Part shown: positions 1 to 64,000 of the stretch, piece by piece
How the letters are laid out: each line of letters begins with the position of its first letter
Numbering within the stretch: the stretch's first letter is position 1
Source: a bacterium
GTDB taxonomy: Bacteria; Acidobacteriota; Blastocatellia; HR10
DNA length: 64,000 nucleotides
Direction of reading: 5' to 3'
Assembly: GCA_041640655.1 (NCBI GenBank)
Contig: JBEPZV010000001.1
Location: 32,001-96,000 of the forward strand
Program-made: the position numbers and the translations under genes
The notes under the pieces: model-generated
The model's input: only the letters and a program-made list of their open reading frames with translations
Told to the model about the DNA's origin: nothing
The model's database searches: none

Positions 1-1281
1 GCGAAAATCCATCAGGACCGACCGGATGCGAATCGCATGACCGGGGAGCTTCGCCTCGACCTTCAACGAAATCCCCTCATCCGGCTGGATGCGTAAGACG
101 AGGACGTTCGGCTCCACCTGGTCGGCCGGACTCCGACCGAAGAGAAGAAGCGGCGGGTGCTTGAACTGAATGGCAATCTCGGTGATGCGCTTGGGCAGAC
201 GCTTGCCCGTTCGGAGATAAAAAGGGACGCCCGCCCAGCGCCAGTTCTCGATCGAGAGCTTCAGCGCAGCATACGTCTCTCGGGGTGAATCCGATTTCAC
301 GCCGGGCTCGGAGCGATAGGCGCGGACTTTCTCGCCGGCCACCCATCCTTCGTCGTACTGTCCTCGAACCGCCTCCTCAAGAGAGATCGGGCGAACGGCC
401 CGCAGGACCTTCACCTTCTCATCCCGCACGGCATCGGCCTCGAAGGCGACGGGCGGTTCCATGGCCGTCAAGGCCAAAAGCTGGAGCATGTGGTTTTGAA
501 CCATATCGCGCACCGCTCCCGCTTCCTCGTAATATGCCGCCCGCTCTTCGACGCCGACGGTTTCGGCCATCGTGATCTGGACGTGGTCAACGTAACGCCG
601 ATTCCACACCGGTTCAAAGATGCTGTTGGCGAACCGAAAGACGAGGATGTTCTGAACCGTCTCCTTCCCCAGGTAGTGATCAATACGATAGACCTGATCC
701 TCGCGGAAGACACGGCTGACAGTCTGGTTCAAAGCGCGCGCGGAATCGAGGTCTCGGCCAAAGGGCTTTTCGATGACGATTCGCGTCCAGCTCGCCGGGT
801 TGGAGGGTCGCGCCAATCCCGCCGCATCGAGGCCCCGGATGACGTCACCGTAGAGGCTGGGCGGCAAGGCCAGATAGAAAATCCGGTTGCCGGCAGTGGC
901 CCGCTCGCGATCAAGTCGGGAGAGCACAGCCCCCAATTGCTGATAACCTTCGGGGCCTCGAAAGTCCGCCGATAAATAAAAAAGGCTTCGAGCGAAATCT
1001 TCCCAGATCGCCGCCTCCGGCGATCCTGTGCCGGAGAAGGCCTCCACACCCGCTCGCATACGCGCGCGAAACTCATCGTCGCTCATCGGACTTCGGGCCA
1101 GACCGACAACGGCGAATCCCATCGGCAGCAGACGTCGGCGGGCCAGCGCGTACAGGGCAGGCACGAGCTTGCGCCGGGCCAAATCCCCAGACGCTCCGAA
1201 GATGACCAGGATGCACGGCTCAGGAGCACGGTCCACGGACAACCCCTCGCGCAAAGGATTGACCAGCGGTGATTCGTTCAT
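1..1281 (-). CDS. zwf: Glucose-6-phosphate 1-dehydrogenase (3' end runs off window; absent from ORF track)
   Basis: Manual translation from ATG 1281 is open to base 1: [61 protein letters not shown]. Confidence 0.97.
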
Positions 1282-1285
1282 CGCC

Positions 1286-2269
1286 TCATTCCCCCGTAGG
1301 CCGCTCGACGTGGCCCCCGAAGAGATACCGCATGGCCGACAGCAGCTTCTCGGCGAAGGTATGCTCCTGCCGGGACCGGAATCGCGCATAGAGCGCGGCC
1401 GAGAGGACCTCCGCCGGCACGGCCTGCTCAATCGCCGTCATGATCGTCCAGCGCCCTTCCCCCGAATCCTGAACGATGCCCGTGTAGCGCGACAGCTCCG
1501 GGTCTTCCACCAGACCCCGCGCGATCAGGTCCAGCAACCAGGAGCGAATGACACTGCCCCGCCGCCACAGCTCGGCGATGTCCGCGAGATCGAACTCGTA
1601 GCGCGCCTCCTCCGGCAGATCGTGCGACCGCGCCGCGTGCAAAATATCGAAGCCCTCGGCATACGCCTGCATCACTCCGTATTCGATGCCATTATGAATC
1701 ATCTTGACGAAATGCCCGGCTCCCGACGGACCGCAATAGAGGTATCCCTCCTCCGCCGTGCTCGGGCGGGCGTCGCGTCCGGGCGTGCGCGGGATCGAGC
1801 CGCGACCCGGCGCCAGAGCGCGAAAGATCGGCTCCAGGAAGTCGAAGATCTCCTTCTCTCCGCCGACCATCAGGCAGTATCCCTGCTCCAATCCCCAGAG
1901 GCCTCCGCTTGTGCCCACATCGAGATAGTGAAGGCCCTTGCGCTTGAGGATCTGTGCTCGCCGCACATCATCTTTGAAGTAGGAGTTGCCGCCATCAACG
2001 AGGATGTCGCCGGGTTCCAGCCGCTCGGCCAGCGCAGCGATCGTCTGCTCGGTGGGATTCCCGGCGGGAACCATGAGCCACGCCACGCGGGGCGGGCGCA
2101 GGCATTGCACGAATTCCTCCAGCGAAGCCGCCCCCGTTGCCCCTTCGGCCACCAGCGACGCCACCCGATCCGGATTCCGGTCGAAAACGACGCATTCATG
2201 GCCGGCCCGCATCAGCCGCCGTACCATGTTCGCCCCCATCCTTCCTAAACCGATCATGCCGACTTGCAT
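1286..2269 (-). CDS. gnd: 6-phosphogluconate dehydrogenase, decarboxylating (short form)
   Basis: [12 protein letters not shown]ossmann motif, [31 protein letters not shown] before ATG 2269; adjacent to zwf. Confidence 0.95.
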
Positions 2270-2284
2270 ACTCGCTCCTCCCTC

Positions 2285-2544
2285 CTTCAAGTGGCAGATC
2301 ATAGCCATAAACGTACAGCAGGGTATAGAGCAATGCCGAGCCATGTCCGGCCGACAGACGGGAAGCGGTCGCGGTTGAACCACGACGGGTTTCGCGGATT
2401 GTGCCGCAGGAAGCGATCCCATAAAACATAAGCCATCGGCGCGGCTCCCAAAGGCAGACCCGGATGCCCGGAGTGAGCGTGCTCCACCGCATCCACAGCC
2501 AGGAAACGCAAGGTGTTCACACAGAGTTCATCCACGCTGTTCAT
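2285..2544 (-). pseudogene. tkt: Transketolase N-terminal fragment, frameshifted and truncated
   Basis: [28 protein letters not shown]...NRDRF, then [11 protein letters not shown] in another frame; ends after ~85 codons at the gnd RBS. Confidence 0.85.
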
Positions 2545-2630
2545 GAAGGCCCCCCAAATAATCCCTTGATTAAAAATCCCCGCTGTAACTAGATTCGTTG
2601 CCAATGACACATTCTCGCAGGTTTGTTCTT

Positions 2631-5030
2631 TCATCGCTTTCGAACTCTCACTTCGTAATCTCGGCCTTCCCATCGTTGGCCGTCGGTCCAAAAAAATGTG
2701 AAACGAACGGGCGCACTTTGTCCCCTGGCCACGGGGATGTCCACAAAGTAGATCCCGAGACCGCTGGGGCGAGAATCTGTGTCCTGGAAACTTTGCCATT
2801 CGTCCACAGTCCATCTGAGGCGAAACGGCGCCGGCGCCTGAACGCGCAGCACCTGTCCGGGCGCCGCTTGTCGCACCTGGCGGTTTGGTTTCCACACCTG
2901 AAGGTCTTTCCGTCCCCGCCCGGCACGATAGCGGTCGGCGACAATCGGGATCAGATCGAACACCTGACCATCGGCCGTAGACCGGAGCAGCTTGATGTAT
3001 TCGGCGTGCGCCCACATCAGGGGCATCGCAGAGCCTGCTGGCCGGCCCAGGTACAAGCCCAGCTCAGGTCTGTCCGGTTCGTCCCACACCTGCTCGGGAA
3101 GCATGCCTCCACGAGAAGCGAAACCCTCCATCGCGCGGATGTATCGCCGTACATCGCGGCCCGCCGCCAGCTCGTAATGGCCTCGTTCCCCCGTAAGAAG
3201 CGGCCACGCTCGCCCTCTTCCCCATCCTTCAAACGGGCCGCCGTCCGAACGCGTCCCGTATCCATCGTGGTTATAGCGCCGCCAGCAGGGACCGACGGGC
3301 GTCTCCACCTTGAGCACAGCGTCCACAACTTGAAGCGAATCCTCGATGAGCGGATCTCCCGGCTTGCGTATGCCGTATCGCACCAGCTCCAAAAAACCCG
3401 CATCCACGATGTCCTTGGCCGGAAACTCCCACGGCTCTCCCGGAGGCCGATTGCGAATCTGAAGCACGCCGCGATTCGGGTCTTCCTCCGGGGCAGGGTC
3501 GTTGATGTCGGTGGGAAGGATGCGGATGTAATGCCTTGAGATTCCCGGAACCAAACTTCCTTGTGTCGTCACGGTCCAGCGCTCGATGTGCGATTCCAGG
3601 AAGCCGGCATACTCTTCGAGAAAAACAGCAGACTGTTCCTGACCGCGAGACCGGGCGAAGTCGGCAGCGCAGATCAGCGCGGCAATCGTCGCGGCCAACG
3701 TCGAAGGCGAATAGCCGCTGTTTTCCTCCCACCGTTCCTGCTGCGTCGCCGGACCCTGTCGGATCAAGTACGCGGCGGCCGCCGTGACCATCGGATAAGG
3801 ATCGAAATCGCCCAGCGCATCGGCCCTCCACAGTCGCCAGGCAAGCATCACCGGGAACGCCACCTCGTCAAGCTGAATGCCGCTCCAGTACGGCGTGCCA
3901 TCAAGCCAGAAGTTTTGCGGAAAGCCTCCGTCAGGACGTTGCGAGCAGGCCAGATAGATGAGCGCCCGGCGCGGCGTGACCGTGTTGCCGCTGGCCAGAA
4001 GGCCGGTCGCGCTCTGAACCATGTCGCGCGTCCAGACCAAATGATAGCCGCCGAGATCCTCGTCCCCCTTGACCTCTCCCCAGGGAATGCTCGCGGAGGC
4101 GATCAGCGCCCCCGCGAACGTTTTATCCTCGTGCGCCAGCAACAAACTGTGACTGATGCGGTAGAGTCGCCCACGATCGCCGGAGTAACGGTCCAGATCG
4201 AGAATCTCACAGCAGACGCGGTGCCACTGCTCGATGTACCTCTCTCTGTGTTCAACAAAAGGCACGCTCAGCGATTGAAAGAGGGTGGTCACAGCGGCAT
4301 GCTCCGTGTCGCCGAAGGCTAATCCCACGGTGAACTCCCCACCGTTGGAGAGCGCGAGCTGCCCGATGGCAGCGACGTTGCCGTCGTCCGCCCGGTCGAA
4401 TTCCCAATCCATGCGAAAGTTCTCTTTGAGGTCCTGCCAGCCGTCGCTTGCGCCCACGTATCCGCAGGATGTCCTGCTGAACCCGACCTGGGCGCCCATC
4501 GCCAGAAAGGTCTGTCCCTTCCAGGCCACGAGAATGTCATGGCCGGCGACGCGAACCCTCCGGACCGAGTTGCCCCAACCGCCGACCTCCAGATGAGGGG
4601 CGAGCAGCGCGTACACCTGCAGCCGGTCCCGCCAGTCACCCTCGGCGTCGAGGCGGGCGCGGATCAGAACACACGGTTCGTGAGGGTCCGAGATGACCTC
4701 CTTGATGATTCGATAGCGGCCTTCTTTGTCGGCGCTTTCGATCCGATAGCCCAGCGTGTGGCGCTCGATGTACTCGATCCGGTGGATGAGGTCTCGCTTT
4801 TCCTCGTGAAAGAAGGTCTCCCCATCGGTGATGAGAAATTGAAAGTCCCGGATTTGGGGACGGTCAATCCTCGGATAATAGACTTCGTTGCGGATGCCGT
4901 GCGATATCGTGAACCACACGCGGCTGGACGTGTTGTAGGCGGTTCCCACTCCCTCCTTCGAGCTGGACGTCCATCGGGGCGGAATCCCCGGGGAGCCGAA
5001 GGCACTTCCCCCCTTCACACCATCACTCAT
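2631..5030 (-). CDS. Glucoamylase/glucodextranase, glycoside hydrolase family 15
   Basis: WFTISHG N-domain, [47 protein letters not shown]. Confidence 0.93.
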
Positions 5031-5099
5031 CGTTCACCTCACACCTTCCTCGACATCGGCGGCCATCACTCTCCAGTCGCCCTTCGGCGGGCCGACCCG

Positions 5100-5280
5100 A
5101 CGACGCGGATAAATCTCCCACAAAAAGCCACCGAACTCCAGCGCTCCGGCAACGACCATGAGGATCTCACTCGGAAAAGGGAGGCCGATCATATCCCGGA
5201 GGACGCCGAGAATAACCGGTCTTGAGCCGTTGCCGCATATCACCACTCACTGTCGGCGATTCAGCCGATGAAATCCGTAA
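5100..5280 (-). pseudogene. Possible DedA-family N-terminal remnant
   Basis: IGLPFPSEILMVVAGAL resembles the DedA GxPxPxExxLxxAG motif; no full-length ORF. Confidence 0.35.
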
Positions 5281-5382
5281 GAGACCTCACACTCACATGC
5301 GATGAGAAGCCGAGGCCATCCCCATCCTCTGCCCTTGAGCCACCAACTCAGGAAAGAAGCCGAACCAAAGGAGCGCCCAGCC

Positions 5383-6132
5383 TCAGTTTGCCTGAGACCG
5401 TCGAACACCGATAGCAATGATGATCTTCCCCGGAGTGTAGGTCGTGCCGTTGACCGAGACCTGACGACCGCCCGCGAGTCGGGCCCAACCGCGAATGAGC
5501 GTGATGTTGGGATAGACATCCATCACGTTGATGTATTTGCCCTGCCGCAGTGCCGCCACCAACTCATCCTTCTGCTCGATGACGCGCCGCCAATCCGACG
5601 GCGGCGGGCAGGCGGTGAGTCCTTCGAATTTCGGATAGGCGGAGCGGTAGCAGAGCTCCGCCGCTTTGATCAATGTCTTCGAGGGCACGCAGCCGATGTT
5701 CACACAAGTGCCGCCGATGGTGCCGCCCTCGACAATGGCCACGTTCGCGCCCAACTCTGCGCCTTTGATCGCGGCCGCAAACGCCGCCGACCCGCCGCCG
5801 ATGATCATGAGATCGTAATCGGCGCCTTCCGGCTTCGGTGCTCGACGCTCCCCTTCCACCGGGGTCCCCATGCGATCTATAGATCGCATGGGGTGCCCGA
5901 GTGGTCGTCGTTCGCGCACCAGCGCGCGATAGCCCGCGTCTCTGACGGCGCTCATCAACGCTTCATCAGCGACCGCCGTTTCAGCGATGACCGTGGCGTG
6001 CCCCGAGCGCCAGCCGGGCACGTGAGCTTCCACACCCCCCATGACGCCCTTCAACGCCTCGGTCACATGCCGGGCGCAACCGTCGCAGGTCATCCCTTCA
6101 ATGCGTAAAGTGAGATGTGTTCTTTCCGTCAT
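5383..6132 (-). pseudogene. merA: Mercuric reductase-like gene (HMA plus start of FAD domain), truncated at ~250 aa
   Basis: GMTCDGC HMA domain, IIGGGSAAFAAA, GGTCVNIGCVPSK; stops just after KIIIAIG; NADPH/dimerisation domains and C-terminal CC missing. Confidence 0.8.
5861..5898. repeat. 38-bp palindromic element, in-frame in the merA linker
   Basis: GGGGTCCCCATGCGATCTATAGATCGCATGGGGTGCCC; identical to 25845-25882. Confidence 0.9.
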
Positions 6133-6145
6133 TTTACCGACCTCC

Positions 6146-7198
6146 TCAGGTCTGATTTTCTTCAGAAACATAGCCTGCACATCCATCACCAGAAGTTCTC
6201 GCATCCGCAAACCATGCGGCGGTTGGCGCAGTGACCGGCTGGACTCGTCGCTTGGCTACGGCTGAGAAAACAATCAAACTCGGAATTTCCAGCACCGGCT
6301 CGATCAACTGGCTGAGAGCCACGACCGGATGCGCGGGAAACAAGACGACCGCCAGCGGCAGCGCCAGCGGCGAGTTCCGCGCCGTGGTCGTACAGGCCAG
6401 GGCGATGAACCTCTCTCGTGGATAATGCAGCCACCGGGACACGAGCCAGGACAAAGAGAAGGAGATCAGATAGAAGCTCAGCATGGGTGGTCCCATCCTC
6501 AGAAAGAGGGTCGGGCGCTTCAGCACGATCTCCCCATGGCTGGTGAACATCGCCATCACAGTCAGCGCCAGCGCCGCAAAACCGAGCCGAGTTAGCCGCC
6601 CGGACACGGCCACCCGCGGACGACGCCAGCGCACGAGTTGCGCGGCCACAAGCGGAATCGCCACATACAGGGCGAAAGCCCGCGCCAACGTGCTCAGGTC
6701 CACCGGCATCAGGGTTTGCGTGAAGACCAACAAGTAGACCGGCAGCAAGACGAGTTGGAGAATCAGATTCCATGGCAACAGCGCCAGATTGCGGTGCACG
6801 TCGCCCCCGGCCAAGTCGGTGAAGATCAGGTACCAATCAGTGCAGGGAGTAATGAGCGCCAGCACCAGTCCCACCCAGAGCGCCGGCTCATCCCGCAGGA
6901 ACACCCAGCCCAAGCAAAAGGCAATGAGCGGCGTACTCACAAAGTTCAATCCCACCGCCGTCAAAAGGTAGCGCCAATCGCGGGCGGCCTCCCGGAGCCG
7001 TCCCAGTGACACGCGGGCGAAGAGCGTAAACAACACAACCATCAAAAAAGGCGTAATGAGTCGTTGAGCTCCATCTTCCGCTCCAGGTAGCCACACGGCC
7101 AAGCCCACGCCAACGGCTGCCGCGCCCAGCAAGACTGCTGGTTCAGCCAGATCTCGCACAAGGTGAGAGAGCATGATCGCCTCATTCCGTTGTTTCAT
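6146..7198 (-). CDS. ACR3/bile-acid:Na+ symporter-family arsenic resistance protein
   Basis: Multi-TM; ITPCTDWYLIFT, LLPWNLILQ, ARNSPLAL, EPVLEIP. Confidence 0.8.
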   Translation of the reverse strand: MKQRNEAIMLSHLVRDLAEPAVLLGAAAVGVGLAVWLPGAEDGAQRLITPFLMVVLFTLFARVSLGRLREAARDWRYLLTAVGLNFVSTPLIAFCLGWVFLRDEPALWVGLVLALITPCTDWYLIFTDLAGGDVHRNLALLPWNLILQLVLLPVYLLVFTQTLMPVDLSTLARAFALYVAIPLVAAQLVRWRRPRVAVSGRLTRLGFAALALTVMAMFTSHGEIVLKRPTLFLRMGPPMLSFYLISFSLSWLVSRWLHYPRERFIALACTTTARNSPLALPLAVVLFPAHPVVALSQLIEPVLEIPSLIVFSAVAKRRVQPVTAPTAAWFADARTSGDGCAGYVSEENQT

Positions 7199-7240
7199 CG
7201 AATCACCAGTTTCTCCTGATCCTCAACAAGGGCTGAAAGA

Positions 7241-8080
7241 TTACGTCAGAAACATAGCATGCACAATCATCACCGTTCCAACCAGGACGAAGAGAAGCGA
7301 CAGCCCTCGTTTCAGCGCCTCCGATTCGATGTGGCTGGCCAGATAGCTCCCCAATTGCCCGCCGAGGATGGCACCGGGAATGGTCCAGAGAGCAAGGTTC
7401 CAAACGGGCCGACCAACAAGGACGCGCGTGCTGGCCCCCGCCATGACGGTCAGGGCCATGGTGAACACAGCCGTCGCCGCCGCGATGCGAACGGGAATTT
7501 TGCAACGGAGCACCATCGCCGGCGTGTTCAGTTCGCCGCCGCCGATGGCGACCAGCCCCGACCCTAATCCGGCGAGCACGCTGATGCCCAGGAGTTGTCC
7601 TCGCCGACACACCCGGTACGAGAAGACTCGACCCTGACGATCAATGAGCGTGCGCACGCCGGGCGATCCAGGATTCCGTATCACCTCCTGAGTGACGAGG
7701 GCGGTCTCGCTCGGCGAGCGATAGAGCAACCACGCGATGAGCAAGATAGCCCCGCCGAAAATCATCTGGAGTAAAGCCCCCGGTGCCCGCACCGACAGCC
7801 ATGACCCGAGAATCGCTGCTGGCACAGCTCCCAGGGCCAAAAACAATGCCAGTTTGTAGTCTATCAGCTTGCGCCGCCCGTAGCCGATGACGCCGCTCGA
7901 CATGCTGAAGACTTCGGTGACCAACGCCGTTCCAATTGCCGCTTCCGGTGATAATTTCAGCACCAGGATGAAAAACGGCCCGCAGACGACATTGCCCCCG
8001 ACACCGCCCATGATCGTCATCGTGCAGCCGAGCACCACAACCGGGAAGGCAAACCAGTACTCGGTGAGGTACTCAATCAC
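7241..8080 (-). CDS. Sulfite exporter TauE/SafE family protein
   Basis: GVGG...P, AIGTAL, GLVAIGGG...P, GAILGGQLG repeats; about 8 TM. Confidence 0.85.
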   Translation of the reverse strand: MIEYLTEYWFAFPVVVLGCTMTIMGGVGGNVVCGPFFILVLKLSPEAAIGTALVTEVFSMSSGVIGYGRRKLIDYKLALFLALGAVPAAILGSWLSVRAPGALLQMIFGGAILLIAWLLYRSPSETALVTQEVIRNPGSPGVRTLIDRQGRVFSYRVCRRGQLLGISVLAGLGSGLVAIGGGELNTPAMVLRCKIPVRIAAATAVFTMALTVMAGASTRVLVGRPVWNLALWTIPGAILGGQLGSYLASHIESEALKRGLSLLFVLVGTVMIVHAMFLT

Positions 8081-8099
8081 AGGTGTTGCCGCTACGAGT

Positions 8100-8650
8100 C
8101 ATTCTGTTTTGAAGTCCTCCGGCCACCATGGCCGTTGAGTTCTGCGTTCTCGCCAAGCCAAGGCGATCTCAGGAGAATCGCCTCTGAGATAATCAACCAG
8201 GCGAGCTCACTGAGCCGCTAGGAGCACCTCGCCCCGAAGCGCGCGATGAGCCACGGGCCGAGACCACAGACAACCGCCGTGGCGGAAGCACAACCGATGA
8301 TCCTCCAACCGCTCAACTGCACGCCAACCAACGACAGCAAGGGATTCCCGCTCGCCCCTTGGGCGAGCTATTCGGATGACACCTCGGGCAACACCCTCAC
8401 TCGGCCTGCCTCGCCACCCAATGCCCAAACCAGTTACACGCATCGCCGTGCGCACGTCTTGATCCTGACCCTCCCCCTCACGGACGACGAAGAGCATTTC
8501 CCAATTCCATTTGCCCCTCGCCGCCTTGCCCCCCAATCCACCGCTTGAGCGCAGCCGCCACGGGTCATCCGCGTGACCCCCGGGCTGAAACAAATGCGGC
8601 AATGGCTGGAGGACAGTACGGTGTGTGACTTCGCCATCGCCGTCTGCTGC
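8100..8650 (-). pseudogene. Decayed HMA/MerT-like remnants
   Basis: MTRGGCAQAV (degenerate GMTCGGCA) and GCASATAVVCGLGPWLIA* (MerT TM1-like) fragments downstream of a MerR-type promoter. Confidence 0.35.
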
Positions 8651-8704
8651 TTTCACGGTACATCCAGCCGTGATTGTTTTCCCCTTTCTCAGCACCAAAG
8701 GCTC

Positions 8705-8736
8705 AGTATAAACTCTGGAGTTGAGTCTTGAGTCAA
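8705..8736 (-). promoter_or_regulatory. MerR-family (ZntR-type) promoter with 20-bp spacer, dyad partly decayed
   Basis: TTGACT-caagactcaactccagagtt-TATACT. Confidence 0.7.
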
Positions 8737-8799
8737 GCGCCTTTCCCTTCAACGCCCCGATTTGGGCCTCCCGGGATGGCGGATCACTTTTCCGGCGAT

Positions 8800-8841
8800 T
8801 GTGAAATGGTTTACAGAGATGATCGAGCGCATAGGTAAAAT
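8800..8841 (+). promoter_or_regulatory. Crp/Fnr-type site with class II -10
   Basis: TGTGA-AATGGT-TTACA (8800-8815), TAAAAT at 8836. Confidence 0.55.
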
Positions 8842-8988
8842 GGGGGTGGCGACAGAAAAGGGGCGATCATGTTGTTGAGTCTGTTACGAGATCGGGAAAG
8901 CCCCTGTGAAATCGTCTATGAGCGACGCTCCACGCAATACAGGAAGACCCATCGCCCGCCCAGTTGAGGTGGGAGAAAGGAGGACGAA

Positions 8989-9195
8989 ATGACGCTCGAT
9001 AGACCGGATCATGTCATCTTCGGAGCCATCGTCATCGGCATTCTCGCGGTGATCGTGATGGCGGCGATCCGATGGCATCGCGGACGATGCCCAACGGTGA
9101 TCTCGATCCTCCCGGACGAGGAGGCGCGACCCTTCGACCGAGCGCCATCCGGGCCGATCGGGGAAATGGGCCCGTCGCCGAAGAAATCACTCTGA
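8989..9195 (+). CDS. Small single-TM hypothetical protein
   Basis: AAGGAGG RBS, one hydrophobic helix, Crp-type promoter upstream. Confidence 0.5.
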   Translation: MTLDRPDHVIFGAIVIGILAVIVMAAIRWHRGRCPTVISILPDEEARPFDRAPSGPIGEMGPSPKKSL

Positions 9196-9302
9196 GAACA
9201 TGGCCGGCTCGACGCCCGTCAGATCAAACACCACCGGCGGCGTCACGAGCGGCCCGCCATCGGCTACGGGTTCACCGTGCCCCCCCGTGGGGGATGCTCT
9301 GT

Positions 9303-10052
9303 TCAGAACCCGGACGTCGGACACCTCAAGGAGGGACCCCCCTGCATGAGCCACGACTCCATCTCCACTTCCCGCTGAACGACACGCCGCAGGTGATCTC
9401 GATCAACGATCAGGGAGCCGTAACGCGACTGCAGGACGCCTTGCCTCTTGAACTCATTCACGATGGCGTTCACGCGCTCGCGGGTGACCCCGAGCATCCG
9501 CGCGAGTTCGTCTTGAGAGAATCTGACGATGCACACGGACGCGCTCGCCTGTTCTCGATCTCCCGCGCAGAGCCGATCGAGGAGCTTCAGGAATCGCTGC
9601 CGCGCCGTCGAGAACGCCAGGTCCTCGATCTCCTCTTGCAGCTCGTGCACCCGTCGCATGAGCACGCGGATGAAGTTGATGGCGACTTGTGGTCGCCGCG
9701 CGCACAGCGAGAGGAAATCCCGCTCCGTGAGCGCGCAGAGCCAGACATCGGTACGCGCTCTCGCTTCGGTCTGTCCCCGGTCCTCTGCCGGCACAAACAG
9801 CTCACCAAAGACATCGCCACTTTTGAGCAGGCCGAGAATGATCTCCTTCCCTTCGCACGTGACCGCCTGAATGGTCACCTCTCCCTCTCCGATGATGTAG
9901 AGAGCGGGATCCGACCGGCCCATAGGGTAAATGAACTGACCTGCGGAGAAATAGCGCATCGGCGCGATCCGCGAGAGCTCTTGCAGCTCTCGCTCGCTCA
10001 AGCCGTCGAGGATGCACACCTGGCGCAAGCACCAGAAACTTTCTCTGGTCAT
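9303..10052 (-). CDS. Crp/Fnr family transcriptional regulator
   Basis: cNMP-binding fold (GDVFGE) plus HTH SQDELARMLGVTRERVN. Confidence 0.92.
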   Translation of the reverse strand: MTRESFWCLRQVCILDGLSERELQELSRIAPMRYFSAGQFIYPMGRSDPALYIIGEGEVTIQAVTCEGKEIILGLLKSGDVFGELFVPAEDRGQTEARARTDVWLCALTERDFLSLCARRPQVAINFIRVLMRRVHELQEEIEDLAFSTARQRFLKLLDRLCAGDREQASASVCIVRFSQDELARMLGVTRERVNAIVNEFKRQGVLQSRYGSLIVDRDHLRRVVQREVEMESWLMQGGPSLRCPTSGF

Positions 10053-10209
10053 AATCCCCTCCTTTGAGGAGTGGTCCGCGATGGTGTTCAGCGGCAGGGA
10101 CTACAACTACTCCCGCCTCCTCCAGCCGTCTCCCCTCTCACTGGATTTGCCCGCTGCCCCACTGGCCGGCTGCCCTGGCACTGCCCGCAGGCTTTCTGTC
10201 CCTGAGGGG

Positions 10210-11028
10210 TTAAGAGGGTTTCCCCATCGAGAGATCGTGTGCTTTCCTTGAACGAAGCGCTTCGCCAAAGAGCGTGAAGATGCTTCCGGCGTGACGGACG
10301 TACCGCTCCAGCAAAAGCCCCAGCATCACCCCGTAAGCGATGTGGGCCGTGAGGCTCACCATGAGGATTCCGTAGCCCTGCTTGAGACCAAAGTAGCCGG
10401 TGTCCATCGCCACGACCATCGGTGGAGTGGTCATCATCCCGAGCTCGATGATCAAGCCCCAGATCAATCCTCCCCACCAGCGAGATTTTCCAACCACTAA
10501 GGCATAGGTCAACCCGAAGCAGGCCCCGACCCAATAGTGGTAGAGATAGCCGACGCTATCCGAAAACGTTGATGGTCCAACGGCCATCTGATCAAGCAGC
10601 AGCACGCCAAACATTCTGGGCATATTGCCCGGCATCAGCCCCATCTGAAACCCGGTCAATCGAATCGTGTCGAGGACAGCCGTCGTTGCGGCTCCGACCC
10701 AGAGGCCCGTCCAGATCCGGTTCGTGAGCCGTGTCATCTCCAAGCTTTTCGCAGTGATCCCGACCAGCACCAGCAATACCAGCGAGGGGATCAACGCCCA
10801 CTTCGCCAGCAACGGCATCTCAGGCATTCCCGGCGTCAGAGCTACGACCAAACTATTCGGTCCGATCGCCGCGACCACCAGCGCCAGCGCCGTGAGAATC
10901 AGTTCCAAGAGAGTAGCGCGGTGTGGGTAGGCTTCGGGTGGAGGGACCTCCCACCGCCTCCGCCACATGAAGATCGTGACGAGCCACCCGACCGCGACAA
11001 ACAAGATGTCAATCCAGGTGATCGGCAT
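10210..11028 (-). CDS. Multi-pass membrane protein (His/Met-containing; C-terminal half similar to 42525-42995)
   Basis: Hydrophobic; GYLYHYWVG, GLIWGL, SLTAHIAYG. Confidence 0.7.
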   Translation of the reverse strand: MPITWIDILFVAVGWLVTIFMWRRRWEVPPPEAYPHRATLLELILTALALVVAAIGPNSLVVALTPGMPEMPLLAKWALIPSLVLLVLVGITAKSLEMTRLTNRIWTGLWVGAATTAVLDTIRLTGFQMGLMPGNMPRMFGVLLLDQMAVGPSTFSDSVGYLYHYWVGACFGLTYALVVGKSRWWGGLIWGLIIELGMMTTPPMVVAMDTGYFGLKQGYGILMVSLTAHIAYGVMLGLLLERYVRHAGSIFTLFGEALRSRKAHDLSMGKPS

Positions 11029-11044
11029 ACTCCCGCAACGGCGA

Positions 11045-11554
11045 TTACCGGGTTGCCTTTTCCACAATTTGAGCCACCATCGTGTCCATCATCTCCCCGG
11101 CCTTTTTGACTCCCTCATCACCGTAGCTGGAATAACCCGGTGAAAACTTGTAATAACTCACCACGGTCTTCCCATCCGACCGCTCCCAGACGTAAATCTT
11201 CCCTGGCATTTCGAGCCCGACCTCGGGATGCATCGGGAGTAACATCTTCCCCATGTCTGGCTTGCCGAACTCGATGGTCTTTGATCCCTTAATCCTCGCG
11301 CCTACCATGGTGAGCATGTTCTGGTGGTCAATAGTGGCGACGATCATCATCCCCCGCTCCTTGAGCGCCTTGATGAGATTGTCAACCGTCTGAGCAAAGG
11401 GATGCGCGGACACGACGTCTACTCGATTCCCCCTCTCCGTGCGCTGCGCCGGTTCGACAGGGGTCGCTCCCATCGGAGGCTTTTCCGAGGCGGCAACAAA
11501 AACCAAGCTTCCAGTGAGGACAACGAGCAACATGATGCGGTTCATGCTCTTCAT
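11045..11554 (-). CDS. DUF302 family exported protein
   Basis: Signal peptide; ATIDHQ, IEFGKP, VGLEMPGKIYVWE. Confidence 0.75.
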   Translation of the reverse strand: MKSMNRIMLLVVLTGSLVFVAASEKPPMGATPVEPAQRTERGNRVDVVSAHPFAQTVDNLIKALKERGMMIVATIDHQNMLTMVGARIKGSKTIEFGKPDMGKMLLPMHPEVGLEMPGKIYVWERSDGKTVVSYYKFSPGYSSYGDEGVKKAGEMMDTMVAQIVEKATR

Positions 11555-11660
11555 AGTCTTTCCTCCTTTCGTTGATTTTTTGCTGAGCCGTTTCCTGTCA
11601 TGCTCGAAGCGAATCTCTCACTCATCACCAATAACGTTCTACCACTGGTCCTACGCCTCC

Positions 11661-12029
11661 TTAATGGGCGCAGCAGGCGTCGTCGGTGATCGTCGCGGGT
11701 CGCCGCTGCGCCTGGCTTTCATACAGCAGCAGAGCCTTATGCACCCAGGCTTCGCCCGGGCAGCCGCCCATCGCCATCGCGACGTTCAGTATCTCGATCA
11801 TCTCTTCCCGCGTGACGCCGAGAGCGATCGCTTTCTCGACGTACATCCGCACGCACGGCTCGCACTTGATGATGGTGGAGATGGCCAGCGCCGTGAGCAC
11901 CTTCACCTTCGCGGGAAAGAGACCATCGGCATAGGCGACTTCCCGAATGCGAGCCAGGGCGTCATGAATCTCAGGACTCAACTCTGCCAAATCTACGGTG
12001 ATCATTCCCGTTCTTGTGTCTCTCGCCAT
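11661..12029 (-). CDS. Carboxymuconolactone decarboxylase/AhpD-like protein
   Basis: KVKVLTALAIS...CEPC...GVTREEMIE; C-terminal CCAH. Confidence 0.85.
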   Translation of the reverse strand: MARDTRTGMITVDLAELSPEIHDALARIREVAYADGLFPAKVKVLTALAISTIIKCEPCVRMYVEKAIALGVTREEMIEILNVAMAMGGCPGEAWVHKALLLYESQAQRRPATITDDACCAH

Positions 12030-12127
12030 CTTTTCTCCCTCCGAAAATGTTCCTGCGGCGCAAGCTCGACAGCTTGCGCTCCCTCTCTCCTCTCCCGGTT
12101 CGGATCAACCGGAGAAGACGTTCACCG

Positions 12128-13012
12128 TCACGGTTGAACCGCGCGCACCGCTCCGACTTTGTAGCCGAGCCGGTCAATCGCGGCTTTGAGCTGCTCCGCA
12201 TTGACTTTCGCCGGATCGTACTCAACCACGGCTTGACCTTTTTCATAGCTCGCCTCTACGGACTTGACGCCCGGCAACCGCGTGAGCGCTTGCTCGACGT
12301 TCACCGCACAGCCGGCGCAGTCCATGCCACGAATTTCGATCGTCGCGCGAGCCAGAACGGGCACGTCTTGCGGATGGCGGTTTGTGGCGGTGGTGAATGG
12401 CGCGCTCGCTGCCGAGGTTTTGGCGGCTGAGCCCGCACTCCGAAGAGCCTCTCCGTTCGCTTTCGATGCGGAGCCCGATCGCGCAACGGCATCTCGCGCC
12501 GATTCGGCCGCCAGCGCGGGCGAGTCGGTTTGAGGAGGTTGGGATGGCGCTCGCTCAACAGGTTCCGCCCCCGTCAGCTTGTTCGTTTGTGACTGCAAAT
12601 CGCCTGCCGGATCAGTGTCGGGCGCCCCATGGGAACCCCGTATCGCCTGCGTCTTCTGCTTGGGTGAGAGGAGCGCCCAGACCGCCCCGGAGTAATACGG
12701 AAACGCGGCGAAGGCGATGACAAGACCCGTGGCCAGCCACAGCAGGATCTTATTCCACCGACCCACCGACGGGCGCGTCGCGCACACGCTCCCATCGGCG
12801 CAATGTACTTCCTGCTTGCGATAGGTGAAGTAAAACCCCAGCCCGAGCAGACCGAAAGTCAGCGCCAGCAGATAGGGCCGCCAGGCCTCGAACACGGCCG
12901 CCGCGCCGAAACTCCCCAACCCGGCGACCGCAGCCACAATCGGCCCCAGGCAGCAAAGCGACGCCGTAATGGCCGCCATCACGGATGCGACGAGCGTTGT
13001 CTCTCTTTTCAT
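12128..13012 (-). CDS. MerT-like transporter fused through a long linker to an HMA (MerP-like) domain
   Basis: TASLCCLGP, WRPYLL, HCADGSVCA, AFPYY; C-terminal GMDCAGC. Confidence 0.88.
   Translation of the reverse strand: MKRETTLVASVMAAITASLCCLGPIVAAVAGLGSFGAAAVFEAWRPYLLALTFGLLGLGFYFTYRKQEVHCADGSVCATRPSVGRWNKILLWLATGLVIAFAAFPYYSGAVWALLSPKQKTQAIRGSHGAPDTDPAGDLQSQTNKLTGAEPVERAPSQPPQTDSPALAAESARDAVARSGSASKANGEALRSAGSAAKTSAASAPFTTATNRHPQDVPVLARATIEIRGMDCAGCAVNVEQALTRLPGVKSVEASYEKGQAVVEYDPAKVNAEQLKAAIDRLGYKVGAVRAVQP
12620..12640. repeat. Short, internally deleted form of the palindromic element, within CDS
   Basis: Reverse complement CGGGGTTCCCATGGGGCGCCC. Confidence 0.55.
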
Positions 13013-13039
13013 GGTTTGTACCCTCCATTGCTTGTTCGT

Positions 13040-13496
13040 TGAGAGAAGCCCCGAAGAAAATGCTCGATGACCGGACAGGCTTTGTTGTCGGCGATAGCCC
13101 ACTCGCAGGTGGCTTCGTATCCCGCCAACTCGCGCCTCCGTCGGGGGTGAGCGCAGCATATCGGCGGTGCCGATCCTCAAGTTCCCTCGTTCGCCACCTA
13201 TGAGAGCAGTGATCCGAGTCCGTCGGCTCGGCCCCGACCGGCGCGCCGATTTCCTCCAGCGTGAACCCGAATCTCCTGACCCGCTCGATCAAGGTGATCC
13301 GTTCGATCACGCGCGGGCACTCCACGCGATTCGGAGATCGCGTGGGGACCCCGTTCGGATCAAAGAGACGATAGCCGCTCCGGCTCCGCGCCGCTTGAGG
13401 CCACAAGCCCCGTTGCTCAGAGCAACAGAGCCCGCCCCGGCTGACGCCGCTTCGCGCCTCCACCTCGCCGATCTTGAGCCCGGCCTTGTCCGTCAT
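13040..13496 (-). pseudogene. MerR-family regulator, degenerate and frameshifted paralog of 17851-18291
   Basis: LKIGEV...RSRSGYRLFD...FGFTLEEI; HTH decayed, 14-aa insert, C-terminus lost by frameshift. Confidence 0.75.
13315..13352. repeat. Palindromic element, in-frame 42-bp insert in the merR pseudogene
   Basis: Reverse complement GGGGTCCCCACGCGATCTCCGAATCGCGTGGAGTGCCC. Confidence 0.85.
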
Positions 13497-13516
13497 CGCT
13501 CGGTTCTCACGCTCCG

Positions 13517-13548
13517 AGTGTAAGCCCTGGAACGAACTCCAGAGTCAA
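13517..13548 (-). promoter_or_regulatory. ZntR-type MerR promoter/operator
   Basis: TTGACT-ctggagttcgttccagggct-TACACT, 20-bp spacer with dyad. Confidence 0.8.
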
Positions 13549-13574
13549 GGGCCTTTTGGACGAGACCGACCCTC

Positions 13575-13689
13575 GGGGTTCCCACGCGATCCCTCCGATC
13601 GCGTAGGGTGCTCCCGGCGTGTGTCCGGTTCTCATGCTCCAAAGGGACGACGTGATGGAGTACCCATCTCTAGATCGCCTGGGGTGCCC
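13575..13689. repeat. Two degenerate intergenic copies of the palindromic element
   Basis: GGGGTTCCCACGCGATCCCTCCGATCGCGTAGGGTGCTC and ...TAGATCGCCTGGGGTGCCC. Confidence 0.7.
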
Positions 13690-13933
13690 TTCATAGCCCG
13701 GCGTAGCACGCTGGAGAGGCAATGGTTCGGTTCGATCAAGTCCCCATCGGAAACGCCATCAATCGCCTTCCCGACGGTTTTTATTTCGCCGCTTCGGGGC
13801 TCCAATGATGAACCGGTGGCTTCTTCAGCGTGGTGGGCTTGGGCTCTTGCAGGTCCCCCTTTGGGGGCCGAAGACCCCTCCACCTTCACACTCAACCCGG
13901 ACTTTCCGACCTCCTCCCGGTGAACTAACCGGG

Positions 13934-14467
13934 TTATTGGTTGGGGCGTTGTGATGTTAAGTCGAAACTCTCTACGGCCAGGACGAACACGCCGTCTTTT
14001 CGTTCGAGCAGTTTCCCCCTCAGCGTGACGTCCTGATTCTGAATTCCTTCTGTTGCCTTCAGCTTCCTGAACTGTTCGTTCTTGGCGAGTACGAACACCT
14101 CTCCAGCGTTTCGGGGTCTAATGGTCCACTCCTTCGAGGTTGAGTTGACCCGCCCAATGACCGTGATTTCGATCTCTTTGACGGGATCAAAACCCAACTC
14201 GTCCTTGAGCACCGAGAGGATTCTCCTCACCTCGAAGGGAGTTTGGGCGCTGGCCTCAAGCTCAACAACACCGGAGCGCGAATAAGTGGCCTTTTCGACG
14301 CCAGCCTGGCGCCGGAGCGCAGCCCTCATCGTCTCCGGTCAAAGGAACTTCAGGGACTTATTCGCTCCGACGTCCCCGACAACCGTGAGGCGAATCGGCG
14401 CCTCCTGTGCTCCCACTGGTAAAGAGGCACAAAACAAGAGCAGTACGATCATTGAGACCCTCGTCAT
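13934..14467 (-). CDS. Putative selenoprotein: exported HMA-like protein, U43, 177 aa
   Basis: ORFs 14339-14524 and 13934-14329 share a frame, separated by one TGA (14339-41): KFL-U-PETMRAALRRQAGVEKA; homologous to 21017-21580; hairpin CGGCGCCA-GGC-TGGCGTCG. Confidence 0.75.
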
Positions 14468-14616
14468 AATCGCCCCCTCCTCAGAAAAGAGTGGCGCAGA
14501 CTTCAGTCTGCGCGAGGTTTTCATCGTTTCTGGGCGTCCTCATGGACGCCATGGATAACTCCCCGAAACTCATAAGTCTGGAGAGAAACCCGGCAGCTCG
14601 CTTCACCCGACCGATC

Positions 14617-15015
14617 TCATCGGCCGCAGGAATTCCCCCGCCAATACTTTCCCCATACTCGTTCCGGCAAGAGAGTCAACGCGCAGCCGCCCAGGATCAC
14701 GGCCAGGCCGATCCCCATCCACCCCGTGGCCGAGAGCGACACCAGCCCCACACCGTGAGCCAAAGAGACGCCCGCCCCGATCAAAAACAACGGCCCCGTG
14801 AAATAACAATGCACTCGCCCACAGCGAGCGGCATTCACAAGGCATCCCGCTCCGGCTACACCAAGCGAAACCGACCAGAGCACCGCCCGAAGGCTCGGGC
14901 TTGTGAAAAAGCCAACGGCGAAGACCGCGAGCGGCAGTTTCCATACAATCAGCGAAACCCACTTGCTCGCGACGAGATCTTTCGGCTCAGCGCCACCACA
15001 ACAGTCTGCACTCAT
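14617..15015 (-). CDS. Small Cys-rich membrane protein (mer-operon type)
   Basis: N-terminal CC, CLVNAARCGRVHCYFTGP, about 4 TM. Confidence 0.7.
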   Translation of the reverse strand: MSADCCGGAEPKDLVASKWVSLIVWKLPLAVFAVGFFTSPSLRAVLWSVSLGVAGAGCLVNAARCGRVHCYFTGPLFLIGAGVSLAHGVGLVSLSATGWMGIGLAVILGGCALTLLPERVWGKYWRGNSCGR

Positions 15016-15024
15016 GGCTTCACC

Positions 15025-15552
15025 TCACGTCTCCGTCACGGCGTAGCCATCGGGCATCGGGGCCGCGACAGCTTCCTCCCGCCTTCTTGTCGAATCCGAT
15101 CGCTTCAGCGCTCTGAGCACAACCCCGGTCACCACGCCGAGGCAACACCGGCCCGACGGATTCATGATCTCACAGGCGCATCGGCCGGCCTTGACCTGCG
15201 CCTTGATGTAATCGGGAATCGTCGTTCGTCCCGTCGCCGCGATCTCATCGCGCACCATCTTCTCCGTGACGCCGAAGCAATAGCAGATCGGCACCGGGTC
15301 TTCGGTCTCCTTCACCCCCACCCGCACGCGCACGTCACTTTTGTAGAAGTACGCGTCGGCCTCGTTGGAGAAGTACACGACCGGACACGTGGGCGTCGCG
15401 CAGAAGAAGTGGGGATGATCGGTCAGACGCGCTACCGCCGACTCCACAAGCAGATGCTCCATCGTCCGCCGCGTGACGGGCTTCCCCTTCCGCCCACACA
15501 AGCGGCAGTGGGCGGAATGGACCACGATCGGCACCTGGCAACATTCGGACAT
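15025..15552 (-). CDS. CopZ Zn-binding / BFD-like [2Fe-2S] metallochaperone
   Basis: CRLCG, FFCATPTCPVVYF, PICYCFG, CACEIMNPSGRCCLG. Confidence 0.85.
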   Translation of the reverse strand: MSECCQVPIVVHSAHCRLCGRKGKPVTRRTMEHLLVESAVARLTDHPHFFCATPTCPVVYFSNEADAYFYKSDVRVRVGVKETEDPVPICYCFGVTEKMVRDEIAATGRTTIPDYIKAQVKAGRCACEIMNPSGRCCLGVVTGVVLRALKRSDSTRRREEAVAAPMPDGYAVTET

Positions 15553-15588
15553 GCGTCTTTCACCTCCTTGAGCGACCGGGCTCGTCTG

Positions 15589-16941
15589 TCAGACCATGTA
15601 GCTCACGTCTGAGCAACTGCTCGGATAGGCATAAGGCATCCGCTTCAGATCAGCCGCGCGAAGCCCCAATCTAATGGCCAGGCCAAACAGATTGATGACC
15701 TCCTCGGCATGAGGCCCCAGCAAATGCGCGCCGAGAATCCGATCGCTCCCCTCCTCGACGAGCACCTTGAATCCTGAATGCGTCATTCCCACTCGGCGCG
15801 ACGAATACCAGCCGGATGTATCCTCGCGCTTGACCCTGAACGTCAACCCCTCCGCGCGAGCCTTCTCTTCGTGCAACCCCACCGATGCCAGAGGCGGGAT
15901 CGTGAAGACGACCGTGGGCACCCCCGTGTAATCCGGGCGGCGGTGATTCCCTTCGAGGAGATTACTGGCCACGACCTGCCCTTCGATGGCGGCCACAGGC
16001 GTCAGCGGCGGGCCGCCGCTCGCCGCCACATCGCCGGCCGCGTAGACCGCCGGATTCGAGATGCTCTGGAGATATTCGTTGACGAGGACGCCTCGCCGAT
16101 CGCTCGCCACGCCCGCCACGTCCAGGTTGAGATCCTCGATGTCCGGCGCGCGCCCCGCACCGTGCACCACGAGATCGGCTTCAAACGTGTGCTCCACGCC
16201 TCCAGCGCGAGCCTTCACGATCAGGCCGCCCGATCGCCGCTCGATGGCCTCAACCGAGGTGTCGAGTCGAACGTCTATGCCGATGTCTCGCGTCGCCTGC
16301 ACGAGTCTCTCCACCAGATCCGGATCGAACCCTTTCAGCGGGCGCGACCCGCGATGGAGGATCCGAGCGTGAGCGCCCGCCCGCGCCGCCACATGCGCGA
16401 ACTCGAAGGAGATGTATCCTCCGCCGACGAAGACGATGCGCTCCGGGAGCCGGTCCAACTCCAGGAAGTCATCGCTCGTCGTCAGGAACTCTTCACCCGG
16501 AATCCCGAGCCGGGCCGGGCGCGCGCCCGTCGCGATGACAACATGCCGGGCCACCAACTCTTCATCCCCCACGGCCACAGCCGTCGGAGCCACGAAGCGG
16601 GCTCGACCGTGCACGGTCACGATCCCGGCTTGAGCGAATCGCTTCTCTCGGTTTTCCGGAATCGGATCGGTAAACGTGCGCTTGAAGCGCATCAAGTCCG
16701 ACCACTCGATCCGACACCCATCCGAGGCGATCCCTTTGCCCGTCATTCTGCGCGCCCAGTCCACGACTTCGGCGGCTCCCACGAGAACTTTCTTCGGATC
16801 GCAACCGCGCAAGGCACACGTCCCGCCAAACGGCCTCGAATCAATGACGGCGACGCTCCATCCGGCTGCCCGACACCGATAGGCCACCGTCGCAGCCGCC
16901 GTTCCCGTCCCGATGACGATGAGATCGAATTGTCGCCCCAT
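15589..16941 (-). CDS. Pyridine nucleotide-disulfide oxidoreductase (glutathione reductase/MerA class, no C-terminal CC)
   Basis: IVIGTGTAA, GGTCALRGCDPKK, VGGGYISFE, YAAGD, AYPS. Confidence 0.9.
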   Translation of the reverse strand: MGRQFDLIVIGTGTAAATVAYRCRAAGWSVAVIDSRPFGGTCALRGCDPKKVLVGAAEVVDWARRMTGKGIASDGCRIEWSDLMRFKRTFTDPIPENREKRFAQAGIVTVHGRARFVAPTAVAVGDEELVARHVVIATGARPARLGIPGEEFLTTSDDFLELDRLPERIVFVGGGYISFEFAHVAARAGAHARILHRGSRPLKGFDPDLVERLVQATRDIGIDVRLDTSVEAIERRSGGLIVKARAGGVEHTFEADLVVHGAGRAPDIEDLNLDVAGVASDRRGVLVNEYLQSISNPAVYAAGDVAASGGPPLTPVAAIEGQVVASNLLEGNHRRPDYTGVPTVVFTIPPLASVGLHEEKARAEGLTFRVKREDTSGWYSSRRVGMTHSGFKVLVEEGSDRILGAHLLGPHAEEVINLFGLAIRLGLRAADLKRMPYAYPSSCSDVSYMV

Positions 16942-16952
16942 GATCGCCTCCC

Positions 16953-17801
16953 TCACAGGACGGCCTTGAAGCCGGTCCTGTTGATCGCGTCGGCCACCTG
17001 CTCGAGCGTGACGCGTGCCGGATCGAACGTCACGACGGCGTGCTTCTTCTCGACACTGACCTCTACAGCCTTCACCCCATCGCGCCGCATGAGCGCCTGC
17101 CGGACCGACGCCGCACACCCGGCACAGGTCATCCCTTCGACGGGAATGGTCGCCGTCACGGCCTCGATCGTGAAGCCGGCTTCCTTGACCGCCTCCACAA
17201 GCTTTTCTAACCGGATCCGCTCGGGATCGTACTCGACCAGGGCTTCGCCCTTTTCGTAGCTGGCCGTCGCCGAGCGCACTCCGGGAAGAGCTCCAAGCGC
17301 CGACTCCAGAGCGGCCGCGCACCCGCCGCAGGTCATGCCGCCGACTTCCAGCCGCACGGGGTCCCCACGCGATCCGGAGATCGCGTGGGGTGCCCGCACG
17401 CTTATCGGCCGCTCGACCGCAGCCGATGCGACCGATCCCCCTTGCTCCTTCGACGGACCGTTCAACGCCGCCCAGAATCGCCCGGAATAATAGGGAAACG
17501 CGGCAAAGAGCACGATCACGACCGTAGCGATCCACAGGATCGTCTTCTGCCATCGCGAGGCCTTCCTGGTCGCGCATGCCCCATCGGCGCACGCCGCCTC
17601 TTTCCGGCGATAGGTGAGATAAAACGCCGCCGCCAGCAGCGCGAACGTCACGACGAGCAAATAGGGTCGCCACGCCTCGAAGGCGGCCGCCGCGCCGAAA
17701 CTCCCCAACCCCACGACCGCAGCTACAATCGGCCCCAAGCAACAGAGCGAAGCCGTGATCGCCCCAATGAGCGAAGCTCCAAGTGCGATCTTCTCCCTCA
17801 T
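16953..17801 (-). CDS. MerT-like transporter fused to two HMA domains
   Basis: TASLCCLGP, CADGAC; GMTCGGC and GMTCAGC. Confidence 0.9.
   Translation of the reverse strand: MREKIALGASLIGAITASLCCLGPIVAAVVGLGSFGAAAAFEAWRPYLLVVTFALLAAAFYLTYRRKEAACADGACATRKASRWQKTILWIATVVIVLFAAFPYYSGRFWAALNGPSKEQGGSVASAAVERPISVRAPHAISGSRGDPVRLEVGGMTCGGCAAALESALGALPGVRSATASYEKGEALVEYDPERIRLEKLVEAVKEAGFTIEAVTATIPVEGMTCAGCAASVRQALMRRDGVKAVEVSVEKKHAVVTFDPARVTLEQVADAINRTGFKAVL
17358..17395. repeat. Palindromic element in-frame in HMA strand 1, flanked by CCGCACG direct repeats 42 bp apart
   Basis: GGGGTCCCCACGCGATCCGGAGATCGCGTGGGGTGCCC; CCGCACG at 17352 and 17394. Confidence 0.9.
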
Positions 17802-17819
17802 CGTCCCTCCTTTCACACG

Positions 17820-17839
17820 GGGGTCCCCATGGGGCGCCC
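17820..17839. repeat. Short form of the palindromic element, intergenic
   Basis: GGGGTCCCCATGGGGCGCCC. Confidence 0.6.
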
Positions 17840-17850
17840 CCGACATCCCT

Positions 17851-18291
17851 TCACTCCCGTTTCCGCCCCCGCCGGGGCTTTGACGCGCGAGAGGAAGGGT
17901 GAAGAAAATCCTCGATGACCGGACAGCTCTTCCGCCCGGCGACGGCGCGCTCGCACTCGGCCTTATAGGCCGAGAGCTCGCGACGCAATCGTTTGATCTC
18001 CTCGTACCGCCGATCGAGATCCTCGAGCTTGCGCGCGATCACCTGCAGAACCTCCGCGCACGTCCGCGGTTCGGCCGTCGGTAATTGGAGCAATTGTTTG
18101 ATCTCCTCGAGCGTGAAGCCGAAGCTCTGCGCCCGCTTGATGAAGCGCAGGCGCTCGATCACGCGCGGATCGTACAGCCGATACCCGCTCTGCGTCCGAG
18201 CAGCTCTCGGCAAAAGCCCCAACCGTTCGTAGTAGCGGAGCGTATCCACGCTCACGCCACATTCGGTGGCCACCTGGCCGATCTTCAACAC
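17851..18291 (-). CDS. Heavy-metal-responsive MerR-family regulator
   Basis: LKIGQVA...TLRYYERLGLL...GYRLY...GFTLEEIK; Cys in TCAEV, AECE, SCPVI; GTG start after GGAGG. Confidence 0.92.
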   Translation of the reverse strand: MLKIGQVATECGVSVDTLRYYERLGLLPRAARTQSGYRLYDPRVIERLRFIKRAQSFGFTLEEIKQLLQLPTAEPRTCAEVLQVIARKLEDLDRRYEEIKRLRRELSAYKAECERAVAGRKSCPVIEDFLHPSSRASKPRRGRKRE

Positions 18292-18325
18292 CGCCGCTTC
18301 CCCTCCGCTCGTTTTCACAACCGCC

Positions 18326-18357
18326 AGTATAAACCCTGGACCTATCTCCAGAGTCAA
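18326..18357 (-). promoter_or_regulatory. ZntR-type MerR promoter/operator
   Basis: TTGACT-ctggagataggtccagggtt-TATACT; dyad ACTCTGGA/TCCAGGGT. Confidence 0.85.
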
Positions 18358-18536
18358 GCGAAAGCTTCAGGTGTGCCACCCCAAGCCAGGCACGAGCGGT
18401 TCCCTGGCGGCCATCGCATCTACAGCGATGACGTGCCGATTGCGTATCACCGAATATGTCGAGCGGGGTCTCGCCGGCGCGTGAGTTCGAGCTCCATCGT
18501 TTCACCCGAACATGGGTGACTTGTTGAGTCGCCCCT

Positions 18537-20720
18537 TCAATTGGGTCGGCGCGCGCGTTCGATCGCCTCCAGCGCTGCTGCCAACCACTTCTCGCCCTGG
18601 CCGCCGAAGCCCACCTGCTCCAGGACCACGGTGCCTTCTTGACCGATCAGCCAGCTGCGCGGGATGCTCACAAGCGGCAAGACGCTCTCCACATACGAAG
18701 AGGCCGGGATGACCGGGAAACTGAAGCCGTGCTTGTTGACGTAAGGCTCCACCAATCCGAGATCCGCATCCACGTTGAACGTCAGCACGAGCACATCCGG
18801 GTGATCTTTCAGGCGTTCATAGAGCTTCTGCACGTAGGGCAGTTCCTCGCGGCAGGGGCCGCACCACGTCGCCCAGATATTGATGAACGTGATCTTGCCT
18901 CGGAGATCGGCCAGCCGCCAGGTTCGTCCTCGAAGGTCTTGAAGCTCGAAATCGGGAAGGGGCATCTGGCGCTCCTCCCATGCGCCGGGAGAGGCTTCCC
19001 CAATCGGGGCCGTTGCCCGCGCCAACCACGCATGCCATCCCTCAGTCGTTCCCCCAAGCTCTCTCCACAAGCGCTCGACTCGCTTCGTCAGGTCTTCTCT
19101 CGATGCGCCTCTCTCATCCGGCTCGGGCCCCTCCAGCAGCGCCTTTTGATAAAAGGCGAGGGCATCGAGCTTTCGGTTTTCGGCCTCGGCCAGCCGCGCC
19201 ATCCACTCCCAGTAGATCGCCTGACGTCGAGCGTGGAGGCGCTTTTCTTCGCTCGGAGCCGACTCTTGCGGTCTTCGCCGGACCAGAAAGTCTTCCATCT
19301 GAATGAGCACTTCGCGCGCCTTCTCCCGCCGGTTCATCTTCAGGTAGGCGTCGAGCAAGATCGGCCATCCGCGCCAGTAGCTGTAGTCCACGTTGCCTTG
19401 AAGGGCTTTTTTCGCCTCGGCCGAAAGGTCGTCGCGTCGGACGTCCCGCTCCGTTCTCCGTTCGATCTCGCGGAAGCCGCGCTCAATCAGTTCCGGGATG
19501 CGTTCGAGTCGAACGCCGCGCTTGAGATAGAGCTGAGCGACCTGAAGGGCCGGGGGCGGCAGGGCATAAAAGAGGTCGGACTGTTTTTCCGAAGCGCTCA
19601 GCAGGCGCTCGCCGATCGTCTCGATCTCGACAGAAGGGAGATCGTCCAGCTCGCTCGCGGCCTCAAGTCGTCTCAGCCATGGAGCGGGATGATCGGGCCA
19701 GCGCTGAATCCATTCCTCGGTTGCGCGGAAGAGGGCGCGATAGTACGCTCGACGCTTCTCCGGAGGGTCGGTCTCGCCGGGGCGAGGGTGAGCCGCGTTC
19801 CATCGGTCGTAGACGATGAGGGACATCACGCCGCTGGAGTGAGGGAATCGGCGCAGCATCTCCTCTTCCACCCAGCGAAGGCCCTGGGCGTCGCCGGTCA
19901 TCTCGTAGCCCGTGCGAAGCGTCAAAAGCCCGCGCAAGGTGTTGCCCAGCCCCAGATCGCGCAATCGCGTGAGGTCTTCTGCGATCTGTTTTCGGAGCCG
20001 CGGATGTTCCGTCACGGGCTTCGCCTGGAACTCCAGTCGCCACAGGGTTTGGTAATAGGAGAGGTCTTCGGGATCGGTCCGGCTCCGAAGCCGTACGCGC
20101 AGCTTTTGGGCGGCCTCGGCGAGGAACTCCCGATCGTCCATCCGGCCGGCAAGCTCATACGCCTCCACGCTCGAGGGGCAGAGCCTCATGAACGTCTCCA
20201 GATGGGCGCGCGCTTTCTGCAGATCTTTCCAGGGGCCCTGCAGATGGATTCGGGCCAGCGCCAGGTGAGCCAGCGGGAAGTCGGGCGCTCGCTCGATGGC
20301 CTTTTCGAGAAGCGCGATCGCCAGGTCGGTCTGTCGGCCGATGAGGCTGTTGCCGTACAGGTACAAAGCGAGAGGATCATGGGGCTGTCGTTCGAGTCGT
20401 GCCTTGTACTCGGCGATCAGCGAATCCAGCTCATCGTCCATGACCTGCTCGATGAAGCCCAGGTAGCGACGGTGGACGAAGGGATCGTCGGGAAATTGTC
20501 TCAACAGGGGGCGCAGGATGGCCAATCCTCGCTCTCGGCGTTGCTCTCGTCCCGTGCGCGCGTCATCATCGAAGGACAATTTCCGGAGGGCCAGTTTTAC
20601 TTCGGGAGATGGCTCACAAGGAGAGTTCACCGCTTGTGGCCACACAGAGGCTTTAAGCGTCACGGCGAGGACGCCGCTTAAAACGACCTGTCGCCACGTG
20701 ATCTTCTTGTTGGCCTTCAT
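18537..20720 (-). CDS. Exported TPR/helical-repeat protein with C-terminal TlpA thioredoxin domain
   Basis: Signal peptide, TPR-like repeats, NIWATWCGPCREE. Confidence 0.85.
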   Translation of the reverse strand: MKANKKITWRQVVLSGVLAVTLKASVWPQAVNSPCEPSPEVKLALRKLSFDDDARTGREQRRERGLAILRPLLRQFPDDPFVHRRYLGFIEQVMDDELDSLIAEYKARLERQPHDPLALYLYGNSLIGRQTDLAIALLEKAIERAPDFPLAHLALARIHLQGPWKDLQKARAHLETFMRLCPSSVEAYELAGRMDDREFLAEAAQKLRVRLRSRTDPEDLSYYQTLWRLEFQAKPVTEHPRLRKQIAEDLTRLRDLGLGNTLRGLLTLRTGYEMTGDAQGLRWVEEEMLRRFPHSSGVMSLIVYDRWNAAHPRPGETDPPEKRRAYYRALFRATEEWIQRWPDHPAPWLRRLEAASELDDLPSVEIETIGERLLSASEKQSDLFYALPPPALQVAQLYLKRGVRLERIPELIERGFREIERRTERDVRRDDLSAEAKKALQGNVDYSYWRGWPILLDAYLKMNRREKAREVLIQMEDFLVRRRPQESAPSEEKRLHARRQAIYWEWMARLAEAENRKLDALAFYQKALLEGPEPDERGASREDLTKRVERLWRELGGTTEGWHAWLARATAPIGEASPGAWEERQMPLPDFELQDLRGRTWRLADLRGKITFINIWATWCGPCREELPYVQKLYERLKDHPDVLVLTFNVDADLGLVEPYVNKHGFSFPVIPASSYVESVLPLVSIPRSWLIGQEGTVVLEQVGFGGQGEKWLAAALEAIERARRPN

Positions 20721-21016
20721 CGTGCCCTCCCGATCGGAAGGAACTCTGCCAGAAGATAATGCCACATTCAAGCGCGGCGAGGCTATGTACGTCACCGGCT
20801 CGACAAGGGCTGCCGCCATGGCACGTGAGGCATCGAACCAGGGCGTTCCGTCGTGCGGCGGCACTCGGGCCTGTCTGCCGACAGGCGGATGACCGTGATG
20901 GCCGCCGTGCTCTCGCATCCTGGGTCAAGGGAGAACCCTTGCTCTTCGCCTTTTCGAGCGCGTTATTGAGAGGGTTACTTTTTGCGCCGCGGCTCTAGAG
21001 CTCGCTCGGACTCAGA

Positions 21017-21580
21017 TCAGATTCCCCGCCGCAACAGGCGCAACACCACTTTCCCGCCAAGTCCAAGACCATCCTCGCCCAATGGCTCAAAGTTCTCAAC
21101 GGTGAGACCGGGCGGACGATCTGCATGGCTGGGATGAAGCTTCCCAGTCACGCGGATTTTCTTCCCCACGAGGTCAGTCCGTTTGCTGAGTGCGGCTGCC
21201 TCTGCTCCACCGGCCAACACAAACGGATGGTCCAACCCGGGAACATCGAGCGTCGGGAATTCTCCCTGCGCAATCAATGTCCCATCAACCACCACCACAA
21301 TAGCGGCTGGGGTGAAGCCCGCATCCCGGAGCGCCTGGGGGATCCGAACGGGATCGAAGGATTTTCCGGGCCGGGGAAACACCTCCACTTCTCCTCTCGC
21401 CAGGTTCACGTCGGCACGATCAACGCCTTCCAGGCGCTGGAGGGCTTTCTGTGCCCCTCGCGCTCAAAGGGGACAGAAGAGGCCGTCAATTTTAACCGTC
21501 GCCCTCACCACCTGAGCCGATACCGGCGCGGCGGAAAAAAAGCCAAGCAGAAGCAAAAGCCATAGGCTTGGTCTGTTCAT
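21017..21580 (-). CDS. Putative selenoprotein: exported HMA-domain protein with CxxU (C36-P-L-U39), 187 aa
   Basis: MNRPSLWLLLLLGFFSAAPVSA-QVVRATVKIDGLFCPL-TGA(21464-66)-ARGAQKALQRLEGVDRADVNL, in frame with ORF 21017-21409; hairpin CAGCGCCT-GGA-AGGCGTTG. Confidence 0.88.
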
Positions 21581-21635
21581 CAGCTTTCTCATGTTCAAAC
21601 CCTCCGAAGAAATCGGGTCGCGTCATCCGGAGCTC

Positions 21636-22649
21636 CTAGAACAAAAATCGGAATCCGAGAAGAAAGGTCGAACCAGGCTCCGGTTGCCTCCCGTTGAGGG
21701 CCCGGACGACCGGAATCGGAGCCGAGAATTCGACCAAAAATCGGTCGCTGAGGAAGTACTGGATTCCCGGTGAGACCGAAAGCGTCGTCCCGCCGGTGTC
21801 AGGCACTTCCTTGCCCTGGCGGCGGGCGCGAGCTTGCCAGGTGCCGTTCATTTCCACGACGAGATACGCCCCATGGCGGAACAACCGATCAAGGGCCCTG
21901 CGCGGCCACCCGGCCCGAGCGCCTGCCGCCACGTTGTTCGATGAGATGACAAAGCGCGACAGCGCGGCGTCAAACCGGAGCCGGTCGCCCACGGACAGAC
22001 CCCCGCGGTTCTTGGTCGCATGAGTGTACTCGAAATCGCCACTGAAGACGTACTTCAACCTCACCGCCTTCTGGAAGATCATCCCGCCGGTGTACTCGAC
22101 CGCCCCCGTCGAGAACCGGTCAGCGCCCGTCGGCACCTGCAATCCAAAAACTCCCGACAGCCGCGTCATCCCACCGGGGGCGTTGCGACTGTAGAGCCCA
22201 TCGTACTGAACGAACACTCGCGCGTCGGCCAACCCACTCACGCGCTCTCGCTCTGCTTCACCTCCCATCCGATGGGTCACATCTACGATCGCGTAAGGCT
22301 GAGCCAGGATGACCATCCAGCCCGGAGAAAATCCGTAGACAACGGTCACCGCCGGAACATACTGAGTGACGCCGACCGATCCTTCCTCCATTCGAAGAGA
22401 AGAATGCCGAATTTCAACGGATGAGCGGATGAGCGTCGCCCGATTGAAGAGCGTCCGGGCGCTCGGCGCCACGATGGTCTGCGCGCGCCCGTCGGCCGAT
22501 GAAAGCCCCATGCCGCCGATGAGCACGAGCGCGATGCTCCAGGACGCCGGTCTCCGAAATCGCGCAGGCTTCCCGGCCGGCTTTCCCCAAGGCCCAGCCG
22601 TCGAGGCGAAGGCCGCTACAAATTCCGACGTTTCCGACCGACGCGGCAT
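21636..22649 (-). CDS. Putative outer-membrane beta-barrel protein (start uncertain)
   Basis: Amphipathic strands (SGLADARVFVQY, GLQVPTG, LSVSPGIQY), C-terminal Phe. Confidence 0.65.
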   Translation of the reverse strand: MPRRSETSEFVAAFASTAGPWGKPAGKPARFRRPASWSIALVLIGGMGLSSADGRAQTIVAPSARTLFNRATLIRSSVEIRHSSLRMEEGSVGVTQYVPAVTVVYGFSPGWMVILAQPYAIVDVTHRMGGEAERERVSGLADARVFVQYDGLYSRNAPGGMTRLSGVFGLQVPTGADRFSTGAVEYTGGMIFQKAVRLKYVFSGDFEYTHATKNRGGLSVGDRLRFDAALSRFVISSNNVAAGARAGWPRRALDRLFRHGAYLVVEMNGTWQARARRQGKEVPDTGGTTLSVSPGIQYFLSDRFLVEFSAPIPVVRALNGRQPEPGSTFLLGFRFLF

Positions 22650-22663
22650 GTGACGACCCGTTG

Positions 22664-22963
22664 TCAAAAGAGGCGGAGGCTCCAAAGTAAGGCCGAGACG
22701 CCCGTCCCCGCCCACACCGTGAAGCGAGCCGTTCGCCCTCCCTGCCCCTTCACGTTCACCAGATAATGCGCGCGCAGCAGAGCGTACACGGTGAGGGCCC
22801 CGAAGATCGCCTTCCCGCGGGCGAAGATCACGTGCGCGGCGACGGCCCCTGCTGTCCCGAGCAGGGCGAACACCGTTGGCGCCAGTCAGCACCAGGGGAG
22901 CGACGCCAGTACCGCCACCCCACTGCAGATCGGCCCCCACCGCCAAGCGCGCCGCTTCTCCAT
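22664..22963 (-). CDS. Putative selenoprotein: small MerT/MerF-like membrane protein with a CU pair (C25-U26), 99 aa
   Basis: AAGGAGG RBS, ATG 22963: ...AVLASLPWC-TGA(22886-88)-LAPTVFALLG..., in frame with ORF 22664-22873; hairpin CCCTGCT-CGGGAC-AGCAGGG. Confidence 0.8.
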
Positions 22964-23053
22964 CTCGGCCTCCTTTGATCCACCGGGGAGTGCCCGCGCA
23001 GACGCTCCCCGGGGCACCCACTGCGATCTATACTCGAGTAGTGACTGACGCCG

Positions 23054-23227
23054 TCACTTCTTCAGCGGACAGGCATCGCGGCAGATGATCTTGCCCGTGA
23101 GCGGGCAGACGATCCGACCCGGGCAGCTCGATGGGCTCTCGGACGATGCCTTGAACCCATAGAGCGCTCCCGATCCGATCGCTCCGCTCAACACGAGCAG
23201 CAACACGATCCGGCGCATTCGTCGCAT
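23054..23227 (-). CDS. 57-aa exported/anchored four-Cys peptide (below ORF-track cutoff)
   Basis: MRRMRRIVLLLVLSGAIGSGALYGFKASSESPSSCPGRIVCPLTGKIICRDACPLKK; GGAGG RBS at the end of merR. Confidence 0.75.
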   Translation of the reverse strand: MRRMRRIVLLLVLSGAIGSGALYGFKASSESPSSCPGRIVCPLTGKIICRDACPLKK

Positions 23228-23230
23228 CGG

Positions 23231-23680
23231 TCATCCCTCCTTTCCGTGATCTGGGCGGTGATGCCCGGCCAGCGTCATGATGAGCGAGCAGACGTAGGGC
23301 GAGGAGTCTGCTTGATCGGGCATCGCGTCCAGTTGGGCGAGCAGAGCGGATAGCTCCCGGCGAAAGGCTCGCAGTTCGGCGATCTTTCGATCCAGCGCCC
23401 GAAGCTTTTCCCGAAGCAAGGCTCGGACTCGCGCACATGGCGATCGCCCCTCGCGGCTGAGCATGACAAGCTCTCGAATCTCCGCCAGCGACAGCCCCAG
23501 CGCCTGCGCCGCTCGAATGAAGCGCAGCCGCATGAGCGCCGCCTCATCGTAGAGGCGATAGCCCGAACGCGTCCGCGCCGCCCGCCCCAACAATCCCTCC
23601 CGCTCGTAATAGCGAACCGTCTGAGGCTTCACCCCCACGGCCCGCGCCAGCTCGCCGATGTAAAACGTCCGACCCGACAT
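23231..23680 (-). CDS. Heavy-metal-responsive MerR-family regulator
   Basis: YIGELARAVGV...TVRYYEREGLL...SPCARV...YVCSLI. Confidence 0.92.
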   Translation of the reverse strand: MSGRTFYIGELARAVGVKPQTVRYYEREGLLGRAARTRSGYRLYDEAALMRLRFIRAAQALGLSLAEIRELVMLSREGRSPCARVRALLREKLRALDRKIAELRAFRRELSALLAQLDAMPDQADSSPYVCSLIMTLAGHHRPDHGKEG

Positions 23681-23704
23681 CTCACGCCTCCTTTCACACT
23701 CGCT

Positions 23705-23736
23705 ATTCTAAACCTTGCAGCCAACTGCAAGGTCAA
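23705..23736 (-). promoter_or_regulatory. MerR-type promoter with perfect 9-4-9 operator
   Basis: TTGACC-ttgcagttggctgcaaggtt-TAGAAT; ACCTTGCAG-TTGG-CTGCAAGGT. Confidence 0.85.
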
Positions 23737-23786
23737 GCCCCATTTTTCAGCGCGGGCAGAGGGAGCGCCCCTGGAGAGCTTCGGTG

Positions 23787-23830
23787 TGTAATCTCGATTA
23801 CTGAACGGCTCGGTCGGATGGCGTTAAGCT
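23787..23830 (+). promoter_or_regulatory. Crp-type site and -10 upstream of the TlpA/DUF3179/OsmC operon
   Basis: TGTAA-TCTCGA-TTACT; TAAGCT at 23825. Confidence 0.5.
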
Positions 23831-24594
23831 GGTGGCTCGATGCGAATTTCCGATCTCTGCGAATTTCCAATCTGCCGGAGACGATCATGACCGATCGAAG
23901 AATACCGGACGGCATTGTCCGAGGCCGGAACGCGAGGCCCTCCATCCGGCCGCGCCTACGGCCGACTATTTCGGCCCACACGATACTCTCGACAGCCGCG
24001 CTGAGATGCTCAGGAGCACGAGGGACCGTCCGCCTCTCGCATGCACGCGTTGTTGTGATCGCTGTCTCCCTGGTTGCCGGAATATCGTTCACTGCCGGCA
24101 GCAGGGGCGCATGGTCACGCGTCTCGGCTCATGATTCGACTCTCGCCGTTGCCGCCGACAAGGATGCTGATGAGAGGGGTCGGCCCGCGCCGGAGCTCGA
24201 GCTTGTGGATGTTCGCGGTCGCCCGGTGCGTTTGGCCGCCCTCCGGGGTAAAGTCGTGATCGTGAATTTGTGGGCGACCTGGTGCCCTCCCTGCGTGATG
24301 GAAGTCCCGACCTTCAAGAAGCTCCACGCGACGTATCGAGATCGGGGGCTGGAGATCATCGCCATCTCTCTAGACGAGGACGAACGAGAGGTCAAAACGT
24401 TCATCCGGGAACACGCCCTCCCCTACACCGTCATCCTCGGCGATGAACAGATCGCGGAGAAGTTCGGCGCGTTGACGGGACTCCCCATGACGTTTTTCAT
24501 TGATCGGAAAGGGCGCATCCGTGCCGAGCACGCCGGTTTCATGGACGAGGAAGATTTCGTCCGCGAGGTCGAACGATTGCTGTCGGAGCCGTGA
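23818..24594 (+). CDS. TlpA-family thiol:disulfide oxidoreductase (true start probably further downstream)
   Basis: NLWATWCPPCVME, GLPMTFFID. Confidence 0.85.
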   Translation: MALSWWLDANFRSLRISNLPETIMTDRRIPDGIVRGRNARPSIRPRLRPTISAHTILSTAALRCSGARGTVRLSHARVVVIAVSLVAGISFTAGSRGAWSRVSAHDSTLAVAADKDADERGRPAPELELVDVRGRPVRLAALRGKVVIVNLWATWCPPCVMEVPTFKKLHATYRDRGLEIIAISLDEDEREVKTFIREHALPYTVILGDEQIAEKFGALTGLPMTFFIDRKGRIRAEHAGFMDEEDFVREVERLLSEP

Positions 24595-24715
24595 TTCATC
24601 CCGGCTCCGCTTCTCCTCTCGATGATGCGAATGTGGTAGACTCATGTTCCGTGACTCGCCGAAAACGGCCGACACGGGGTACAGATCGCAAGGGATGCCC
24701 TGAAGGAGGTGAGGA

Positions 24716-25828
24716 ATGATCGTGACGCTTCGACGATTCGGCCGGCTGACCGCGCCGCTTGTCGCTCTGTTGACGATGGGACTTATGAGCGCTGCTTCTC
24801 AGTTCCAGAAAGACAAACTCTTTGTCGTCACCCAATTTCCCCCGGAGTTGAACGATCCGGAGTTCATCCCCGCCACCCATCCCGACGGTGGCTACCTGGA
24901 TGACACCGAGACGGTGATGGGCATTGCGCTCGAGGGAGAGAGCCGGGCCTATCCGCTCCGGATCATGGCCTATCATCATGTGGTCAATGACGTCGTCAGG
25001 GGCCGCCCCATCGTCCTGGCCTACTGACCGGTCTGCGGGACGGGAGTCGGGTTCGACTCCGTGACACAGCAGGGGAGGCGGCTCATGTTTAAGCCGCACG
25101 GATTGTACAACGCCGAACTCGTGTTCGCCGACACCGAGACGGGAAGCGTCTGGTCGCTGACGAGCGGCGAGGCGATGGAGGGTCCGCTCGCAGGCCAAAG
25201 ACTCAACAAACTCGCGGTCGTGCAGACAACCTGGGCGAAGTGGAAACAGCTCCATCCCGACACGCTGATCGTTTCCAACCGGACGCCCCATCAAGCCCAC
25301 TACAAGCCGTTTCGCTGGCAGCCGCGCCAGCTCAGCTCCGTTTTCGAGCGCACGCTCACGCATCGAGATGAGCGACTGGGAAGAATGGAGCTGGTCCTGG
25401 CGGTGGCCCTGGGCGATGAACGCAAAGCCTATCCCTTATCCACGCTCAAGCAAGCGGGCGGCGTGGTGAACGATGTCGTCGGCGGCGTGCCGATCGTCGT
25501 CTTCTACGATCCACAGACGAACACCGCCGCCGCTTACGAGCGCAAGCTGGGCAAACGGGTGCTCCGCTTCGAGAACGCAGATCGGCAGGGCGAACGGGCA
25601 CCCCACGCGACCTCCAGTTCGCGTGGGGACCCCATACGGCTCGAGGCGGTGGATACGGCGACGCGTTCCCGGTGGAACCTGGCCGGTCGCGCCGAGTCGG
25701 GCCGACTGCGCGGCGAGCAACTTGCAGCCGTGCCGGCTCACACGGGAGCCTGGTACGCCTGGGCCGCCTACTTCCCGGATACGAAGATTTACACCTCGGC
25801 CGCTCGTCAAAGGGAGCGCCAGAAGTAG
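24716..25828 (+). CDS. Putative selenoprotein: DUF3179-like exported protein, U104xxC, 370 aa
   Basis: RAYPLRIMAYHHVVND...PIVLAY-TGA(25025-27)-PVCGTGVGFD, in frame with ORF 25061-25828; hairpin GGAGTCG-GGTT-CGACTCC. Confidence 0.88.
25596..25633. repeat. Palindromic element in-frame in the DUF3179 gene
   Basis: GGGCACCCCACGCGACCTCCAGTTCGCGTGGGGACCCC. Confidence 0.85.
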
Positions 25829-25844
25829 AGGCATATGACTGCGC

Positions 25845-25882
25845 GGGGTCCCCATGCGATCTATAGATCGCATGGGGTGCCC
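25845..25882. repeat. Palindromic element, intergenic
   Basis: Identical to 5861-5898. Confidence 0.9.
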
Positions 25883-25990
25883 GAGCGCCCATGTCACGTC
25901 TTTCGCGATCGCCGCCATCGGGTGTTCAAGCGGAGGTTCACGGAAAGGGACTCCGCATTCGGCCAAAATAGATTATGTGGAGGTCAACCG

Positions 25991-26488
25991 ATGAACAGCG
26001 CTGTGGTTTATCGTTCGCGGGTACGGATTGAGCGCGTCGCGGGTCCGCTCCGGCGGGCTTATCTTCCGGCGGAAGCGCTGCCCGTTCTCTTCGGCGTCCA
26101 TTCCGAAGTCGCCGCGCACTACGGCGTTGATCCGCGTGTCCATGAACCGCACGCCACGACGCTCGATTATCTGGTGGCGGCGGCGGCGGGCTGACTCACC
26201 GGCACCTTCGGTGGCGCGCTGGAAGCGCGCGGGATCCCCGCCGGAGAAGGACGGCTCACCTCGGAGGCCACGGGCGAAGTGGAAGCCGACGGGCGCGTGC
26301 TCATCGTGCGGCGCATTCACGTGACGTATCACCTGCGCCTGAGACCGGACAAGCGCGAGGCCGCCATCCGGGCTCACGAAAAGCACGCCGAATACTGCCC
26401 CGTCGCTCGAACCATCGGCGGCTGCGTGACCATCACGACTTCGCTCGAGATGGAGGACCTCGCTGAGGATGCTGCCGATACCGGTTGA
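25991..26488 (+). CDS. Putative selenoprotein: OsmC/Ohr-like protein, U68, 165 aa
   Basis: TTLDYLVAAAAG-TGA(26192-94)-LTGTFGGALEARGI...HAEYCPVARTI; hairpin GCGCGCT-GGA-AGCGCGC. Confidence 0.88.
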
Positions 26489-26520
26489 GCCGACACCGGG
26501 GAGAAGTTCATTCGGCAGAG

Positions 26521-26559
26521 GAGTGCCCCATGCGATCTCCGAATCGCATGAGGATCCCC
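26521..26559. repeat. Palindromic element variant, intergenic
   Basis: GAGTGCCCCATGCGATCTCCGAATCGCATGAGGATCCCC. Confidence 0.75.
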
Positions 26560-26637
26560 GTGCGGTTTCTCCGCCGAAAGCCGGGGCGTGAGTCCTTTCG
26601 ACAGCATTTTCAGCAACCCCATGGTGGGAGGTCAACG

Positions 26638-27642
26638 ATGAAGACATCGGTTCTGATTGCCGCTCTCTGTTTCATGATGGGTCCGGGCGGGCTCATCGCG
26701 TTCGTTCAAGAGAAACAATACCTCGATGCGGGTCCGGGCCAGCGCCCGTTCGACGTCACCAAGCGCTCGGTTCCGCTCGAAGACATTCAAGGCGGCGGAC
26801 CGCCTAAAGACGGCATCCCGGCTCTCGACTCGCCCACATTCGTCTCGGCTCGCGAGGCCGAAAAATTCCTGCGTCCTTGGGATCGCGTCTTAGGCGTTTC
26901 GCTCGCCGGCGCGGCCAAAGCCTACCCGATCAAGATTCTCAACTGGCACGAGATCGTCAACGATCAGGTTGGGGATCGGCCCATTCTCGTCACCTGGTGA
27001 CCGCTCTGCAGTTCGGGCGTCGTGTACGACCCGATCATTGACGGCAAGCGATTCACCTTCGGCGTGTCGGGCAAGCTCTACAAGGCGGCTCTGGTCATGT
27101 ACGACCGCCAGACCGAGAGCCTCTGGTCGCAGCTCATGCAAGAAGCCATCGCCGGCCCGATGACAGGAGCGAAGCTCGCCATCCTGCCGAGCCTCCACAC
27201 GACGTGGGAGCACTGGCGGGCGCAACATCCTCAGACGCTCGTCCTCTCGCCCGAGACGGGATTCCGCCGCGATTACGGCTTGAATCCCTATCAAGAATAC
27301 TGGGAGATGGGCCAGCCGCCCCGTTTCCGGCGCCCGCCCAAAGAGAAGAAGTCGGATGTCAAACTCAGGCCCATGGAGCGCGTGCTCGGCCTCTCAGTGG
27401 ACGGCGTGAAGAAGGCCTATCCCTTCTCCGTGTTGAAGAAGAAGCCCGAGCGATTTGAGGATCATGTCAGCGGGAAGAAGGTCATCATCCACTTCGACAA
27501 AAAATCGGAGACCGGATACGTCACCGATGAGCGTGGGATTCTCATCCCTTCGATCGCGCTCTTCTGGTTCGCGTGGAGCGATTTTTATCCCGATACGGAG
27601 GTCTACGGCGAGGAGCCGTCACAGCAACAGCCGGTCCGCTGA
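26638..27642 (+). CDS. Putative selenoprotein: DUF3179-like exported protein, U121xxC, 334 aa
   Basis: GGPPKDGIPALD...KAYPIKILNWHEIVND...PILVTW-TGA(26998-27000)-PLCSSGVVYD...FGVSGKLY; hairpin TCGGG(C)GTCG-TGTA-CGACCCGA. Confidence 0.9.
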
Positions 27643-27699
27643 CATCCGGTAGGCCGCCCTGAAGAGGGCCTCCGGCTCACAGGGACGCGGGCGCAGCCG

Positions 27700-28230
27700 C
27701 CGCGCCTTCATCGAGCTGTCATCTTTGCGTGCAGGCATCATATCCCTTGGGAGGATCTCGCACGAATCAACGACGCCCTGCCCTCGAATCTGCCCACGCC
27801 GTTGGCGCGATGACCGTCACGGCCAAATCGCTCGGCGCAGGCATCCCGCTGCGCGGATCAATGATGTGAGCGATGCGCCGACCGGCCACTCGCGTCGCGT
27901 TCTCACATACGAATCGGAAGAGCCAATGGCCATATCGCTCAGCGCGAGCGTCAAGGCCATGCGCTCGGGCCGGGCCGGATCCCTCACGGAGACGCGCCAA
28001 GGACGATCATCCGGCCCCTTCCCCAGAGCGTAGATCGAGCTTTCGCCGAAGTTGATGAAGGCTCGCGCATGCCCCCGGGCGCGCGCGGCGCTACAGCCCC
28101 CGACGGAACATCGTCTCTCGCGACCGGCGCGATCTCAGGCGCTTGGCGTCGCCGACGCTTCACCGCGCCCCCAGCGATCTCCACGAGGCCGGCGATTTCT
28201 TCGTCTCCACCTCCGCTCACCTCCTCGGAA
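27700..28230 (-). pseudogene. ApbE (FAD:protein FMN transferase) remnant
   Basis: Fragments AFINFGESSIYALG and HIIDPRSGMP...VTVIAPTA in broken frames. Confidence 0.55.
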
Positions 28231-28235
28231 AATAA

Positions 28236-28306
28236 CCACGGATGCACACGGATCAACACGGATGGCTCCTGTGGAAATGTGGCACGGGCGTCCCGCCTGT
28301 GTGCCA
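28236..28306. repeat. CACGGAT x3 (period 10) plus a REP-like hairpin
   Basis: CCACGGATGCACACGGATCAACACGGAT; TGGCACGGGCGTCCCGCCTGTGTGCCA. Confidence 0.6.
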
Positions 28307-28649
28307 TTTTCATCGTGTGTGGCGTGCATTCGCACATGAGCGATTCCTGAGGGAGAAATAGCGCGACACCCGGGCGACAAGCAGCGGATGATTTGCTCCC
28401 GATGGGCCGATCCATGAGAGACGCCCTCGGCCGCGTCACCTCTCGACCCGCTCGACCTCCGCCTCCTCACCCGGCTGTCCCCTGCGCTGTCGGCGGTGAG
28501 ATCCCCTGCGCACCAATACTGCACCCACGACGAGCCGATGGAGCCAGGCACTCACGGTCACCCCGCTCTCGCCCGCCGTGGGGTCACCGGACGAGGGTTG
28601 ATCAGGACTCACACGGTCAAAAGCCGGAGGCGACGACGGTCATGCCGTC

Positions 28650-29036
28650 TCACTTGAGATCCGACTCGACGCGCAATCCATCGAGAAACTTGTTGATCCC
28701 CATGAAGAGATCCACGACGGCGAGGGCCTCCAGCAATTCTTCAGTGGAAACACCCATTCGTCGCAATCCCGCCGTATGAGCGTTGATACAGTATTCGCAG
28801 TTATTGACGGTGGAGACGGCCAGGGCCAGAAACTCTTTCGTCTTCGGGTCCAGCTTGCCCGGCCCCATGATCACTTTGAAACGATTCCAGCTCGCTTCGA
28901 GATAGGCTGGATGATTCGCCATCGCTCTGAAGAGATTCGGGACAAAAGGCAAATTAAAGGTGCGCTTGATGTCATCAAAAATGTCTTTCACCTTCCCTGT
29001 TGCTTGCTGTTCAGAAGTCAAAGGTACTGTTGCCAT
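28650..29036 (-). CDS. AhpD/CMD-family peroxidase-related protein
   Basis: VPNLFRAMA, TKEFLALAVSTVNNCEYCINAH. Confidence 0.9.
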   Translation of the reverse strand: MATVPLTSEQQATGKVKDIFDDIKRTFNLPFVPNLFRAMANHPAYLEASWNRFKVIMGPGKLDPKTKEFLALAVSTVNNCEYCINAHTAGLRRMGVSTEELLEALAVVDLFMGINKFLDGLRVESDLK

Positions 29037-29081
29037 TTTGTTCCTCCATGAGTTTTTGATCAGATTCCTGCATGCGTGAAG

Positions 29082-29124
29082 ATGGTACCCGCTGGCCCGA
29101 AGAGCTTAAGTAGTCAGGGTTACA
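29082..29124 (-). promoter_or_regulatory. Crp-type site and -10 for the AhpD-like gene
   Basis: Minus strand TGTAA-CCCTGA-CTACT; TACCAT 22 nt after TAC. Confidence 0.55.
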
Positions 29125-29190
29125 GAACGCTTCCTCTCCCTTCGGCTAAGCTACACCCTGTGATGACCACGCCGAAAGGAGAGCAAAGTC

Positions 29191-29922
29191 ATGAGAAACA
29201 CCTGGCCTCAGATTGATCTGCCTGCAGGCTTGGGCACCGCCGAGGGGCTCACGGCAATCAATGGGATCATCTCCGGGCGACGGTACGCCAGCGGTCAGAT
29301 AATTTACAATGTCGGCGATAAGGCTGACGCGCTCCACATCATCGAAGAAGGGCAGGTGACGTTATCGGTCTTCTCTCTCGACGGCAAGGAAAAGATTCTG
29401 GAGATCCTCCACCACGGCGACATTTTCGGCGAGATGTTTCTCGACGAGAAGGACCGAGGCCAACAGCAAGCGCGAGCCATCACCGATGTGCTTGTGTCAA
29501 TAGTGACTCGCCGCGCCTTTCTGGAACTTTGCCGGCACACTCCCCACGGGGTCCCCAGGCGATCTATAGATCGCCTGGGGGGCCCGCAGGTGGTGGCGGC
29601 CCTTATGGGGGCGCTCATGAAACGGCTCCGAAACTTGCAAAGAGAGGTAGAGGATTTGGCCTTCTCCACCGCGCGAGAACGGTTCATCAAGTGGCTGGGC
29701 AAGTTGTGCGATGAATACGAGACCACGAAAGACCGTGACCCCCAGACGTGCATTGTGCGATTTTCCCAGGATGAACTGGCCCATCTGCTGGGCTTGACCC
29801 GCGAACGCGTGAATGCGCTGATACAGGAATTTAAGGGCGAGGGACTGGTCCAGTCGCATTACGGCTACGTCACCGTGAATCGAGATCAACTCCAGCGTTA
29901 TTTGCACCAATATCTGGTCTGA
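29191..29922 (+). CDS. Crp/Fnr family regulator (paralog of 9303-10052) with a 14-aa insert
   Basis: GDIFGE, EDLAFSTARERF, SQDELAHLLGLTRERVN. Confidence 0.9.
   Translation: MRNTWPQIDLPAGLGTAEGLTAINGIISGRRYASGQIIYNVGDKADALHIIEEGQVTLSVFSLDGKEKILEILHHGDIFGEMFLDEKDRGQQQARAITDVLVSIVTRRAFLELCRHTPHGVPRRSIDRLGGPQVVAALMGALMKRLRNLQREVEDLAFSTARERFIKWLGKLCDEYETTKDRDPQTCIVRFSQDELAHLLGLTRERVNALIQEFKGEGLVQSHYGYVTVNRDQLQRYLHQYLV
29548..29585. repeat. Palindromic element, in-frame 42-bp insert in the Crp gene
   Basis: GGGGTCCCCAGGCGATCTATAGATCGCCTGGGGGGCCC. Confidence 0.9.
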
Positions 29923-30141
29923 GGCCGGTCCATCGCCGGATCGTTATCTAACCTCGTCGCCTCGAGCGCGAATCCGTGGTGGGAAATAGCGCATAACGAG
30001 AACCCGGAGGAGGGAGCGCCTCGGATCTGAGGAATCGGCCTCTTCCCCGCTCGACGTTTCATACCCCTTATGAGGACGAAAACGCCGGAGGGCACGCTCG
30101 GAGCACGAGTTCACTCGGCCCACCGGCGCTGATGCGAGAAA

Positions 30142-30201
30142 GAGAGACAAGGCCGTCAATCGAAGGGTCGGGGTCGGGGAACGATTGAGGCCTTGTCTCT
30201 C
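30142..30201 (-). terminator. Long inverted repeat after the TonB-dependent receptor gene
   Basis: GAGAGACAAGGCC..TCAATCG / CGATTGAGGCCTTGTCTCTC, followed by TTTTC on the minus strand. Confidence 0.55.
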
Positions 30202-30221
30202 GCCTTATCTTCCACCCCCGC

Positions 30222-33200
30222 TCAGAAATTCACCTTGAATGCAAACTGAATGATGCGCGGGTCGAATGTTTGTGTAATCCGACCAAAGCTGGTGCTGTTG
30301 ATGTTATGGCTCTCGCCAACGAAGAAGTTAGGCACGTTGAAAATATTGAAGAACTCGGCCCGGAACTCCAGCTCCGTTTGCTCATTGAGCGGCGTGGCGA
30401 AGCGAGTGCGCTTCAGAAGCCCGAAATCGGCATTGAAGAACTGGGGCCCGCTCGCCTGCGTTAATCCCAACGTGCCTAACTGCCCGGCGTTCGGGTTCTG
30501 GAAGAGGTCCGTCTTGGCTCGCCCATCGGGACCGATCAAGCGGGGATCGAACAATAACTTCTCCCCGTTGGGCCCAGTGAACACGCCGGTGTTTTCGCTC
30601 AATTGGTTTCGGGTCAGTGAGGTGAGCACCGTGTTCTTATTCGAGCGGCCACCGCCAGTGCGATTGACCGTACCGCGCGCCGAGACGATCGAGATCGGGC
30701 GCCCGGACCGGCCCTGGACAATGCCGGTGATGGACCATCCGCCGAGCAGCTTGCCCGCCAAGCCGCCGGTGGCGCCCAACCAATGTCGTCCGGGCCCAAT
30801 CGGCAGGTCGTAGACGAAGTTGAAATTGAACACATGCGTCACATCGAACGACGCCCGTTTGAGCTCCAGCGCTCGACCACCTCGAATATCCAGAAACGCG
30901 GAGAAGTTCGTTTGACTGCCCTCGAAATCGGTCAGCACCTTGCTGAAGGTGTAGTTGAACTGCGCCCACAACCCCTGAGAGAAACGGCGGCGCACTTCTG
31001 CCTGCAAGCCATGATAGGTTGATCCCGAGCTGTTGGTCACCAGATCGGTGAACAGTGCGTTGGGGTTGGGCGAGAAGAAATCTCGGGTCAGTTGCGCTCC
31101 GAACTGCTCGCCGCCAAACCCCTTGAAGAACAGGTTCGCGTTGAGCAGGTAGATCGCGGCCAATTGACCGGCCTCGCCCTGAGCAATCAGATTGCGAATG
31201 GTCGCGTTACTGAGCAGGCCGCCCAGTCCGAGCCGGGGAAAGATCTGCAAGGGTTCGCCCCGCGCCGGATCACCGGTGGCAGCCAGGTTGCGCTGCGCCC
31301 GCAGCACATCCTCCACAAAGCCATTCTCCCGCACGATGACTTGATTGAAATCCAAGGCACGGGTCAACTTCACAGCGTGGTTGCCGACATACCGGATTTC
31401 CGCCACCGTATCGCGAGCGATCTCGCGCTGAATGCTCAGTGTCCACTGCTGGACATAAGGCACGCGCAGGTCATCATCAAGGGTGAACAGACCGTTGGCG
31501 AAGTCTAGCGATTGATTGTCCAGGAGCGTTCGCGGCACTTTGAAGGCTGGAGGGGGAACCGTGATGATCCCTCCACGGCCGACGCTGCCGCTCAGGTTGC
31601 GGAGCACAGCCGTTTGCTGCAACCCTTGATTGGAGTTGACCGCATTACTGACGGTGGTGAGGTTATTGTCCACGACATAGGAGAGGCTGTAGCCGGCGCG
31701 AATGGCCGTCTTGCCGGTGCCAAACGGGTCCCAGGAGAAACTGAAGCTGGGGGCGAAGTTGTTGTTGTCATTGCTGAAGAAAGCTCGGCCCACATCATCG
31801 CCCGCGAAATCGAAGACGGCGTTCGGATCGAAGACGACGCCCTGGTCTCGCCGCTTCGGCAAAAGCGCCAGACTATTGGCTTCCGTCGGCACGCCGTACC
31901 ATTCGTAGCGAATGCCGTAACTGAACGTCAGATTGGGCCGGACGCGCCAGGTGTCGCCGCCGTGGAAGGCAAAAATATTCTGCCGCAGTTGCCGGACGTT
32001 GGACGCGCCCGAGACGAAGCCCGACGTTCGGCTGGTCACGTTGAACGTTTGGCTCACGTCGTTGAGAAAGCCGCCGAGAATGGCCAGGATCGAGGAGGCG
32101 TTGTTGAAATCGTTGGTGGAAATGCCCCCCGGGAACGCGCTCCGACTGAGCGGATTGGGGTTGCCCGTTTGATTGAAGCCGAGCGTGAAGATCGGGATGA
32201 TCCCCGCGTCGTTGAACGAGTCCACATGCACGCGGCGCCACTGACCGCCGAAGCGGAAGCTGTGGTTGTCCTTGACCCAGGTGGCATTGTCAATCCACTC
32301 AAAAACCGGCGAGTTGCGCCCCTGATTGAGGAAATTTTGTACCGGGTCGGTGACCAGAGGGAAGTCCAAGCGGAAGCCGGAAGCAAACGGCTCCCGGTTG
32401 ATGAACGCGACCGGTGCCCGCTGGAAGCCCCAGCGAAACTCGTTATTCAACGTTGCCCGTGGTGTCCACCGCCAGGCGAAGGATCCCAGTTGGCGCAGCG
32501 ACCTCTGACCGCCGCCCGGCAAACCGGGGAAGGGCTCGCCAATGTCATTGAACGTGTCATTGGGAAACCGCGAATGAAACTGACTGAAGACCGCTTCGAA
32601 TTGATGGTTCGCCAGCGGGTGATAGTCCACCCGAAAGCCCCAGAGATCGTTATCATTGATGACACCGCTGTTGAAGCGAAAGCCGGCGAAGTTCAACCGG
32701 TCGCCGGTGGTGAAGTCGTTGGGCGTTGGGGTCAGGCCGATGAGTCGAGTCGTGACCGGATCAGGCGTCACGCCGCCCAATTGCAGCAGGTTGACCGTCT
32801 GGAGCTGCCCATTATCCTGCCGCCGGTAGGTGAACAGCCCTTGCCGTGCCGGTCCCGTCAGGACGGTGCGCAGGAGCGCGCTCGCACTTCGTTCCCGGAA
32901 TCCCCTGTAGTATCCGAAGAAGAAGAGTTTGTCGCGGAAAACCGGCCCGCTCGCGCTGACGCCGAACTCGTTGCGGATGAGCTTCTCCCGCGGCAATCCA
33001 ATGGCGTTGTTGAAGAAGGTGTTAGCATCCAGCGACGTGTTGCGGTGGAACCAGAAGGCGCTGCCGTGATACTCGTTGCCGCCTGACGGCGTCACCAGCT
33101 TCACCTGCGCCACGCCGAAGCCATCCACCGAACTCACGTTCTGGGTGGTGATGCTGAACTCGGCCACGTTTTCCACATTGGGCGCTGTGAGGCCAAAGAA

Positions 33201-33812
33201 GCCATCGGTGCGCACGAAGTTATCCTGAATATTGATCCCATCCTGCGTGATGTTGTTGAACGAGCCACGCAGTCCGTTGACGACCGAGGTGCGCACGCCG
33301 GCGTTGCCGGCCACGCCCGCCTGCAGTCCCGCTAGTTGCAGCGGATTGCGGCCATTGAGCGGCAGATCCAGAATTTGCCGCCGGGTGATGATCGTGTTCA
33401 GCTCGGCGCTGACGGTGTTGATCACCGTTTGACCCTCGCTGGCCGTCACCTCTACGCTTTCTGTGATCGCCCCCACCTCCAGCGTGAAATTCACCGTCGT
33501 GGGGATGCCGACGTCTACTTTCACATTCTCGACCGCTGTCTTCTTGAACCCCGAGGCTTCCGCTATCACGCGGTACAGCCCGCTGCGCACCTGCGGGAAG
33601 ACAAAGAGCCCTTGCTCGTTGGTCGTGGTGGTGATCGTTTCATTGGTCGTGACATTGGTCAGCGTAACCGTGGCTCCAAAGATGGCGGCGCCGGTCTGAT
33701 CCTTGACGCTACCATCGAGCCGCGAGGTGGTTGTTTGAGACATTGCGGCGCTACACAAAACCAGCGCCACGGGGAGTGCGAGGAACCCTGTTCTCCGGTT
33801 CATAAACCTCAT
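30222..33812 (-). CDS. TonB-dependent receptor (carboxypeptidase-regulatory N-domain, Oar-like)
   Basis: LPLNGRNPLQL, SGGNEYHGS, EFRAEFFNIFN, C-terminal PRIIQFAFKVNF. Confidence 0.9.
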   Translation of the reverse strand: MRFMNRRTGFLALPVALVLCSAAMSQTTTSRLDGSVKDQTGAAIFGATVTLTNVTTNETITTTTNEQGLFVFPQVRSGLYRVIAEASGFKKTAVENVKVDVGIPTTVNFTLEVGAITESVEVTASEGQTVINTVSAELNTIITRRQILDLPLNGRNPLQLAGLQAGVAGNAGVRTSVVNGLRGSFNNITQDGINIQDNFVRTDGFFGLTAPNVENVAEFSITTQNVSSVDGFGVAQVKLVTPSGGNEYHGSAFWFHRNTSLDANTFFNNAIGLPREKLIRNEFGVSASGPVFRDKLFFFGYYRGFRERSASALLRTVLTGPARQGLFTYRRQDNGQLQTVNLLQLGGVTPDPVTTRLIGLTPTPNDFTTGDRLNFAGFRFNSGVINDNDLWGFRVDYHPLANHQFEAVFSQFHSRFPNDTFNDIGEPFPGLPGGGQRSLRQLGSFAWRWTPRATLNNEFRWGFQRAPVAFINREPFASGFRLDFPLVTDPVQNFLNQGRNSPVFEWIDNATWVKDNHSFRFGGQWRRVHVDSFNDAGIIPIFTLGFNQTGNPNPLSRSAFPGGISTNDFNNASSILAILGGFLNDVSQTFNVTSRTSGFVSGASNVRQLRQNIFAFHGGDTWRVRPNLTFSYGIRYEWYGVPTEANSLALLPKRRDQGVVFDPNAVFDFAGDDVGRAFFSNDNNNFAPSFSFSWDPFGTGKTAIRAGYSLSYVVDNNLTTVSNAVNSNQGLQQTAVLRNLSGSVGRGGIITVPPPAFKVPRTLLDNQSLDFANGLFTLDDDLRVPYVQQWTLSIQREIARDTVAEIRYVGNHAVKLTRALDFNQVIVRENGFVEDVLRAQRNLAATGDPARGEPLQIFPRLGLGGLLSNATIRNLIAQGEAGQLAAIYLLNANLFFKGFGGEQFGAQLTRDFFSPNPNALFTDLVTNSSGSTYHGLQAEVRRRFSQGLWAQFNYTFSKVLTDFEGSQTNFSAFLDIRGGRALELKRASFDVTHVFNFNFVYDLPIGPGRHWLGATGGLAGKLLGGWSITGIVQGRSGRPISIVSARGTVNRTGGGRSNKNTVLTSLTRNQLSENTGVFTGPNGEKLLFDPRLIGPDGRAKTDLFQNPNAGQLGTLGLTQASGPQFFNADFGLLKRTRFATPLNEQTELEFRAEFFNIFNVPNFFVGESHNINSTSFGRITQTFDPRIIQFAFKVNF

Positions 33813-33963
33813 GATGGTGCATCTCCTCCCTCGGATGAGGGCCTTCAGGACCGGCACCCGTGCTTTCCAGCCTCGAGGCCCTCATCCGTGATTTAAGAAA
33901 CCAGCGCGAGGAAAGCAGCGGATATTCCTTTCCTCCCCGCCGGTTTAGTTGAACGGTTTCACA

Positions 33964-36900
33964 TCAGAACGAGACGCGCAGCCCAAACTGGATATTGCGC
34001 GGGATGCCCTGAGCGAAACTGCCCGAACCGATGCCGCGCCGCTGTCGCCGCGCTTGACCGTTGATATCGGTGGGAGCCCCGCCGAGTTCGCCCGAGATCG
34101 TCTCGAAGTTAGCGATGTTGAAGAGATTGAAGATTTCCACCATCGGCTCTACCGCGATGTGCTCGTCGTAGAAGGTGAACTTCTTGGCGATGCGCACGTC
34201 CGTCGTAATGAATGAATCGTTCATCGGATTGTTCGTCGGCGCCAACGCCAATGAGGGAACGACCGCCCCCAGACGCCTCAATTGATCCGCCGTGAACAAC
34301 CCCGCGTTGATCAGTTGTTGCGCCGCCGGCGTGAACTTCCCTGCCACTTGACTGTTGAACTGCGTGATGAGGCGGTTCAACTCTTCAATGCTCCCGACGT
34401 CGCGCCCGAACGAGCCGCGGTTCGTTCCGGGCAGGAATTGCACGCGCCGCCCATCTCCCTCTAGATCAATGGTGAAGATGTCGGTATTCCCGCCAAAGAC
34501 GGCCGGCAGCGTGAGCGATTCCGGAAAGGCCGTGGCCACGCGCCAGATGCTGGAGATCGTCCACCCGCGCGGAAAATCCAGGATGGAGTTGATCACCAGT
34601 TGATGCGTCCGATCGCCGGCCGAGATGGCTCCGGTCAGGATGCTCCTTGATCCCGCAGGTCCATTGGCAAAGAGAATGTTGTCGTTGTTGACCGGCCGAT
34701 TCAAGAAATCAATGTCGCCCGCTGTGGCCGTGTAGCGCGATAGCGCGTACGAGACGCCCAAGTACAGGTTCTTCACCACGGACGAGAGATTCGTCAGCCG
34801 CCCATCGAGCTTGAATTGCAGCGCATTGTATTTGGACTGCCCAGACGTCTGCGTCTCCCACACATTGGCGAAGGTGGGATCCACGCCCGGGAAAGCGCGG
34901 AAGAGCCCGAAATCGGCGATCGTCGCCCCGCGGGCGATCGCTTCATCAATGGTGTTCACCCCAAAGCGAGCAAGCGTCCGCCGAATCTGCGCCTCAGCCC
35001 GCACTCGATCAAATGTATCGGCAGCGAACCGCCGATTGGCATCGCGAGTCAGGTAGAAGTGAACACCTCGACTGCGCACATAATCAATCGAGAAGACCAG
35101 GCCCGGTCGGATCTCCCGCTGAACGCCGACGTTCAGGTGGAACGAGTAGGGTTGCGAATACCGGTTGGTGAAGAAGCCCACCGCGAAGCGATTGGTCAAA
35201 AACTGCGGATCGCCATTGGGATCGAATCGCACACCCGACCAGGCGGCTTGCAGCGCGTCGTGCAATCGTCGCAGCGTTCCAACCACTTCCCGCAGCGGCC
35301 GCCCCGCCAGCGAAGAATACTCCCCTGTCGGGAAGCCACCAATGTCAATCGGCCGCCCATCCGGCCCGACAAAGGGCGTGAAGAGGTCAAAGTCGATCTC
35401 CCCAATGCCCGCCGGGATCAGGTCGTTGCGCTCAAAGAGCGTGTTGTTCAGGATGTTGGTGTCATAGAAGATGCCCGCGCCCAGGCGAATCGCCGTCTTC
35501 CCGCCACCAATCGGATCCCACGCGATGCCAACCGTGGGGCCGAAGTTATTATCATCCTGACTCACCTTCAGTCCGGCGGGTCCAAAGAAGCGATCCAACC
35601 CGGCCTTCCGCCGCTGCTGATTGATGAACTCATCATCATTGACCTGGCCCGACTCCAGATCGTAGCGCACGCCATAGTTAATCGTGATATTCTTCCCCTC
35701 ACCGTAAGCCTTACGCCAGGTGTCGCCCACATACCAGGCGAACCTGAGGTTGTTCTTCCCCCCGAACGGTCGCCCATTGTTGGCGATTTCGGAGAAGAAC
35801 CCGAGGCCATTAGCGATGGTGGCATCGGCCAGCGGATACTCCAAAGGATCGAAGGGATCGCCGCCCCGAGCAATGACCTGCCGCCTCAGATCCTCATTGA
35901 ACTCACCAATGATGAGCGGCGCATTGCCGAAGAACGCGGCAAAGACGTTCATGCGAATCTGGTTGAACTCGACGCCGAACCGCAGTGTATGGTTGCCAAA
36001 GACATAGCTGCCATCCCCCTTGAACTGATCCGACGTCTGGAACGTCCGCTGCGGAGCCAGCAGATCAGGACCGATTTCCAGGTCGCCCACGCTGAGGAGG
36101 AGAGGTTTGCCGCCAACTTTGAAGAAATTGATGCCGGCCACTTCGCTGGCATCAATGTGATTGTCAAAGCTCGTGTGACCGTACCGTCCGGAAAAGGCCC
36201 ACCGACCGCGGGTTCCATCCACGCCCAGGGCTGTGACATTGGTGATGTTTTGGTTGCTGAAGGGCGATTGATTCCCGCCGCCGATGTCGGCGATCCCTTT
36301 ATTCCAGTTGTGGCTGAAGCGGGCGAACGCTCGAACGCTCGATGTGATATTCCAATCTACCCGCCCCAGGAACATGCGGTCATCGAACGGAGCTGCCGCC
36401 GGCCCGCGGAACTGCGGGAAGTCGAAACTCGACAGCGATCGCGTATCATCCTGATTGTTCCGCTCGTAGTTCAAGAAGAAGAAGGCCTTGTCCTTGACGA
36501 ACGGTCCACCGCCCCGGAAGCCAATCTGCTCGCGGTCAAATTCCGGACTCGGATTCTCGGGATCCCGGGTCGTTCCGGGGAAAGCCGCCACCTCTTCGTC
36601 GCGGAAGAAGAAGAAGCCGCTGCCATGAAACTCATTGGTCCCGCTGCGCGTCAGCACATTCACCGCTCCAGAAGACGTCAAGGTGGTGGAGGGATCGAAG
36701 GTGCTCCGGCTCAATTGAAATTCTTGCAGCGCATCCTGCGAGATATTCTGCGTCGTCGTCCCGACGACCTCATCGGTGATGTCAATGCCGTCCACCTGAA
36801 TGCGAGTCGTTCGACCCGAGCGCCCGCCGACGCCAATGCCGCTCAAGCCGTTCTTGGTGGGATCGAACCCGCCCGCGTCCACCACCTGAACGCCTGGCTC

Positions 36901-37392
36901 CAGTTGCGCCAGGTCCAGATAGTTGCGCCCATTGAGCGGCAGCTCATCAATCTGTCGGGACGTGATGGCACCTTCAATCGTCGACCGAACCGTGTTGACC
37001 TGAACGTCCTCCGCCTCAATGGTGACCACTTCAGTGGGTGTTCCGACTTCGAGTTTCAGGTCCCCGACCGCCGTCGTTCCCACGACGACCGTGACTTTGC
37101 GAACCCCGGTCTTAAATCCAGGCGCTTCCACCCTCACCTCGTACTCACCGGGTGGAAGGAACCGCACCGCATAAACACCACCCCGACCGGTCGTGGTGAT
37201 GAAGACGCGGCCGGTGGCTACCTGCCTCACAGTCACGGTCGCATCGGGGATAACCGCCCCCGTGGGATCGGTCACCGTCCCTTCAATGCTGCCGGCAGAC
37301 TCTTGGGCCCTCGAGGCCGCCGGCGCCGCCGCGATCAATATAAACGCCAGAGCTAGCAGCAGTGGTGTCCAGCTCCTCCTCTCTTTCCTCAT
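33964..37392 (-). CDS. TonB-dependent receptor (Oar-like)
   Basis: GTVTDPTGAVIP, LPLNGRNYLDLA, RSGTNEFHGS, PRNIQFGLRVSF. Confidence 0.9.
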   Translation of the reverse strand: MRKERRSWTPLLLALAFILIAAAPAASRAQESAGSIEGTVTDPTGAVIPDATVTVRQVATGRVFITTTGRGGVYAVRFLPPGEYEVRVEAPGFKTGVRKVTVVVGTTAVGDLKLEVGTPTEVVTIEAEDVQVNTVRSTIEGAITSRQIDELPLNGRNYLDLAQLEPGVQVVDAGGFDPTKNGLSGIGVGGRSGRTTRIQVDGIDITDEVVGTTTQNISQDALQEFQLSRSTFDPSTTLTSSGAVNVLTRSGTNEFHGSGFFFFRDEEVAAFPGTTRDPENPSPEFDREQIGFRGGGPFVKDKAFFFLNYERNNQDDTRSLSSFDFPQFRGPAAAPFDDRMFLGRVDWNITSSVRAFARFSHNWNKGIADIGGGNQSPFSNQNITNVTALGVDGTRGRWAFSGRYGHTSFDNHIDASEVAGINFFKVGGKPLLLSVGDLEIGPDLLAPQRTFQTSDQFKGDGSYVFGNHTLRFGVEFNQIRMNVFAAFFGNAPLIIGEFNEDLRRQVIARGGDPFDPLEYPLADATIANGLGFFSEIANNGRPFGGKNNLRFAWYVGDTWRKAYGEGKNITINYGVRYDLESGQVNDDEFINQQRRKAGLDRFFGPAGLKVSQDDNNFGPTVGIAWDPIGGGKTAIRLGAGIFYDTNILNNTLFERNDLIPAGIGEIDFDLFTPFVGPDGRPIDIGGFPTGEYSSLAGRPLREVVGTLRRLHDALQAAWSGVRFDPNGDPQFLTNRFAVGFFTNRYSQPYSFHLNVGVQREIRPGLVFSIDYVRSRGVHFYLTRDANRRFAADTFDRVRAEAQIRRTLARFGVNTIDEAIARGATIADFGLFRAFPGVDPTFANVWETQTSGQSKYNALQFKLDGRLTNLSSVVKNLYLGVSYALSRYTATAGDIDFLNRPVNNDNILFANGPAGSRSILTGAISAGDRTHQLVINSILDFPRGWTISSIWRVATAFPESLTLPAVFGGNTDIFTIDLEGDGRRVQFLPGTNRGSFGRDVGSIEELNRLITQFNSQVAGKFTPAAQQLINAGLFTADQLRRLGAVVPSLALAPTNNPMNDSFITTDVRIAKKFTFYDEHIAVEPMVEIFNLFNIANFETISGELGGAPTDINGQARRQRRGIGSGSFAQGIPRNIQFGLRVSF

Positions 37393-37681
37393 ATGTGCCG
37401 TCCTCCTTGTCGCTTTGTCGTCCCCCCCGCCTCAACCCCAGCAGCCGAGAAACGCAACTCCCATGCCGGTTGAATTCGCCGAAAATCCGACGCCTCGTGC
37501 CGAAATCGCGACATGGGTCGGTCTCCTTCTTCTCCATGGCTTTGCATCATATAGCGTGTGAAAGTAAGTCCTCTCACACTACACCATCCGGCAAAAATCC
37601 CCCGGAAAGGGATCCGAGAAATCCGAAGAACCTTCCAGGATTTCGGAAAGCAATGGGCTCGCGGCAATGGCTGATGGTTGA

Positions 37682-38725
37682 TCACTTGAATGATGCCCCC
37701 TTGATCCCATAGCGTTTGAGCTTTGTGTTGAGAGTGGTCCGTTTGAGACCGAGCAATTCGGCGGCTTTCGTTTGCCGGCCCTGAGATTGTCGCAGGGCCG
37801 CACACAAAAGCGACTTCTCCAATCGCTCCAGCTCCTCGCTCAGGTTGATCCCCGAGGCGGGCAGGGAGCTGTCGTCAACCTTCAAGGGATCGAGCAGGTG
37901 GGCGGGCAGCAGCGAGGGGTCGAGGCAAGGCGGTTTCGATCGTCGAACCATATCCTCGACGACCTTCTTTAGCTCACCGACATTGCCCGGCCAATCATAC
38001 CGGCGCAACCGGGCGAGCGTATCAGGTGAAATGTCCCTCGATTCCCTCCCCAACTGCTGACACGCCTCCTCAACGAAGTGTCGGCTCAGCGGCTCAATGT
38101 CGGCTTGCCTTTGACGCAATGGAGGAATAACCAAAATGTCACGGAGGGTCAGAGCCGTGCTTTCCAAGGCCCACGACATTCTCGAACTCGATGGTGAGGT
38201 CGGCGTAGAACCGAGGATCACCCGCACATCCGCCGTCTCCAGCAGACCGTCTCCCTGGCGACGAAACTCCTGATACCGAACCAATCGGGCAATCTCGGTC
38301 TTCAACAGAGGCGAGAGCATGGAGATCCCGCTGATATAGAGCGTCCCGCCCTTGGCCCTTTCGACCAGCCCTCTTTGCGTGCGATTGCCTCCGGACGGCA
38401 ACTCACGGATCGAACCGAACAACGCGGCTTCGATTGATTCTTCGGAGAGCGAATCGCAGGAGAGAGCGACGAAGGGCCCGTGACGGCGGGCGCTGCACTC
38501 ATGAATCAAGCGGGCCACGAACTCCTTCCCCGTTCCCGGCTCCCCTTCGATCAGGATCGGATGATCATGAGCGGCATGAGCCGCCACCGCCGCCCGCGCC
38601 TCGGTCGCCCATCGGCTGACTCCAATGAGACGCTCTTTAATCATTTGGGTCACATCGCCCTCATCACTGCGCCTGAGCACGGACTCGTAAGCGATGAGAC
38701 GACTCTCAACGACCTTCCCTGACAT
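37682..38725 (-). CDS. Sigma54-activator-like AAA+/Fis-HTH regulator with degenerate GAFTGA and Walker B
   Basis: GEPGTGKE, WPGNVGEL, AAELLGLKRTTL present; ELPSGG replaces GAFTGA, TLYISGI replaces TLFLDEI. Confidence 0.85.
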   Translation of the reverse strand: MSGKVVESRLIAYESVLRRSDEGDVTQMIKERLIGVSRWATEARAAVAAHAAHDHPILIEGEPGTGKEFVARLIHECSARRHGPFVALSCDSLSEESIEAALFGSIRELPSGGNRTQRGLVERAKGGTLYISGISMLSPLLKTEIARLVRYQEFRRQGDGLLETADVRVILGSTPTSPSSSRMSWALESTALTLRDILVIPPLRQRQADIEPLSRHFVEEACQQLGRESRDISPDTLARLRRYDWPGNVGELKKVVEDMVRRSKPPCLDPSLLPAHLLDPLKVDDSSLPASGINLSEELERLEKSLLCAALRQSQGRQTKAAELLGLKRTTLNTKLKRYGIKGASFK

Positions 38726-38818
38726 ACCGTTTTTCCTCCCTTCCTTCTGACGAGACCTCTCGAGCAATCAATGGAGATGGGACCGTGCTCCCCATCTCGC
38801 CTCGTCGGAGACCGATTT

Positions 38819-39454
38819 TTACACTCCGCCCCGGATCACTTCCTCTTCATTCGCAAAGAGAGACCCTCCGGGTTGGCCGCGCAGCGAGTGACCGGATGCA
38901 CTTGCCCCCAATAGCTCGCGCAATTTCATCCGGGCTTTATGCAATTGAGACTTGGTCGTCCCGACGGTGATACCTAAAAGGCGAGCGATCTCGTCGTGCT
39001 CGTATCCTTCGACATCGTGGAGCAGGAAGACCGCGCGATAACCGGGCGGGAGACGACGAATCGCTCGCTCCAAATCAATCCTGTCAAGGATGGAGCCATC
39101 CCGCCGTGGCCGCTTCATCGCCTCCGTTTGCGCGATCTCCTCACCCTCGTGGAGCTGTCCCTCTTGCTGTCGGCGATGGGTTCTCACATACATCAACACT
39201 CGGTTCACCGTCAGCCGATAGAGCCAGGTACTCAAGGCCGCTGCCCCTTTGAAGGTCCCGATCTTGCGATAGAGCTGCAGGAAGACCTCCTGGGTGAGGT
39301 CCTCGGCATCCGGCACATTGCCCAGCATCCGCAGGCACAGACTATAGACTTTCCGCCGATGGCGCCGGTACAGCTCCTCAAACGCGGACACATCCCCCGC
39401 CGCCGACGCCTGAGCCAACTCCACATCTGTGAGTGCGTCTGTACGTGATGTCAT
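38819..39454 (-). CDS. ECF RNA polymerase sigma factor
   Basis: [51 protein letters not shown]. Confidence 0.93.
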
Positions 39455-39600
39455 ACTCGGTTCTTTGCCTCCCTCCTGTCCGTCTTGCTCCTCAAGCGGC
39501 CCCAGACGTTCACCAGGAAGCGGCTAATGAGCAGCAGCCCGAGGCTCGCCTGGAAGAAGAAGAAGACGAAGAACAGGAGAATGAGGTCCCTGATCTCCAT
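39451..39600 (-). CDS. 49-aa single-TM protein coupled to the ECF sigma gene
   Basis: [25 protein letters not shown]...; ATGA overlap with the sigma start. Confidence 0.45.
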
Positions 39601-39699
39601 AACCTCTCGCTCCTCATGTTGAACTCCGACGAGCAGTGGATGAAGTCCAGTCTCCTGGCCCATTGCGCCAACCGGCGAAGAGTGGCCGCCGGCAGGCAT

Positions 39700-39975
39700 T
39701 CATGGGCGCACAGCATCGCGCCTGTGAGCGTCATCTTGGCCATCGTTCACCGCAGATCGGGCACTCCAACCGATCTCAAGATCGGCCGGAGACTCCTGTG
39801 GCTGAGATCGAATTAACCACTCGGCGTCAAATTCATGGCCGCACTGTCGGCACCGGACTGTGGGAAGGCATTCCGCATAGCCCAGGTCACAGCGAAGTCT
39901 GAGGTCGAAATTCCGCGTCGAGCAAAGGGGACATCCAAGCGTGGCCAACACTCGTTCGATGTCTTCGAGCTTCAT
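39700..39975 (-). CDS. Small Cys-rich zinc-ribbon-like protein
   Basis: CPLC...C-x6-C...CRQC; GGAGGAG RBS. Confidence 0.65.
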   Translation of the reverse strand: MKLEDIERVLATLGCPLCSTRNFDLRLRCDLGYAECLPTVRCRQCGHEFDAEWLIRSQPQESPADLEIGWSARSAVNDGQDDAHRRDAVRP

Positions 39976-39998
39976 ATTGGCTTTCTCCTCCACCGGCC

Positions 39999-40041
39999 AC
40001 TATACGCGATGCCGAGGAGAGAGAATATGAACGATGTCACA
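39999..40041 (-). promoter_or_regulatory. Crp-type site and -10
   Basis: Minus strand TGTGA-CATCGT-TCATA; TATAGT 22 nt later. Confidence 0.55.
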
Positions 40042-40087
40042 ATCCTCAAACTCCAACCTCAAAACTCCCATGAAGGCGTTTTCAGAT

Positions 40088-41863
40088 TCACTTCAACTTG
40101 GACAACCACTCGACGATTTGCCTCCGGTCCTCATCCGAAAGCTGCGGAAAGCGGGCGGGCATCGGGTCTTTCAGGCCATAGGCGCGCGGATCCACAAGCA
40201 GGTTGAGCAGGTCCTCCGGGCGGCGATGGGGCTTTTCGATAACGCCGATCAATCGCGGGCCGATATTCCCTTCGCCACGCGGGCCGTGACAGAACGCGCA
40301 ATGGGCGGTGAAGGCGGCCGGAGGAGGCAGCGCAGCGCGTTCGGCCGCTTCCGGTTGAACGACCCGCTTCACCATCTTGATCTTCTTGGCAGGTGGTGTT
40401 GAGACAGCCACCGTTTGAGGCTTCGGCGCTTGGATCGGTTGATCAAGCGTCAGGAGCCACTCGGCGATGGCTTCTCGGTCCTCGGGCGCGAGCTGCTTGA
40501 ACTTCGGCATAGAGCCAGGTGACGGCTCTCGTTGGTGACCCACGAGATAATCAATCAGGAAGGATTTACTCAGATGCCGATTCCTGGCCAGCTTCACCAG
40601 GGCTGGAGCCATCGCCCCACCCATGGCGTCCGCGCCATGGCAGTTGGCGCAGTTGGCGAAGTAGATCTTGAGCACCCGCGACCCGACAACCGGAGGATTC
40701 TTCACGACCGGCGGGTTGACCGGGATCGAACGACCGATCTCCTGCGGGACAAATGGAGCTTTTATGAACGCTCGCGCCTCTTCCTCTTGAGCGCGAAGCT
40801 TGGCGCTGAATTCGGGATGCGTCGCATCCTGGTATTTCGACAGCGCTCCGAGTGCGACACTGCCTCCCAGCGCCAACGCCAACGCACTGACGGCGATGGG
40901 CCGACGAAGCGGGTGTCGCTCCGGTCGGCGATCAATGAACGGGAGCAGAAAGAGCACCCCAAAGAGCACCGTCGGCAGACCTACTGTCGGGATCAGAGCG
41001 AGCTTTCCCGGAAAATACTTGAGCAGTTGAAAGAGCGGGAGGAAGTACCATGGGGGCCGGGCGAGATAATCCGATGTCGGATCGGCCTGCGGCCCCAGCC
41101 GCGCCGGGAACTTCACCGCCAGGATCAAAAGGACGAGGAAGACGATGAAGATGAAGAGCATGTCTTTGAAGAGCTGATACGGATAGAACGGTTCGACCTT
41201 CGCATCATCCCGATGATGATACGGTCCGGCTGCGCCCGCCCGCCGAAAGAAGTAGAGGTGAAGCACAACGAGCAGCAGGAGCGCCAGCGGCAGCAAGAGA
41301 ATATGCGTGACAAAAAACCGCGACAGCGTCAGCGTCGTCAGATCATGGCCGCCGAGCAAGATGCGCTGCATCACCTCGCCAACGACCGGGACTTCACCGG
41401 CGACGCTCGTGCCCACCTTGGTGCCGAAGTACGCTTCCTGATCCCACGGCAGCAAATAGCCGGTGAAGGCAAAACCGAGCACGACAAGCATCATGACCAC
41501 GCCTACCATCCAGAGCAACTCGCGCCGCTGTTTATACGCGCCGAAGAGGTACGTTTGTGCCAGGTGGGCAATCAGAATGATGATCATGGCGCTGGCCCCA
41601 TAGGAATGGAGTCCGCGAATGATCCCTCCCATCGGCACGACCTTCTGGATATAGGCAACGCTCGCGTGCGCGTGGTCGGCCGACGGCACGTAGTACATCG
41701 TCAGGAAAATACCCGTGGCCGCCTGAAGCAAAAAGAGAAAAATGAGCGCGCTGCCAAACACATAAGCGAAGCGCGCCCCGCCGCGAATCGGCTCATCCAG
41801 GATAGCGCGTGAAATCTTCTTGACGCCCGTCCGCTCATCAATCCAATCGTAAAGACTCGCCAT
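40088..41863 (-). CDS. Cytochrome b (b6 plus subunit IV type) fused to two c-type heme domains
   Basis: IRGLHSYGA, IAHLAQ, TGYLLPWDQ, VTHILL, VLHLY, PPWYFL; CANCH and CAFCH. Confidence 0.92.
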   Translation of the reverse strand: MASLYDWIDERTGVKKISRAILDEPIRGGARFAYVFGSALIFLFLLQAATGIFLTMYYVPSADHAHASVAYIQKVVPMGGIIRGLHSYGASAMIIILIAHLAQTYLFGAYKQRRELLWMVGVVMMLVVLGFAFTGYLLPWDQEAYFGTKVGTSVAGEVPVVGEVMQRILLGGHDLTTLTLSRFFVTHILLLPLALLLLVVLHLYFFRRAGAAGPYHHRDDAKVEPFYPYQLFKDMLFIFIVFLVLLILAVKFPARLGPQADPTSDYLARPPWYFLPLFQLLKYFPGKLALIPTVGLPTVLFGVLFLLPFIDRRPERHPLRRPIAVSALALALGGSVALGALSKYQDATHPEFSAKLRAQEEEARAFIKAPFVPQEIGRSIPVNPPVVKNPPVVGSRVLKIYFANCANCHGADAMGGAMAPALVKLARNRHLSKSFLIDYLVGHQREPSPGSMPKFKQLAPEDREAIAEWLLTLDQPIQAPKPQTVAVSTPPAKKIKMVKRVVQPEAAERAALPPPAAFTAHCAFCHGPRGEGNIGPRLIGVIEKPHRRPEDLLNLLVDPRAYGLKDPMPARFPQLSDEDRRQIVEWLSKLK

Positions 41864-41873
41864 GCTGCTCTCC

Positions 41874-42467
41874 TCACGCGATGACGTGCTTATCTGGCAC
41901 GCCTTGCCGGAAAAACCGGTATCTCACCTGAAGCAGGCCATCCTTCACTCGATGCTCCAGCGTATCCATCCCGCGCGGCGTCGGCCCGCCGAGTTTGCGG
42001 CCATCGCGGGCCCAGGCGCTGCCGTGACACGGGCAGATAAACCCGCTGTCCGCCGCATTGATGGTGCAACCAAGATGAGGACAGATGGCCGAGTAGACCA
42101 CCAGATGGTCACCGTTTTTCACGATCCAGACAAGCTGCTGTGTGTTGAAACGCCCCCAGCCGCCGTCTTGCGAGATGACGACCGCCCTTTTGACCGGCTC
42201 CCCATCGGGGATGTCGTCAACCGGAGCGACGTCGGTCCAATCCTCCTCGATCGAGAACTTCTTGAACGCCGGAAAGAGGCTGAACCCGGCCAACAGCACG
42301 CTCATCACACCGCCGATGGTGGCGGCCATCAGACCGATCATCAGGCCGAGGAACGATCGCCGCGGAGCCACATTCCGAATCGGTTGGGCCGACGACGCTC
42401 CGTGTTCGATTTTTGATGTCTCCGGCTGTCGCTGAGGAGATGGCGAGACCTTTTGCTCGTGATTCAT
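41874..42467 (-). CDS. Rieske [2Fe-2S] subunit of a bc-type complex
   Basis: RRSFL Tat motif plus TM, CPHLGC, CPCHGS. Confidence 0.93.
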   Translation of the reverse strand: MNHEQKVSPSPQRQPETSKIEHGASSAQPIRNVAPRRSFLGLMIGLMAATIGGVMSVLLAGFSLFPAFKKFSIEEDWTDVAPVDDIPDGEPVKRAVVISQDGGWGRFNTQQLVWIVKNGDHLVVYSAICPHLGCTINAADSGFICPCHGSAWARDGRKLGGPTPRGMDTLEHRVKDGLLQVRYRFFRQGVPDKHVIA

Positions 42468-42524
42468 AGCTGCGCCGTTCTCCGTCGCCGGCGAACTCGA
42501 TGGTTCGCGTGGCGGCTTTTCTCT

Positions 42525-42995
42525 TCACGATGTTTGGAGGTTCGCCGTTGGTTCCCCGCCAGACATCTGACCCAGGATCGCGCCGTAGATGATATGTCCC
42601 ATCAGGCTCCCGGCGACCGTCATCATCGGCTGCGGAGCATGACTGGAGAAGAATCCGGCGCCCATCATCGGCATGACCACGGCCTGAGAGACCAACCAGA
42701 GCATCAGCCCCCAGATGAGGCCTTTGCGCCACGGTGCGCCGGGCAAACGGTCGTAGAGCAAAAAAGCGAAGATCAACGGAAAAATCACCGACCCGTTCAC
42801 AAAATGAAGAACCATGCCCATGAGCCACGCGCCACTCATGGGCTCGGGCATCGTCTGGCTCATCATGCCGCCGAGCATGGCGGCCACGTCCATCTTCGGC
42901 ATCCCCATGAGCGGAGCCAGATACATGATCACGGTCATCACCAGCGTGGCGACGAATCCGCCGAGGATCGCTTTCTCAACGTTCTTGCGCTCCAT
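42525..42995 (-). CDS. Met-rich 4-TM membrane protein
   Basis: GFVATLVMT, GMVLHFVNG, GLIWG, SLMGHIIYG. Confidence 0.75.
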   Translation of the reverse strand: MERKNVEKAILGGFVATLVMTVIMYLAPLMGMPKMDVAAMLGGMMSQTMPEPMSGAWLMGMVLHFVNGSVIFPLIFAFLLYDRLPGAPWRKGLIWGLMLWLVSQAVVMPMMGAGFFSSHAPQPMMTVAGSLMGHIIYGAILGQMSGGEPTANLQTS

Positions 42996-43027
42996 GACGC
43001 CCTCCTGACTCTGAGTTTTCAGGCCGC

Positions 43028-43145
43028 ATTGTGTCACGGCCTCGGCGAGGAAGCCGTAATTTCGATTACAAAGCCCGAACGTTCGTCGGCGAACTTTCGG
43101 ACGGTGATCCACATTACTGAACTCGAAGGGAGGGAGGGCTACACT
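43028..43145. promoter_or_regulatory. Divergent pair of Crp-type class II promoters
   Basis: CGTAA-TTTCGA-TTACA (43055) with leftward TG-n-CACAAT; GGTGA-TCCACA-TTACT (43103) with TACACT at 43140. Confidence 0.55.
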
Positions 43146-43187
43146 GGCCGCTGTCTGTCGGACAGATTTTCGAAAAGGAGGACAAAA

Positions 43188-43898
43188 ATGACGGATCGGA
43201 CGAAACGGATAGCGAAGGCGCTCGCGGTGGTCGCCTTCGCCGCCAGCTCAAGCTATCTGCTTCTCGGCAGCGGTCGGTCGGATGCGGCCCGCATCGAAAA
43301 CCGTCTCGCGCCGGAATCGCGCGCCCAGGCCCAAAACCCGTGCAATCCCTGTCGAGACAAAGCCCGCCAGCGCGCGCAGAATCCCTGCAATCCTTGCGCC
43401 CAGAAGAAAAAGGCGCAAAATCCCTGCAATCCCTGCGCCGGAAAGATGCCGGCCACGGGGAAGGTCTATCAAGATGCGACAACCTATCGGAGTTGGGCGA
43501 AGCTGACAGAGCCCACACTGAGCGTGGGTCACGGCGGCAAGTACGTCGTCACCTACGCGAACTCGTCCGCCGAGGCGACGATCAAAAGCGGCCGGTTCCC
43601 GTTCAAAAGCGGGGCCAAATTGATCAAGGAAGGGTACGAGGACGCCGGCGGCAAGCCGGGCGAGCTGACGACCCTCTACGTGATGGAGAAACGCGGTCGC
43701 GATTGGTACTACGCCATGACCGACCTTCAGGGCAACATCCAGATGGAGGGGATGAGCAAGCAAGCCCAGATGTGCTCAAGTTGTCACACCGGAGCCAAGA
43801 AAACGGATTACGTCTTCACGGCGGCGCAGCTCAAGGGCCAATCCCCGACCATGCCCGCTAATCCCTGCAATCCGTGCGCCAAAAAGAAGAAAGGCTGA
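43188..43898 (+). CDS. Cytochrome P460-family-like exported protein with four NPCNPC repeats
   Basis: Signal peptide; YRSW, GHGG, YAN, FKSGAKLIKE, YVMEKR, WYY, CSSCH, DYVF. Confidence 0.8.
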   Translation: MTDRTKRIAKALAVVAFAASSSYLLLGSGRSDAARIENRLAPESRAQAQNPCNPCRDKARQRAQNPCNPCAQKKKAQNPCNPCAGKMPATGKVYQDATTYRSWAKLTEPTLSVGHGGKYVVTYANSSAEATIKSGRFPFKSGAKLIKEGYEDAGGKPGELTTLYVMEKRGRDWYYAMTDLQGNIQMEGMSKQAQMCSSCHTGAKKTDYVFTAAQLKGQSPTMPANPCNPCAKKKKG

Positions 43899-43957
43899 GA
43901 CCCCGGCAATCCCTGCGGGGTGAAGGCGACCCTCGCCAGGGGAGAAATTTCGCCCAA

Positions 43958-44000
43958 CGTAAGGAAGATTACAGTGGCCTGTCAGAGCAAAGCATAGAAT
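43958..44000 (+). promoter_or_regulatory. Crp-type site and -10
   Basis: CGTAA-GGAAGA-TTACA; TAGAAT 22 nt after TAC. Confidence 0.6.
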
Positions 44001-44034
44001 GTTCGGTGCACATTCAACATACGGGAGGAAAAGC

Positions 44035-44403
44035 ATGAAGAAACTGTCTGCGGTTGGATGTCTCGTCGCTCTTTCATTTGTCGCCGCCTTTGCTCAACAG
44101 CGGACCTTCGTCGGCAAGATCGGCGATAGCCAATGTGGTTTGAAGCATGCGATGGGCATGGGCAGCGACAAGGAGTGCACGCTCAAATGCGTCCAGGCGG
44201 GCGGGAAATTCATCCTGGCCGACCTGAAGAACAACACCGTCTACCAGCTCGATGACCAGAAGACGCCGGAGAAATTCGCCGGGCAGATGGTGAAGGTCAC
44301 GGGCACGCTCGACCGAAAGACCAAGACCATCAAGGTCGCGAGCATTGAGCCGGCTCCGGAAAACCCGTGCAACCCCTGCGCGAAGAAGCCGGGGAAGTCG
44401 TAA
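44035..44403 (+). CDS. Exported OB-fold-like Cys/His protein with NPCNPC tail
   Basis: GKIGDSQCGLKH...CTLKCVQAG...VKVTG; ENPCNPC. Confidence 0.75.
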   Translation: MKKLSAVGCLVALSFVAAFAQQRTFVGKIGDSQCGLKHAMGMGSDKECTLKCVQAGGKFILADLKNNTVYQLDDQKTPEKFAGQMVKVTGTLDRKTKTIKVASIEPAPENPCNPCAKKPGKS

Positions 44404-44532
44404 AACCCCTGCAATCCGTGCGGGAAGAAAAAGCCCGAGAGCCGGACCTGAGTACAGAGCTTCTGCCGAGAGCGCGACCGACCGTGAACTCTCAGCACGA
44501 CTACGGCCGGTCGCAAGGAGGATAGGCGCCTC

Positions 44533-45555
44533 ATGAGAGCCGAACACAAACGATCGCATCAGGCTCACGGGCTGCTTATCCTCGCCGGCCTTCTTGGGCT
44601 GACGACGGTGATCTGGATCGGGCTCTCGCCGCGCCTGCGGCAAGCCATGTCAGGAGGGCAGCAGAGCCGACAGCCCACCGCTCCTCCGGCGATGAAGCTT
44701 TTACCCGGCGGTCGCTTCGAGATGGGGAGCCCACCGGCGGAAGCGCACCAGGCGATCCACAATCGCGCTGACACGACCGGCGCTCCCGACCCCGCTCATG
44801 AGATTTATGAAGACGAAGGCCCGGTTCACGAGGTCGCGCTCTCACCCTTTTTCATTGACCTTCACGAGGTGACCAATGCGGAGTTCGCGCTGTTTGTTCA
44901 AGCCACCGGGTACAAGACGGATGCCGAGCGCAAAGGGGCATCCTGGGTCTTTCGCCAGGGCGCCAGGGATTGGGAGTTCATCCGAGGCGCCGACTGGCGC
45001 CATCCCCTCGGACCCGACGACTCCATTGCCGATCGAATGAATCATCCGGTCGTACACGTCTCCTGGAACGATGCTCTCGCCTATTGCCGATGGGCGGGCA
45101 AACGACTGCCGACCGAAGCCGAATGGGAATATGCCGCCCGCGCCGGCCATCGGGGTCAGACTTATCCTTGGGGCAATGAGCTGAAACCCGGAGGCAAGCT
45201 CATGGCCAATTTCTGGCAGGGGCACTGGCCCGACAGGAATCTGCTCGAAGACGGCTACTACTACACGGCGCCGGTCTGTTCCTTCCCGCCGAACGATTTC
45301 GGCCTCTGCGACATGGTGGGAAACGTCTGGGAATGGACAGCCGACTGGTATGCCGAGGATTACTACGCCCACAGCCCCGTTGCGAACCCCCAGGGTCCGT
45401 CATCGGGAGAGATGCGCGTGGCGCGAGGAGGATCGTGGTTTTGCTCGCCCAATTACTGCGGAGCCTATCGCGTGGCTTTCCGCGGCAAGAGCCCGCCCGA
45501 CGCGAGCTTCAACAACGTGGGATTTCGCTGCGCCAAAGATGCCAAAGCGCCTTAA
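44533..45555 (+). CDS. Formylglycine-generating enzyme (SUMF1) family protein
   Basis: HPVVHVSWNDA, RLPTEAEWEYAAR, GNVWEW, RGGSWFCSPNYC, NVGFRC. Confidence 0.92.
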   Translation: MRAEHKRSHQAHGLLILAGLLGLTTVIWIGLSPRLRQAMSGGQQSRQPTAPPAMKLLPGGRFEMGSPPAEAHQAIHNRADTTGAPDPAHEIYEDEGPVHEVALSPFFIDLHEVTNAEFALFVQATGYKTDAERKGASWVFRQGARDWEFIRGADWRHPLGPDDSIADRMNHPVVHVSWNDALAYCRWAGKRLPTEAEWEYAARAGHRGQTYPWGNELKPGGKLMANFWQGHWPDRNLLEDGYYYTAPVCSFPPNDFGLCDMVGNVWEWTADWYAEDYYAHSPVANPQGPSSGEMRVARGGSWFCSPNYCGAYRVAFRGKSPPDASFNNVGFRCAKDAKAP

Positions 45556-45559
45556 TGCC

Positions 45560-45856
45560 GATAATCGCGAGAGTGGTTCCGTTGGTGTTCCCCTGCTCCA
45601 GGTCTACGTGGCGCGTCACTGCCCCAGTTGTGAAGAAGCCCGGCGACTGGCCCATCTGGCGGATTCGCTTTTCCCCGCCCTCACCGTGCACGTTATTGAT
45701 CTGGACGAATCGCCAGCCGATGGGGTGGATGTCTTCGCCGTCCCCACCTATGTGTTCAACGGCCGAGTGTGCTTCCTCGGCAACCCATCGGAGGAAGAAC
45801 TGTGCGAAGTACTCGATCGCTTGCTTGAATCCTCCCTCGAAGATGCGGTAGAGTGA
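45560..45856 (+). CDS. Small thioredoxin/glutaredoxin-like protein (start codon unclear)
   Basis: VYVARHCPSC...VFAVPTYVFNG; nearest ATG (45555) is in another frame. Confidence 0.6.
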   Translation, partial: DNRESGSVGVPLLQVYVARHCPSCEEARRLAHLADSLFPALTVHVIDLDESPADGVDVFAVPTYVFNGRVCFLGNPSEEELCEVLDRLLESSLEDAVE

Positions 45857-45888
45857 AGCCCAGCTCTTTGAGAAAGGAGGATCACGCC

Positions 45889-46656
45889 ATGCCGTCAAAT
45901 CCCTTCGCCTCCATCGCCAGAAGGATGACCGGTCAACGTCGCGCCTCGCCCACTGCCGCAGCCGCCGACGATCACCCGGCGCGAGAGCGATTGAGCGAAA
46001 AGCTCGGATACTTATCGGCGATGAAGATCTTTCAGGACCTCAGCCGCGAGGAGCTGATGGCCATCGAGCGGGCTACGACGATGATCACGTGCCCGGCCGG
46101 TCGCGTGTTCTACATCCCGGGAGAAACCGGCGAGGTTCTTTTCCTGCTCAAGCGGGGGCGAGTTCAGATCTATTGTCTCTCGCCGGATGGGCGCAAACTG
46201 ACGGTGAAGATCCTGGAGCCGATGACGTTTTTCGGGGAGATGGCCATTCTCGGCCAGGGGATGTATGACACGTTCGCCGAGGCGATGGATGATTGCGTGA
46301 TTTGCGTCATGAGCCGCCAGGATGTCGTCCGGCTTCTTCTCAGCAAGCCGCCGGTGGCCGCGCGCATCTGTGAGGAGCTGGCGCGTCGGGTGATGGAGAC
46401 CGAGCAGCGATTGGAAGAGCTGGCCTTCAAGGGCGTGGACTCACGGCTGGCCGGCTTGCTGATTCGCCTCGCCGGCCAGGGAGACGAACTCGTCGGTTAT
46501 AGCCACCAGGAGCTGGCGGAACTCCTCGGCGTCTATCGCGAGACGGTCACCCTGACCTTGGACCGGTTCAAGGCCCGAGGGCTGATCGAGATCGGGCGCC
46601 GGCGCCTCAAGCTGCTGAACCGCGCTGCGTTGGCCGAGATCGCCAAGTCCCCGTGA
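45889..46656 (+). CDS. Crp/Fnr family regulator
   Basis: TFFGEMA; HTH SHQELAELLGVYRETVT. Confidence 0.92.
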   Translation: MPSNPFASIARRMTGQRRASPTAAAADDHPARERLSEKLGYLSAMKIFQDLSREELMAIERATTMITCPAGRVFYIPGETGEVLFLLKRGRVQIYCLSPDGRKLTVKILEPMTFFGEMAILGQGMYDTFAEAMDDCVICVMSRQDVVRLLLSKPPVAARICEELARRVMETEQRLEELAFKGVDSRLAGLLIRLAGQGDELVGYSHQELAELLGVYRETVTLTLDRFKARGLIEIGRRRLKLLNRAALAEIAKSP

Positions 46657-46826
46657 AGTTCCTTTGAGCACGCGACGGGGGAGCATCTCGCACCGCCCCT
46701 CTACAGAAGCGTTCGCCAAACTGGCGCGCCGACCGAAAGCGACCGGATCAACGCCTCCCCCAAGCCGCGCCAACATCGTGTCCACCGCCGAGCTGGACGT
46801 CGCCCGGATCCACCACTTGCCCGAAC

Positions 46827-48248
46827 TCAACCTCCCCGCGAAGGCTCCTCGGCGCGGACGGGGGCCACGGCAGCGTCCGAACGAGCCGGGACATGCGCGG
46901 TGCCGCCCATCCCCGGCGAGAGGAAGTTGTACGCGACCTCACCGTGCAGCACCAGATCCAATCCCGCGATCTCTTCCTCTTCGGTGACGCGGAGCGGAGT
47001 CATCCGGGCGACCACCTTGAGGATGAGGAAGGTCATCGCAGCAGCCAAAGCCCAGGTCGCGACCACGCCGATGAGCTGAACGAGCAGCTGCCCGGGATTG
47101 CCGAAGAGCGCCCCATCGGCGCCTATGGGGTTCACGGCGCGACTGGCGAAGAGCCCCGTTGCCAGAGCCCCCCATGTCCCGCACAGGCCGTGAACGCCGA
47201 AGACATCCAGGGAATCATCGTAGCCCAAGCGCGGCTTGAGGATGTTGACGCCCCAGTATCCGATCACCCCAGCTCCGATCCCGATCGCGAGGGCTGAGAG
47301 GGCCGAGACATACCCGGAAGCAGGGGTGATCGCGACCAATCCGGCGACAACTCCGGTCGCCGTCCCCAAGACCGTCGGCTTGCCACGGTGCCCCCACTCG
47401 ATGAAGGCCCACGTGAGACCGGCCACGGCCGCCGCCGCATGCGTCACGGTGAAGGCCACCGCGGCCAAACCGTTGGCAGCCAGAGCGCTCCCGGCATTAA
47501 ACCCGAACCATCCAAACCAGAGCAGCGCCGCCCCCAGGATCGTCAGCGGCAAGTTGTGAGGAGGGAGGACCTTCTCCGGATACCCCTGGCGCCGACCGAT
47601 GACCAGCGCTGCCACCAAAGCTGAGACGCCGGAGCTGATGTGAACGACCGTCCCACCGGCGAAGTCCAAAGCACCCAGCTTCCCGAGCCATCCCCCGCCC
47701 CACACCCAGTGCGCCAGCGGATCATACACCAGAGTCGCCCACATCACCGCGAACAACACAAACGCGGTGAAACGAATCCGCTCGACGAATGTCCCCGTGA
47801 TGAGTGCCACGGTGATGACGGCGAACATCCCCTGGAACATGACGAAGGCCAGATGCGGAACGTTCATCCCCGCGTTGGGCTCCCCGCCGACCCCCTTGAG
47901 CCCCCAATACGTCAAGCGACCGATGATCCCCCCAAGATCGGGGCCGAACGAGAGGCTGTATCCCAACACCACCCATTGCACGCTGATCAGACACAGGAGG
48001 AAGAAACTGTGCATGAGCGTCGAGAGCACATTGCGCTGACTGACCAATCCCCCGTAGAAGAGCGCCAATCCCGGCGCCGTCATCAGCATCACCAGCGCAC
48101 TTGCCGTGAGCACCCACGCCGTATCGCCGGCATCCACCGTCGGTGTCGAGGTGGCTTGCGCCCAGACCGTTGGCCCCACAAGCAGCGAGAGGCCAATCCC
48201 CCACAAAAGCTCACGACTCCATCGCCGATGCGGTCTCCTCATCGCCAT
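46827..48248 (-). CDS. amtB: Ammonium transporter
   Basis: GLALFYGG, FQGMFA, DFAGGTVVH, WFGWFGFNAGS, DDSLDVFGVHG. Confidence 0.97.
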   Translation of the reverse strand: MAMRRPHRRWSRELLWGIGLSLLVGPTVWAQATSTPTVDAGDTAWVLTASALVMLMTAPGLALFYGGLVSQRNVLSTLMHSFFLLCLISVQWVVLGYSLSFGPDLGGIIGRLTYWGLKGVGGEPNAGMNVPHLAFVMFQGMFAVITVALITGTFVERIRFTAFVLFAVMWATLVYDPLAHWVWGGGWLGKLGALDFAGGTVVHISSGVSALVAALVIGRRQGYPEKVLPPHNLPLTILGAALLWFGWFGFNAGSALAANGLAAVAFTVTHAAAAVAGLTWAFIEWGHRGKPTVLGTATGVVAGLVAITPASGYVSALSALAIGIGAGVIGYWGVNILKPRLGYDDSLDVFGVHGLCGTWGALATGLFASRAVNPIGADGALFGNPGQLLVQLIGVVATWALAAAMTFLILKVVARMTPLRVTEEEEIAGLDLVLHGEVAYNFLSPGMGGTAHVPARSDAAVAPVRAEEPSRGG

Positions 48249-48279
48249 CCCTCCTTGCAGGAAGATCCTCAGCGCCCGT

Positions 48280-48675
<396 letters not shown>

Positions 48676-51378
48676 TCATCCGACGGAGAGCGCCTCGGCG
48701 AGCGCGCGCTCGACCTCGGCGATGAACGCCGGTGCGAGCTTTCGCCCCTCGGCATCGGTGATGTAAAAGACATCGAGCGCCAGACTCTTCTCCGTCGTCA
48801 CCTTCGCCAGGACGATCGTGAGGCCAAGAGCTTGAAGCGTGCTCGCGATCCAATACGCGAGCCCGGGCTCATCTTCGGCCACGACCTCGAGGACCGTGCT
48901 CGTGAGGGAGGCGGCATTGTCGCACCGGATGAGCGGAGCTTGGCGATCGCGCGCCCGATGTCGAAGACTTCGCCTCCGCCACCTGGCGACGGCGCGAGCG
49001 ACATCGTAACGGCCCTCCACGGCAGCCCTCACGTCCGCTTCGATCGCCGCCCACCGCTCGGGGGAGACGGGACACGCCGACCCGATCTCGCAGACCCGAA
49101 ACGTGTCAATGATGATCCCATCCGCGCGCGTATAGGCCTCGGCGCTGAGGATATTGAGGCCGTGCGCCCAGAGCGTCCCCGCAATGCGCGCGAACAATCC
49201 CGGCTGATCGAAGGTGCTGAGGGTCAGCTCCGTGCAGTCCCCCTCGCGAACGGTGCGCCAGTGGAGGACGACGAACTCCTCGGGCACGCGACGAACCAGA
49301 CGCAGGTGCTCGGCGATCTGCTCCGGCAGCGTCGCACGCCCATAGCGCGGGGGCAGCTCGACCAGATGGCGCTCGATCTCCGACCGGGAGAATTCCCCAT
49401 CCAGCGCGCGCGCGACCTCCTCAATCGGCAGCCGCTCCCCCTCCCCCTGACGCGTGAGCCAGCGGCGCGCCCGCTCGTACAGCTCCCACAGCAGAAGGCC
49501 CTTCCATTGGGTCCACACGCCCGGCCCCACGCCCGCTGTATCCGCATAGGTGAGCAGCAGCAACATATTGAGGCGCTCAAGCCGATCGCCCTCACCGAGA
49601 GCGGCCACAAGTTCCGCGATCACCCCCTCTTCGGTCACATCGCGCCGCCAGGCCAGATGCGACATGAGCAGATGGCGCGCGACGAGGAAAAGGACCGCCT
49701 GCTGCCGCTGCGGCCCCAGCCCCAGGCGCCTCAGAGCTCGACGGGCCAAGCGCACGCTGCGCGGCACATGGCCGTGACCTCGCCCCTTCCCGAGATCGTG
49801 AAACAGCAGACCGAGATAAAGGGGGACGACATCGGTGATCTCGCTGAAGACCTGACGGAGGCGCGCCTGTTGCGCATCGTCGGGGTTCTGCCAAATCCGA
49901 TCCAACGCCTCAAGAGCCTGGAACGTATGCTCATCCACCGTATAGGCGTGATCCGGATCGTGCTGCACCAGAAAGGTGAGACGTCCGAACTCCGGAAGGA
50001 AACGCCCCAAAACCCCGGTCTCATGCATCAGGCGGAGCATGCGGGCGACCTCGCCGCGATGGCCGACGATCTGCAGGAAGAGATGGCGCGCTTCCGGCCT
50101 CTGGCGCAGGATCCGACCGAGCGCCGGAGCGTGTTCCCGAATCGTCCGCCGCAGCTCCTCGCTCAGCGTGACGCGCTCGGTTTGAGCCACCCGAAAGGCC
50201 TCCACAAGCAGAAGCAGATCCCAGGCGGGCGACACATCGAGCCGCCCTCTCTCCTCTCTGAGAAAGAGCTTCCCGTCCGCGATCTCAAAAGCCCCAAGGC
50301 GCCGACGCTCTCGAAATGCCCACAAGCGCCTGCGCGTGGTGGCCCCCCAGGCGCGCGCCAGAAAGCTGCGGGCGATCTCGTGCAGGCCGTGCGCCTGATG
50401 ATAATACTCCCGCATGAAGACCTCAGAAGCATGCAATCCGCGCCGGGGCATATACCCGAGATGAGCGGCCAGCATCGGTTGGAGATCCACGGTCAACTGA
50501 TCCGTCTTCCGCCCCGTCAGGAAGTGCAACCCGTTCCGCACGCGAAGCAGGAAATCGTGAGCGGAACGGAGCACGGCGTACTCGGCGCTGCTCACATGGC
50601 CCTCCGCACAGAGGGCCTCCACGCCCGCACTCCCATACTGGGCGTGCCCCACCCATCGAATCGTGTGGAGATCGCGAAGTCCTCCGGCACCTTCCTTCAC
50701 ATGAGGCTCTTGCACACCGATGATCCCCCCCATCCGAGCATATCGTCGTTCCCACTCACGGCGCAGGGCCTCGAGAAACAGCAGCCTCTGCCGCCGATCC
50801 TCATAAAGGGCGGCCTGGAGAGACTCGCGGAGTTGGCGGACAATCGCCGGACTGCCCCACAAGTACCGGGTCTCCTGAAGCGCCGTAGCGACGCGCGGGT
50901 CCTCGCGCGCCACGCGAACGGATTCGCCAATGGAACGAACACTGTGCCCGATCACAAGACCACCATCCCAGAGGAGCCGTAAGACCTGCTCGATGAACGC
51001 GCGAAGCTCTTCCGGAGCCCGATCCCCGTGGACGAAGGCCAGATCCACATCCGAGAAAGGAGCCAATTCGCACCGTCCGTATCCTCCCACGGCCACGAGA
51101 GCACAGGCTCGAGCGACCTCCGCCCGAGCGTCCACGCGCGCGCTCACCCACTCCGCCACCTGACAGACGATCAGATCCACAATAGCGCTCCACCGATGAA
51201 CGACCTCGCTTCCGCGAGCACAACGACGGTGATGCCGCAGAAGCCGCTCCCTCTCAATGACGATGAAAGCCCGGATGCCACGAAGCAGCTCCTCCTGATC
51301 GAGGTTCGACCCTCCGACTCCGAGCCGCTCCCCCGCATGAGCCACCGTCTTCTCCCACGCTCTCAACATCAGCCTCAC
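48676..51378 (-). CDS. glnD: [Protein-PII] uridylyltransferase
   Basis: AVGGYGRxELAPFSDVD, EPHVKEGAGGLRD, HAYTVDEH, HDLGKG, two ACT domains. Confidence 0.95.
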   Translation of the reverse strand: MRLMLRAWEKTVAHAGERLGVGGSNLDQEELLRGIRAFIVIERERLLRHHRRCARGSEVVHRWSAIVDLIVCQVAEWVSARVDARAEVARACALVAVGGYGRCELAPFSDVDLAFVHGDRAPEELRAFIEQVLRLLWDGGLVIGHSVRSIGESVRVAREDPRVATALQETRYLWGSPAIVRQLRESLQAALYEDRRQRLLFLEALRREWERRYARMGGIIGVQEPHVKEGAGGLRDLHTIRWVGHAQYGSAGVEALCAEGHVSSAEYAVLRSAHDFLLRVRNGLHFLTGRKTDQLTVDLQPMLAAHLGYMPRRGLHASEVFMREYYHQAHGLHEIARSFLARAWGATTRRRLWAFRERRRLGAFEIADGKLFLREERGRLDVSPAWDLLLLVEAFRVAQTERVTLSEELRRTIREHAPALGRILRQRPEARHLFLQIVGHRGEVARMLRLMHETGVLGRFLPEFGRLTFLVQHDPDHAYTVDEHTFQALEALDRIWQNPDDAQQARLRQVFSEITDVVPLYLGLLFHDLGKGRGHGHVPRSVRLARRALRRLGLGPQRQQAVLFLVARHLLMSHLAWRRDVTEEGVIAELVAALGEGDRLERLNMLLLLTYADTAGVGPGVWTQWKGLLLWELYERARRWLTRQGEGERLPIEEVARALDGEFSRSEIERHLVELPPRYGRATLPEQIAEHLRLVRRVPEEFVVLHWRTVREGDCTELTLSTFDQPGLFARIAGTLWAHGLNILSAEAYTRADGIIIDTFRVCEIGSACPVSPERWAAIEADVRAAVEGRYDVARAVARWRRRSLRHRARDRQAPLIRCDNAASLTSTVLEVVAEDEPGLAYWIASTLQALGLTIVLAKVTTEKSLALDVFYITDAEGRKLAPAFIAEVERALAEALSVG

Positions 51379-51408
51379 CTCGCCCTCACGAGGTCGGTAC
51401 TAAGGAGA

Positions 51409-51424
51409 TGCAAGCGGCATGCCG
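51409..51424 (-). promoter_or_regulatory. Sigma54 (-24/-12) promoter for glnD-glnK-amtB
   Basis: Minus strand CGGCATGCCGCTTGCA = GG-N10-GC, about 30 nt before the glnD start. Confidence 0.65.
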
Positions 51425-51960
51425 AGGCCAAAAAGGTGCCGGCGCAAAGCGCACATCTCTTTTCTGGGCCGAGACTTACGTTTTGATGGGGCTCAAAAGG
51501 GGCGTGGTTCAATATGCGACATCTTCGTATCGCTAGACAGAAGATTTCACAATAAAGTCACACGATTCGGGCCTAGTCTTTACAATTTCCGGTCACATAT
51601 GACGTAGCATCTTCATTGAATTTCGACAATATCGTAACGATTTTCACAAAATTCGCCAATTCTGGTGCCAAGAGGAAGAAACAAAAGTGCGGGGAGCATC
51701 AGGACAGCACCCGGCAGCCCGGGTGCCGGGGAAGCTCACGTGCCATTGTCGAAGGTGAGAGAATGGAGCGACCGGGCAGCCGCCCCTTCGTCTCGCGGAG
51801 CAATGGAGGGTCTCAGGTAAGGAGTAACCCTCGACAACGCCTCAACGGCCAGTTCATGAAGACGTCAGCTCGAAGGCATGCGCTCTGATTAACAGGGTGC
51901 GGCTGAAGCGCTCGAGAACGGCGTCTTGTTTGGGCGAGCAAGGGTGGAGGGCGAAGTGCC

Positions 51961-52398
51961 CTAGGCCTTCGCCGCCCGTGAGCCTGGCCCCTGGCCGACC
52001 TCCAATGTGACAGCGAGGGTCGCCGTGAAGCCAGCACTGATCACAATGCCTTTCTGGACATAGGTCTTGAAGCCGGGCGCTGTGACGATCATCTCATAGG
52101 TGCCGATCGGGAGTTGGTCGATCAGGAAAGAACCATCCGCTTGTGCCGTGACAGTGCGCGTGGCCATCAGTGCCGGCCCCTGCACGGTGATGGTGGCCTG
52201 AGGGACTGCCGCGCCGGAGGTATCGGTGACCAGGCCGGTGATCTTCCCCGTGATGGCCACCTGCCCGGCGACGATGATCGGAGAGGAGATGAGCCAGAGG
52301 GATAGAGGGATCCATCGTCGGGCCCTCCCCCCGCCTTCGGATTCGGCCTGGCAAATGCGCTCGCATGATGTGTCGCACACCCTGTTAACGTGCATCAT
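51961..52398 (-). pseudogene. Truncated TonB-dependent receptor (N-terminal carboxypeptidase-regulatory domain only)
   Basis: GKITGLVTDTSGAAVP...APGFK...LEVG, then stop. Confidence 0.7.
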
Positions 52399-53389
52399 CG
52401 CACCATCCTCCTTTTTCGACTTCGTTCTGTGTACCCATCATGGGCCCTAACGTTTCGATCGTCTCCATGACATTCCCGATCGGAGCCACGATGGGAAGCC
52501 GGACGCCCGCCGCGCGGTAAGCATGAAGGCGTTGTTGGCACTGCTCCGGTGTTCCAGCCACGACCAGATGATCGAGGATCTCATCGGAGACGGCGAGAGC
52601 GCCATTCGAACGCATGCGCTCGAGCGTCTCACTAGGGAGTTCGGTTTCCCGTGCGATGTGAGGGAAGTTCGAGAGGTAAGCTGCCACCATGGGGCGGATT
52701 CGATCCCGAGCGCGGCGGCCGTCGGTATCACATGAGGTCACAAGCATCATAGCGATCTCAAGGGCTCCGAGAGAGGGTGGACGGCGGGCAGCTCCGAGAG
52801 CCAATCGGTCGAGGGCGCGGCGGACGTACCCGGTTGGGAGAAAGCCGTTCAGCAAAACGCCATCGGCGATTTCTCCGGCCAGCTCCAAGGCGCGCGGCCC
52901 GGTCACTCCGAGGTAGATGGGCAGCGCGCGCGAGGGGATGACTTCTAGACGAGCGTCTCTCAGCGAGATCGAGCGCCCTTCGAAGGTCACGCGTTCGCCG
53001 GCCAGCAGCGCTCGAAGGACAAAGACGCACTCGCGAAGTCGCGTGAGGGGTCTCACAAACTCCACACCCTGTTGGGCGAGAACTCCGGGTGAGCCTGTCC
53101 CCAAGCCAATGATCGTCCGGCCGGGCGCGAGCTCCTCGAGCGTGGCGAAGCTGATGGCAATGAGCGTGGGATTTCGCGTATAGACGTTGATGATCCCTGT
53201 GCCCAGGCGCGACCGTATCGTCGCGGTCGCCATAGCGGCCAGGGGGATGAGCCCATCGCGGGTGAGGCGCGTCTCGGCCACCCAGATCGAATCGAATCCT
53301 CGCTGCTCGGCCCGCTGAGCGCAGCGAATCATCTCCAGCACTGAAGGCCCCCCCAGGAAGGCAAGCCCAATGCGGACGTCGGTCATCAC
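52385..53389 (-). CDS. LLM-class flavin/F420-dependent oxidoreductase (Mer-like)
   Basis: GFDSIWVAE, LGTGIINVYTRNP, GLGTGS, LAGEIADG. Confidence 0.88.
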   Translation of the reverse strand: MMTDVRIGLAFLGGPSVLEMIRCAQRAEQRGFDSIWVAETRLTRDGLIPLAAMATATIRSRLGTGIINVYTRNPTLIAISFATLEELAPGRTIIGLGTGSPGVLAQQGVEFVRPLTRLRECVFVLRALLAGERVTFEGRSISLRDARLEVIPSRALPIYLGVTGPRALELAGEIADGVLLNGFLPTGYVRRALDRLALGAARRPPSLGALEIAMMLVTSCDTDGRRARDRIRPMVAAYLSNFPHIARETELPSETLERMRSNGALAVSDEILDHLVVAGTPEQCQQRLHAYRAAGVRLPIVAPIGNVMETIETLGPMMGTQNEVEKGGWCDDAR

Positions 53390-54840
53390 GTCCTCTCCTC
53401 ACTCAATTTTCGTTGAAGGAATCGGCCGCGCCCCGGCTCCCCCCGAAAGACTCCTCGATCGATCACGACATCGCCGCGAGCGATCACCGAGACGACCCTC
53501 CCGCGAAGGACTCGACCGGTATAGGGCGACCAATCGGCGCGCATGTGAAGGTGCTCCGGAGCAACGGTCCATTGAGCATCCGGATCGAAGATGACGAGGT
53601 CCGCATCCGCGCCGGGTAGGAGCGATCCCTTCTGCGGATACAGGCCCCAAATTTTGGCGAGAGAGGTGCTCAGGAGATCAACGAGCTGAGGGAGAGAGAG
53701 ACGGCCCGTCAGTACCCCCTCCGTATAGAGCATGGGAAGTCGCAGCTCGACCCCCGGCATTCCATGAGGAATATGGAGGTAAGAGCCCTGACCGAGTTGC
53801 TTCTGCGCCAGGCTCCAGGCCGTATGATCCGAAGTCACTGCCGAGATGACGCCCTCTTGAAGACCGCGCCAGAGGGCTTCGACGTCGGCCGCGGTTCGCA
53901 ATGGCGGACTGCACACGTAGTTCACCCCATCGGGCCGCCGGTACACCTCCTCGGTCAGGACGAGGTAATGGGTGCAGGTCTCAGTGAAGACAGGAAGTCC
54001 GGCGCGGCGCGCCTGTCGAAATTCTTCGACCCCCTCAGCGATGGTCAGATGAAAACCGTAGTACCGAACTCCCGCGAGCCGGGCCAGGAACAAGGCCCGA
54101 CGAATGGCTTCGTGTTCCGCGTAGCGAGGTCGCGTTTCCGGGTAATAGGCAGCGACGATTTTACCGCTCCGCGTGTATTCTTCGGTCAGGTGCTCCACGA
54201 TGTCGTTGTTCTCCGTATGCACGGCGATGATTCCATTATGCCGGGCGACACGGTGCATGATCGCCAACAGCGCGCCATCGTTGATCCGGAGCCCCTCTTG
54301 ATCGAAGGCCATGAATACCTTGATCGAGGGCAGGCCTGCGGCGATGACCTCCCCGATTTGCTCGAGAACGGGAGGAGTCGGATCGGTCACGACCACATGG
54401 AGCGCATAATCGAGGACCGTGTGGGGATCGGCCTCCGCCCGACGCTCCGCGATGACCGAGAGCAGGTCTCGTCCTTTCGGCTGAAACGCGAAGTCAATAT
54501 AGGTGGTCACGCCTCCGAAGGCAGCCGCTCTTGATCCCGCATAAAAGTCCTCCTGCGTCACCGCCCCGCGAAATGGGGTTCGGAAGTGGACGTGAGAGTC
54601 GATGAGGCCGGGCAGTATGAGCATCCCTTCGGCGTCGAGGACGGTACGCGCCGGGGGCACCACCGGAGGGGCTCCAAGAGCGACGATCTTCCCATCGTGG
54701 ACGAGGATATCCGCCCGGACGGTTCCATCGGGGAGGACGACGCGCCCTCCACGCACCACCATATCGATGGAAGGCTGCCAGGGCGTCGTGACCCCGAGGA
54801 TCGCCCCGGATGTCGCGGTCATGAACTCGCGCCGGTTCAT
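53386..54840 (-). CDS. hydA: Dihydropyrimidinase / D-hydantoinase
   Basis: PGLIDSHVH, GGVTTYIDF, SIKVFM, VHTEN, TETCTHYL, SPPLR, SDH. Confidence 0.9.
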   Translation of the reverse strand: MNRREFMTATSGAILGVTTPWQPSIDMVVRGGRVVLPDGTVRADILVHDGKIVALGAPPVVPPARTVLDAEGMLILPGLIDSHVHFRTPFRGAVTQEDFYAGSRAAAFGGVTTYIDFAFQPKGRDLLSVIAERRAEADPHTVLDYALHVVVTDPTPPVLEQIGEVIAAGLPSIKVFMAFDQEGLRINDGALLAIMHRVARHNGIIAVHTENNDIVEHLTEEYTRSGKIVAAYYPETRPRYAEHEAIRRALFLARLAGVRYYGFHLTIAEGVEEFRQARRAGLPVFTETCTHYLVLTEEVYRRPDGVNYVCSPPLRTAADVEALWRGLQEGVISAVTSDHTAWSLAQKQLGQGSYLHIPHGMPGVELRLPMLYTEGVLTGRLSLPQLVDLLSTSLAKIWGLYPQKGSLLPGADADLVIFDPDAQWTVAPEHLHMRADWSPYTGRVLRGRVVSVIARGDVVIDRGVFRGEPGRGRFLQRKLSEERT

Positions 54841-56630
54841 CGCCGAGTGCGCAATTCGGCGCGCAGTCGCTCGGTAGCGACGAGATCCAGAGTGAGATCT
54901 TCCGTGATGACCACCCCATATTGGGTGTGCGCGGCCTCTCGAGTGATCAGCTCGTCCAGGACGTCATCGAGCACTTTCTGGGGATCGCGCTCTAGAGGAT
55001 CTCCATAGCCACCACCGACGGCGCTCACCGTGCGAAAGACATCCCCCTTTTTCGCCCGAATGTTGCTGATTTTAGATGGCAAGGCTTTCTCATGAGGAGT
55101 GTCCGGATTCAAAATCAATGCCCCCGGGACGCCCGGATGTCCTCCGAAGATCCCCCAGGGAGCGAACTTATGCCCATCCCCCTCCACGGACGCCTGCCCA
55201 TCGGTGGTGAACATCACGTCACGGATTGACCCGAAGCCCCCACGCCATTTCCCCGCGCCATGGGCATTCTCGCGCAATTCGTAGCGCAAGACGCGCAAGG
55301 GATAATGCGACTCGATATCCTCAATCGGATTGTTTCGGGTATTCGCATAGAGCGTATCGACGCAGTCGAGGCCGTCTTTCCCGTATCGGCCTCCGTATGC
55401 CCCTTCCGTGATATCCATGTAGACCCAATATTTTTCACCCACTAATCCGCTATACGCGATGACCTTGAGGTTCCCCACTCCAGCGCTCACGCGTTCGGGG
55501 ACGACTTGAGCGAGCGCATGCATGATCGTATCGGCGACAATATTCCCCGGGCAGAAGCGGGCGATCGTCGGCGCCGGGAATATAGGGTTGCAGATCGAGC
55601 CTGGAGGGGCGTAGACGTGAATGGGGCGCGTGAACCCGGAGTTTTGAGGAACGTACTCATGGTCCTCCGTATCCAGCAAGATGGAACGGAGGATGAGGTA
55701 GACAGCCACGCAGACGGTTCCCTCAAAGGGCATATTGATGGGACGATCATCAACCTGAGGGGATGATCCCGTGAAGTCGACATAGAGGTCGCTCCCCTTG
55801 ATGGTCAGCGTGACGGCGATCTTCAGATCCTTCTTCGTCGGATCCGGACTGTCCAAGTACCCGTCGAAGTATCCCTCGGCGGAGTATGTGCCATCGGGGA
55901 GCTTCTCGATCTCCTGCCGCAACATAGTCTCGGAGTAATTCATCAAGTATTCGCCCGCGGCGCGCACGGTCTCGAGTCCGTACTCTCTCACCAATTCGAC
56001 ATACCGCTCCGCACCGATCCGACACGCGGCGATTTGCGCCTCCATATCGCCGATAACCATATCGGCGGCTCGCACGTTATCGGCCAGAAAGGTCCAAAAC
56101 GCATGATTCTTCACTCCGCGATCGTACACCTTGATGGCCTTGAACTGGAGTCCTTCCGCGTAGGCATCCACGGCATCCACGATGCCACAGCTTCCCGGCA
56201 CGTGAGCGCCGATATCCAGGTGATGAGCCGTCGTCACGGAGAATCCAATGAGCTCGTCCTGGTAGAAGACGGGCACGCAGAAAGCGACATCGGGTCCGTG
56301 CGAAGCACCGTAATAGGGGGAGTTATGGATGATCACATCGCCCGGGTGGAACGTCTCTCCCCTCATCTCGAAGAGCCGTTTGATCCCGCGGACGTATCCG
56401 GAGATCGGTCCCAGTTGAAGTGGGGTGCTGAAGACCGATTCGCAGAGCTGTTGGCCGTCGGCATCGATGAGCGCGGCGCCGAAGTCTTCCGACTCGCGGA
56501 TGATACTCGAATAGGACATGCGCGTGAGTTTATGGCCCATTTCGATCGCGATGTTCTCCAGAGCGCCCCAGATGACCTGGGCGGTGATGGGATCGATTCG
56601 GGAGGCGACTTGTCCGAGGTGACGATTCAT
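54837..56630 (-). CDS. Hydantoinase B/oxoprolinase family subunit
   Basis: SSIIRESEDF, HNSPYYGASHGPD, AHHLDIG, GGGYGDP. Confidence 0.92.
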   Translation of the reverse strand: MNRHLGQVASRIDPITAQVIWGALENIAIEMGHKLTRMSYSSIIRESEDFGAALIDADGQQLCESVFSTPLQLGPISGYVRGIKRLFEMRGETFHPGDVIIHNSPYYGASHGPDVAFCVPVFYQDELIGFSVTTAHHLDIGAHVPGSCGIVDAVDAYAEGLQFKAIKVYDRGVKNHAFWTFLADNVRAADMVIGDMEAQIAACRIGAERYVELVREYGLETVRAAGEYLMNYSETMLRQEIEKLPDGTYSAEGYFDGYLDSPDPTKKDLKIAVTLTIKGSDLYVDFTGSSPQVDDRPINMPFEGTVCVAVYLILRSILLDTEDHEYVPQNSGFTRPIHVYAPPGSICNPIFPAPTIARFCPGNIVADTIMHALAQVVPERVSAGVGNLKVIAYSGLVGEKYWVYMDITEGAYGGRYGKDGLDCVDTLYANTRNNPIEDIESHYPLRVLRYELRENAHGAGKWRGGFGSIRDVMFTTDGQASVEGDGHKFAPWGIFGGHPGVPGALILNPDTPHEKALPSKISNIRAKKGDVFRTVSAVGGGYGDPLERDPQKVLDDVLDELITREAAHTQYGVVITEDLTLDLVATERLRAELRTRR

Positions 56631-58747
56631 ATGCTCCCTCCTTGAACGACGTTATCCCGCTCCCCTTGGGTCCCCGAGGCGGTGGTGATCAGGAGATTCC
56701 CGAAGGGATCCACTGTCGCCTCAGATCCCGGCGGCAGGACAGTGGTCGAATCTTTTTGAAGGATCACAGCCGGTCCAGGGATCCTGGCGCCTACGGGAAG
56801 CAGAGCACGCTCGAAAAACTCGGTCCGCATCCGATGCAGTTTTCCTCCGACGCGGAAGAAGGTCTCCGCGCTTTTCACCCTCGCTTCCTCCAAGCGGCGA
56901 TGTGCGGCGTCCAGCCGAGGGGGTTTCAGTGAGGGCATGCGTCCGATCCCGGTGACGCGAAGGTGGACCAGTTCGATGGGATTCTCCGGGAAGTGATGCC
57001 CGTATTCGATGTGATGCTGGTGATGGAACGCTCTCCAGAGCTCGCGGATGAGGGCTTCATCCAGGGGTCCGGGCGGCAGAGGGATCTGCAGCTCGTAACC
57101 TTGCCCCAAATACCTCAGGCTGGCGCTGCGCAGCAACTCGATGCGATCCTCGGGGAGGCCGTCGCGCCGCAATTGTTCGCGTGCCTCACATTCGAGTTCC
57201 TCGAGATCTCGGCGCAGCTTCTGCAGGGAAAGCGAGGTCGAGAGCATGAACTCCGTGCGGAGGAAGTCGTATTTGAGGTCCGTCGCGAGCAAGCCCAAAG
57301 CCGACGTGATCCCTGGGTAGAGCGGCACGATCACTTCCGGGACCTTCAAATATCGGGCGACCTCGACGGCCACCATAGGACCGGCTCCACCGAAGGCCAC
57401 GAGGGCGAACCGGCGCGGATCGTGCCCCTTTTGCACGGTGCGGGAGCGAATCGCATTCGCCATGTTGCTGACGAGGATCGTATTGACGCCTTCGGCTGCC
57501 TCGTACACGTCCATTCCGAGCTGAGCGGCCAAGCGTTCGAGAGCGGCGAAAGCCAGATCAGGGTAGATGGGCATCGCGCCGCCGAGGAAATGGTCTTTAT
57601 CGAGGCGCCCGAGCACCACATAAGCATCCGTCACGGTGGGCTCGGTTCCGCCCAAGCCGTAGCATGCCGGTCCGGGCATAGAGCCGGCACTTCGTGGCCC
57701 CACTCGGAAGGCCCCACCGGCATCCACATACGCGATGCTTCCCCCACCGGCGCCGATGCTCTGAACGTCAATCATCGGGATGAGCACAGGATAGCCCGCG
57801 ATCTTGGTATCGCGAGCGGAGGCCTCCAGAATCCCACGCGGCGTGATCAATCCGATATCCGCGCTCGTTCCTCCGACGTCGAGCGTGATCACATGGGAGC
57901 GTCCCGTCAACCGGGCGATCCACTCGCCTCCGAGCACGCCAGCGGCCGGCCCCGACAGGAGCGTGAAGACGGGTTTCTCGGAGACGGTGCGGGTCGTCGC
58001 GACGCCTCCGTTGGAGAGCATGATATGCAGCTCCGTTCGAGCTCCGGCTTCTTTCAGGCGCTGCGACAGATGATCGATATACGTCTTAACCTTGGGTCCG
58101 ATGAAGGCATTGAGGCAAGCGGTGGTGAAGCGCTCGAACTCCCGGAACTGCGGGGAGACTTCGGCTGACGTGGTCACGAACGCCTCCGGGAATTCCTCGC
58201 GGACCAGCTGTTTGACGCGATTCTCATGGGCCGGATTGAGATAGGAGAAGAGAAAGCAGCAGGCGATGGACTCCACGCCCGCGCGCTTCAAGGCCCGAAT
58301 CTGCTCGCGCGCTTCGTCTTCATCGAGGGGGATCAGCACCTCACCCAGCGGAGGGATGATCCGTTCGCTCACGACCTTTCGATAGCGCCGGCGCACCAGA
58401 GGTCGCACCTGCCACGGAATATCCTGCTGAATGGAATAATTCTGCGGTCGTTGGTGCCGACCGATATGGATGATGTCTCGAAACCCCTTGGTCGTGATCA
58501 TTCCGGTGCGCGCACCTTTGTATTCCAGAACGGCATTGGTCGCGACCGTCGTCCCGTGGAAGATATGATCCACGGTCTCAAGCGGAGCGCCCACCTGCGC
58601 GCACAGTTGCTGTATTCCCTCCACCATGCCGGTAGATGGATCCGGCGAGGTGGTCGGGACCTTATGGACGGCAAACGTCTTCTGCTCTGTATTGACGAGA
58701 ATGAGGTCCGTGAAGGTACCACCGATATCGACGCCGATCAGGATCAT
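56627..58747 (-). CDS. Hydantoinase A/oxoprolinase family ATP-dependent subunit
   Basis: DIGGTFTD, HGTTVATNA, SGPAAGV, DVGGTSAD, IGAGGGS, AFGGAG. Confidence 0.93.
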   Translation of the reverse strand: MILIGVDIGGTFTDLILVNTEQKTFAVHKVPTTSPDPSTGMVEGIQQLCAQVGAPLETVDHIFHGTTVATNAVLEYKGARTGMITTKGFRDIIHIGRHQRPQNYSIQQDIPWQVRPLVRRRYRKVVSERIIPPLGEVLIPLDEDEAREQIRALKRAGVESIACCFLFSYLNPAHENRVKQLVREEFPEAFVTTSAEVSPQFREFERFTTACLNAFIGPKVKTYIDHLSQRLKEAGARTELHIMLSNGGVATTRTVSEKPVFTLLSGPAAGVLGGEWIARLTGRSHVITLDVGGTSADIGLITPRGILEASARDTKIAGYPVLIPMIDVQSIGAGGGSIAYVDAGGAFRVGPRSAGSMPGPACYGLGGTEPTVTDAYVVLGRLDKDHFLGGAMPIYPDLAFAALERLAAQLGMDVYEAAEGVNTILVSNMANAIRSRTVQKGHDPRRFALVAFGGAGPMVAVEVARYLKVPEVIVPLYPGITSALGLLATDLKYDFLRTEFMLSTSLSLQKLRRDLEELECEAREQLRRDGLPEDRIELLRSASLRYLGQGYELQIPLPPGPLDEALIRELWRAFHHQHHIEYGHHFPENPIELVHLRVTGIGRMPSLKPPRLDAAHRRLEEARVKSAETFFRVGGKLHRMRTEFFERALLPVGARIPGPAVILQKDSTTVLPPGSEATVDPFGNLLITTASGTQGERDNVVQGGSI

Positions 58748-58768
58748 ATGCTGCTCCTCCGGTGAGGA

Positions 58769-59500
58769 TCAGGGCGTGGGGCCGACAGGTGCACAAACCC
58801 GCTTTTTGGGTCGCGGATAGGAGTATGCCCTTCGACTGTGGCTCAGCCCGAGCGCATGGAGGACCTCCAACATCTTGACGCCAGCCGTGACGGGATCCAC
58901 CACCGGGACGCCCACGCGTTGAGAGACCTCGCGCGCAGCTTCGGACATGCCGGCGCATCCGAGCACAATGGTATCAGCCCGATCCTCCAGGATCGCCCTG
59001 TGCGACTCCGCGGAGAGCGCTTCGACCATGCGCTCGTGGTCCTTCTCGAGATCGAGGACGGGGATATTCACGGACCGTACGGATGCGCACCGCCGCTCTA
59101 ATCCGAGCACGAGGATCTTCTCCTCCAGCAGCGGGATCGCGTCATCCAAGACCGTCACCACAGAGAATCTTCGTCCCAATAGGCACGCCAGATACACGGC
59201 TGATTCGAAGATGCCCACGACAGGAATATTGAGCACGTCTCGGGCGGCTCCCACAGCTGGGTCTCCGGCGCAGAGGACCGTGGCGGCGTCATACCCCTCC
59301 TGCTCCGCCGTCTCCAGAGACTGGATGATGAAGAATTGGCTCAGCTGCTCATCGTATGTATTCTCGATAGACTCGACGCCACCTCGGACGAATTCGAAGG
59401 TGACCTCGGTCTCGGGCGCTTTCACGGCGGCGATGCTCGCCCGAAAGATCCGCTCCAGGGTTTCGACCCCATAGTTCGGAATCACAGCTTTGATCCTCAT
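58769..59500 (-). CDS. Hydantoin racemase (Asp/Glu/hydantoin racemase family)
   Basis: LCAGDP and VLGCAGM catalytic Cys pair. Confidence 0.88.
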   Translation of the reverse strand: MRIKAVIPNYGVETLERIFRASIAAVKAPETEVTFEFVRGGVESIENTYDEQLSQFFIIQSLETAEQEGYDAATVLCAGDPAVGAARDVLNIPVVGIFESAVYLACLLGRRFSVVTVLDDAIPLLEEKILVLGLERRCASVRSVNIPVLDLEKDHERMVEALSAESHRAILEDRADTIVLGCAGMSEAAREVSQRVGVPVVDPVTAGVKMLEVLHALGLSHSRRAYSYPRPKKRVCAPVGPTP

Positions 59501-60738
59501 AGATCCCCCCATGTATCCAGATAAAGGATGGTCTGGAGCAGGACATTGGCCCCATTGACGCAATCTTCAAGGGCAGTGAACTCACGCTCGGAGTGACTGA
59601 TGCCCCCGGCGCTGGGGACGAAAATCATTCCCATGGGGGCTATGCGAGCCATCATCTGCGCATCGTGACCGGCTCCGCTCGGCATGCGGTGAAAAGGGAA
59701 CCCGAGCGCCGTCGCCGCCGCCTCGATGGCCCGCATGACCCGCGCATCTGCACGAGCGGGCTTGAATCGTTCCCCCTCGCGGATTTCGATCTGCACGCCA
59801 TACGCGAGGGCTATATCTTCGGCCTGCCGCCGGAGATGCTCCCACGCGCGCGTGATGCGCTCTTCCTCCACATCGCGCAGCTCCAGCGTCAGGCGCACCT
59901 CTCCGGGGATGACGTTCCGAGCGTTGGGGATGACCTCGAGCTGGCCGATAGTGCCCGTCATGCAGAACGCGCCGCTTCGGATCGTCTCATGCACCAGGAG
60001 GATGAAGCGCGCGGCGGCCAGGAGCGCATCACGTCGCCAGGTCATTGGGGTTGTCCCCGAATGATTGGCCTCTCCGAGGATGCGGACGGAGCTGTAGAGA
60101 ATGCCGGTGATGCCTTCCACGATGCCGATGGGGACGCCCAAGCGTTCCAAAGTGCCTCCCTGCTCCACGTGCAGTTCCACATACGCCAAGATCTCCTCCG
60201 GACGGCGCGCGGCCTCGCGAATTCGTCGCGGGTCTCCACCGATCGCCTCGATCGCTTGAGCGAATGTTCGTCCTCTCGCATCGACGAGGAGCAATTCGGC
60301 GGGATCGAGCTCCCCGACCATCGCGCGACTTCCGGAGAGTCCGGGAAACGCGTGACCTTCCTCGTTGGCGAAGACGATCACCTCCAACGGATGTTCCGTC
60401 CTGATCCCCGCCTCCTGCAACGTCCGCAGGCATTCGATCCCGGCCACGCATCCGAGGACGCCGTCGTATCGTCCGCCACTGGGAACGGTATCCAGATGTG
60501 ATCCGAATGCAATCGCGGGAGCCGCCGTCCGTCCGTCACGACGACCGATGATGTTCCCCGCCGGATCAACGGTGACCGTCAGGCCGGCTTCGCGCATCAG
60601 CTCCATGGCGATCTCCCGCCCGAGGCGATCGGCTTCGGAGAAGGCCACTCGCGTCGTCCCCACCTGGGCCAGTCGCTCCATCGCGCGCGCCAAGCGATCG
60701 GCATTGATGCGGATATGCGAATGCTCGCTCCGTCTCAT
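59497..60738 (-). CDS. N-carbamoyl-L-amino acid amidohydrolase (M20 family)
   Basis: GSHLDTV, YDGVLG, NEEG, ELHVEQG, SGAGHDAQ, GISHS. Confidence 0.92.
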   Translation of the reverse strand: MRRSEHSHIRINADRLARAMERLAQVGTTRVAFSEADRLGREIAMELMREAGLTVTVDPAGNIIGRRDGRTAAPAIAFGSHLDTVPSGGRYDGVLGCVAGIECLRTLQEAGIRTEHPLEVIVFANEEGHAFPGLSGSRAMVGELDPAELLLVDARGRTFAQAIEAIGGDPRRIREAARRPEEILAYVELHVEQGGTLERLGVPIGIVEGITGILYSSVRILGEANHSGTTPMTWRRDALLAAARFILLVHETIRSGAFCMTGTIGQLEVIPNARNVIPGEVRLTLELRDVEEERITRAWEHLRRQAEDIALAYGVQIEIREGERFKPARADARVMRAIEAAATALGFPFHRMPSGAGHDAQMMARIAPMGMIFVPSAGGISHSEREFTALEDCVNGANVLLQTILYLDTWGDL

Positions 60739-60754
60739 CGAACTCCACCCTCAT

Positions 60755-63700
60755 TCAGAAGATGTACTTCAACCCGAACTGGATCTGGCGCGAGAAGTGC
60801 GCGCCAAAGATGCGTCCGAAATTCGGCGAATCGAAGACCCGATTAGGGAGTTTGAAATTGGTATTATTGAGGAAGTTGAAGAATTCCGCTCGAAACTGCA
60901 CCTGATGCGTCTCCCGAATTCGGAGATTCTTCAGCACGGCGAAATCCCAGTTTCGGAAGGGCGGCCCGATGACTGTGTTGCGACCGGCGTTGCCGAAGAA
61001 GGATGGGGGCTGTCGCCGAAAGCATTCGGTTCGAAACCACTTCTCCGGCCGACGCGGGGCGTTCTCGTTGGGATCGCAGACCTGATCGGGGCGCGTGAAG
61101 GTGTATCCGGTGCCACTCGGATCAACTTGGAACGAAGGCGTGAGCGGTTGTCCGCTCTGAAGCGTGAGCACGCCTGAGAGCTGCCATCCGCCCAGCAGAT
61201 GGTCCACGAGAGCTGGCGCGTTGGTCAAGAACCGTCGCCCGCGCCCAAGGGGAAGCTCATAGACATAGCTGAGCACGAAGCGATGCTTCGCGTGGAAATT
61301 CGAGAGGCCGCGCTCGCACCGATTCGGGCAATAGCTATCCTGAGGCGGCGCGTTCACTCCGCCCGACTCGAAGCCATTGGAGACCGTATCGATAGAGCGA
61401 GAGAAGGTGTAACTGGCGACGAAGGAGAACCCTTTCGCGAACCGCTGCTCCGCCTTGAGCGCGAGCGCCTCATAATGCGAATTCCCGCCGCCTCCGAAAA
61501 GGATGAAGTCCCCGAGCTGAGGGAACGGACGGGGGGGATTAGGATCCCCACGCCCAGCGATCCGCTGATTACCGCGCAGGATTCGATCCAGCTTATGCCC
61601 CACCGAGCCGATATAGCCGATCTCGAGGGCCAAAGAACCGGTCAGCTGATGTTGCAGATTCAGACTCCACTGATAGACATCTCCGAGGGGGAAATGGCGC
61701 TCCGTCGTATTACCGGCATTGGGGACACTGATCGCCGTGAAGGCGTTCTCCCACGAGAGCGTCGGGAGGAGCGCAGCTCCCACCAAACCTCCAACCCCCA
61801 GGTTGACTGCCGCCGATGTCCCATAGAACGGGATATTCGCCTGTGTTTGTGCGTGAGTTCCAGCGAGCGTTCGCGTGGCGAAGAACCAGCCAGCTCCGCC
61901 CCGGAGGACCGTTCGTCCCTTTCCCGTCAGGTCATACGCGAATCCGAATCGGGGGCCCCAATTATCCTTATCCGAATCGACGAGCGTGCGCGGCCATCCC
62001 GCCTCGCGGAAGGTCGCAAACCGGATACCCTGTGCCCGGAACCGATCCAGACCTGGCGGGAGTTGGTCGCGGTTGATGATGAGCGTTCCCGTCCTGAAAT
62101 CGACGGCGGCCCGCGGCTCTCGCGTCAGCGGAGGTCGCCAGAATTCGTAGCGCAAGCCGAGGTTCATGGTCAATCGAGGTGTGACTTTCCAGTCATCATG
62201 GATGTAGAAGTTCGTCGCCCAGATGAAGCTATGTCCTCGCGTGTTTCCGCCGACGGAGCCGATGTTGAGCGTGGGAATGCCGAGCAGGAAGTCGGCGAAG
62301 CCGTTCCCCGTATTCGCCGGGTTCCGTGGGTCGGCGGTGAAGCCTCCGGAGAATTGGAACCATCCGCGGATGAAGAGGTCGAACGTGTGGTAGAACTGCT
62401 GCCGCCAGACATCCACCCCGAACTTGAACGTATGCGTCCCGCGCGTCCAGGCCAGATTATCCGTCCACTGGAAGTGATTCGTCAGGAAGTCGAAGGGGGA
62501 GGCGATATCCGTATCGCCGAAATCGCTGAATCCGGCCACGGAGATCGGAGGCAGCCCGAAGTCGCGCGGCTCGCGCGAGGTGCCTGGGATTTTGAACATC
62601 CCGAAGAAGTCGACGTCGCGGTGCTCAGGGCGACGCACGGTGTTCGCGCGATTGAATCCGAACCGGAACTCATTCACGAGGTTCGGGGTGAAGACGTGTG
62701 TCTCGCTGATGGCAAGATTTCGGCTGAAGGCATCGAAGAAGATACCGAAGCCCGGTGGAGCTGGAGGAGCCGCGCTCAGAAAGTTCGGAGCGAAGGGTTC
62801 CTGCGTCCTCGTATCGGAGAGGGTGAAGCGCACAAATAGGCTATCTTTCTCCGAGAGTCGGTGATCGACGCGGATCGTGAACTGATCGCGATCGTTGCGT
62901 CGCGTTCCGACACTGATGAAGTTTTGCACCCCCGCCTGTTGAACCCTCGGCAAGAGGGAGGCTAAGAAGGCGGAAGCCGGATGGATGCGTTCCCTCGGGA
63001 TGATGTTCCCGGGGAAAGGATCGCGAATGATCCGGGAGGGGTCATTGGGATCGCGTCGCGTCGTCAGGGGATCGAAGATGGGGGGGAGCCCGGAGAAGTC
63101 TCCTCGCAACATGCGCTCGGTCGGGAGGGTGGACGTTTCGGTGAGAGATTGGCGGATTCGCAATCCCTCGTAGTTTCCGAAGAAGAACGTGCGGTCCTTG
63201 ATGAGGCGACCTCCGAGGGAGAAGCCGAACTGGTTCTGCCGGAACGGCGGGACCTTCTTGGGATCGAAGAAGTTGCGGGCATCTAAGGCGTCGTTTCGGA
63301 GGAACTCGAAGGCAGCTCCATGGAACTCATTGGATCCGGACTTGGTCGAGACACTGATTTGTCCTCCCGAGAGATTGCCATATTCGGCGCTATAGAGCGA
63401 CCCTTTGACCTTGAACTCCTGAATGGCCTCGACGGAGATCGGGATGTTCATGTTGTTGAACGACGGATCCGCATTCGACACGCCGTCAATGAGATATCCG
63501 TTTTGGTCATCCCGCCCACCATTGATGTTGACCGTGAGCCCTCCACCGGAGACGGTGAATCGGGAAGCACCGGTCTCTTGAGCGGCCGCCACAGCTCCCG
63601 GGGCCAACAGGGCGAGCTGGAGAAAGTTTCGGGCGTTCAGAGGGAGCTCCGTCACCCGACGTTCTTCAATGACCGATCCCACCTCCGACGTCCCTGTTTG

Positions 63701-64000
63701 TATGAGTGGCGCAGCGGCGGTGACTTCGACAACATCTTGGAGCTCTCCGATCTGAAGCTCCAGATCAACGTGGACCCGCTCATCGACCTCCAAAACGACC
63801 CGTGACGCGATGGCTTTCTTGAAGCCCGGGTGCTCGGCCGTCACTTCGTAGATCCCGACCGGGAGCAAGCTGATCACGAAGTTCCCCATCTCATCGGTGC
63901 GGGTTTGGCGGATCAGCCCAGTCGCCGTATTGCGCACGACCACGAGGACGTTAGGGACAACGGCTCCACTCGGATCTCGAACCGTTCCGGTGATGGCTCC
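60755..64000 (-). CDS. TonB-dependent receptor (5' end outside window)
   Basis: Frame open to 64000; LPLNARNFLQL, KSGSNEFHG, QFRAEFFN, RQIQFGLKYIF. Confidence 0.9.
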   Translation of the reverse strand, partial: GAITGTVRDPSGAVVPNVLVVVRNTATGLIRQTRTDEMGNFVISLLPVGIYEVTAEHPGFKKAIASRVVLEVDERVHVDLELQIGELQDVVEVTAAAPLIQTGTSEVGSVIEERRVTELPLNARNFLQLALLAPGAVAAAQETGASRFTVSGGGLTVNINGGRDDQNGYLIDGVSNADPSFNNMNIPISVEAIQEFKVKGSLYSAEYGNLSGGQISVSTKSGSNEFHGAAFEFLRNDALDARNFFDPKKVPPFRQNQFGFSLGGRLIKDRTFFFGNYEGLRIRQSLTETSTLPTERMLRGDFSGLPPIFDPLTTRRDPNDPSRIIRDPFPGNIIPRERIHPASAFLASLLPRVQQAGVQNFISVGTRRNDRDQFTIRVDHRLSEKDSLFVRFTLSDTRTQEPFAPNFLSAAPPAPPGFGIFFDAFSRNLAISETHVFTPNLVNEFRFGFNRANTVRRPEHRDVDFFGMFKIPGTSREPRDFGLPPISVAGFSDFGDTDIASPFDFLTNHFQWTDNLAWTRGTHTFKFGVDVWRQQFYHTFDLFIRGWFQFSGGFTADPRNPANTGNGFADFLLGIPTLNIGSVGGNTRGHSFIWATNFYIHDDWKVTPRLTMNLGLRYEFWRPPLTREPRAAVDFRTGTLIINRDQLPPGLDRFRAQGIRFATFREAGWPRTLVDSDKDNWGPRFGFAYDLTGKGRTVLRGGAGWFFATRTLAGTHAQTQANIPFYGTSAAVNLGVGGLVGAALLPTLSWENAFTAISVPNAGNTTERHFPLGDVYQWSLNLQHQLTGSLALEIGYIGSVGHKLDRILRGNQRIAGRGDPNPPRPFPQLGDFILFGGGGNSHYEALALKAEQRFAKGFSFVASYTFSRSIDTVSNGFESGGVNAPPQDSYCPNRCERGLSNFHAKHRFVLSYVYELPLGRGRRFLTNAPALVDHLLGGWQLSGVLTLQSGQPLTPSFQVDPSGTGYTFTRPDQVCDPNENAPRRPEKWFRTECFRRQPPSFFGNAGRNTVIGPPFRNWDFAVLKNLRIRETHQVQFRAEFFNFLNNTNFKLPNRVFDSPNFGRIFGAHFSRQIQFGLKYIF

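Follow-up and report, generated by a model that had tools for sequence, protein, structure and literature searches.

We describe here six genes, each interrupted by one in-frame TGA, which very probably encode true selenoproteins and lie together in a cluster probably concerned with the handling of thiophilic metals and with thiol redox chemistry in the envelope, the UGA codons being decoded by SelA, SelB, SelD and tRNA-Sec. The cluster was found in a bacterial window of 64,000 nucleotides (JBEPZV010000001.1:32001-96000 of GCA_041640655.1), by which we mean the whole stretch analysed, and all positions are counted from its first letter (Table 1). The earlier note on this DNA had pointed to six genes with exactly one in-frame TGA each, and a single internal TGA was indeed found in all six frames, every one of which begins with a plausible ATG preceded, 5-9 nt upstream, by a GGAGG-like Shine-Dalgarno sequence. 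Hydrophobic N-termini, read by eye and not by a signal-peptide predictor, are visible in HMA1, HMA2, DUF3179a and DUF3179b. The TGAs had also been placed at the functional Cys positions of the families, and the aligned columns in other genomes do hold Cys or TGA, apart from two DUF3179 rows. These alignments argue that the six TGAs are Sec codons sited at the Cys positions of their families and that such placement is not a matter of chance. Family searches of the neighbouring genes agreed with the proposed setting, a MerR-rich metal/redox cluster, and its G+C content gave no sign of foreign DNA.

Table 1 Coordinates of the selenoprotein genes, candidate SECIS hairpins and neighbouring features in the window
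Feature	Position	Strand	Remarks
HMA1 gene	13934..14467	-	177 aa, U43; TGA 14339-14341, KFL-U-PET
HMA1 hairpin, candidate SECIS	14296..14314	-	27-45 nt past TGA
merR_b unit	14617..18357	-	MerR-type promoter 18326-18357: TTGACT, 20 nt, TATACT
TPR + TlpA/ResA-like thioredoxin-fold protein	18537..20918	-	WCGPC; start codon uncertain
HMA2 gene	21017..21592	-	191 aa, U43; TGA 21464-21466, FCPL-U; terminator TGA 21017-21019
HMA2 hairpin, candidate SECIS	21421..21439	-	after HMA2 TGA
Outer-membrane beta-barrel (MetA-pathway/phenol-degradation type)	21636..22562	-	Pfam PF13557, E 1.2e-8
MerT-like gene	22664..22963	-	99 aa, U26; TGA 22886-22888, PWC-U
MerT-like hairpin, candidate SECIS	22847..22866	-	7 pairs, 22-41 nt past TGA
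57-aa Cys-rich secreted mini-protein	23054..23227	-	kept in G152 and G155
merR_c, MerR-family regulator	23231..23680	-	Pfam MerR, MerR_1, MerR-DNA-bind
merR_c MerR-type promoter	23705..23736	-	TTGACC, 20-nt spacer, TAGAAT; read directly in sequence
TlpA/ResA-like thiol-disulfide oxidoreductase	23818..24594	+	WCPPC; heads + strand unit
DUF3179a gene	24716..25828	+	370 aa, U104; TGA 25025-25027, Y-U-PVC
DUF3179a hairpin, candidate SECIS	25040-25062	+	after DUF3179a TGA
OsmC-like gene	25991..26488	+	165 aa, U68; TGA 26192-26194, AAG-U-L; CPV at C135
OsmC-like hairpin, candidate SECIS	26214-26230	+	after OsmC-like TGA
DUF3179b gene	26638..27642	+	334 aa, U121; TGA 26998-27000, W-U-PLC
DUF3179b hairpin, candidate SECIS	27015-27031	+	after DUF3179b TGA

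Within the genus the cluster is conserved. Its genes fall into at least three transcription units, and two of these have MerR-type promoters. In the merR_c unit the regulator gene comes first and is followed by those of the mini-peptide, the MerT-like protein, the barrel and HMA2. The spacer of its promoter carries a perfect dyad, ACCTTGCAG-N4-CTGCAAGGT, at 23712-23733, and downstream of the promoter stand AGGAGG and the ATG of merR_c. The 57-aa mini-protein matched no Pfam or NCBIfam family. The merR_b unit consists of merR_b, a MerT-HMA-HMA fusion, a pyridine-nucleotide disulfide reductase, a zf-CopZ/BFD protein and a Cys-rich membrane protein; HMA1 is located downstream, with a terminator-like hairpin (14494-14513) in between. 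On the other strand the genes of the TlpA-like protein, DUF3179a, the OsmC-like protein and DUF3179b follow one another, and no MerR operator was seen for this unit. Neither MerR_c nor MerR_b reached the cut-off of a metal-specific NCBIfam model (MerR_b 121 vs 150.85). The arrangement also departs from a canonical mer operon, as the disulfide reductase stays below the MerA equivalog (304 vs 454), scores equally as glutathione reductase and has one C-terminal Cys where MerA has a pair.

It is rather unlikely that the six selenoproteins all act as a single system, a dedicated selenol relay of the periplasm, although their crowding speaks for it: six Sec genes fall within 13.7 kb, against four confirmed elsewhere in the 3.13 Mb genome, and merR_c sits between two divergent units which together hold five of the six. 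The arrangement is also kept in genome G152, with all six genes and their TGAs, and mostly in G155, where five genes with TGAs are adjacent; there, however, HMA1 lies 6.5 kb away, and the 40 kb fetched from G156 yielded just two of the six. Further against a single relay are the number of transcription units, the lack of a visible MerR operator on the + strand and the dispersal of the families across a sample of 150 further phylum genomes, whose DUF3179, OsmC, HMA and MerT-like genes occur on separate contigs or far apart. The sole recurrent pair is that of barrel and HMA(UxxU), adjacent at 6 of 13 loci and at 4 of 5 in a second check. Beside such pairs in five other genomes no MerT-like or mini-peptide gene was detected at E <= 0.01, though with proteins so short and divergent this is no evidence that they are absent. 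Of the dedicated selenol-based periplasmic system proposed earlier, the Sec genes, the decoding machinery and the metal/redox setting have stood; its unity is only partly supported, since the genes occupy at least three units on both strands and are not co-located in the phylum sample.

A search of the genome for Sec machinery, which the earlier note had called for, returned selA (483 bits), selB (SelB wing domain, 70 bits), selD (365 bits) and tRNA-Sec (75 bits), all above curated cut-offs, and the selD gene itself contains one TGA and is a Sec gene. Together with selD, the Sec genes confirmed outside the cluster are those of a DsbA-like protein, Prx and an AhpD-like protein, which brings the genome total to at least 10. 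This remains a lower bound, because most of the 195 candidates from a genome scan for Cys paralogues were shadow-frame noise or gene junctions, and only three were retained after inspection and Pfam check. Codon-usage scoring was also tried for genome-wide detection and rejected, as the median 25-codon score of 3.8 in frame and -5.9 out of frame was accompanied by wide overlap and weak frame separation. One more candidate, C-x-C-x-C-T-U-C-H at window position 39446, appears non-coding and was discarded.

That the TGAs are true stops, leaving split genes or pseudogenes, is very improbable. Public gene calls do treat them in this way: the 13 homologues of HMA1 in the database are without exception pieces of 109-131 aa beginning past the TGA, and the MerT-like protein is represented by two entries, each a piece of 69 aa, which bears out the expectation that standard annotation would fragment such genes. 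Furthermore, G152 has a frameshift in its HMA1 orthologue. Against this reading, identity of 36-61% continues through the TGA across many genomes, with Cys or TGA in the column, Pfam domains extend across it in the DUF3179, OsmC-like and HMA2 genes, and the machinery for Sec insertion is present. Less probable still are sequencing or assembly errors, or genome-wide reassignment of TGA (as under codes 4 or 25). In their favour one may cite the state of the assembly (128 contigs, 89.8% complete) and a database homologue, P0005, with W at both CxxC positions, resembling a TGA=W call on a UxxU gene. However, contigs of the four runs X1-X4, from four studies, any one of which may be the assembly source, span 13900-27700 with identical letters and no difference listed at any TGA, the TGAs are kept in congeners, a reading of all TGAs as sense fuses neighbours into frames with 6-26 odd codons, and most cluster genes end in TGA (10 of 11 listed non-Sec ORFs and four of the six Sec genes).

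The candidate SECIS hairpins downstream of the TGAs were compared among homologues. HMA1 and HMA2 families have a common 8-pair stem with compensatory changes in three of the eight pairs (11 sequences); in the DUF3179 hairpin such changes affect 3/5 pairs (10 sequences), and in that of OsmC compensatory GC/AU changes were noticed in 2/5 pairs (28 sequences), while the comparison for the MerT-like hairpin drew on 3 sequences only. Considered as single sequences, the six hairpins show no gain in stability over shuffled sequence (z -2.1 to +0.3). The mean MFE in HMA2 homologues was -22.6 for 7 with Sec and -15.8 for 24 with Cys, at equal G+C; in DUF3179, over 54 nt past the codon, Sec homologues fold no better than those with Cys (-17.4 vs -16.1).

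HMA2 is a recognizable HMA protein (Pfam PF00403, 37.1 bits vs cut-off 24.8) with the loop C-P-L-U, and its Sec column is occupied by 24 C and 7 U in 31 rows from other genomes. It shares with the UxxU, MerP and CopZ HMA chaperones the HMA domain and a Sec at the metal-ligand position of the CxxC loop, and with its nearest relatives, which carry UxxU, also the hairpin downstream of the TGA. Nevertheless, it scores only 36 bits against the cut-off of 95 in the UxxU metal binder model NF041115, and while 7/7 Sec homologues examined are UxxU, HMA2 itself is CxxU with a single Sec. What sets both HMA1 and HMA2 apart from these proteins is a signal peptide and, at the C-terminus, an additional domain, which in HMA1 is an OB fold.

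The MerT-like protein is a small three-helix membrane protein with a C25-U26 pair. Its column holds 2 U and 1 C in three rows, the pairs of its relatives being UU, CU and CC. This pair aligns to the TM1 CC pair of the neighbouring MerT-HMA fusion (E 0.002) and corresponds to the helix-1 CC pair of MerT; the protein gave no match to Pfam MerT (PF02411) and about 22 bits (22.4) with NCBIfam merT_RC607, NF033560, for which the cut-off is 130. With no Cys beyond residue 26, it has neither the second Cys pair of MerT and of the MerT/CopZ fusion selenoprotein NF045683 nor the fused HMA domain. In PMC13188914 the motif of MerT-family selenoproteins is given as C/SxxU, whereas here it is CU.

Both DUF3179 proteins score far above the cut-off of Pfam PF11376 (DUF3179a 240 and DUF3179b 300 bits vs 27) and are paralogues with 32% identity. 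Like the known DUF3179 selenoproteins (UxxC/T), each has U-P-x-C at the family Cys column and the conserved hairpin, but here the two are placed in one unit with TlpA and OsmC-like genes. The DUF3179b column contains 21 C, 8 U, 1 S and 1 G in 31 rows from other genomes. DUF3179a has a 14-aa in-frame insert, originating from a palindromic repeat at about 25590-25631, which is missing in the G155 orthologue. In the AlphaFold2 model of DUF3179b (pLDDT 89.3), residues 89-195 resemble Rieske ferredoxins, with Z 6.5, which is below the caution line of 8, and rmsd 2.7-3.1 over 91-95 residues. The Rieske CxH...CxxH cluster ligand set is absent from the protein, and the near-invariant residues of the family are H104 and U/C121 (DUF3179b numbering). 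No mention of a Rieske-like core was met in the passages and tables consulted of PMC9312934 and PMC13188914.

The OsmC-like protein belongs to Pfam OsmC (PF02566, 52.1 bits vs cut-off 27.5), and Sec prevails in its column: 28 U, 1 C and 2 R in 31 rows from other genomes, the R rows being the second frame of a single frameshifted copy fetched twice. Among matches in other genomes of the phylum a TGA is present in 28/30. The spacing of U68 and C135-P-V is what we take to be that of the peroxidatic and resolving Cys positions of OsmC/Ohr. With the model of the 'OsmC-related (seleno)protein', NF041052, the score is 18.8 bits against a cut-off of 95, so the protein represents a different subfamily; its motif, G-U-L-T-G-T, departs from a strict UxxT.

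HMA1 represents a new, narrow subfamily, composed of a signal peptide, an HMA fold with U-P-x-T and an OB fold. All four rows from other genomes have U in its column, and in the same-genus orthologues, only 52-53% identical, signal peptide, reading frame and TGA are all preserved. In the closest relative (G152, L112) one nucleotide is deleted 25 nt upstream of the TGA, so HMA1 is there either frameshifted or mis-assembled. According to the AlphaFold2 model (pLDDT 85.9), residues 23-100 resemble HMA chaperones (Z 9.2-8.0, rmsd 2.0-2.6 over 66-71 residues), and structure comparison likens residues 98-175 to OB folds; Foldseek gave no PDB match at E <= 0.001 for this or the DUF3179b model. HMA1 matches neither Pfam HMA nor the UxxU model NF041115, and with its one Sec it has a single putative ligand, the second thiol being absent. 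The 150 phylum genomes contained no match at E <= 1e-4, a metagenome scan with the distant HMA1 group found nothing, and a second one yielded only a contig that is 100% identical and not independent.

How the products of these selenoprotein genes might work together can be proposed from family membership and gene order, on which each functional step depends. At each gene UGA, followed by a hairpin 15-28 nt downstream, is very probably read as selenocysteine. The MerR-type promoter of the merR_c operon would drive the regulator, the Cys-rich mini-protein, the C-U MerT-like protein, the barrel and the secreted C-x-x-U HMA2, while the divergent + strand unit would supply the TlpA-like reductase, the U-x-x-C proteins DUF3179a/b and the OsmC-like protein with Sec at the presumed peroxidatic position. 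From the merR_b operon would come the MerT-HMA fusion, the disulfide reductase and the CopZ-like protein, all in Cys forms, with HMA1 at the end. The barrel, the secreted Sec-HMA and the C-U membrane protein may hand a soft metal ion inward in a MerP/MerT-like manner, and the TlpA, DUF3179 and OsmC proteins may hold envelope thiols and selenols reduced and clear peroxides. More speculatively, and with the odds rather against it, the merR_c divergon could be an uncharacterised selenium-dependent envelope system, in which barrel, Sec-HMA and C-U protein take up a soft metal or sequester it, the DUF3179s are Rieske-fold-derived His/Sec(/Cys) enzymes maintained by TlpA together with an OsmC-type selenoperoxidase, and HMA1 founds a family of single-Sec UxxT HMA-OB periplasmic metal binders.

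The earlier note had mentioned that Sec forms of OsmC-like, DUF3179 and mercuric-transport families are known one by one, and PMC9312934 and PMC13188914 already list the DUF3179, OsmC-like, MerT-like and UxxU metal-binder families; four of the five families here are thus catalogued selenoprotein families. The DUF3179 selenoprotein (UxxC/T) appears in the tables of both, where it is attributed to Zhang and Gladyshev 2007. Operons with several selenoprotein genes are described as well, namely SAO with six and Tso with three (PMC13188914, section 9). In these operons, too, neighbouring Sec genes belong to several families and have a link to metal chemistry, and the count of six here equals that of SAO. 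The present cluster differs from them in its families, in lacking a MerB-like lyase and an ABC transporter, in its MerR-type regulators and cell-envelope proteins, and in its host, a thermophilic hot-spring bacterium, probably of an Acidobacteriota lineage.

As the individual families are mostly known, what is gained is context and detail, not principle. The cluster offers a clear example of selenoproteins cut in two by public gene calls, and with six Sec genes in 13.7 kb it is level with SAO, the largest selenoprotein operon cited in a 2026 review (PMC13188914). It provides testable leads on the DUF3179 proteins, with their Rieske-like core, and on the HMA-OB proteins, and it connects the use of selenium, in a thermophilic lineage, with metal handling under MerR control.

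Read-through translation bears out the basic claim of the earlier note, namely that six genes of the cluster (HMA1, HMA2, MerT-like, DUF3179a, OsmC-like and DUF3179b) are each interrupted by one in-frame TGA. The upstream parts have plausible starts: all six begin with ATG, and a ribosome-binding site of GGAGG type precedes it by 5-9 nt. TGA is the normal stop codon here, since a second TGA terminates four of the six genes and TGA also ends 10 of the 11 other cluster ORFs listed. That the six internal TGAs specify selenocysteine (Sec, U) is very likely throughout, though marginally less likely in HMA1 and MerT-like. Assembly errors are very unlikely: contigs from four public runs (four studies), from any one of which the assembly may derive, span 13900-27700 and show the same letters at all six TGAs, the sole differences listed lying at 17712, 17713 and 17724, and the TGAs are also kept in the congeners G152 and G155.

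Features of the cluster, its surroundings and further Sec genes (window positions unless a contig is named)
Feature	Position	Strand	Remarks
HMA1	13934-14467	-	U43
HMA2	21017-21592	-	U43, CPLU
MerT-like	22664-22963	-	U26, WCU
DUF3179a	24716-25828	+	U104, YUPVC
OsmC-like	25991-26488	+	U68, AAGUL; CPV at C135
DUF3179b	26638-27642	+	U121, WUPLC
merR_c unit	23680 down to 18537	-	merR_c, 57-aa Cys-rich mini-protein, MerT-like, outer-membrane barrel (PF13557), HMA2, TPR-TlpA protein, in that order
Unit divergent from merR_c		+	TlpA/ResA-like reductase, DUF3179a, OsmC-like, DUF3179b, in that order
merR_b unit	18357-14617	-	merR_b, MerT-HMA-HMA fusion, pyridine-nucleotide disulfide reductase, zf-CopZ/BFD protein, Cys-rich membrane protein, in that order
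merR_a	about 13100-13496	-	third MerR gene
AhpD/CMD genes, Cys form	11664-12029; 28647-29036	-	one on either side of the cluster
DUF302 and DUF6789 genes	10210-11554		
Palindromic repeat copies	5867, 13321, 13581, 17364, 25602, 25851, 29554		~26-nt cores of a ~42-nt unit
DsbA-like selenoprotein	G000:C45:8709-9509	+	YQUPFC; outside window; Pfam domain spans TGA
Peroxiredoxin selenoprotein	G000:C15:44424-45002	-	TGGUT; outside window; Pfam domain spans TGA
AhpD-like selenoprotein	G000:C1:217820-218401	-	CFYU; outside window; Pfam domain spans TGA

The genome assembly (128 contigs, 3.13 Mb, 89.8% complete) encodes the whole Sec machinery looked for: selA (483 bits), SelB with its wing domain, tRNA-Sec (75 bits; gathering score 47) and selD (365 bits). 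selD itself has one in-frame TGA, and with the DsbA-like, peroxiredoxin and AhpD-like genes it makes four more confirmed Sec genes elsewhere in the genome. At least ten Sec genes are thus present, six of them within 0.44% of the genome; by simple arithmetic, a random spread of even 30 would place 0.13 in 13.7 kb, so the clustering is real.

The TGAs had been proposed to occupy functional Cys positions, and homologues agree. Each read-through protein was searched against 150 same-phylum genomes, and six-frame translations of the returned loci were aligned; the columns of DUF3179b, HMA2, OsmC-like, MerT-like and HMA1 hold nearly only Cys or TGA. DUF3179b, matched in 58 of 151 genomes, shows 21 C, 8 U, one S and one G in 31 rows from other genomes, and HMA2 (43 of 151 genomes) 24 C and 7 U in 31 rows; both counts take in two unpublished genomes (L019; L070 and L073), without which the picture is unchanged. 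All seven Sec rows of the HMA2 alignment are UxxU, so that its own CxxU form is unseen elsewhere among the 31 aligned rows of the phylum sample. For OsmC-like (26 of 151 genomes) TGA stands in 28 of 30 matches outside its own genome, the column reading 28 U, 1 C and 2 R, where the R rows are the second frame of a single frameshifted copy, counted twice. MerT-like was matched in 4 of 151 genomes; the corresponding residues are UU, CU and CC in the three outside rows, and the C-U pair of MerT-like aligns to the helix 1 CC pair of the neighbouring Cys-type MerT-HMA fusion.

HMA1 had no match in the sample of 150 same-phylum genomes, and was found in 4 of 60 closer relatives, each time with TGA at the column. 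Despite an identity of only 52-53%, two same-genus orthologues retain signal peptide, reading frame and U-P-S-T. A search of 5.8 billion database proteins gave 13 homologues, every one of 109-131 aa and starting just past the TGA, as do 5 of 7 representatives in a 1.84-billion-protein library. Such starts are what truncated gene calls typically leave behind, and the expectation that standard annotation fragments these genes holds for all 13 homologues of HMA1. A 167-aa database homologue of HMA-OB proteins, P0005, reads M-E-W-H-L-W where its relatives have CxxC or UxxU, which probably reflects a UxxU gene predicted with TGA decoded as Trp. One finding speaks against an intact gene: in the orthologue of G152 and of the 'Bacterium HR10' record L112, a 1-nt deletion situated 25 nt ahead of the TGA puts signal peptide and remainder in different frames (L112:3070-3140 and G152:C7), which makes it a pseudogene unless that MAG was misassembled here.

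In the AlphaFold2 model of HMA1 (pLDDT 85.9), residues 23-100 match HMA chaperones, CsoZ first (Z 9.2, rmsd 2.0 over 67 residues), then ATP7B, Ccc2a, CopA, ZntA and NmerA, while residues 98-175 match OB folds, YgiW and the NlpE C-terminal domain among them. A short helix and helix 1 flank U43, and the conserved U-P-x-T suggests that this residue may correspond to the first rather than the second Cys of CxxC, an ambiguous match. The DUF3179b model (pLDDT 89.3) gave no match with Foldseek. For its residues 89-195 (window 26900-27180), which contain the nearly invariant H104 and U121, the top rows were Rieske ferredoxins with Z 6.5, short of the 8 under which the tool advises caution; a Rieske-ferredoxin-like core of DUF3179 is a lead only. 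The spacing of H104 and U121-x-x-C124 is reminiscent of the two Rieske ligand boxes.

A stem-loop begins 15-28 nt downstream of each of the six TGAs. Taken singly, these are no more stable than shuffled sequence (z -2.1 to +0.3), and support for the predicted hairpins comes from conservation instead. The OsmC family stem (28 sequences) has 5 pairs, 2 with compensatory changes (e.g. GC in 16, AU in 8); the DUF3179 stem (10 sequences) 5 pairs, 3 compensatory; the joint HMA1 and HMA2 stem (11 sequences) 8 pairs, 3 compensatory; for MerT-like three sequences were compared. In the HMA2 family the post-TGA region is better folded in Sec homologues (-22.6, n=7) than in Cys homologues (-15.8, n=24) at equal G+C, whereas in the DUF3179 family Sec homologues are no better folded than Cys ones (-17.4 vs -16.1).

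Neighbouring genes were assigned by Pfam and NCBIfam scans. A textbook promoter of MerR type stands upstream of merR_c, with TTGACC and TAGAAT separated by 20 nt that contain the perfect dyad ACCTTGCAG-N4-CTGCAAGGT, and with AGGAGG and ATG following; a consensus scan missed it because it allows only 16-18 nt spacers. A second MerR-type promoter (TTGACT, 20 nt, TATACT) belongs to merR_b, and HMA1 comes downstream of that unit, past a terminator-like hairpin. The third gene, merR_a, looks degenerate, with a partial MerR-DNA-bind match below cut-off, its C-terminal part in another frame and a palindromic repeat copy inside. No metal-specific NCBIfam model reached cut-off on the cluster genes and the disulfide reductase scores equally as glutathione reductase and MerA, hence the cluster does not qualify as a canonical mer operon. 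Sec forms are known elsewhere for the families of several Cys-form neighbours (CopZ_Nterm_CU, MerT_CopZ_Se, WAxxUGC, AhpD-related; NCBIfam). The G+C content of the cluster is unremarkable.

The palindromic repeat, CCCACGCGA-N6-12-TCGCGTGGG, has 22 strict copies genome-wide, 7 of them in the window, and breaks in public contigs fall at its copies. Two copies lie in frame within genes as 14-aa inserts, in DUF3179a (G155 orthologue without insert) and in the MerT-HMA-HMA fusion (L112 orthologue without insert), reminiscent of the in-frame palindromic elements of Rickettsia.

The selenoprotein families of the cluster are mostly known already: the tables of two reviews (PMC9312934, PMC13188914) include DUF3179 (UxxC/T), OsmC-like, 'putative mercuric transport protein' and UxxU metal-binding protein. 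A full-text literature search for DUF3179 together with selenoprotein returned nothing beyond these two. Selenoprotein operons have been reviewed, and SAO, which has six Sec genes, is the largest of them (PMC13188914, section 9). Apparently new are the HMA1 subfamily, the CxxU (HMA2) and CU (MerT-like) variants, and the clustering of six Sec genes under MerR-type control.

The earlier note saw in the six genes a single dedicated system, which is only partly supported. In its favour, besides the clustering itself, gene order and TGAs are preserved for the complete set of six in G152 and for five adjacent genes in G155. Against it, HMA1 stands 6.5 kb apart in G155, and in 40 kb of a further genome, G156, only DUF3179b and HMA1 of the six were found; outside the genus the DUF3179, OsmC-like, HMA and MerT-like families of the phylum sample lie on different contigs or far apart, the only recurring pair being barrel/HMA (6 of 13 loci; 4 of 5 wider loci), with a MerR gene at most 1.5 kb away in 5 of the 13 loci surveyed. 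The evidence fits several metal and redox modules brought together in this genus better than one proven machine.

Follow-up and report, generated by a model that had tools for sequence, protein, structure and literature searches.

The window analysed here, 64,000 nucleotides of an acidobacterial genome of the class Blastocatellia (positions 32,001 to 96,000 of contig JBEPZV010000001.1), contains a metal-resistance-type island with six genes that carry an in-frame UGA codon, each followed on its 3′ side by a predicted RNA hairpin. A first-pass annotation, made from the sequence alone, had read these hairpins as SECIS elements at paralog-matched distances from the UGA and had suggested that they could define the SECIS of this lineage. 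The locus thus raises the question of whether the hairpins are SECIS elements at all, and whether their spacing sets the lineage apart. Our results indicate that the six hairpins are very probably ordinary bacterial SECIS elements and, as an RNA class, not new; the new part of the findings is a second conserved hairpin within the spacer of HMA-type genes. Coordinates are compiled in Table 1.

Table 1. Genes with in-frame UGA codons and predicted hairpins of the island (positions in the window; distances run from the UGA to the loop)
Feature	Position	Strand	Characteristics
HMA1 gene	13934..14467	-	exported HMA-like protein, lone Sec (KFLUP), UGA 14341-14339; read-through frame
HMA1 SECIS hairpin	14296..14314	-	8 bp, loop GGC after 32 nt
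Possible HMA1 spacer hairpin	14315..14327 (+12..+24)	-	weakly supported RNAalifold prediction
HMA2 gene	21017..21592	-	exported HMA protein, CxxU (CPLU), UGA 21466-21464; PF00403 E 4.6e-9
HMA2 SECIS hairpin	21421..21439	-	8 bp, loop GGA after 32 nt
HMA2 spacer hairpin	21441..21457 (+7..+23)	-	conserved, directly 5′ of the HMA2 SECIS hairpin
MerT-like gene	22664..22963	-	small membrane protein, CU motif, UGA 22888-22886; NF033560 E 1e-4, below cut-off
MerT-like SECIS hairpin	22847..22866	-	7 bp, loop CGGGAC after 26 nt
DUF3179a gene	24716..25828	+	UxxC, UGA 25025-25027; PF11376 E 5e-71, match spans UGA
DUF3179a SECIS hairpin	25040..25062	+	9 bp, loop GGUU after 22 nt
OsmC-like gene	25991..26488	+	UxxxT-type site (GULTGT), UGA 26192-26194; PF02566 E 1e-13
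OsmC SECIS hairpin	26214..26230	+	7 bp, loop GGA after 26 nt
DUF3179b gene	26638..27642	+	UxxC, UGA 26998-27000; PF11376 E 2e-89, match spans UGA
DUF3179b SECIS hairpin	27013..27034	+	8 bp, best-fold loop CGUGU after 20 nt

All six UGAs were in frame and all six were kept in relatives. With regard to the individual families, the TGA was present in 10 of 10 OsmC matches, and the UGA was retained in all six MerT-like sequences compared, with a UU form in L095; a search with the MerT-like protein returned three fragments only. HMA2 itself carries CxxU, whereas its orthologs mostly carry UxxU (12 of the 14 HMA2-type genes). Of CPFU/UPFC relatives, two were found. For HMA1, which had no Pfam or NCBIfam match, the UGA and the upstream signal peptide and first strand were retained in 8 of 8 distinct orthologs, which came from genus relatives, one genome of the class and metagenomes, with none among 250 genomes of the phylum.

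The 14 database homologs of HMA1, none of which was a Cys form, were exclusively downstream fragments whose gene calls started just 3′ of the UGA. Such calls are in line with some of the UGAs being true stops or pseudogene lesions, so that HMA1 could be a short peptide followed by a re-initiated downstream protein; the lack of a family match fits as well, as does a GGAG just 5′ of an ATG four codons downstream. However, most HMA1 orthologs lack this GGAG while all of them conserve the UGA and the segment upstream of it, the Pfam DUF3179, OsmC and HMA domains extend across the UGAs, and none of the six hairpins coincides with a terminator-like site on the coding strand. We consider true stops or lesions highly unlikely. 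As SECIS elements, the hairpins confirm six selenoprotein genes, two of which, HMA1 and the MerT-like gene, are kept in public gene calls as fragments only.

SelA, SelB, SelD and tRNA-Sec all scored over cut-off in the genome (a complete selABCD set), and the SelD gene itself contains an in-frame TGA. The C-terminus of SelB, which aligned to solved SelB domains and retains the SRKY..PLLEYLD..TRRVG stretch, looks canonical. Most genes end in TGA as a true stop (2086 of 2470 in our own gene calls), and therefore a global reassignment does not apply. Recoding might still be SECIS-dependent but lead to cysteine through a SelC*-type tRNA; according to the part of PMC13582414 that deals with such tRNAs, they are enriched in genomes with UxxU motifs, and the present assembly is 89.8% complete. 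Nevertheless, the only tRNA with a UCA anticodon that was found scores as tRNA-Sec, and both SelA and SelD are intact, which makes cysteine insertion extremely unlikely. Beyond this genome, selA was present in 192 of 201 Blastocatellia genomes, a tally in which G129 and G198 are unpublished; Sec-DUF3179 was common as well, so that the class is richer in selenoproteins than annotation suggests.

Folding of the 60 nt located 3′ of each UGA with RNAfold yielded, at all six sites, a 7–9 bp stem with a G in loop position 1 or 2, and local energies for the hairpin alone ranged from −9.4 to −11.7 kcal/mol. The hairpins proposed previously were recovered for HMA1, HMA2, DUF3179a, OsmC and the MerT-like gene (5/6), including the distance shared by both HMA loops and that shared by the OsmC and MerT-like loops. 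A common distance of 22 nt had also been claimed for the DUF3179 pair. This held for the GGUU loop of DUF3179a (25043-25060), whereas in DUF3179b the proposed UGUA loop was 2.1 kcal/mol worse than the 20-nt fold, with pair probabilities of ~0.11 and ~0.87, respectively. One distant ortholog (L105) paired in the 20-nt register only. As the 20-nt register is favoured, the DUF3179 paralogs are probably unmatched in distance. Helix probabilities were window-sensitive, falling below 0.25 for HMA1 and HMA2 in some folding windows and for DUF3179a, DUF3179b and OsmC in one 120-nt window each. The loop GG was invariant in 14 HMA2-type and 10 OsmC genes. An Rfam scan of positions 13000-28000 gave two chance-level matches only, none at a hairpin.

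The first-pass annotation had itself cautioned that hairpins of this kind are commonplace. Their frequency was determined in random samples of 700 of 1944 true TGA stops and 700 of 6468 Cys codons, by using a strict rule (best G-loop hairpin at or below −7.5 kcal/mol together with an MFE stem of at least 7 bp) and a loose one (stem of at least 4); the first hairpin rule follows Fig. 2A of PMC13188914. Under the loose rule, 217 of the stops and 227 of the Cys codons passed (~31–32%), and hence the caution is fair for any single site. The strict rule was passed by 6/6 window sites compared to 61/700 stops and 71/700 Cys codons (~9–10%).

Synonymous recodings (1000 trials per site) passed the strict rule at rates of 41% for HMA1, 19% for HMA2, 29% for the MerT-like gene, 16% for DUF3179a, 29% for OsmC and 6% for DUF3179b. 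Protein sequence alone thus favours some hairpins, namely those of HMA1, the MerT-like gene and OsmC. The rate for HMA1 and the loose-rule values of the controls lend themselves to a view in which high GC content and conserved protein sequence produce the hairpins incidentally, with another signal, or none, driving UGA reading. Against this, the six sites pass together, the product of their six recoding rates being 6e-5.

Eight further Sec sites of the genome were selected prior to folding, on the basis of coding score and motif. Six of them reached −7.5 kcal/mol and five passed the strict rule; the SelD site, with its loop after 26 nt, belongs to this group. Over the genome Sec sites, 13 of 16 passed the strict rule, while two of 16 lacked a good hairpin (CYVU and the first UXX-star UGA). 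A GGN triloop on a stem of at least 7 bp was found at 9 of 16 Sec sites versus 1/700 in each control. Furthermore, perfect 8-bp GGN hairpins occur in two elements situated mostly or entirely 3′ of the stop codon, which also speaks against by-products of protein sequence. The candidate C1(-), ‘LIVUP’, had no credible start or motif and was excluded before counting. The loop G occupied the third codon position at 10 of 16 sites, but no codon-phase rule is claimed because the Cys controls were skewed too (69 of 160 Cys sites).

Covariation across orthologs pointed in the same direction. The observed pairing was reached by 4/500 shuffles for HMA1 plus HMA2, 0/500 for the SECIS hairpin of 14 HMA2-type genes, 0/500 for the DUF3179 UTLC subfamily, where compensatory changes fell at synonymous sites, and 9/500 for OsmC; since the shuffle tests ignore relatedness, these fractions are not probabilities. 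Slid controls were all lower on cells paired. For the synonymous test, the MerT-like and DUF3179 UPLC sequences were too few and too close. Paralog stems had been said to differ in sequence yet keep pairing, which was overstated for HMA, in which 6/8 pairs are identical, although the remaining 2/8 are indeed compensatory.

The comparison of Sec and Cys forms covers DUF3179 and HMA, OsmC, HMA1 and the MerT-like gene being without a Cys control. In DUF3179, the hairpin was present in 48/56 Sec forms versus 3/30 Cys forms; similarly, at least 6/7 pairs of the HMA helix were formed in 14/14 Sec forms versus 0/19 Cys forms, these Cys controls not being sister orthologs. Four-fold-site identity over codons +1 to +15 was 0.77 in Sec DUF3179, compared to 0.37–0.40 elsewhere, and 0.30 over the same codons in Cys DUF3179. 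Compensatory changes and synonymous-site conservation were confined to Sec forms. This contrast largely refutes the notion of hairpins as mere by-products, which we regard as very improbable. Consensus features at all six sites, the rarity of such hairpins after true stops and the covariation support bacterial SECIS elements; the latter two are the checks that the first-pass annotation had set as able to refute its reading, and both turned out favourable to it. The case further draws on the frames read through the UGAs, the retention of these codons in relatives, the folds predicted, the conservation of synonymous sites, the difference between Sec and Cys forms and selABCD. In the proposed mechanism, an in-frame UGA is followed 20–32 nt downstream by a predicted stem of 7–9 bp whose loop has G among its first two bases; the SelB of this genome would bind the hairpin and deliver selenocysteyl-tRNA to the UGA, which would be read through with incorporation of Sec.

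As to whether these elements form a distinct, lineage-specific SECIS class, with fixed family-specific distances and a loop consensus of its own, two observations are favourable, namely the excess of GGN triloops and the 32-nt spacing kept in HMA1 and the HMA2-type orthologs. However, the GGN triloop, though strongly preferred, is within the published consensus, whose loop is mostly N1-G[G/U]N-N2 as stated in PMC13188914, and SelB does not look unusual. Spacing varies as well: paralogs agree in HMA1/HMA2, but not in DUF3179 (22 nt in a, 20 nt in b and 15 nt in a sister subfamily) or in other HMA subfamilies (predicted at 17, 20, 42 and 51 nt), and across the genome it spans 17–32 nt, so that no distance defines the lineage. 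The proposal of a lineage-defining SECIS with paralog-matched distances was therefore not upheld, and a separate class is unlikely. The match between HMA1 and HMA2 reflects the shared ancestry of one subfamily. For the ordinary SECIS elements favoured here, spacing would follow no lineage rule but would depend, family by family, on descent and on the places at which the encoded protein leaves room for a helix. As a natural set presumably read by one SelB at 17–32 nt, they should be useful for testing SelB spacing tolerance.

The spacer hairpin of the HMA2-type genes had been missed in the first-pass annotation. Although 4/6 of its pairs are fixed by protein sequence, a doubly synonymous pair was kept in 14/14 genes (12 G-C, 2 A-U; ~0.38 expected per gene), and the covariation shuffle test gave 0/500. 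The corresponding hairpin of HMA1 is not claimed, as it was reached by 99/500 shuffles and has a G-G mismatch in this genome. In the UxxU orthologs, the distance from the first UGA to the only GG-loop hairpin is 41 nt, and such a hairpin lies at 42 and 51 nt in the HMA relatives L032 and L030, all beyond the 16–37 nt limit of the consensus in PMC13188914. We tentatively suggest, from these sequence comparisons, that HMA2-type mRNAs possibly carry a two-hairpin SECIS in which one SelB-binding loop would recode both UGAs of UxxU (at 32 and 41 nt) and, in related genes, UGAs at 42–51 nt; the spacer hairpin would probably shorten the tether and/or block a competing fold. Alternatively, it may itself act on the first UGA of UxxU as a second SECIS of non-canonical type, its loop starting 21 nt after that codon, with G as the first base in 6/14 genes. 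If functional, the spacer hairpin would explain bacterial UxxU decoding and extend the distance rule of SECIS search programs. The literature searched contained no description of it or of these HMA subfamilies, which does not establish absence from print.

With regard to known systems, no curated cut-off among the models scanned was passed by the MerT-like CU/UU protein, the lone-Sec HMA1 or the HMA-barrel fusion. DUF3179a, DUF3179b and the OsmC gene fall within listed Pfam families, and the families listed for metal binding and transport include relatives of the HMA2-type and MerT-like genes. The HMA2-type proteins, which have a C-terminal extension, scored 33–50 bits against NF041115, the UxxU metal-binding (seleno)protein (HMA2 35.9, a UxxU ortholog 49.7, L032 33.2; cut-off 95). 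The [NiFeSe] hydrogenase variants of PMC13582414 belong to another protein family but likewise have UGAs three codons apart and interchange CxxU with UxxU; one shared downstream SECIS is proposed there for both UGAs, and the passages on these variants mention no additional hairpin in the interval from the UGAs to the SECIS. The bSECIS consensus, as formulated in PMC13188914, places in the coding region right after the UGA a 3–9 nt loop with G in position 1 or 2 on a 4–16 bp upper stem, 16–37 nt from the UGA and with an energy of −7.5 or below. The six window sites, with loops of 3, 3, 6, 4, 3 and 5 nt in gene order, agree with it in every feature, in line with the general bacterial model invoked at the outset; that formulation has no second spacer hairpin, whereas the HMA2-type genes carry one.

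Six in-frame UGAs were found in the window, and Pfam models for DUF3179, OsmC and HMA spanned the UGAs in scans of the read-through products. Folding of the 60 nt located 3' of each UGA reproduced exactly five of the six hairpins proposed in the first-pass annotation. For the sixth, in DUF3179b, a loop UGUA starting 22 nt after the UGA had been proposed; this register (-7.3 kcal/mol, pair probability ~0.11) was disfavoured compared with one in which CGUGU forms the loop 20 nt after the UGA (-9.4 kcal/mol, ~0.87), and a distant ortholog (L105) paired in the 20-nt register only, with a C-G to U-A change. Robustness of the predicted folds was not uniform within the set, and the HMA1 and HMA2 helices fell below a pair probability of 0.25 in some folding windows.

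Positions of the UGA sites and of other features and loci
Feature	Position	Strand	Description
HMA1	UGA 14341	-	exported HMA-like protein, KFLUP, on read-through
HMA2	UGA 21466	-	exported HMA-like protein, CPLU, on read-through
MerT-like	UGA 22888	-	CU membrane protein on read-through
DUF3179 pair	UGAs 25025, 26998		UPVC and UPLC on read-through
OsmC-like protein	UGA 26192		from read-through
Palindromic repeat (~40 nt)	5866, 13320, 13580, 17363, 25601, 25850, 26526, 29553, 48639		9 copies in window
Mercuric-reductase-like gene	5383-6210	-	appears truncated
Barrel-like gene	21636-about 22650		weak PF13557 match
L229	G000:C3:29755-30432		exported protein, CYV-UGA (CxxU)
L236	G000:C9:43624-44760		amino-acid dehydrogenase ending ...GCCA-UGA
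L032	1834-1905 of L032	-	CPFU HMA relative
L030	579-650 of L030	+	UPFC HMA relative
HMA-barrel fusions	L033-L035, L037, L039, L041, L044, L046-L051, L053		CGNU/CGMU, in-frame TGA

The hairpin rule joined the published bacterial SECIS model to the stem length of the first-pass annotation (strict form, best G-loop hairpin at or below -7.5 kcal/mol and MFE stem of at least 7 bp; loose form, stem of at least 4 bp), and gene calling relied on a dicodon model that was self-trained, giving 2470 genes, of which 2086 had a TGA stop. The window sites all passed the strict rule (6/6), as did 61/700 true TGA stops and 71/700 Cys codons, such hairpins being far rarer after genuine stops; the loose rule was passed by 217/700 and 227/700 of these controls, respectively. 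When codons were synonymously recoded with the protein fixed (1000 trials per site), the strict rule was reached in 41, 19, 29, 16, 29 and 6% of trials, the product over the six sites being 6e-5. A single hairpin is never decisive, whereas the six-site set is.

Eight additional Sec candidates of the same genome were chosen prior to folding by coding score and redox motif, one more being dropped. In a family scan these were SelD, a protein disulfide oxidoreductase, a DsbA-like protein, two AhpD-like proteins, a peroxiredoxin, a UXX-star protein and a CYVU protein assigned to no family; 6/8 reached -7.5 kcal/mol and 5/8 passed the strict rule. Two more sites, which unlike the other eight were not blind choices, were the second UGA of UXX-star and a CxxU at the C-terminus of a redoxin; both carried perfect 8-bp GGN hairpins extending beyond the stop codon. 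Overall, 13 of the 16 Sec sites passed the strict rule and two lacked a good hairpin; in the remaining 14, the loop started after 17-32 nt. A GGN triloop on a stem of at least 7 bp was present at 9/16 sites vs 1/700 in each control, a real local preference, yet one matching the published N1-G[G/U]N-N2 consensus loop (PMC13188914, section 5). L229, coding-like on both sides of its UGA, had neither an NCBIfam match at 1e-5 nor a good SECIS under the rule used. In L236 the UGA precedes a hairpin of 9 bp, whose GGUU loop starts after 26 nt, and the frame stays open for 17 further codons; this UGA may encode a C-terminal Sec.

SelA, SelB, SelD and tRNA-Sec were all found above cut-off, with selA in 192/201 class genomes sampled (including the unpublished G129 and G198). 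The SelB C-terminus matched solved SelB RNA-binding domains, the part of SelB that grips the loop G, with an E of 1e-20.

Covariation across orthologs was observed in four alignments, expressed here as shuffled alignments reaching the observed value; the ortholog counts are descriptive, because kin are not independent. DUF3179 matched in 102/201 class genomes, and 30 loci from this search plus 53 regions, a subset of 175 matches (150 listed), were analysed. Here, the hairpin rule was passed by 48/56 Sec forms vs 3/30 Cys forms. In the UTLC genes (n=48), the loop GGUCU started after 15 nt, 99.4% of cells were paired, and covariation (0/500) included compensatory changes at synonymous positions; four-fold-site identity was 0.77 over codons +1..+15 vs 0.37-0.40 elsewhere and 0.30 in 13 Cys CPLC genes. 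OsmC kept its UGA in 10/10 matches, with the loop after 26 nt (9/500). The MerT-like stem core was identical in five close genes and the hairpin weaker in a distant one; a MerT-like homolog (L095, G399) has two adjacent UGAs (PW-UU) in place of CU.

The HMA1 and HMA2 alignment was 96% paired, with two compensatory pairs (4/500), and covariation reached 0/500 in 14 HMA2-type genes across the phylum; at least 6/7 pairs of the helix formed in 14/14 of these Sec genes vs 0/19 Cys forms. Paralog-matched distances, as previously claimed, held for HMA1 and HMA2, which have a common register and share 6/8 pairs, but probably not for DUF3179 (15, 20 and 22 nt). The proposal that spacing defines a lineage SECIS was not sustained either: in other HMA subfamilies the loop is predicted elsewhere (in five UxxC genes it would start 17 nt from the UGA), and the 26-nt spacing spans unrelated families (OsmC, the CU gene and SelD). 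SECIS distance follows descent and protein constraint. Among other HMA relatives, the sole GGN-loop hairpin is separated from the UGA by 42 nt in L032 and 51 nt in L030, with further predicted structure in between (two sequences only); their CPFC paralogs are without it. Fusions of HMA with an outer-membrane-type C-terminal part (~480-500 aa) are widespread; their hairpin is weaker but conserved in sequence, with a CGUGA loop that starts after 20 nt and invariant four-fold sites at codons +7, +8 and +10 (13 genes). The barrel-like gene immediately upstream of HMA2 resembles a split fusion of this type.

For HMA2-type genes, RNAalifold predicted, unprompted, a further hairpin that spans +7..+23 and is absent from the first-pass annotation. 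In the 14 genes it was 94% paired (covariation 0/500), although amino acids fix 4/6 pairs and the sixth is broken in 5/14. Its single fully synonymous core pair was kept in 14/14 (12 G-C, 2 A-U; expected ~0.38 per gene), background four-fold identity being mostly 0.2-0.6; 2/19 Cys forms reached 5/6 pairs, and the HMA1 counterpart was weak. As 12/14 genes are UxxU, the GG loop lies 41 nt from the first UGA. In silico deletion of the spacer 5' strand left the HMA2 SECIS at a probability of 0.05-0.22 (60-120 nt windows) or 0.66 (50-nt window), a competing helix capturing its loop. A two-hairpin, long-range SECIS is a tentative reading, somewhat against the odds. For hydrogenases, a single SECIS has been suggested to serve UxxU (PMC13582414), and the portions of the literature compared, this paper included, made no mention of an auxiliary hairpin.

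The palindromic repeat, which resembles a REP/MITE-type element tolerated in frame, occurs 19 times in the genome (15 on the same contig), 11 copies being within called genes, among them DUF3179a. One copy lies in the mercuric-reductase-like gene, whose match to its 560-position model ends at about position 220. The island of the six UGA genes also encodes MerT/HMA, CopZ-like, flavoprotein reductase and thioredoxin-fold genes (MerR-like and MerT/HMA labels stem from inspection of translations, not a profile scan).

The analysis shows sequence, predicted structure, conservation and machinery; in the mechanism inferred from these, SelB-GTP-Sec-tRNA would bind the apical G loop and decode the upstream UGA. 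Sec would then occupy sites of metal binding or redox activity in exported HMA-like, MerT-like, DUF3179 and OsmC proteins. Since every testable feature of the general bacterial SECIS model was found, as had been anticipated, the hairpins are further cases of a known kind: very probably real, well-supported bacterial SECIS elements, ordinary as a class. In the parts of the literature compared (PMC13188914, PMC9312934, PMC12013277, PMC13582414, PMC10778597, PMC2398784), DUF3179 and OsmC-like proteins are already listed selenoprotein families; the HMA and MerT-like proteins are related to listed families, yet score below curated cut-offs.

Follow-up and report, generated by a model that had tools for sequence, protein, structure and literature searches.

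The window, i.e. the stretch of 64,000 nucleotides analyzed here, hosts an operon in which a merR gene is followed by genes encoding a four-cysteine peptide, a MerT-like membrane protein, an outer-membrane barrel and an exported HMA protein; two of the genes contain an in-frame UGA codon. Which of these genes form a conserved unit, and is the unit a selenium version of the MerP/MerT relay, as proposed in the initial annotation?

Organization of the operon

All the genes are on the - strand, in the order merR, peptide, CU protein, barrel, HMA protein and TPR-TlpA, and are separated, in the same order, by 3, 90, 14, 43 and 296 bp (Table 1). The five genes and both UGA codons previously annotated were all found in place, as were the promoter with its 20-bp spacer and perfect dyad with an N4 gap. 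The reported substitution of CU for the CC of the MerT paralogues is borne out by the alignment. The TPR-TlpA gene is located downstream on the same strand, as claimed, but is not a conserved module member, and was rejected as such: it is next to the barrel and HMA genes only in the source genome, in one congener and in two metagenome copies of the window sequence. The surrounding island hosts TlpA redoxins, DUF3179 and OsmC selenoprotein candidates. No Rfam match was found within positions 11000-29000 of the window.

Table 1. Features of the operon and of its surroundings (window positions)
Feature	Position	Strand	Remarks
MerR-type promoter, TTGACC / 20-bp spacer / TAGAAT	23705..23736	-	read in the sequence
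merR, putative MerR-family metal sensor, 149 aa	23231..23680	-	Pfam MerR families
57-aa peptide, Cys35/41/49/53, hydrophobic N-terminus	23054..23227	-	merR-associated accessory
99-aa MerT-like membrane selenoprotein, C25-U26	22664..22963	-	variable partner
Candidate SECIS hairpin of the CU gene	22847-22866	-	conserved downstream hairpin
COG4313/PF13557 outer-membrane beta-barrel, 337 aa, ends in Phe	21636..22649	-	core gene 1
Exported HMA + OB-like two-domain selenoprotein, 191 aa, C40xxU43	21017..21592	-	core gene 2
Two tandem hairpins after the HMA UGA, candidate SECIS pair	21421..21457	-	21457-21441 and 21439-21421
TPR-TlpA redoxin	18537..20720	-	296 bp after the HMA gene
Second, divergent HMA + OB-like paralogue, exported	13934..14467	-	profile E 1.3e-9

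The promoter includes a perfect 9-bp dyad with a 4-nt gap at 23712-23733 (- strand). Sequences fitting TTGAC-N21-TANNNT occur four times in the window, versus 0.28 +/- 0.45 times in 100 shuffles. Two of the three other matches precede merR-like frames (18357 and 13548, the latter with a broken frame), and the remaining one is at position 8736. The sigma-70 scan is blind to 20-bp spacers. The same promoter layout is found 5' of many related loci. The merR product combines a MerR HTH with a long-spacer promoter featuring a central dyad, and is plausibly a metal sensor; from domain and promoter type, it is predicted to bind the dyad and to be activated by metal. Metal excess is the trigger of MerR-family activators. 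Only two cysteines, C82 and C130, are present; in the alignment they face the first and the third Cys of 4ua1, a B. megaterium-type MerR chain; the middle one of the three Hg ligands is absent, and the protein thus lacks the three-Cys pattern of Hg-MerRs. It scores under every NCBIfam equivalog cut-off (TIGR02051, Hg-MerR, 98 bits vs 150.85). A merR gene is present in 20 of 38 related loci hosting both the barrel and the HMA genes, and the three-Cys pattern is retained in 3 of 15 MerRs encoded nearby.

Probable selenocysteine codons

The UGA codons are located at 22888-22886 in the CU gene and at 21466-21464 in the HMA gene. Both align with Cys in homologues and are followed by conserved hairpins, and the source genome encodes tRNA-Sec as well as selA, selB and selD scoring over cut-off. 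selA was identified in 22 of 24 related genomes, and the remaining two have selB and tRNA-Sec. In-frame UGA facing Cys, downstream stem-loop and Sec machinery are the marks of bacterial selenoproteins; the three lines of evidence agree with the Sec reading proposed earlier, and both UGAs almost certainly encode selenocysteine.

In the alignment of the tandem hairpins, 95.8% of the cells are paired and 13 two-sided changes are found, a result matched by 0 of 500 shuffles. The second hairpin is present in 31/31 HMA genes having a second UGA and in 0/21 Cys versions. CU homologues were found in 5 of 40 relatives, four with one TGA and one, a weak match, without TGA; the initial homologue search with the CU protein yielded only two fragments, both beginning after the UGA. 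Codons past the UGA of the CU gene give a mixed picture, with 11 synonymous versus 7 non-synonymous changes relative to one congener, and 3 versus 9 relative to another. The possibility that UGA is a stop, and the genes pseudogenes, was rejected because UGA and hairpins are kept from family to family, and the changes in codons beyond the UGA show constraint. The divergent paralogue at 13934..14467 features a single UGA at 14341 followed by a hairpin of the same type, and is the last gene of a neighboring MerR operon.

The conserved unit is a gene pair

As judged by gene order in relatives, the conserved unit is the pair formed by the barrel and the exported HMA + OB-like protein, not the five-gene set. 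The pair recurs across Acidobacteriota, in 38 of 41 wide loci, and was found also on two proteobacterial plasmids. Homologues were tracked by targeted profiles, all-ORF clustering being swamped by shadow frames. The barrel is followed by the HMA gene in 7/7 GTDB and 27/34 metagenome loci; the other seven metagenome loci either end within the barrel or are 56-aa matches. In a phylum sample, the barrel was detected in 15 of 401 genomes, with the HMA gene adjoining it in 12 of the 14 others. Reciprocally, a barrel-like gene is located within 1.5 kb in 10 of the 15 genomes that the HMA-OB search alone had retrieved. In one relative, G112, the two genes are on separate contigs.

Partners of the pair vary, and include CU- or CC-type MerT-like proteins, NHL propellers and small thioredoxins. 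MerT-like genes are in the operon at 22 of the 38 loci, while 16 lack a MerT-like partner of either type; an exported NHL propeller is next to the pair in 17. An intact CU protein accompanies the pair in 7/38 loci, and the gene is broken in three. The 57-aa peptide does so in 2/38, both of the same genus as the source; it is outside the conserved core, and local to the lineage. Eight synonymous and five non-synonymous codon changes distinguish it from its congeneric counterpart. ESM Atlas matches of the peptide are all below 0.8, and are leads only; a match in the relative G308 was discarded as a false positive. The five-gene set was therefore rejected as a unit on the counts of peptide, intact CU protein and loci devoid of MerT-like partners: the expectation that the neighborhood is conserved elsewhere held, for the pair and not for the five genes. 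Many neighbors handle metals, and include merA, merB, merC, CopA-type ATPases and Cus. Within the DNA examined, the merA C-terminal signature was found in 4 of 34 loci, merB in one, merC in two, and a glutathione-reductase-like flavoprotein lacking the MerA tail in eight.

No account of the barrel-HMA pair was found in the literature searched, which did not extend to BSepDB entries and bioRxiv supplements, and, among the 119 families tabulated in PMC13188914, no row describes a signal peptide + HMA + OB-like + barrel architecture. The earlier remark that the gene set was not recognized as described stands in this respect, but HMA selenoproteins and CU-type MerTs are separately known.

Predicted structure of the proteins

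The barrel has both the Pfam match (PF13557, 37 bits, cut-off 22) and the 12-stranded fold of the COG4313/PF13557 family. Its AF2 model (pLDDT 76.6) has the FapF/Pput2725 fold, matching FapF with Z 25.9 and COG4313 with Z 25.4, and PcoB is in the fold list (Z 14.2). FapF is the only related PDB sequence match, though weak (E 0.07). No Cys, Met or His is conserved among the aligned barrels, and a solved COG4313 member has been argued to pass hydrophobic, not polar, solutes (PMC4493636); both observations count against the function proposed below.

The HMA protein matches PF00403 (AF2 pLDDT 87.6). The fold of its first domain reaches Z 11.3, with MerP (1osd) and oxidised MerP among the matches. 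The initial annotation correctly described export, HMA domain and CxxU motif, and overlooked a second, C-terminal domain, provisionally assigned an OB-like fold as its model matches OB-fold chains with Z about 7. His residues are found near the end of this domain in 18/22 and 42/61 aligned members. UxxU is the main form in the HMA-OB family, CxxU being confined to the source lineage. The protein resembles MerP for the exported HMA fold and the CxxC-type motif, here CxxU, but differs from single-domain MerPs, scoring 25.5 bits with TIGR02052 vs a cut-off of 92.55. The cut-off of NF041115 (95 bits) is not reached either by the window protein (36 bits) or by UxxU relatives (45-50 bits), and scores with NF045683 are 19-28 bits vs 375.

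The CU protein has three hydrophobic stretches, the third weak. Its C25-U26 pair aligns with the CC of the MerT paralogues in the window and falls, as in MerT, in the first membrane helix. No Cys follows U26, and the second Cys pair of MerT is missing. The protein has no match to PF02411 at E<=0.05, and scores 22.4 bits with NF033560 (merT_RC607) vs a cut-off of 130.

The interaction of the two core proteins was modelled with the Cys pair of the relative G011, 27% (barrel) and 31% (HMA) identical to those of the window, using alignments made for this analysis. The complex scored 0.67, the best of three controls 0.02; the mark adopted for this score is reached by 116 of 157 solved pairs and by 2 of 215 mismatched ones. 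At least 85% of the contacts are shared between runs, and the partner pLDDT is 82. The HMA metal loop is predicted to dock on the periplasmic face of the barrel, the CxxC loop facing barrel termini and short turns, including a conserved PGG turn. Conservation of the interface equals the average (0.59 vs 0.59), and the geometry is compatible with either direction of transport.

Proposed function and alternatives

The pair and its partners may constitute a metal-induced envelope module for the capture and relay of soft metals, a reading given about even chances. At metal excess, the MerR-family sensor would switch on the operon from the 20-bp-spacer promoter. The barrel would provide a narrow passage across the outer membrane, and the HMA + OB selenoprotein, docked on its periplasmic mouth with the Cys/Sec pair toward the channel, would capture soft metal crossing it, such as Cu(I), Ag(I), Au(I), Hg(II), or neutral or organo-metal complexes. 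The metal could then be handed to the partner proper to each lineage, in the source genome the CU MerT-like protein. Replacement of Cys by Sec might ensure tighter binding, or reactivity kept in the periplasm. Genes, their order, Sec signals, pair conservation and folds come from the sequence, and the docking is modelled; induction, movement of metal through the barrel, its transfer to the CU protein, identity of the metal and direction are postulated from these. Of the relay previously envisaged, from barrel to CxxU chaperone to CU transporter, the barrel-HMA step is supported by adjacency and by the docking of the relative's pair, the five-gene unit is not. That barrel and docked HMA selenoprotein cap form a dedicated outer-membrane portal for soft metals, possibly for neutral or organo-metal complexes, is a more tentative proposal, for which the chances are rather against than in favor.

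The merA gene of the window (5383-6210) ends after about 275 residues, tblastn detected no second copy, and TIGR02053 found no match at E<=1e-95 in the source genome, which is 89.8% complete. Since intact merA is missing, an inward relay of toxic metal is hard to justify. The selenoprotein could rather be a periplasmic sink, or release metal outward through the barrel, with no need of cytoplasmic entry. The truncated merA, the lack of MerA over cut-off in 17 of 23 carrier genomes and of MerT-like partners in 16/38 loci, the response of MerR-family activators to metal excess and the docked geometry, suited to either direction, are all in keeping with this. None of the genes encodes an energy source for export, however, and the MerT-like genes found at 22/38 loci belong to a type known as importers (bioRxiv 2022.07.06.499078); a sink or outward route is on balance unlikely. 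A conventional mercury-resistance relay in a selenium version, with MerP and MerT equivalents feeding MerA and a porin added, is improbable. The occasional merA, merB and merC neighbors, the full merA carried by two congeners on the same contig as the pair, and the few three-Cys MerRs speak for it; but the middle Cys is missing from the window MerR and the second Cys pair from the CU protein, none of the MerP and MerT models comes close to its cut-off, and MerA is over cut-off in only six of the carrier genomes. Accordingly, the term selenium version of MerP/MerT overstated the link to mercury.

It has also been considered that the UxxU/CxxU pair may cycle in the periplasm as diselenide or selenylsulfide, reducing or oxidizing something arriving via the barrel, metal binding being incidental. 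The TlpA, DUF3179 and OsmC candidates of the island, the flavoproteins found in 8/34 loci and oxidised MerP among the fold matches would suit such a redox relay. Yet the domain has the HMA and not the thioredoxin fold, TPR-TlpA is a non-conserved neighbor, and promoter and regulators are of metal-sensing type, which leaves this reading little probability. Least probable, and hardly credible, is that the barrel is a FapF-like secretion pore or anchor, by which either the HMA protein or the NHL propeller would be exported to the surface of the cell. FapF is tied as best fold match and is the sole related PDB sequence match, and the NHL propeller often adjoins the pair, but in the model a folded domain is docked through its metal loop, with no threading of a chain, and the window operon has no NHL gene.

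Relationship to known systems

The capture-and-relay module resembles the MerP/MerT relay (TIGR02052, PF02411, NF033560) in having an HMA-fold protein that is exported and carries a CxxC-type motif, a small membrane protein whose first helix contains a vicinal pair, and a MerR-type promoter followed first by merR. It differs because its constant partner is an outer-membrane barrel, the HMA protein includes Sec and an additional OB-like domain, the CU protein is without a second Cys pair, merA is absent in most cases, and scores are far under cut-offs. Metal motifs of the HMA and MerT types in which Sec replaces Cys have been described, as in the UxxU metal-binding (seleno)protein NF041115, in the MerT/CopZ fusion selenoprotein NF045683 and in CU-motif MerT selenoproteins (bioRxiv 2022.07.06.499078). 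Signal peptide, OB-like domain and barrel link set the module HMA protein apart from NF041115 and NF045683.

The barrel shares twelve strands, a short N-terminal segment and Z about 25-26 with COG4313/PF13557 channels (Pput2725, TcpY, SphA) and FapF, known members of which are tied to hydrophobic solutes or amyloid secretion; for these, neither a metal-binding periplasmic partner nor MerR control was found in the literature searched. PcoB and CusC/CusF are copper routes in which an outer-membrane barrel is associated with a periplasmic metal carrier. The module is similar to them in this association, in the PcoB fold match and in the His residues of the OB-like domain, but its barrel is of another family, its carrier is of the HMA type with Cys/Sec, and its core lacks RND pump and oxidase.

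The exported two-domain selenoproteins represent a family captured by no NCBIfam 20.0 model and present in databases as fragments cut at the UGA. The natural series UxxU, CxxU, UxxC and CxxC may serve to probe both the gain provided by Sec in metal binding and the decoding of two close UGAs. Mercury and other soft metals are commonly depicted as diffusing across the outer membrane. A barrel carrying a fixed metal catcher tipped with selenium would offer a small two-gene system for testing metal crossing and the role of COG4313 channels, and would be an apparently undescribed outer layer on mercury-type metal relays. Should the portal exist, an outer-membrane stage undescribed for mer-type systems would have been redeployed under sensors of the Hg, Cu and two-Cys types, and two tandem SECIS hairpins would allow one short stretch to decode UxxU.

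The operon and its setting

The operon is a real feature of genome G000 (3.1 Mb, completeness 89.8%; the window is G000:C1:32001-96000). Among named homologues the nearest belong to Acidobacteriota, so G000 is probably an acidobacterium. Re-inspection of the sequence found in place all the features of the initial annotation, including the 20-bp spacer and perfect 9-bp dyad of the promoter, a pattern with four matches within the window versus 0.28 expected. The genes encode, in order, a MerR, a 57-aa four-Cys peptide, a 99-aa MerT-like protein with a C25-U26 pair (CU protein), an outer-membrane barrel and an exported, putative HMA selenoprotein (HMA-OB). The intergenic gaps measure 3, 90, 14 and 43 bp, and 296 bp follow before a TPR-TlpA gene. 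The operon sits in a metal island hosting a truncated merA, an Acr3-like gene, two further MerR-type operons and several UGA-interrupted genes. A 22-bp palindrome is also found in the window in four near-identical copies, some within coding frames.

Features of the window and of compared loci
Feature	Location	Strand	Remarks
HMA-OB	window 21017-21592	-	C40xxU43
Barrel	window 21636-22649	-	COG4313/FapF fold
merA, truncated	window 5383-6210	-	ends after ~275 residues; adjoins Acr3-like gene
Third MerR-type promoter	window 12128-13548	-	seemingly frameshifted merR; MerT-HMA fusion with long linker
HMA+OB-like paralogue, divergent, exported	window 13934-14467	-	single UGA at 14341, same hairpin type; no NCBIfam match at E<=0.001
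Second operon	window 14617-18357	-	three-Cys MerR; MerT-HMA-HMA fusion (NF033556, over cut-off); glutathione-reductase-like flavoprotein without MerA tail; Fe-S CopZ-type chaperone; 132-aa Cys-rich membrane protein that matches no family
TlpA, divergent	window 23818-24594		adjoins the next three genes
DUF3179	window 24716-25828	+	UxxC, in-frame UGA, hairpins
OsmC-like	window 25975-26488	+	UxxT, in-frame UGA, hairpin
DUF3179	window 26485-27642	+	UxxC, in-frame UGA, hairpins
22-bp palindrome	window 5869, 17366, 25853, 29556		four copies
CU-type protein	L030:1617-1892		CUU, two adjacent UGA codons
160-aa CC-type MerT-like membrane protein	L017:5457-5939		second Cys pair; 15 further loci; L017 copy without match in Pfam (E<=1e-9) or NCBIfam (E<=0.001)
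47-aa Cys-rich peptide	L017:5222-5362		upstream of pair; also L018, L037, L038, L041

Protein identities

The barrel matches PF13557. For its predicted structure (pLDDT 76.6), two fold matches tie as best, well ahead of the next: FapF, with Z 25.9 and rmsd 2.2 over 241 aligned residues, and Pput2725, a COG4313 channel, with Z 25.4 and rmsd 2.3 over 239. HMA-OB carries a signal peptide. Its predicted structure combines an HMA fold (Z 11.3, rmsd 1.5, 66 aligned) with a C-terminal beta domain whose matches to OB-fold chains are middling (Z 7.1, rmsd 3.6, 72 aligned). The CU protein is a remote relative of MerT and lacks its second Cys pair; MerT cysteines have a functional role. HMA-OB, the CU protein and the relatives of both fall below the cut-off of every NCBIfam model. 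The operon MerR has C82 and C130, and the middle cysteine of the mercury sensor is missing.

Selenocysteine

The UGAs of the operon very likely encode selenocysteine. G000 has tRNA-Sec, and selA, selB and selD are all over cut-off; selA was found in 22 of 24 related genomes tested, and the other two carry selB and tRNA-Sec. Full-length HMA homologues have CxxC at equivalent positions. Among 52 distinct motif sequences, 29 are UxxU, 8 UxxC, 13 CxxC (one an unrelated HMA picked up by the motif pattern) and two CxxU, the latter confined to G000 and one congener. Two hairpins lie 3' of the second UGA. In an alignment of 29 sequences, paired cells make up 95.8% and two-sided changes number 13 (0/500 shuffles as high; slid controls 31-49%), values somewhat overstated, as the structure derives from the same, mutually related sequences. 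A cleaner test is the second hairpin, present in 31/31 genes with the second-position UGA versus 0/21 with Cys. The CU gene likewise has a hairpin 3' of its UGA, and homologues show CU or CUU. The DUF3179 and OsmC-like genes of the table are known selenoprotein kinds.

Conservation of the barrel and HMA-OB pair

The order barrel, then HMA-OB holds in 7/7 GTDB loci and 27/34 metagenome loci; of the remaining seven, five stop within the barrel and the other two are matches of just 56 residues. The barrel occurs in 15 of 401 genomes of the phylum, with an adjacent HMA gene in 12 of the 14 besides G000. The reciprocal HMA-OB search was positive in 25/401 genomes, and a barrel-like gene lies within 1.5 kb in 10 of the 15 new ones (two weak). 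Two proteobacterial plasmids feature the reverse order. Loci L105, L106, L109-L112, L116 and L120 host a distinct UxxC HMA-OB branch, with its own distant barrels and a CC-type partner.

Partners were surveyed in 41 wide loci, 38 holding the pair; short loci and several duplicates were excluded, some near-identical loci were kept, and the counts are descriptive only, the genomes being related. A five-gene set had been proposed. The barrel and HMA-OB do recur, but the four-Cys peptide is found in 2/38 loci, the CU-type gene is intact in 7 (broken in 3), and TPR-TlpA was observed next to the pair only in G000, one congener and two metagenome copies. A distinct CC-type MerT-like gene is present in 16 loci and neither type in 16; merR is found in 20, an exported NHL propeller in 17. 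Elsewhere, the four-Cys peptide adjoins merR genes with no pair in view. The 47-aa peptide bears a weak resemblance to MymT, a copper metallothionein, scoring 23 bits with its model versus 80.

Docking model

The complex was modelled for the natural Cys pair of a relative, G011 (27% and 31% identity to the window barrel and HMA proteins). It scored 0.67, against 0.02 for the best of three controls, with at least 85% contact agreement between runs and partner pLDDT 82. This mark is reached by 116/157 solved complexes versus 2/215 mismatched pairs, a rough calibration, as alignments were self-made. The HMA loop including both cysteines faces the barrel N-terminus, C-terminus and short turns. Closest is a PGG turn conserved in the barrel family; the whole interface is of average conservation (0.59 vs 0.59). 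The docked face would be periplasmic by beta-barrel topology, and PMC4493636 places the N-terminal plug on that side. Recall of a known structure is a less likely source of the result, since the barrel-family profile found no close sequence relative among solved structures. The model supports binding of HMA to the barrel.

Metal specificity and function

The favoured reading, to which we give about an even chance, is that HMA-OB would capture metal at the channel mouth and relay it onward. That the pair is purely a sink, or exports metal, is rather doubtful. A redox role seems unlikely, and protein secretion, a reading suggested by FapF as one of the two tied folds, is most improbable.

A plain mer relay is improbable too. 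MerA is over cut-off in 6/25 genomes tested, all among the 23 pair carriers; the 89.8% complete G000 has none, and the congeners G002 and G005 have full-length merA. Near the pair, a merA tail was found in 4/34 loci, merB in one, merC in two, CopA-type ATPases in three, Cus genes in four, and reductases without MerA tail, of the same type as the second-operon flavoprotein, in eight. As to the proposed selenium version of MerP/MerT, a relay-like working is favoured, but membership of mer, MerP, MerT and mercury MerRs failed on the features tested.

MerRs mediate induction by metal excess. Of 15 near the pair, three have all three cysteines, three lack the first, a CueR-like pattern, and the rest, like the operon MerR, lack the middle one.

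CU selenoproteins of the MerT family have been reported as a small group (bioRxiv 2022.07.06.499078). PMC13188914 includes NF041115, the UxxU protein, along with a selenoprotein putatively involved in mercuric transport; judged by its family descriptions, this survey has no barrel-linked HMA-OB family. COG4313 is tied to hydrophobic solutes in PMC4493636, and the available text of PMC8261052 lists mer components without any outer-membrane protein. Nothing further on the pair appears in the available text of PMC12013277, PMC13326102, PMC1976440 and PMC10455571, and literature searches, of incomplete coverage, found no description of it.

Because MerA is rare, metal neighbours are mixed, MerR cysteines vary and no Cys, Met or His is conserved among the barrels, the module looks general for soft metals, and not mercury-specific. 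With capture at the channel mouth, the G000 module would work like a MerP/MerT-type relay, extended out to the outer membrane.
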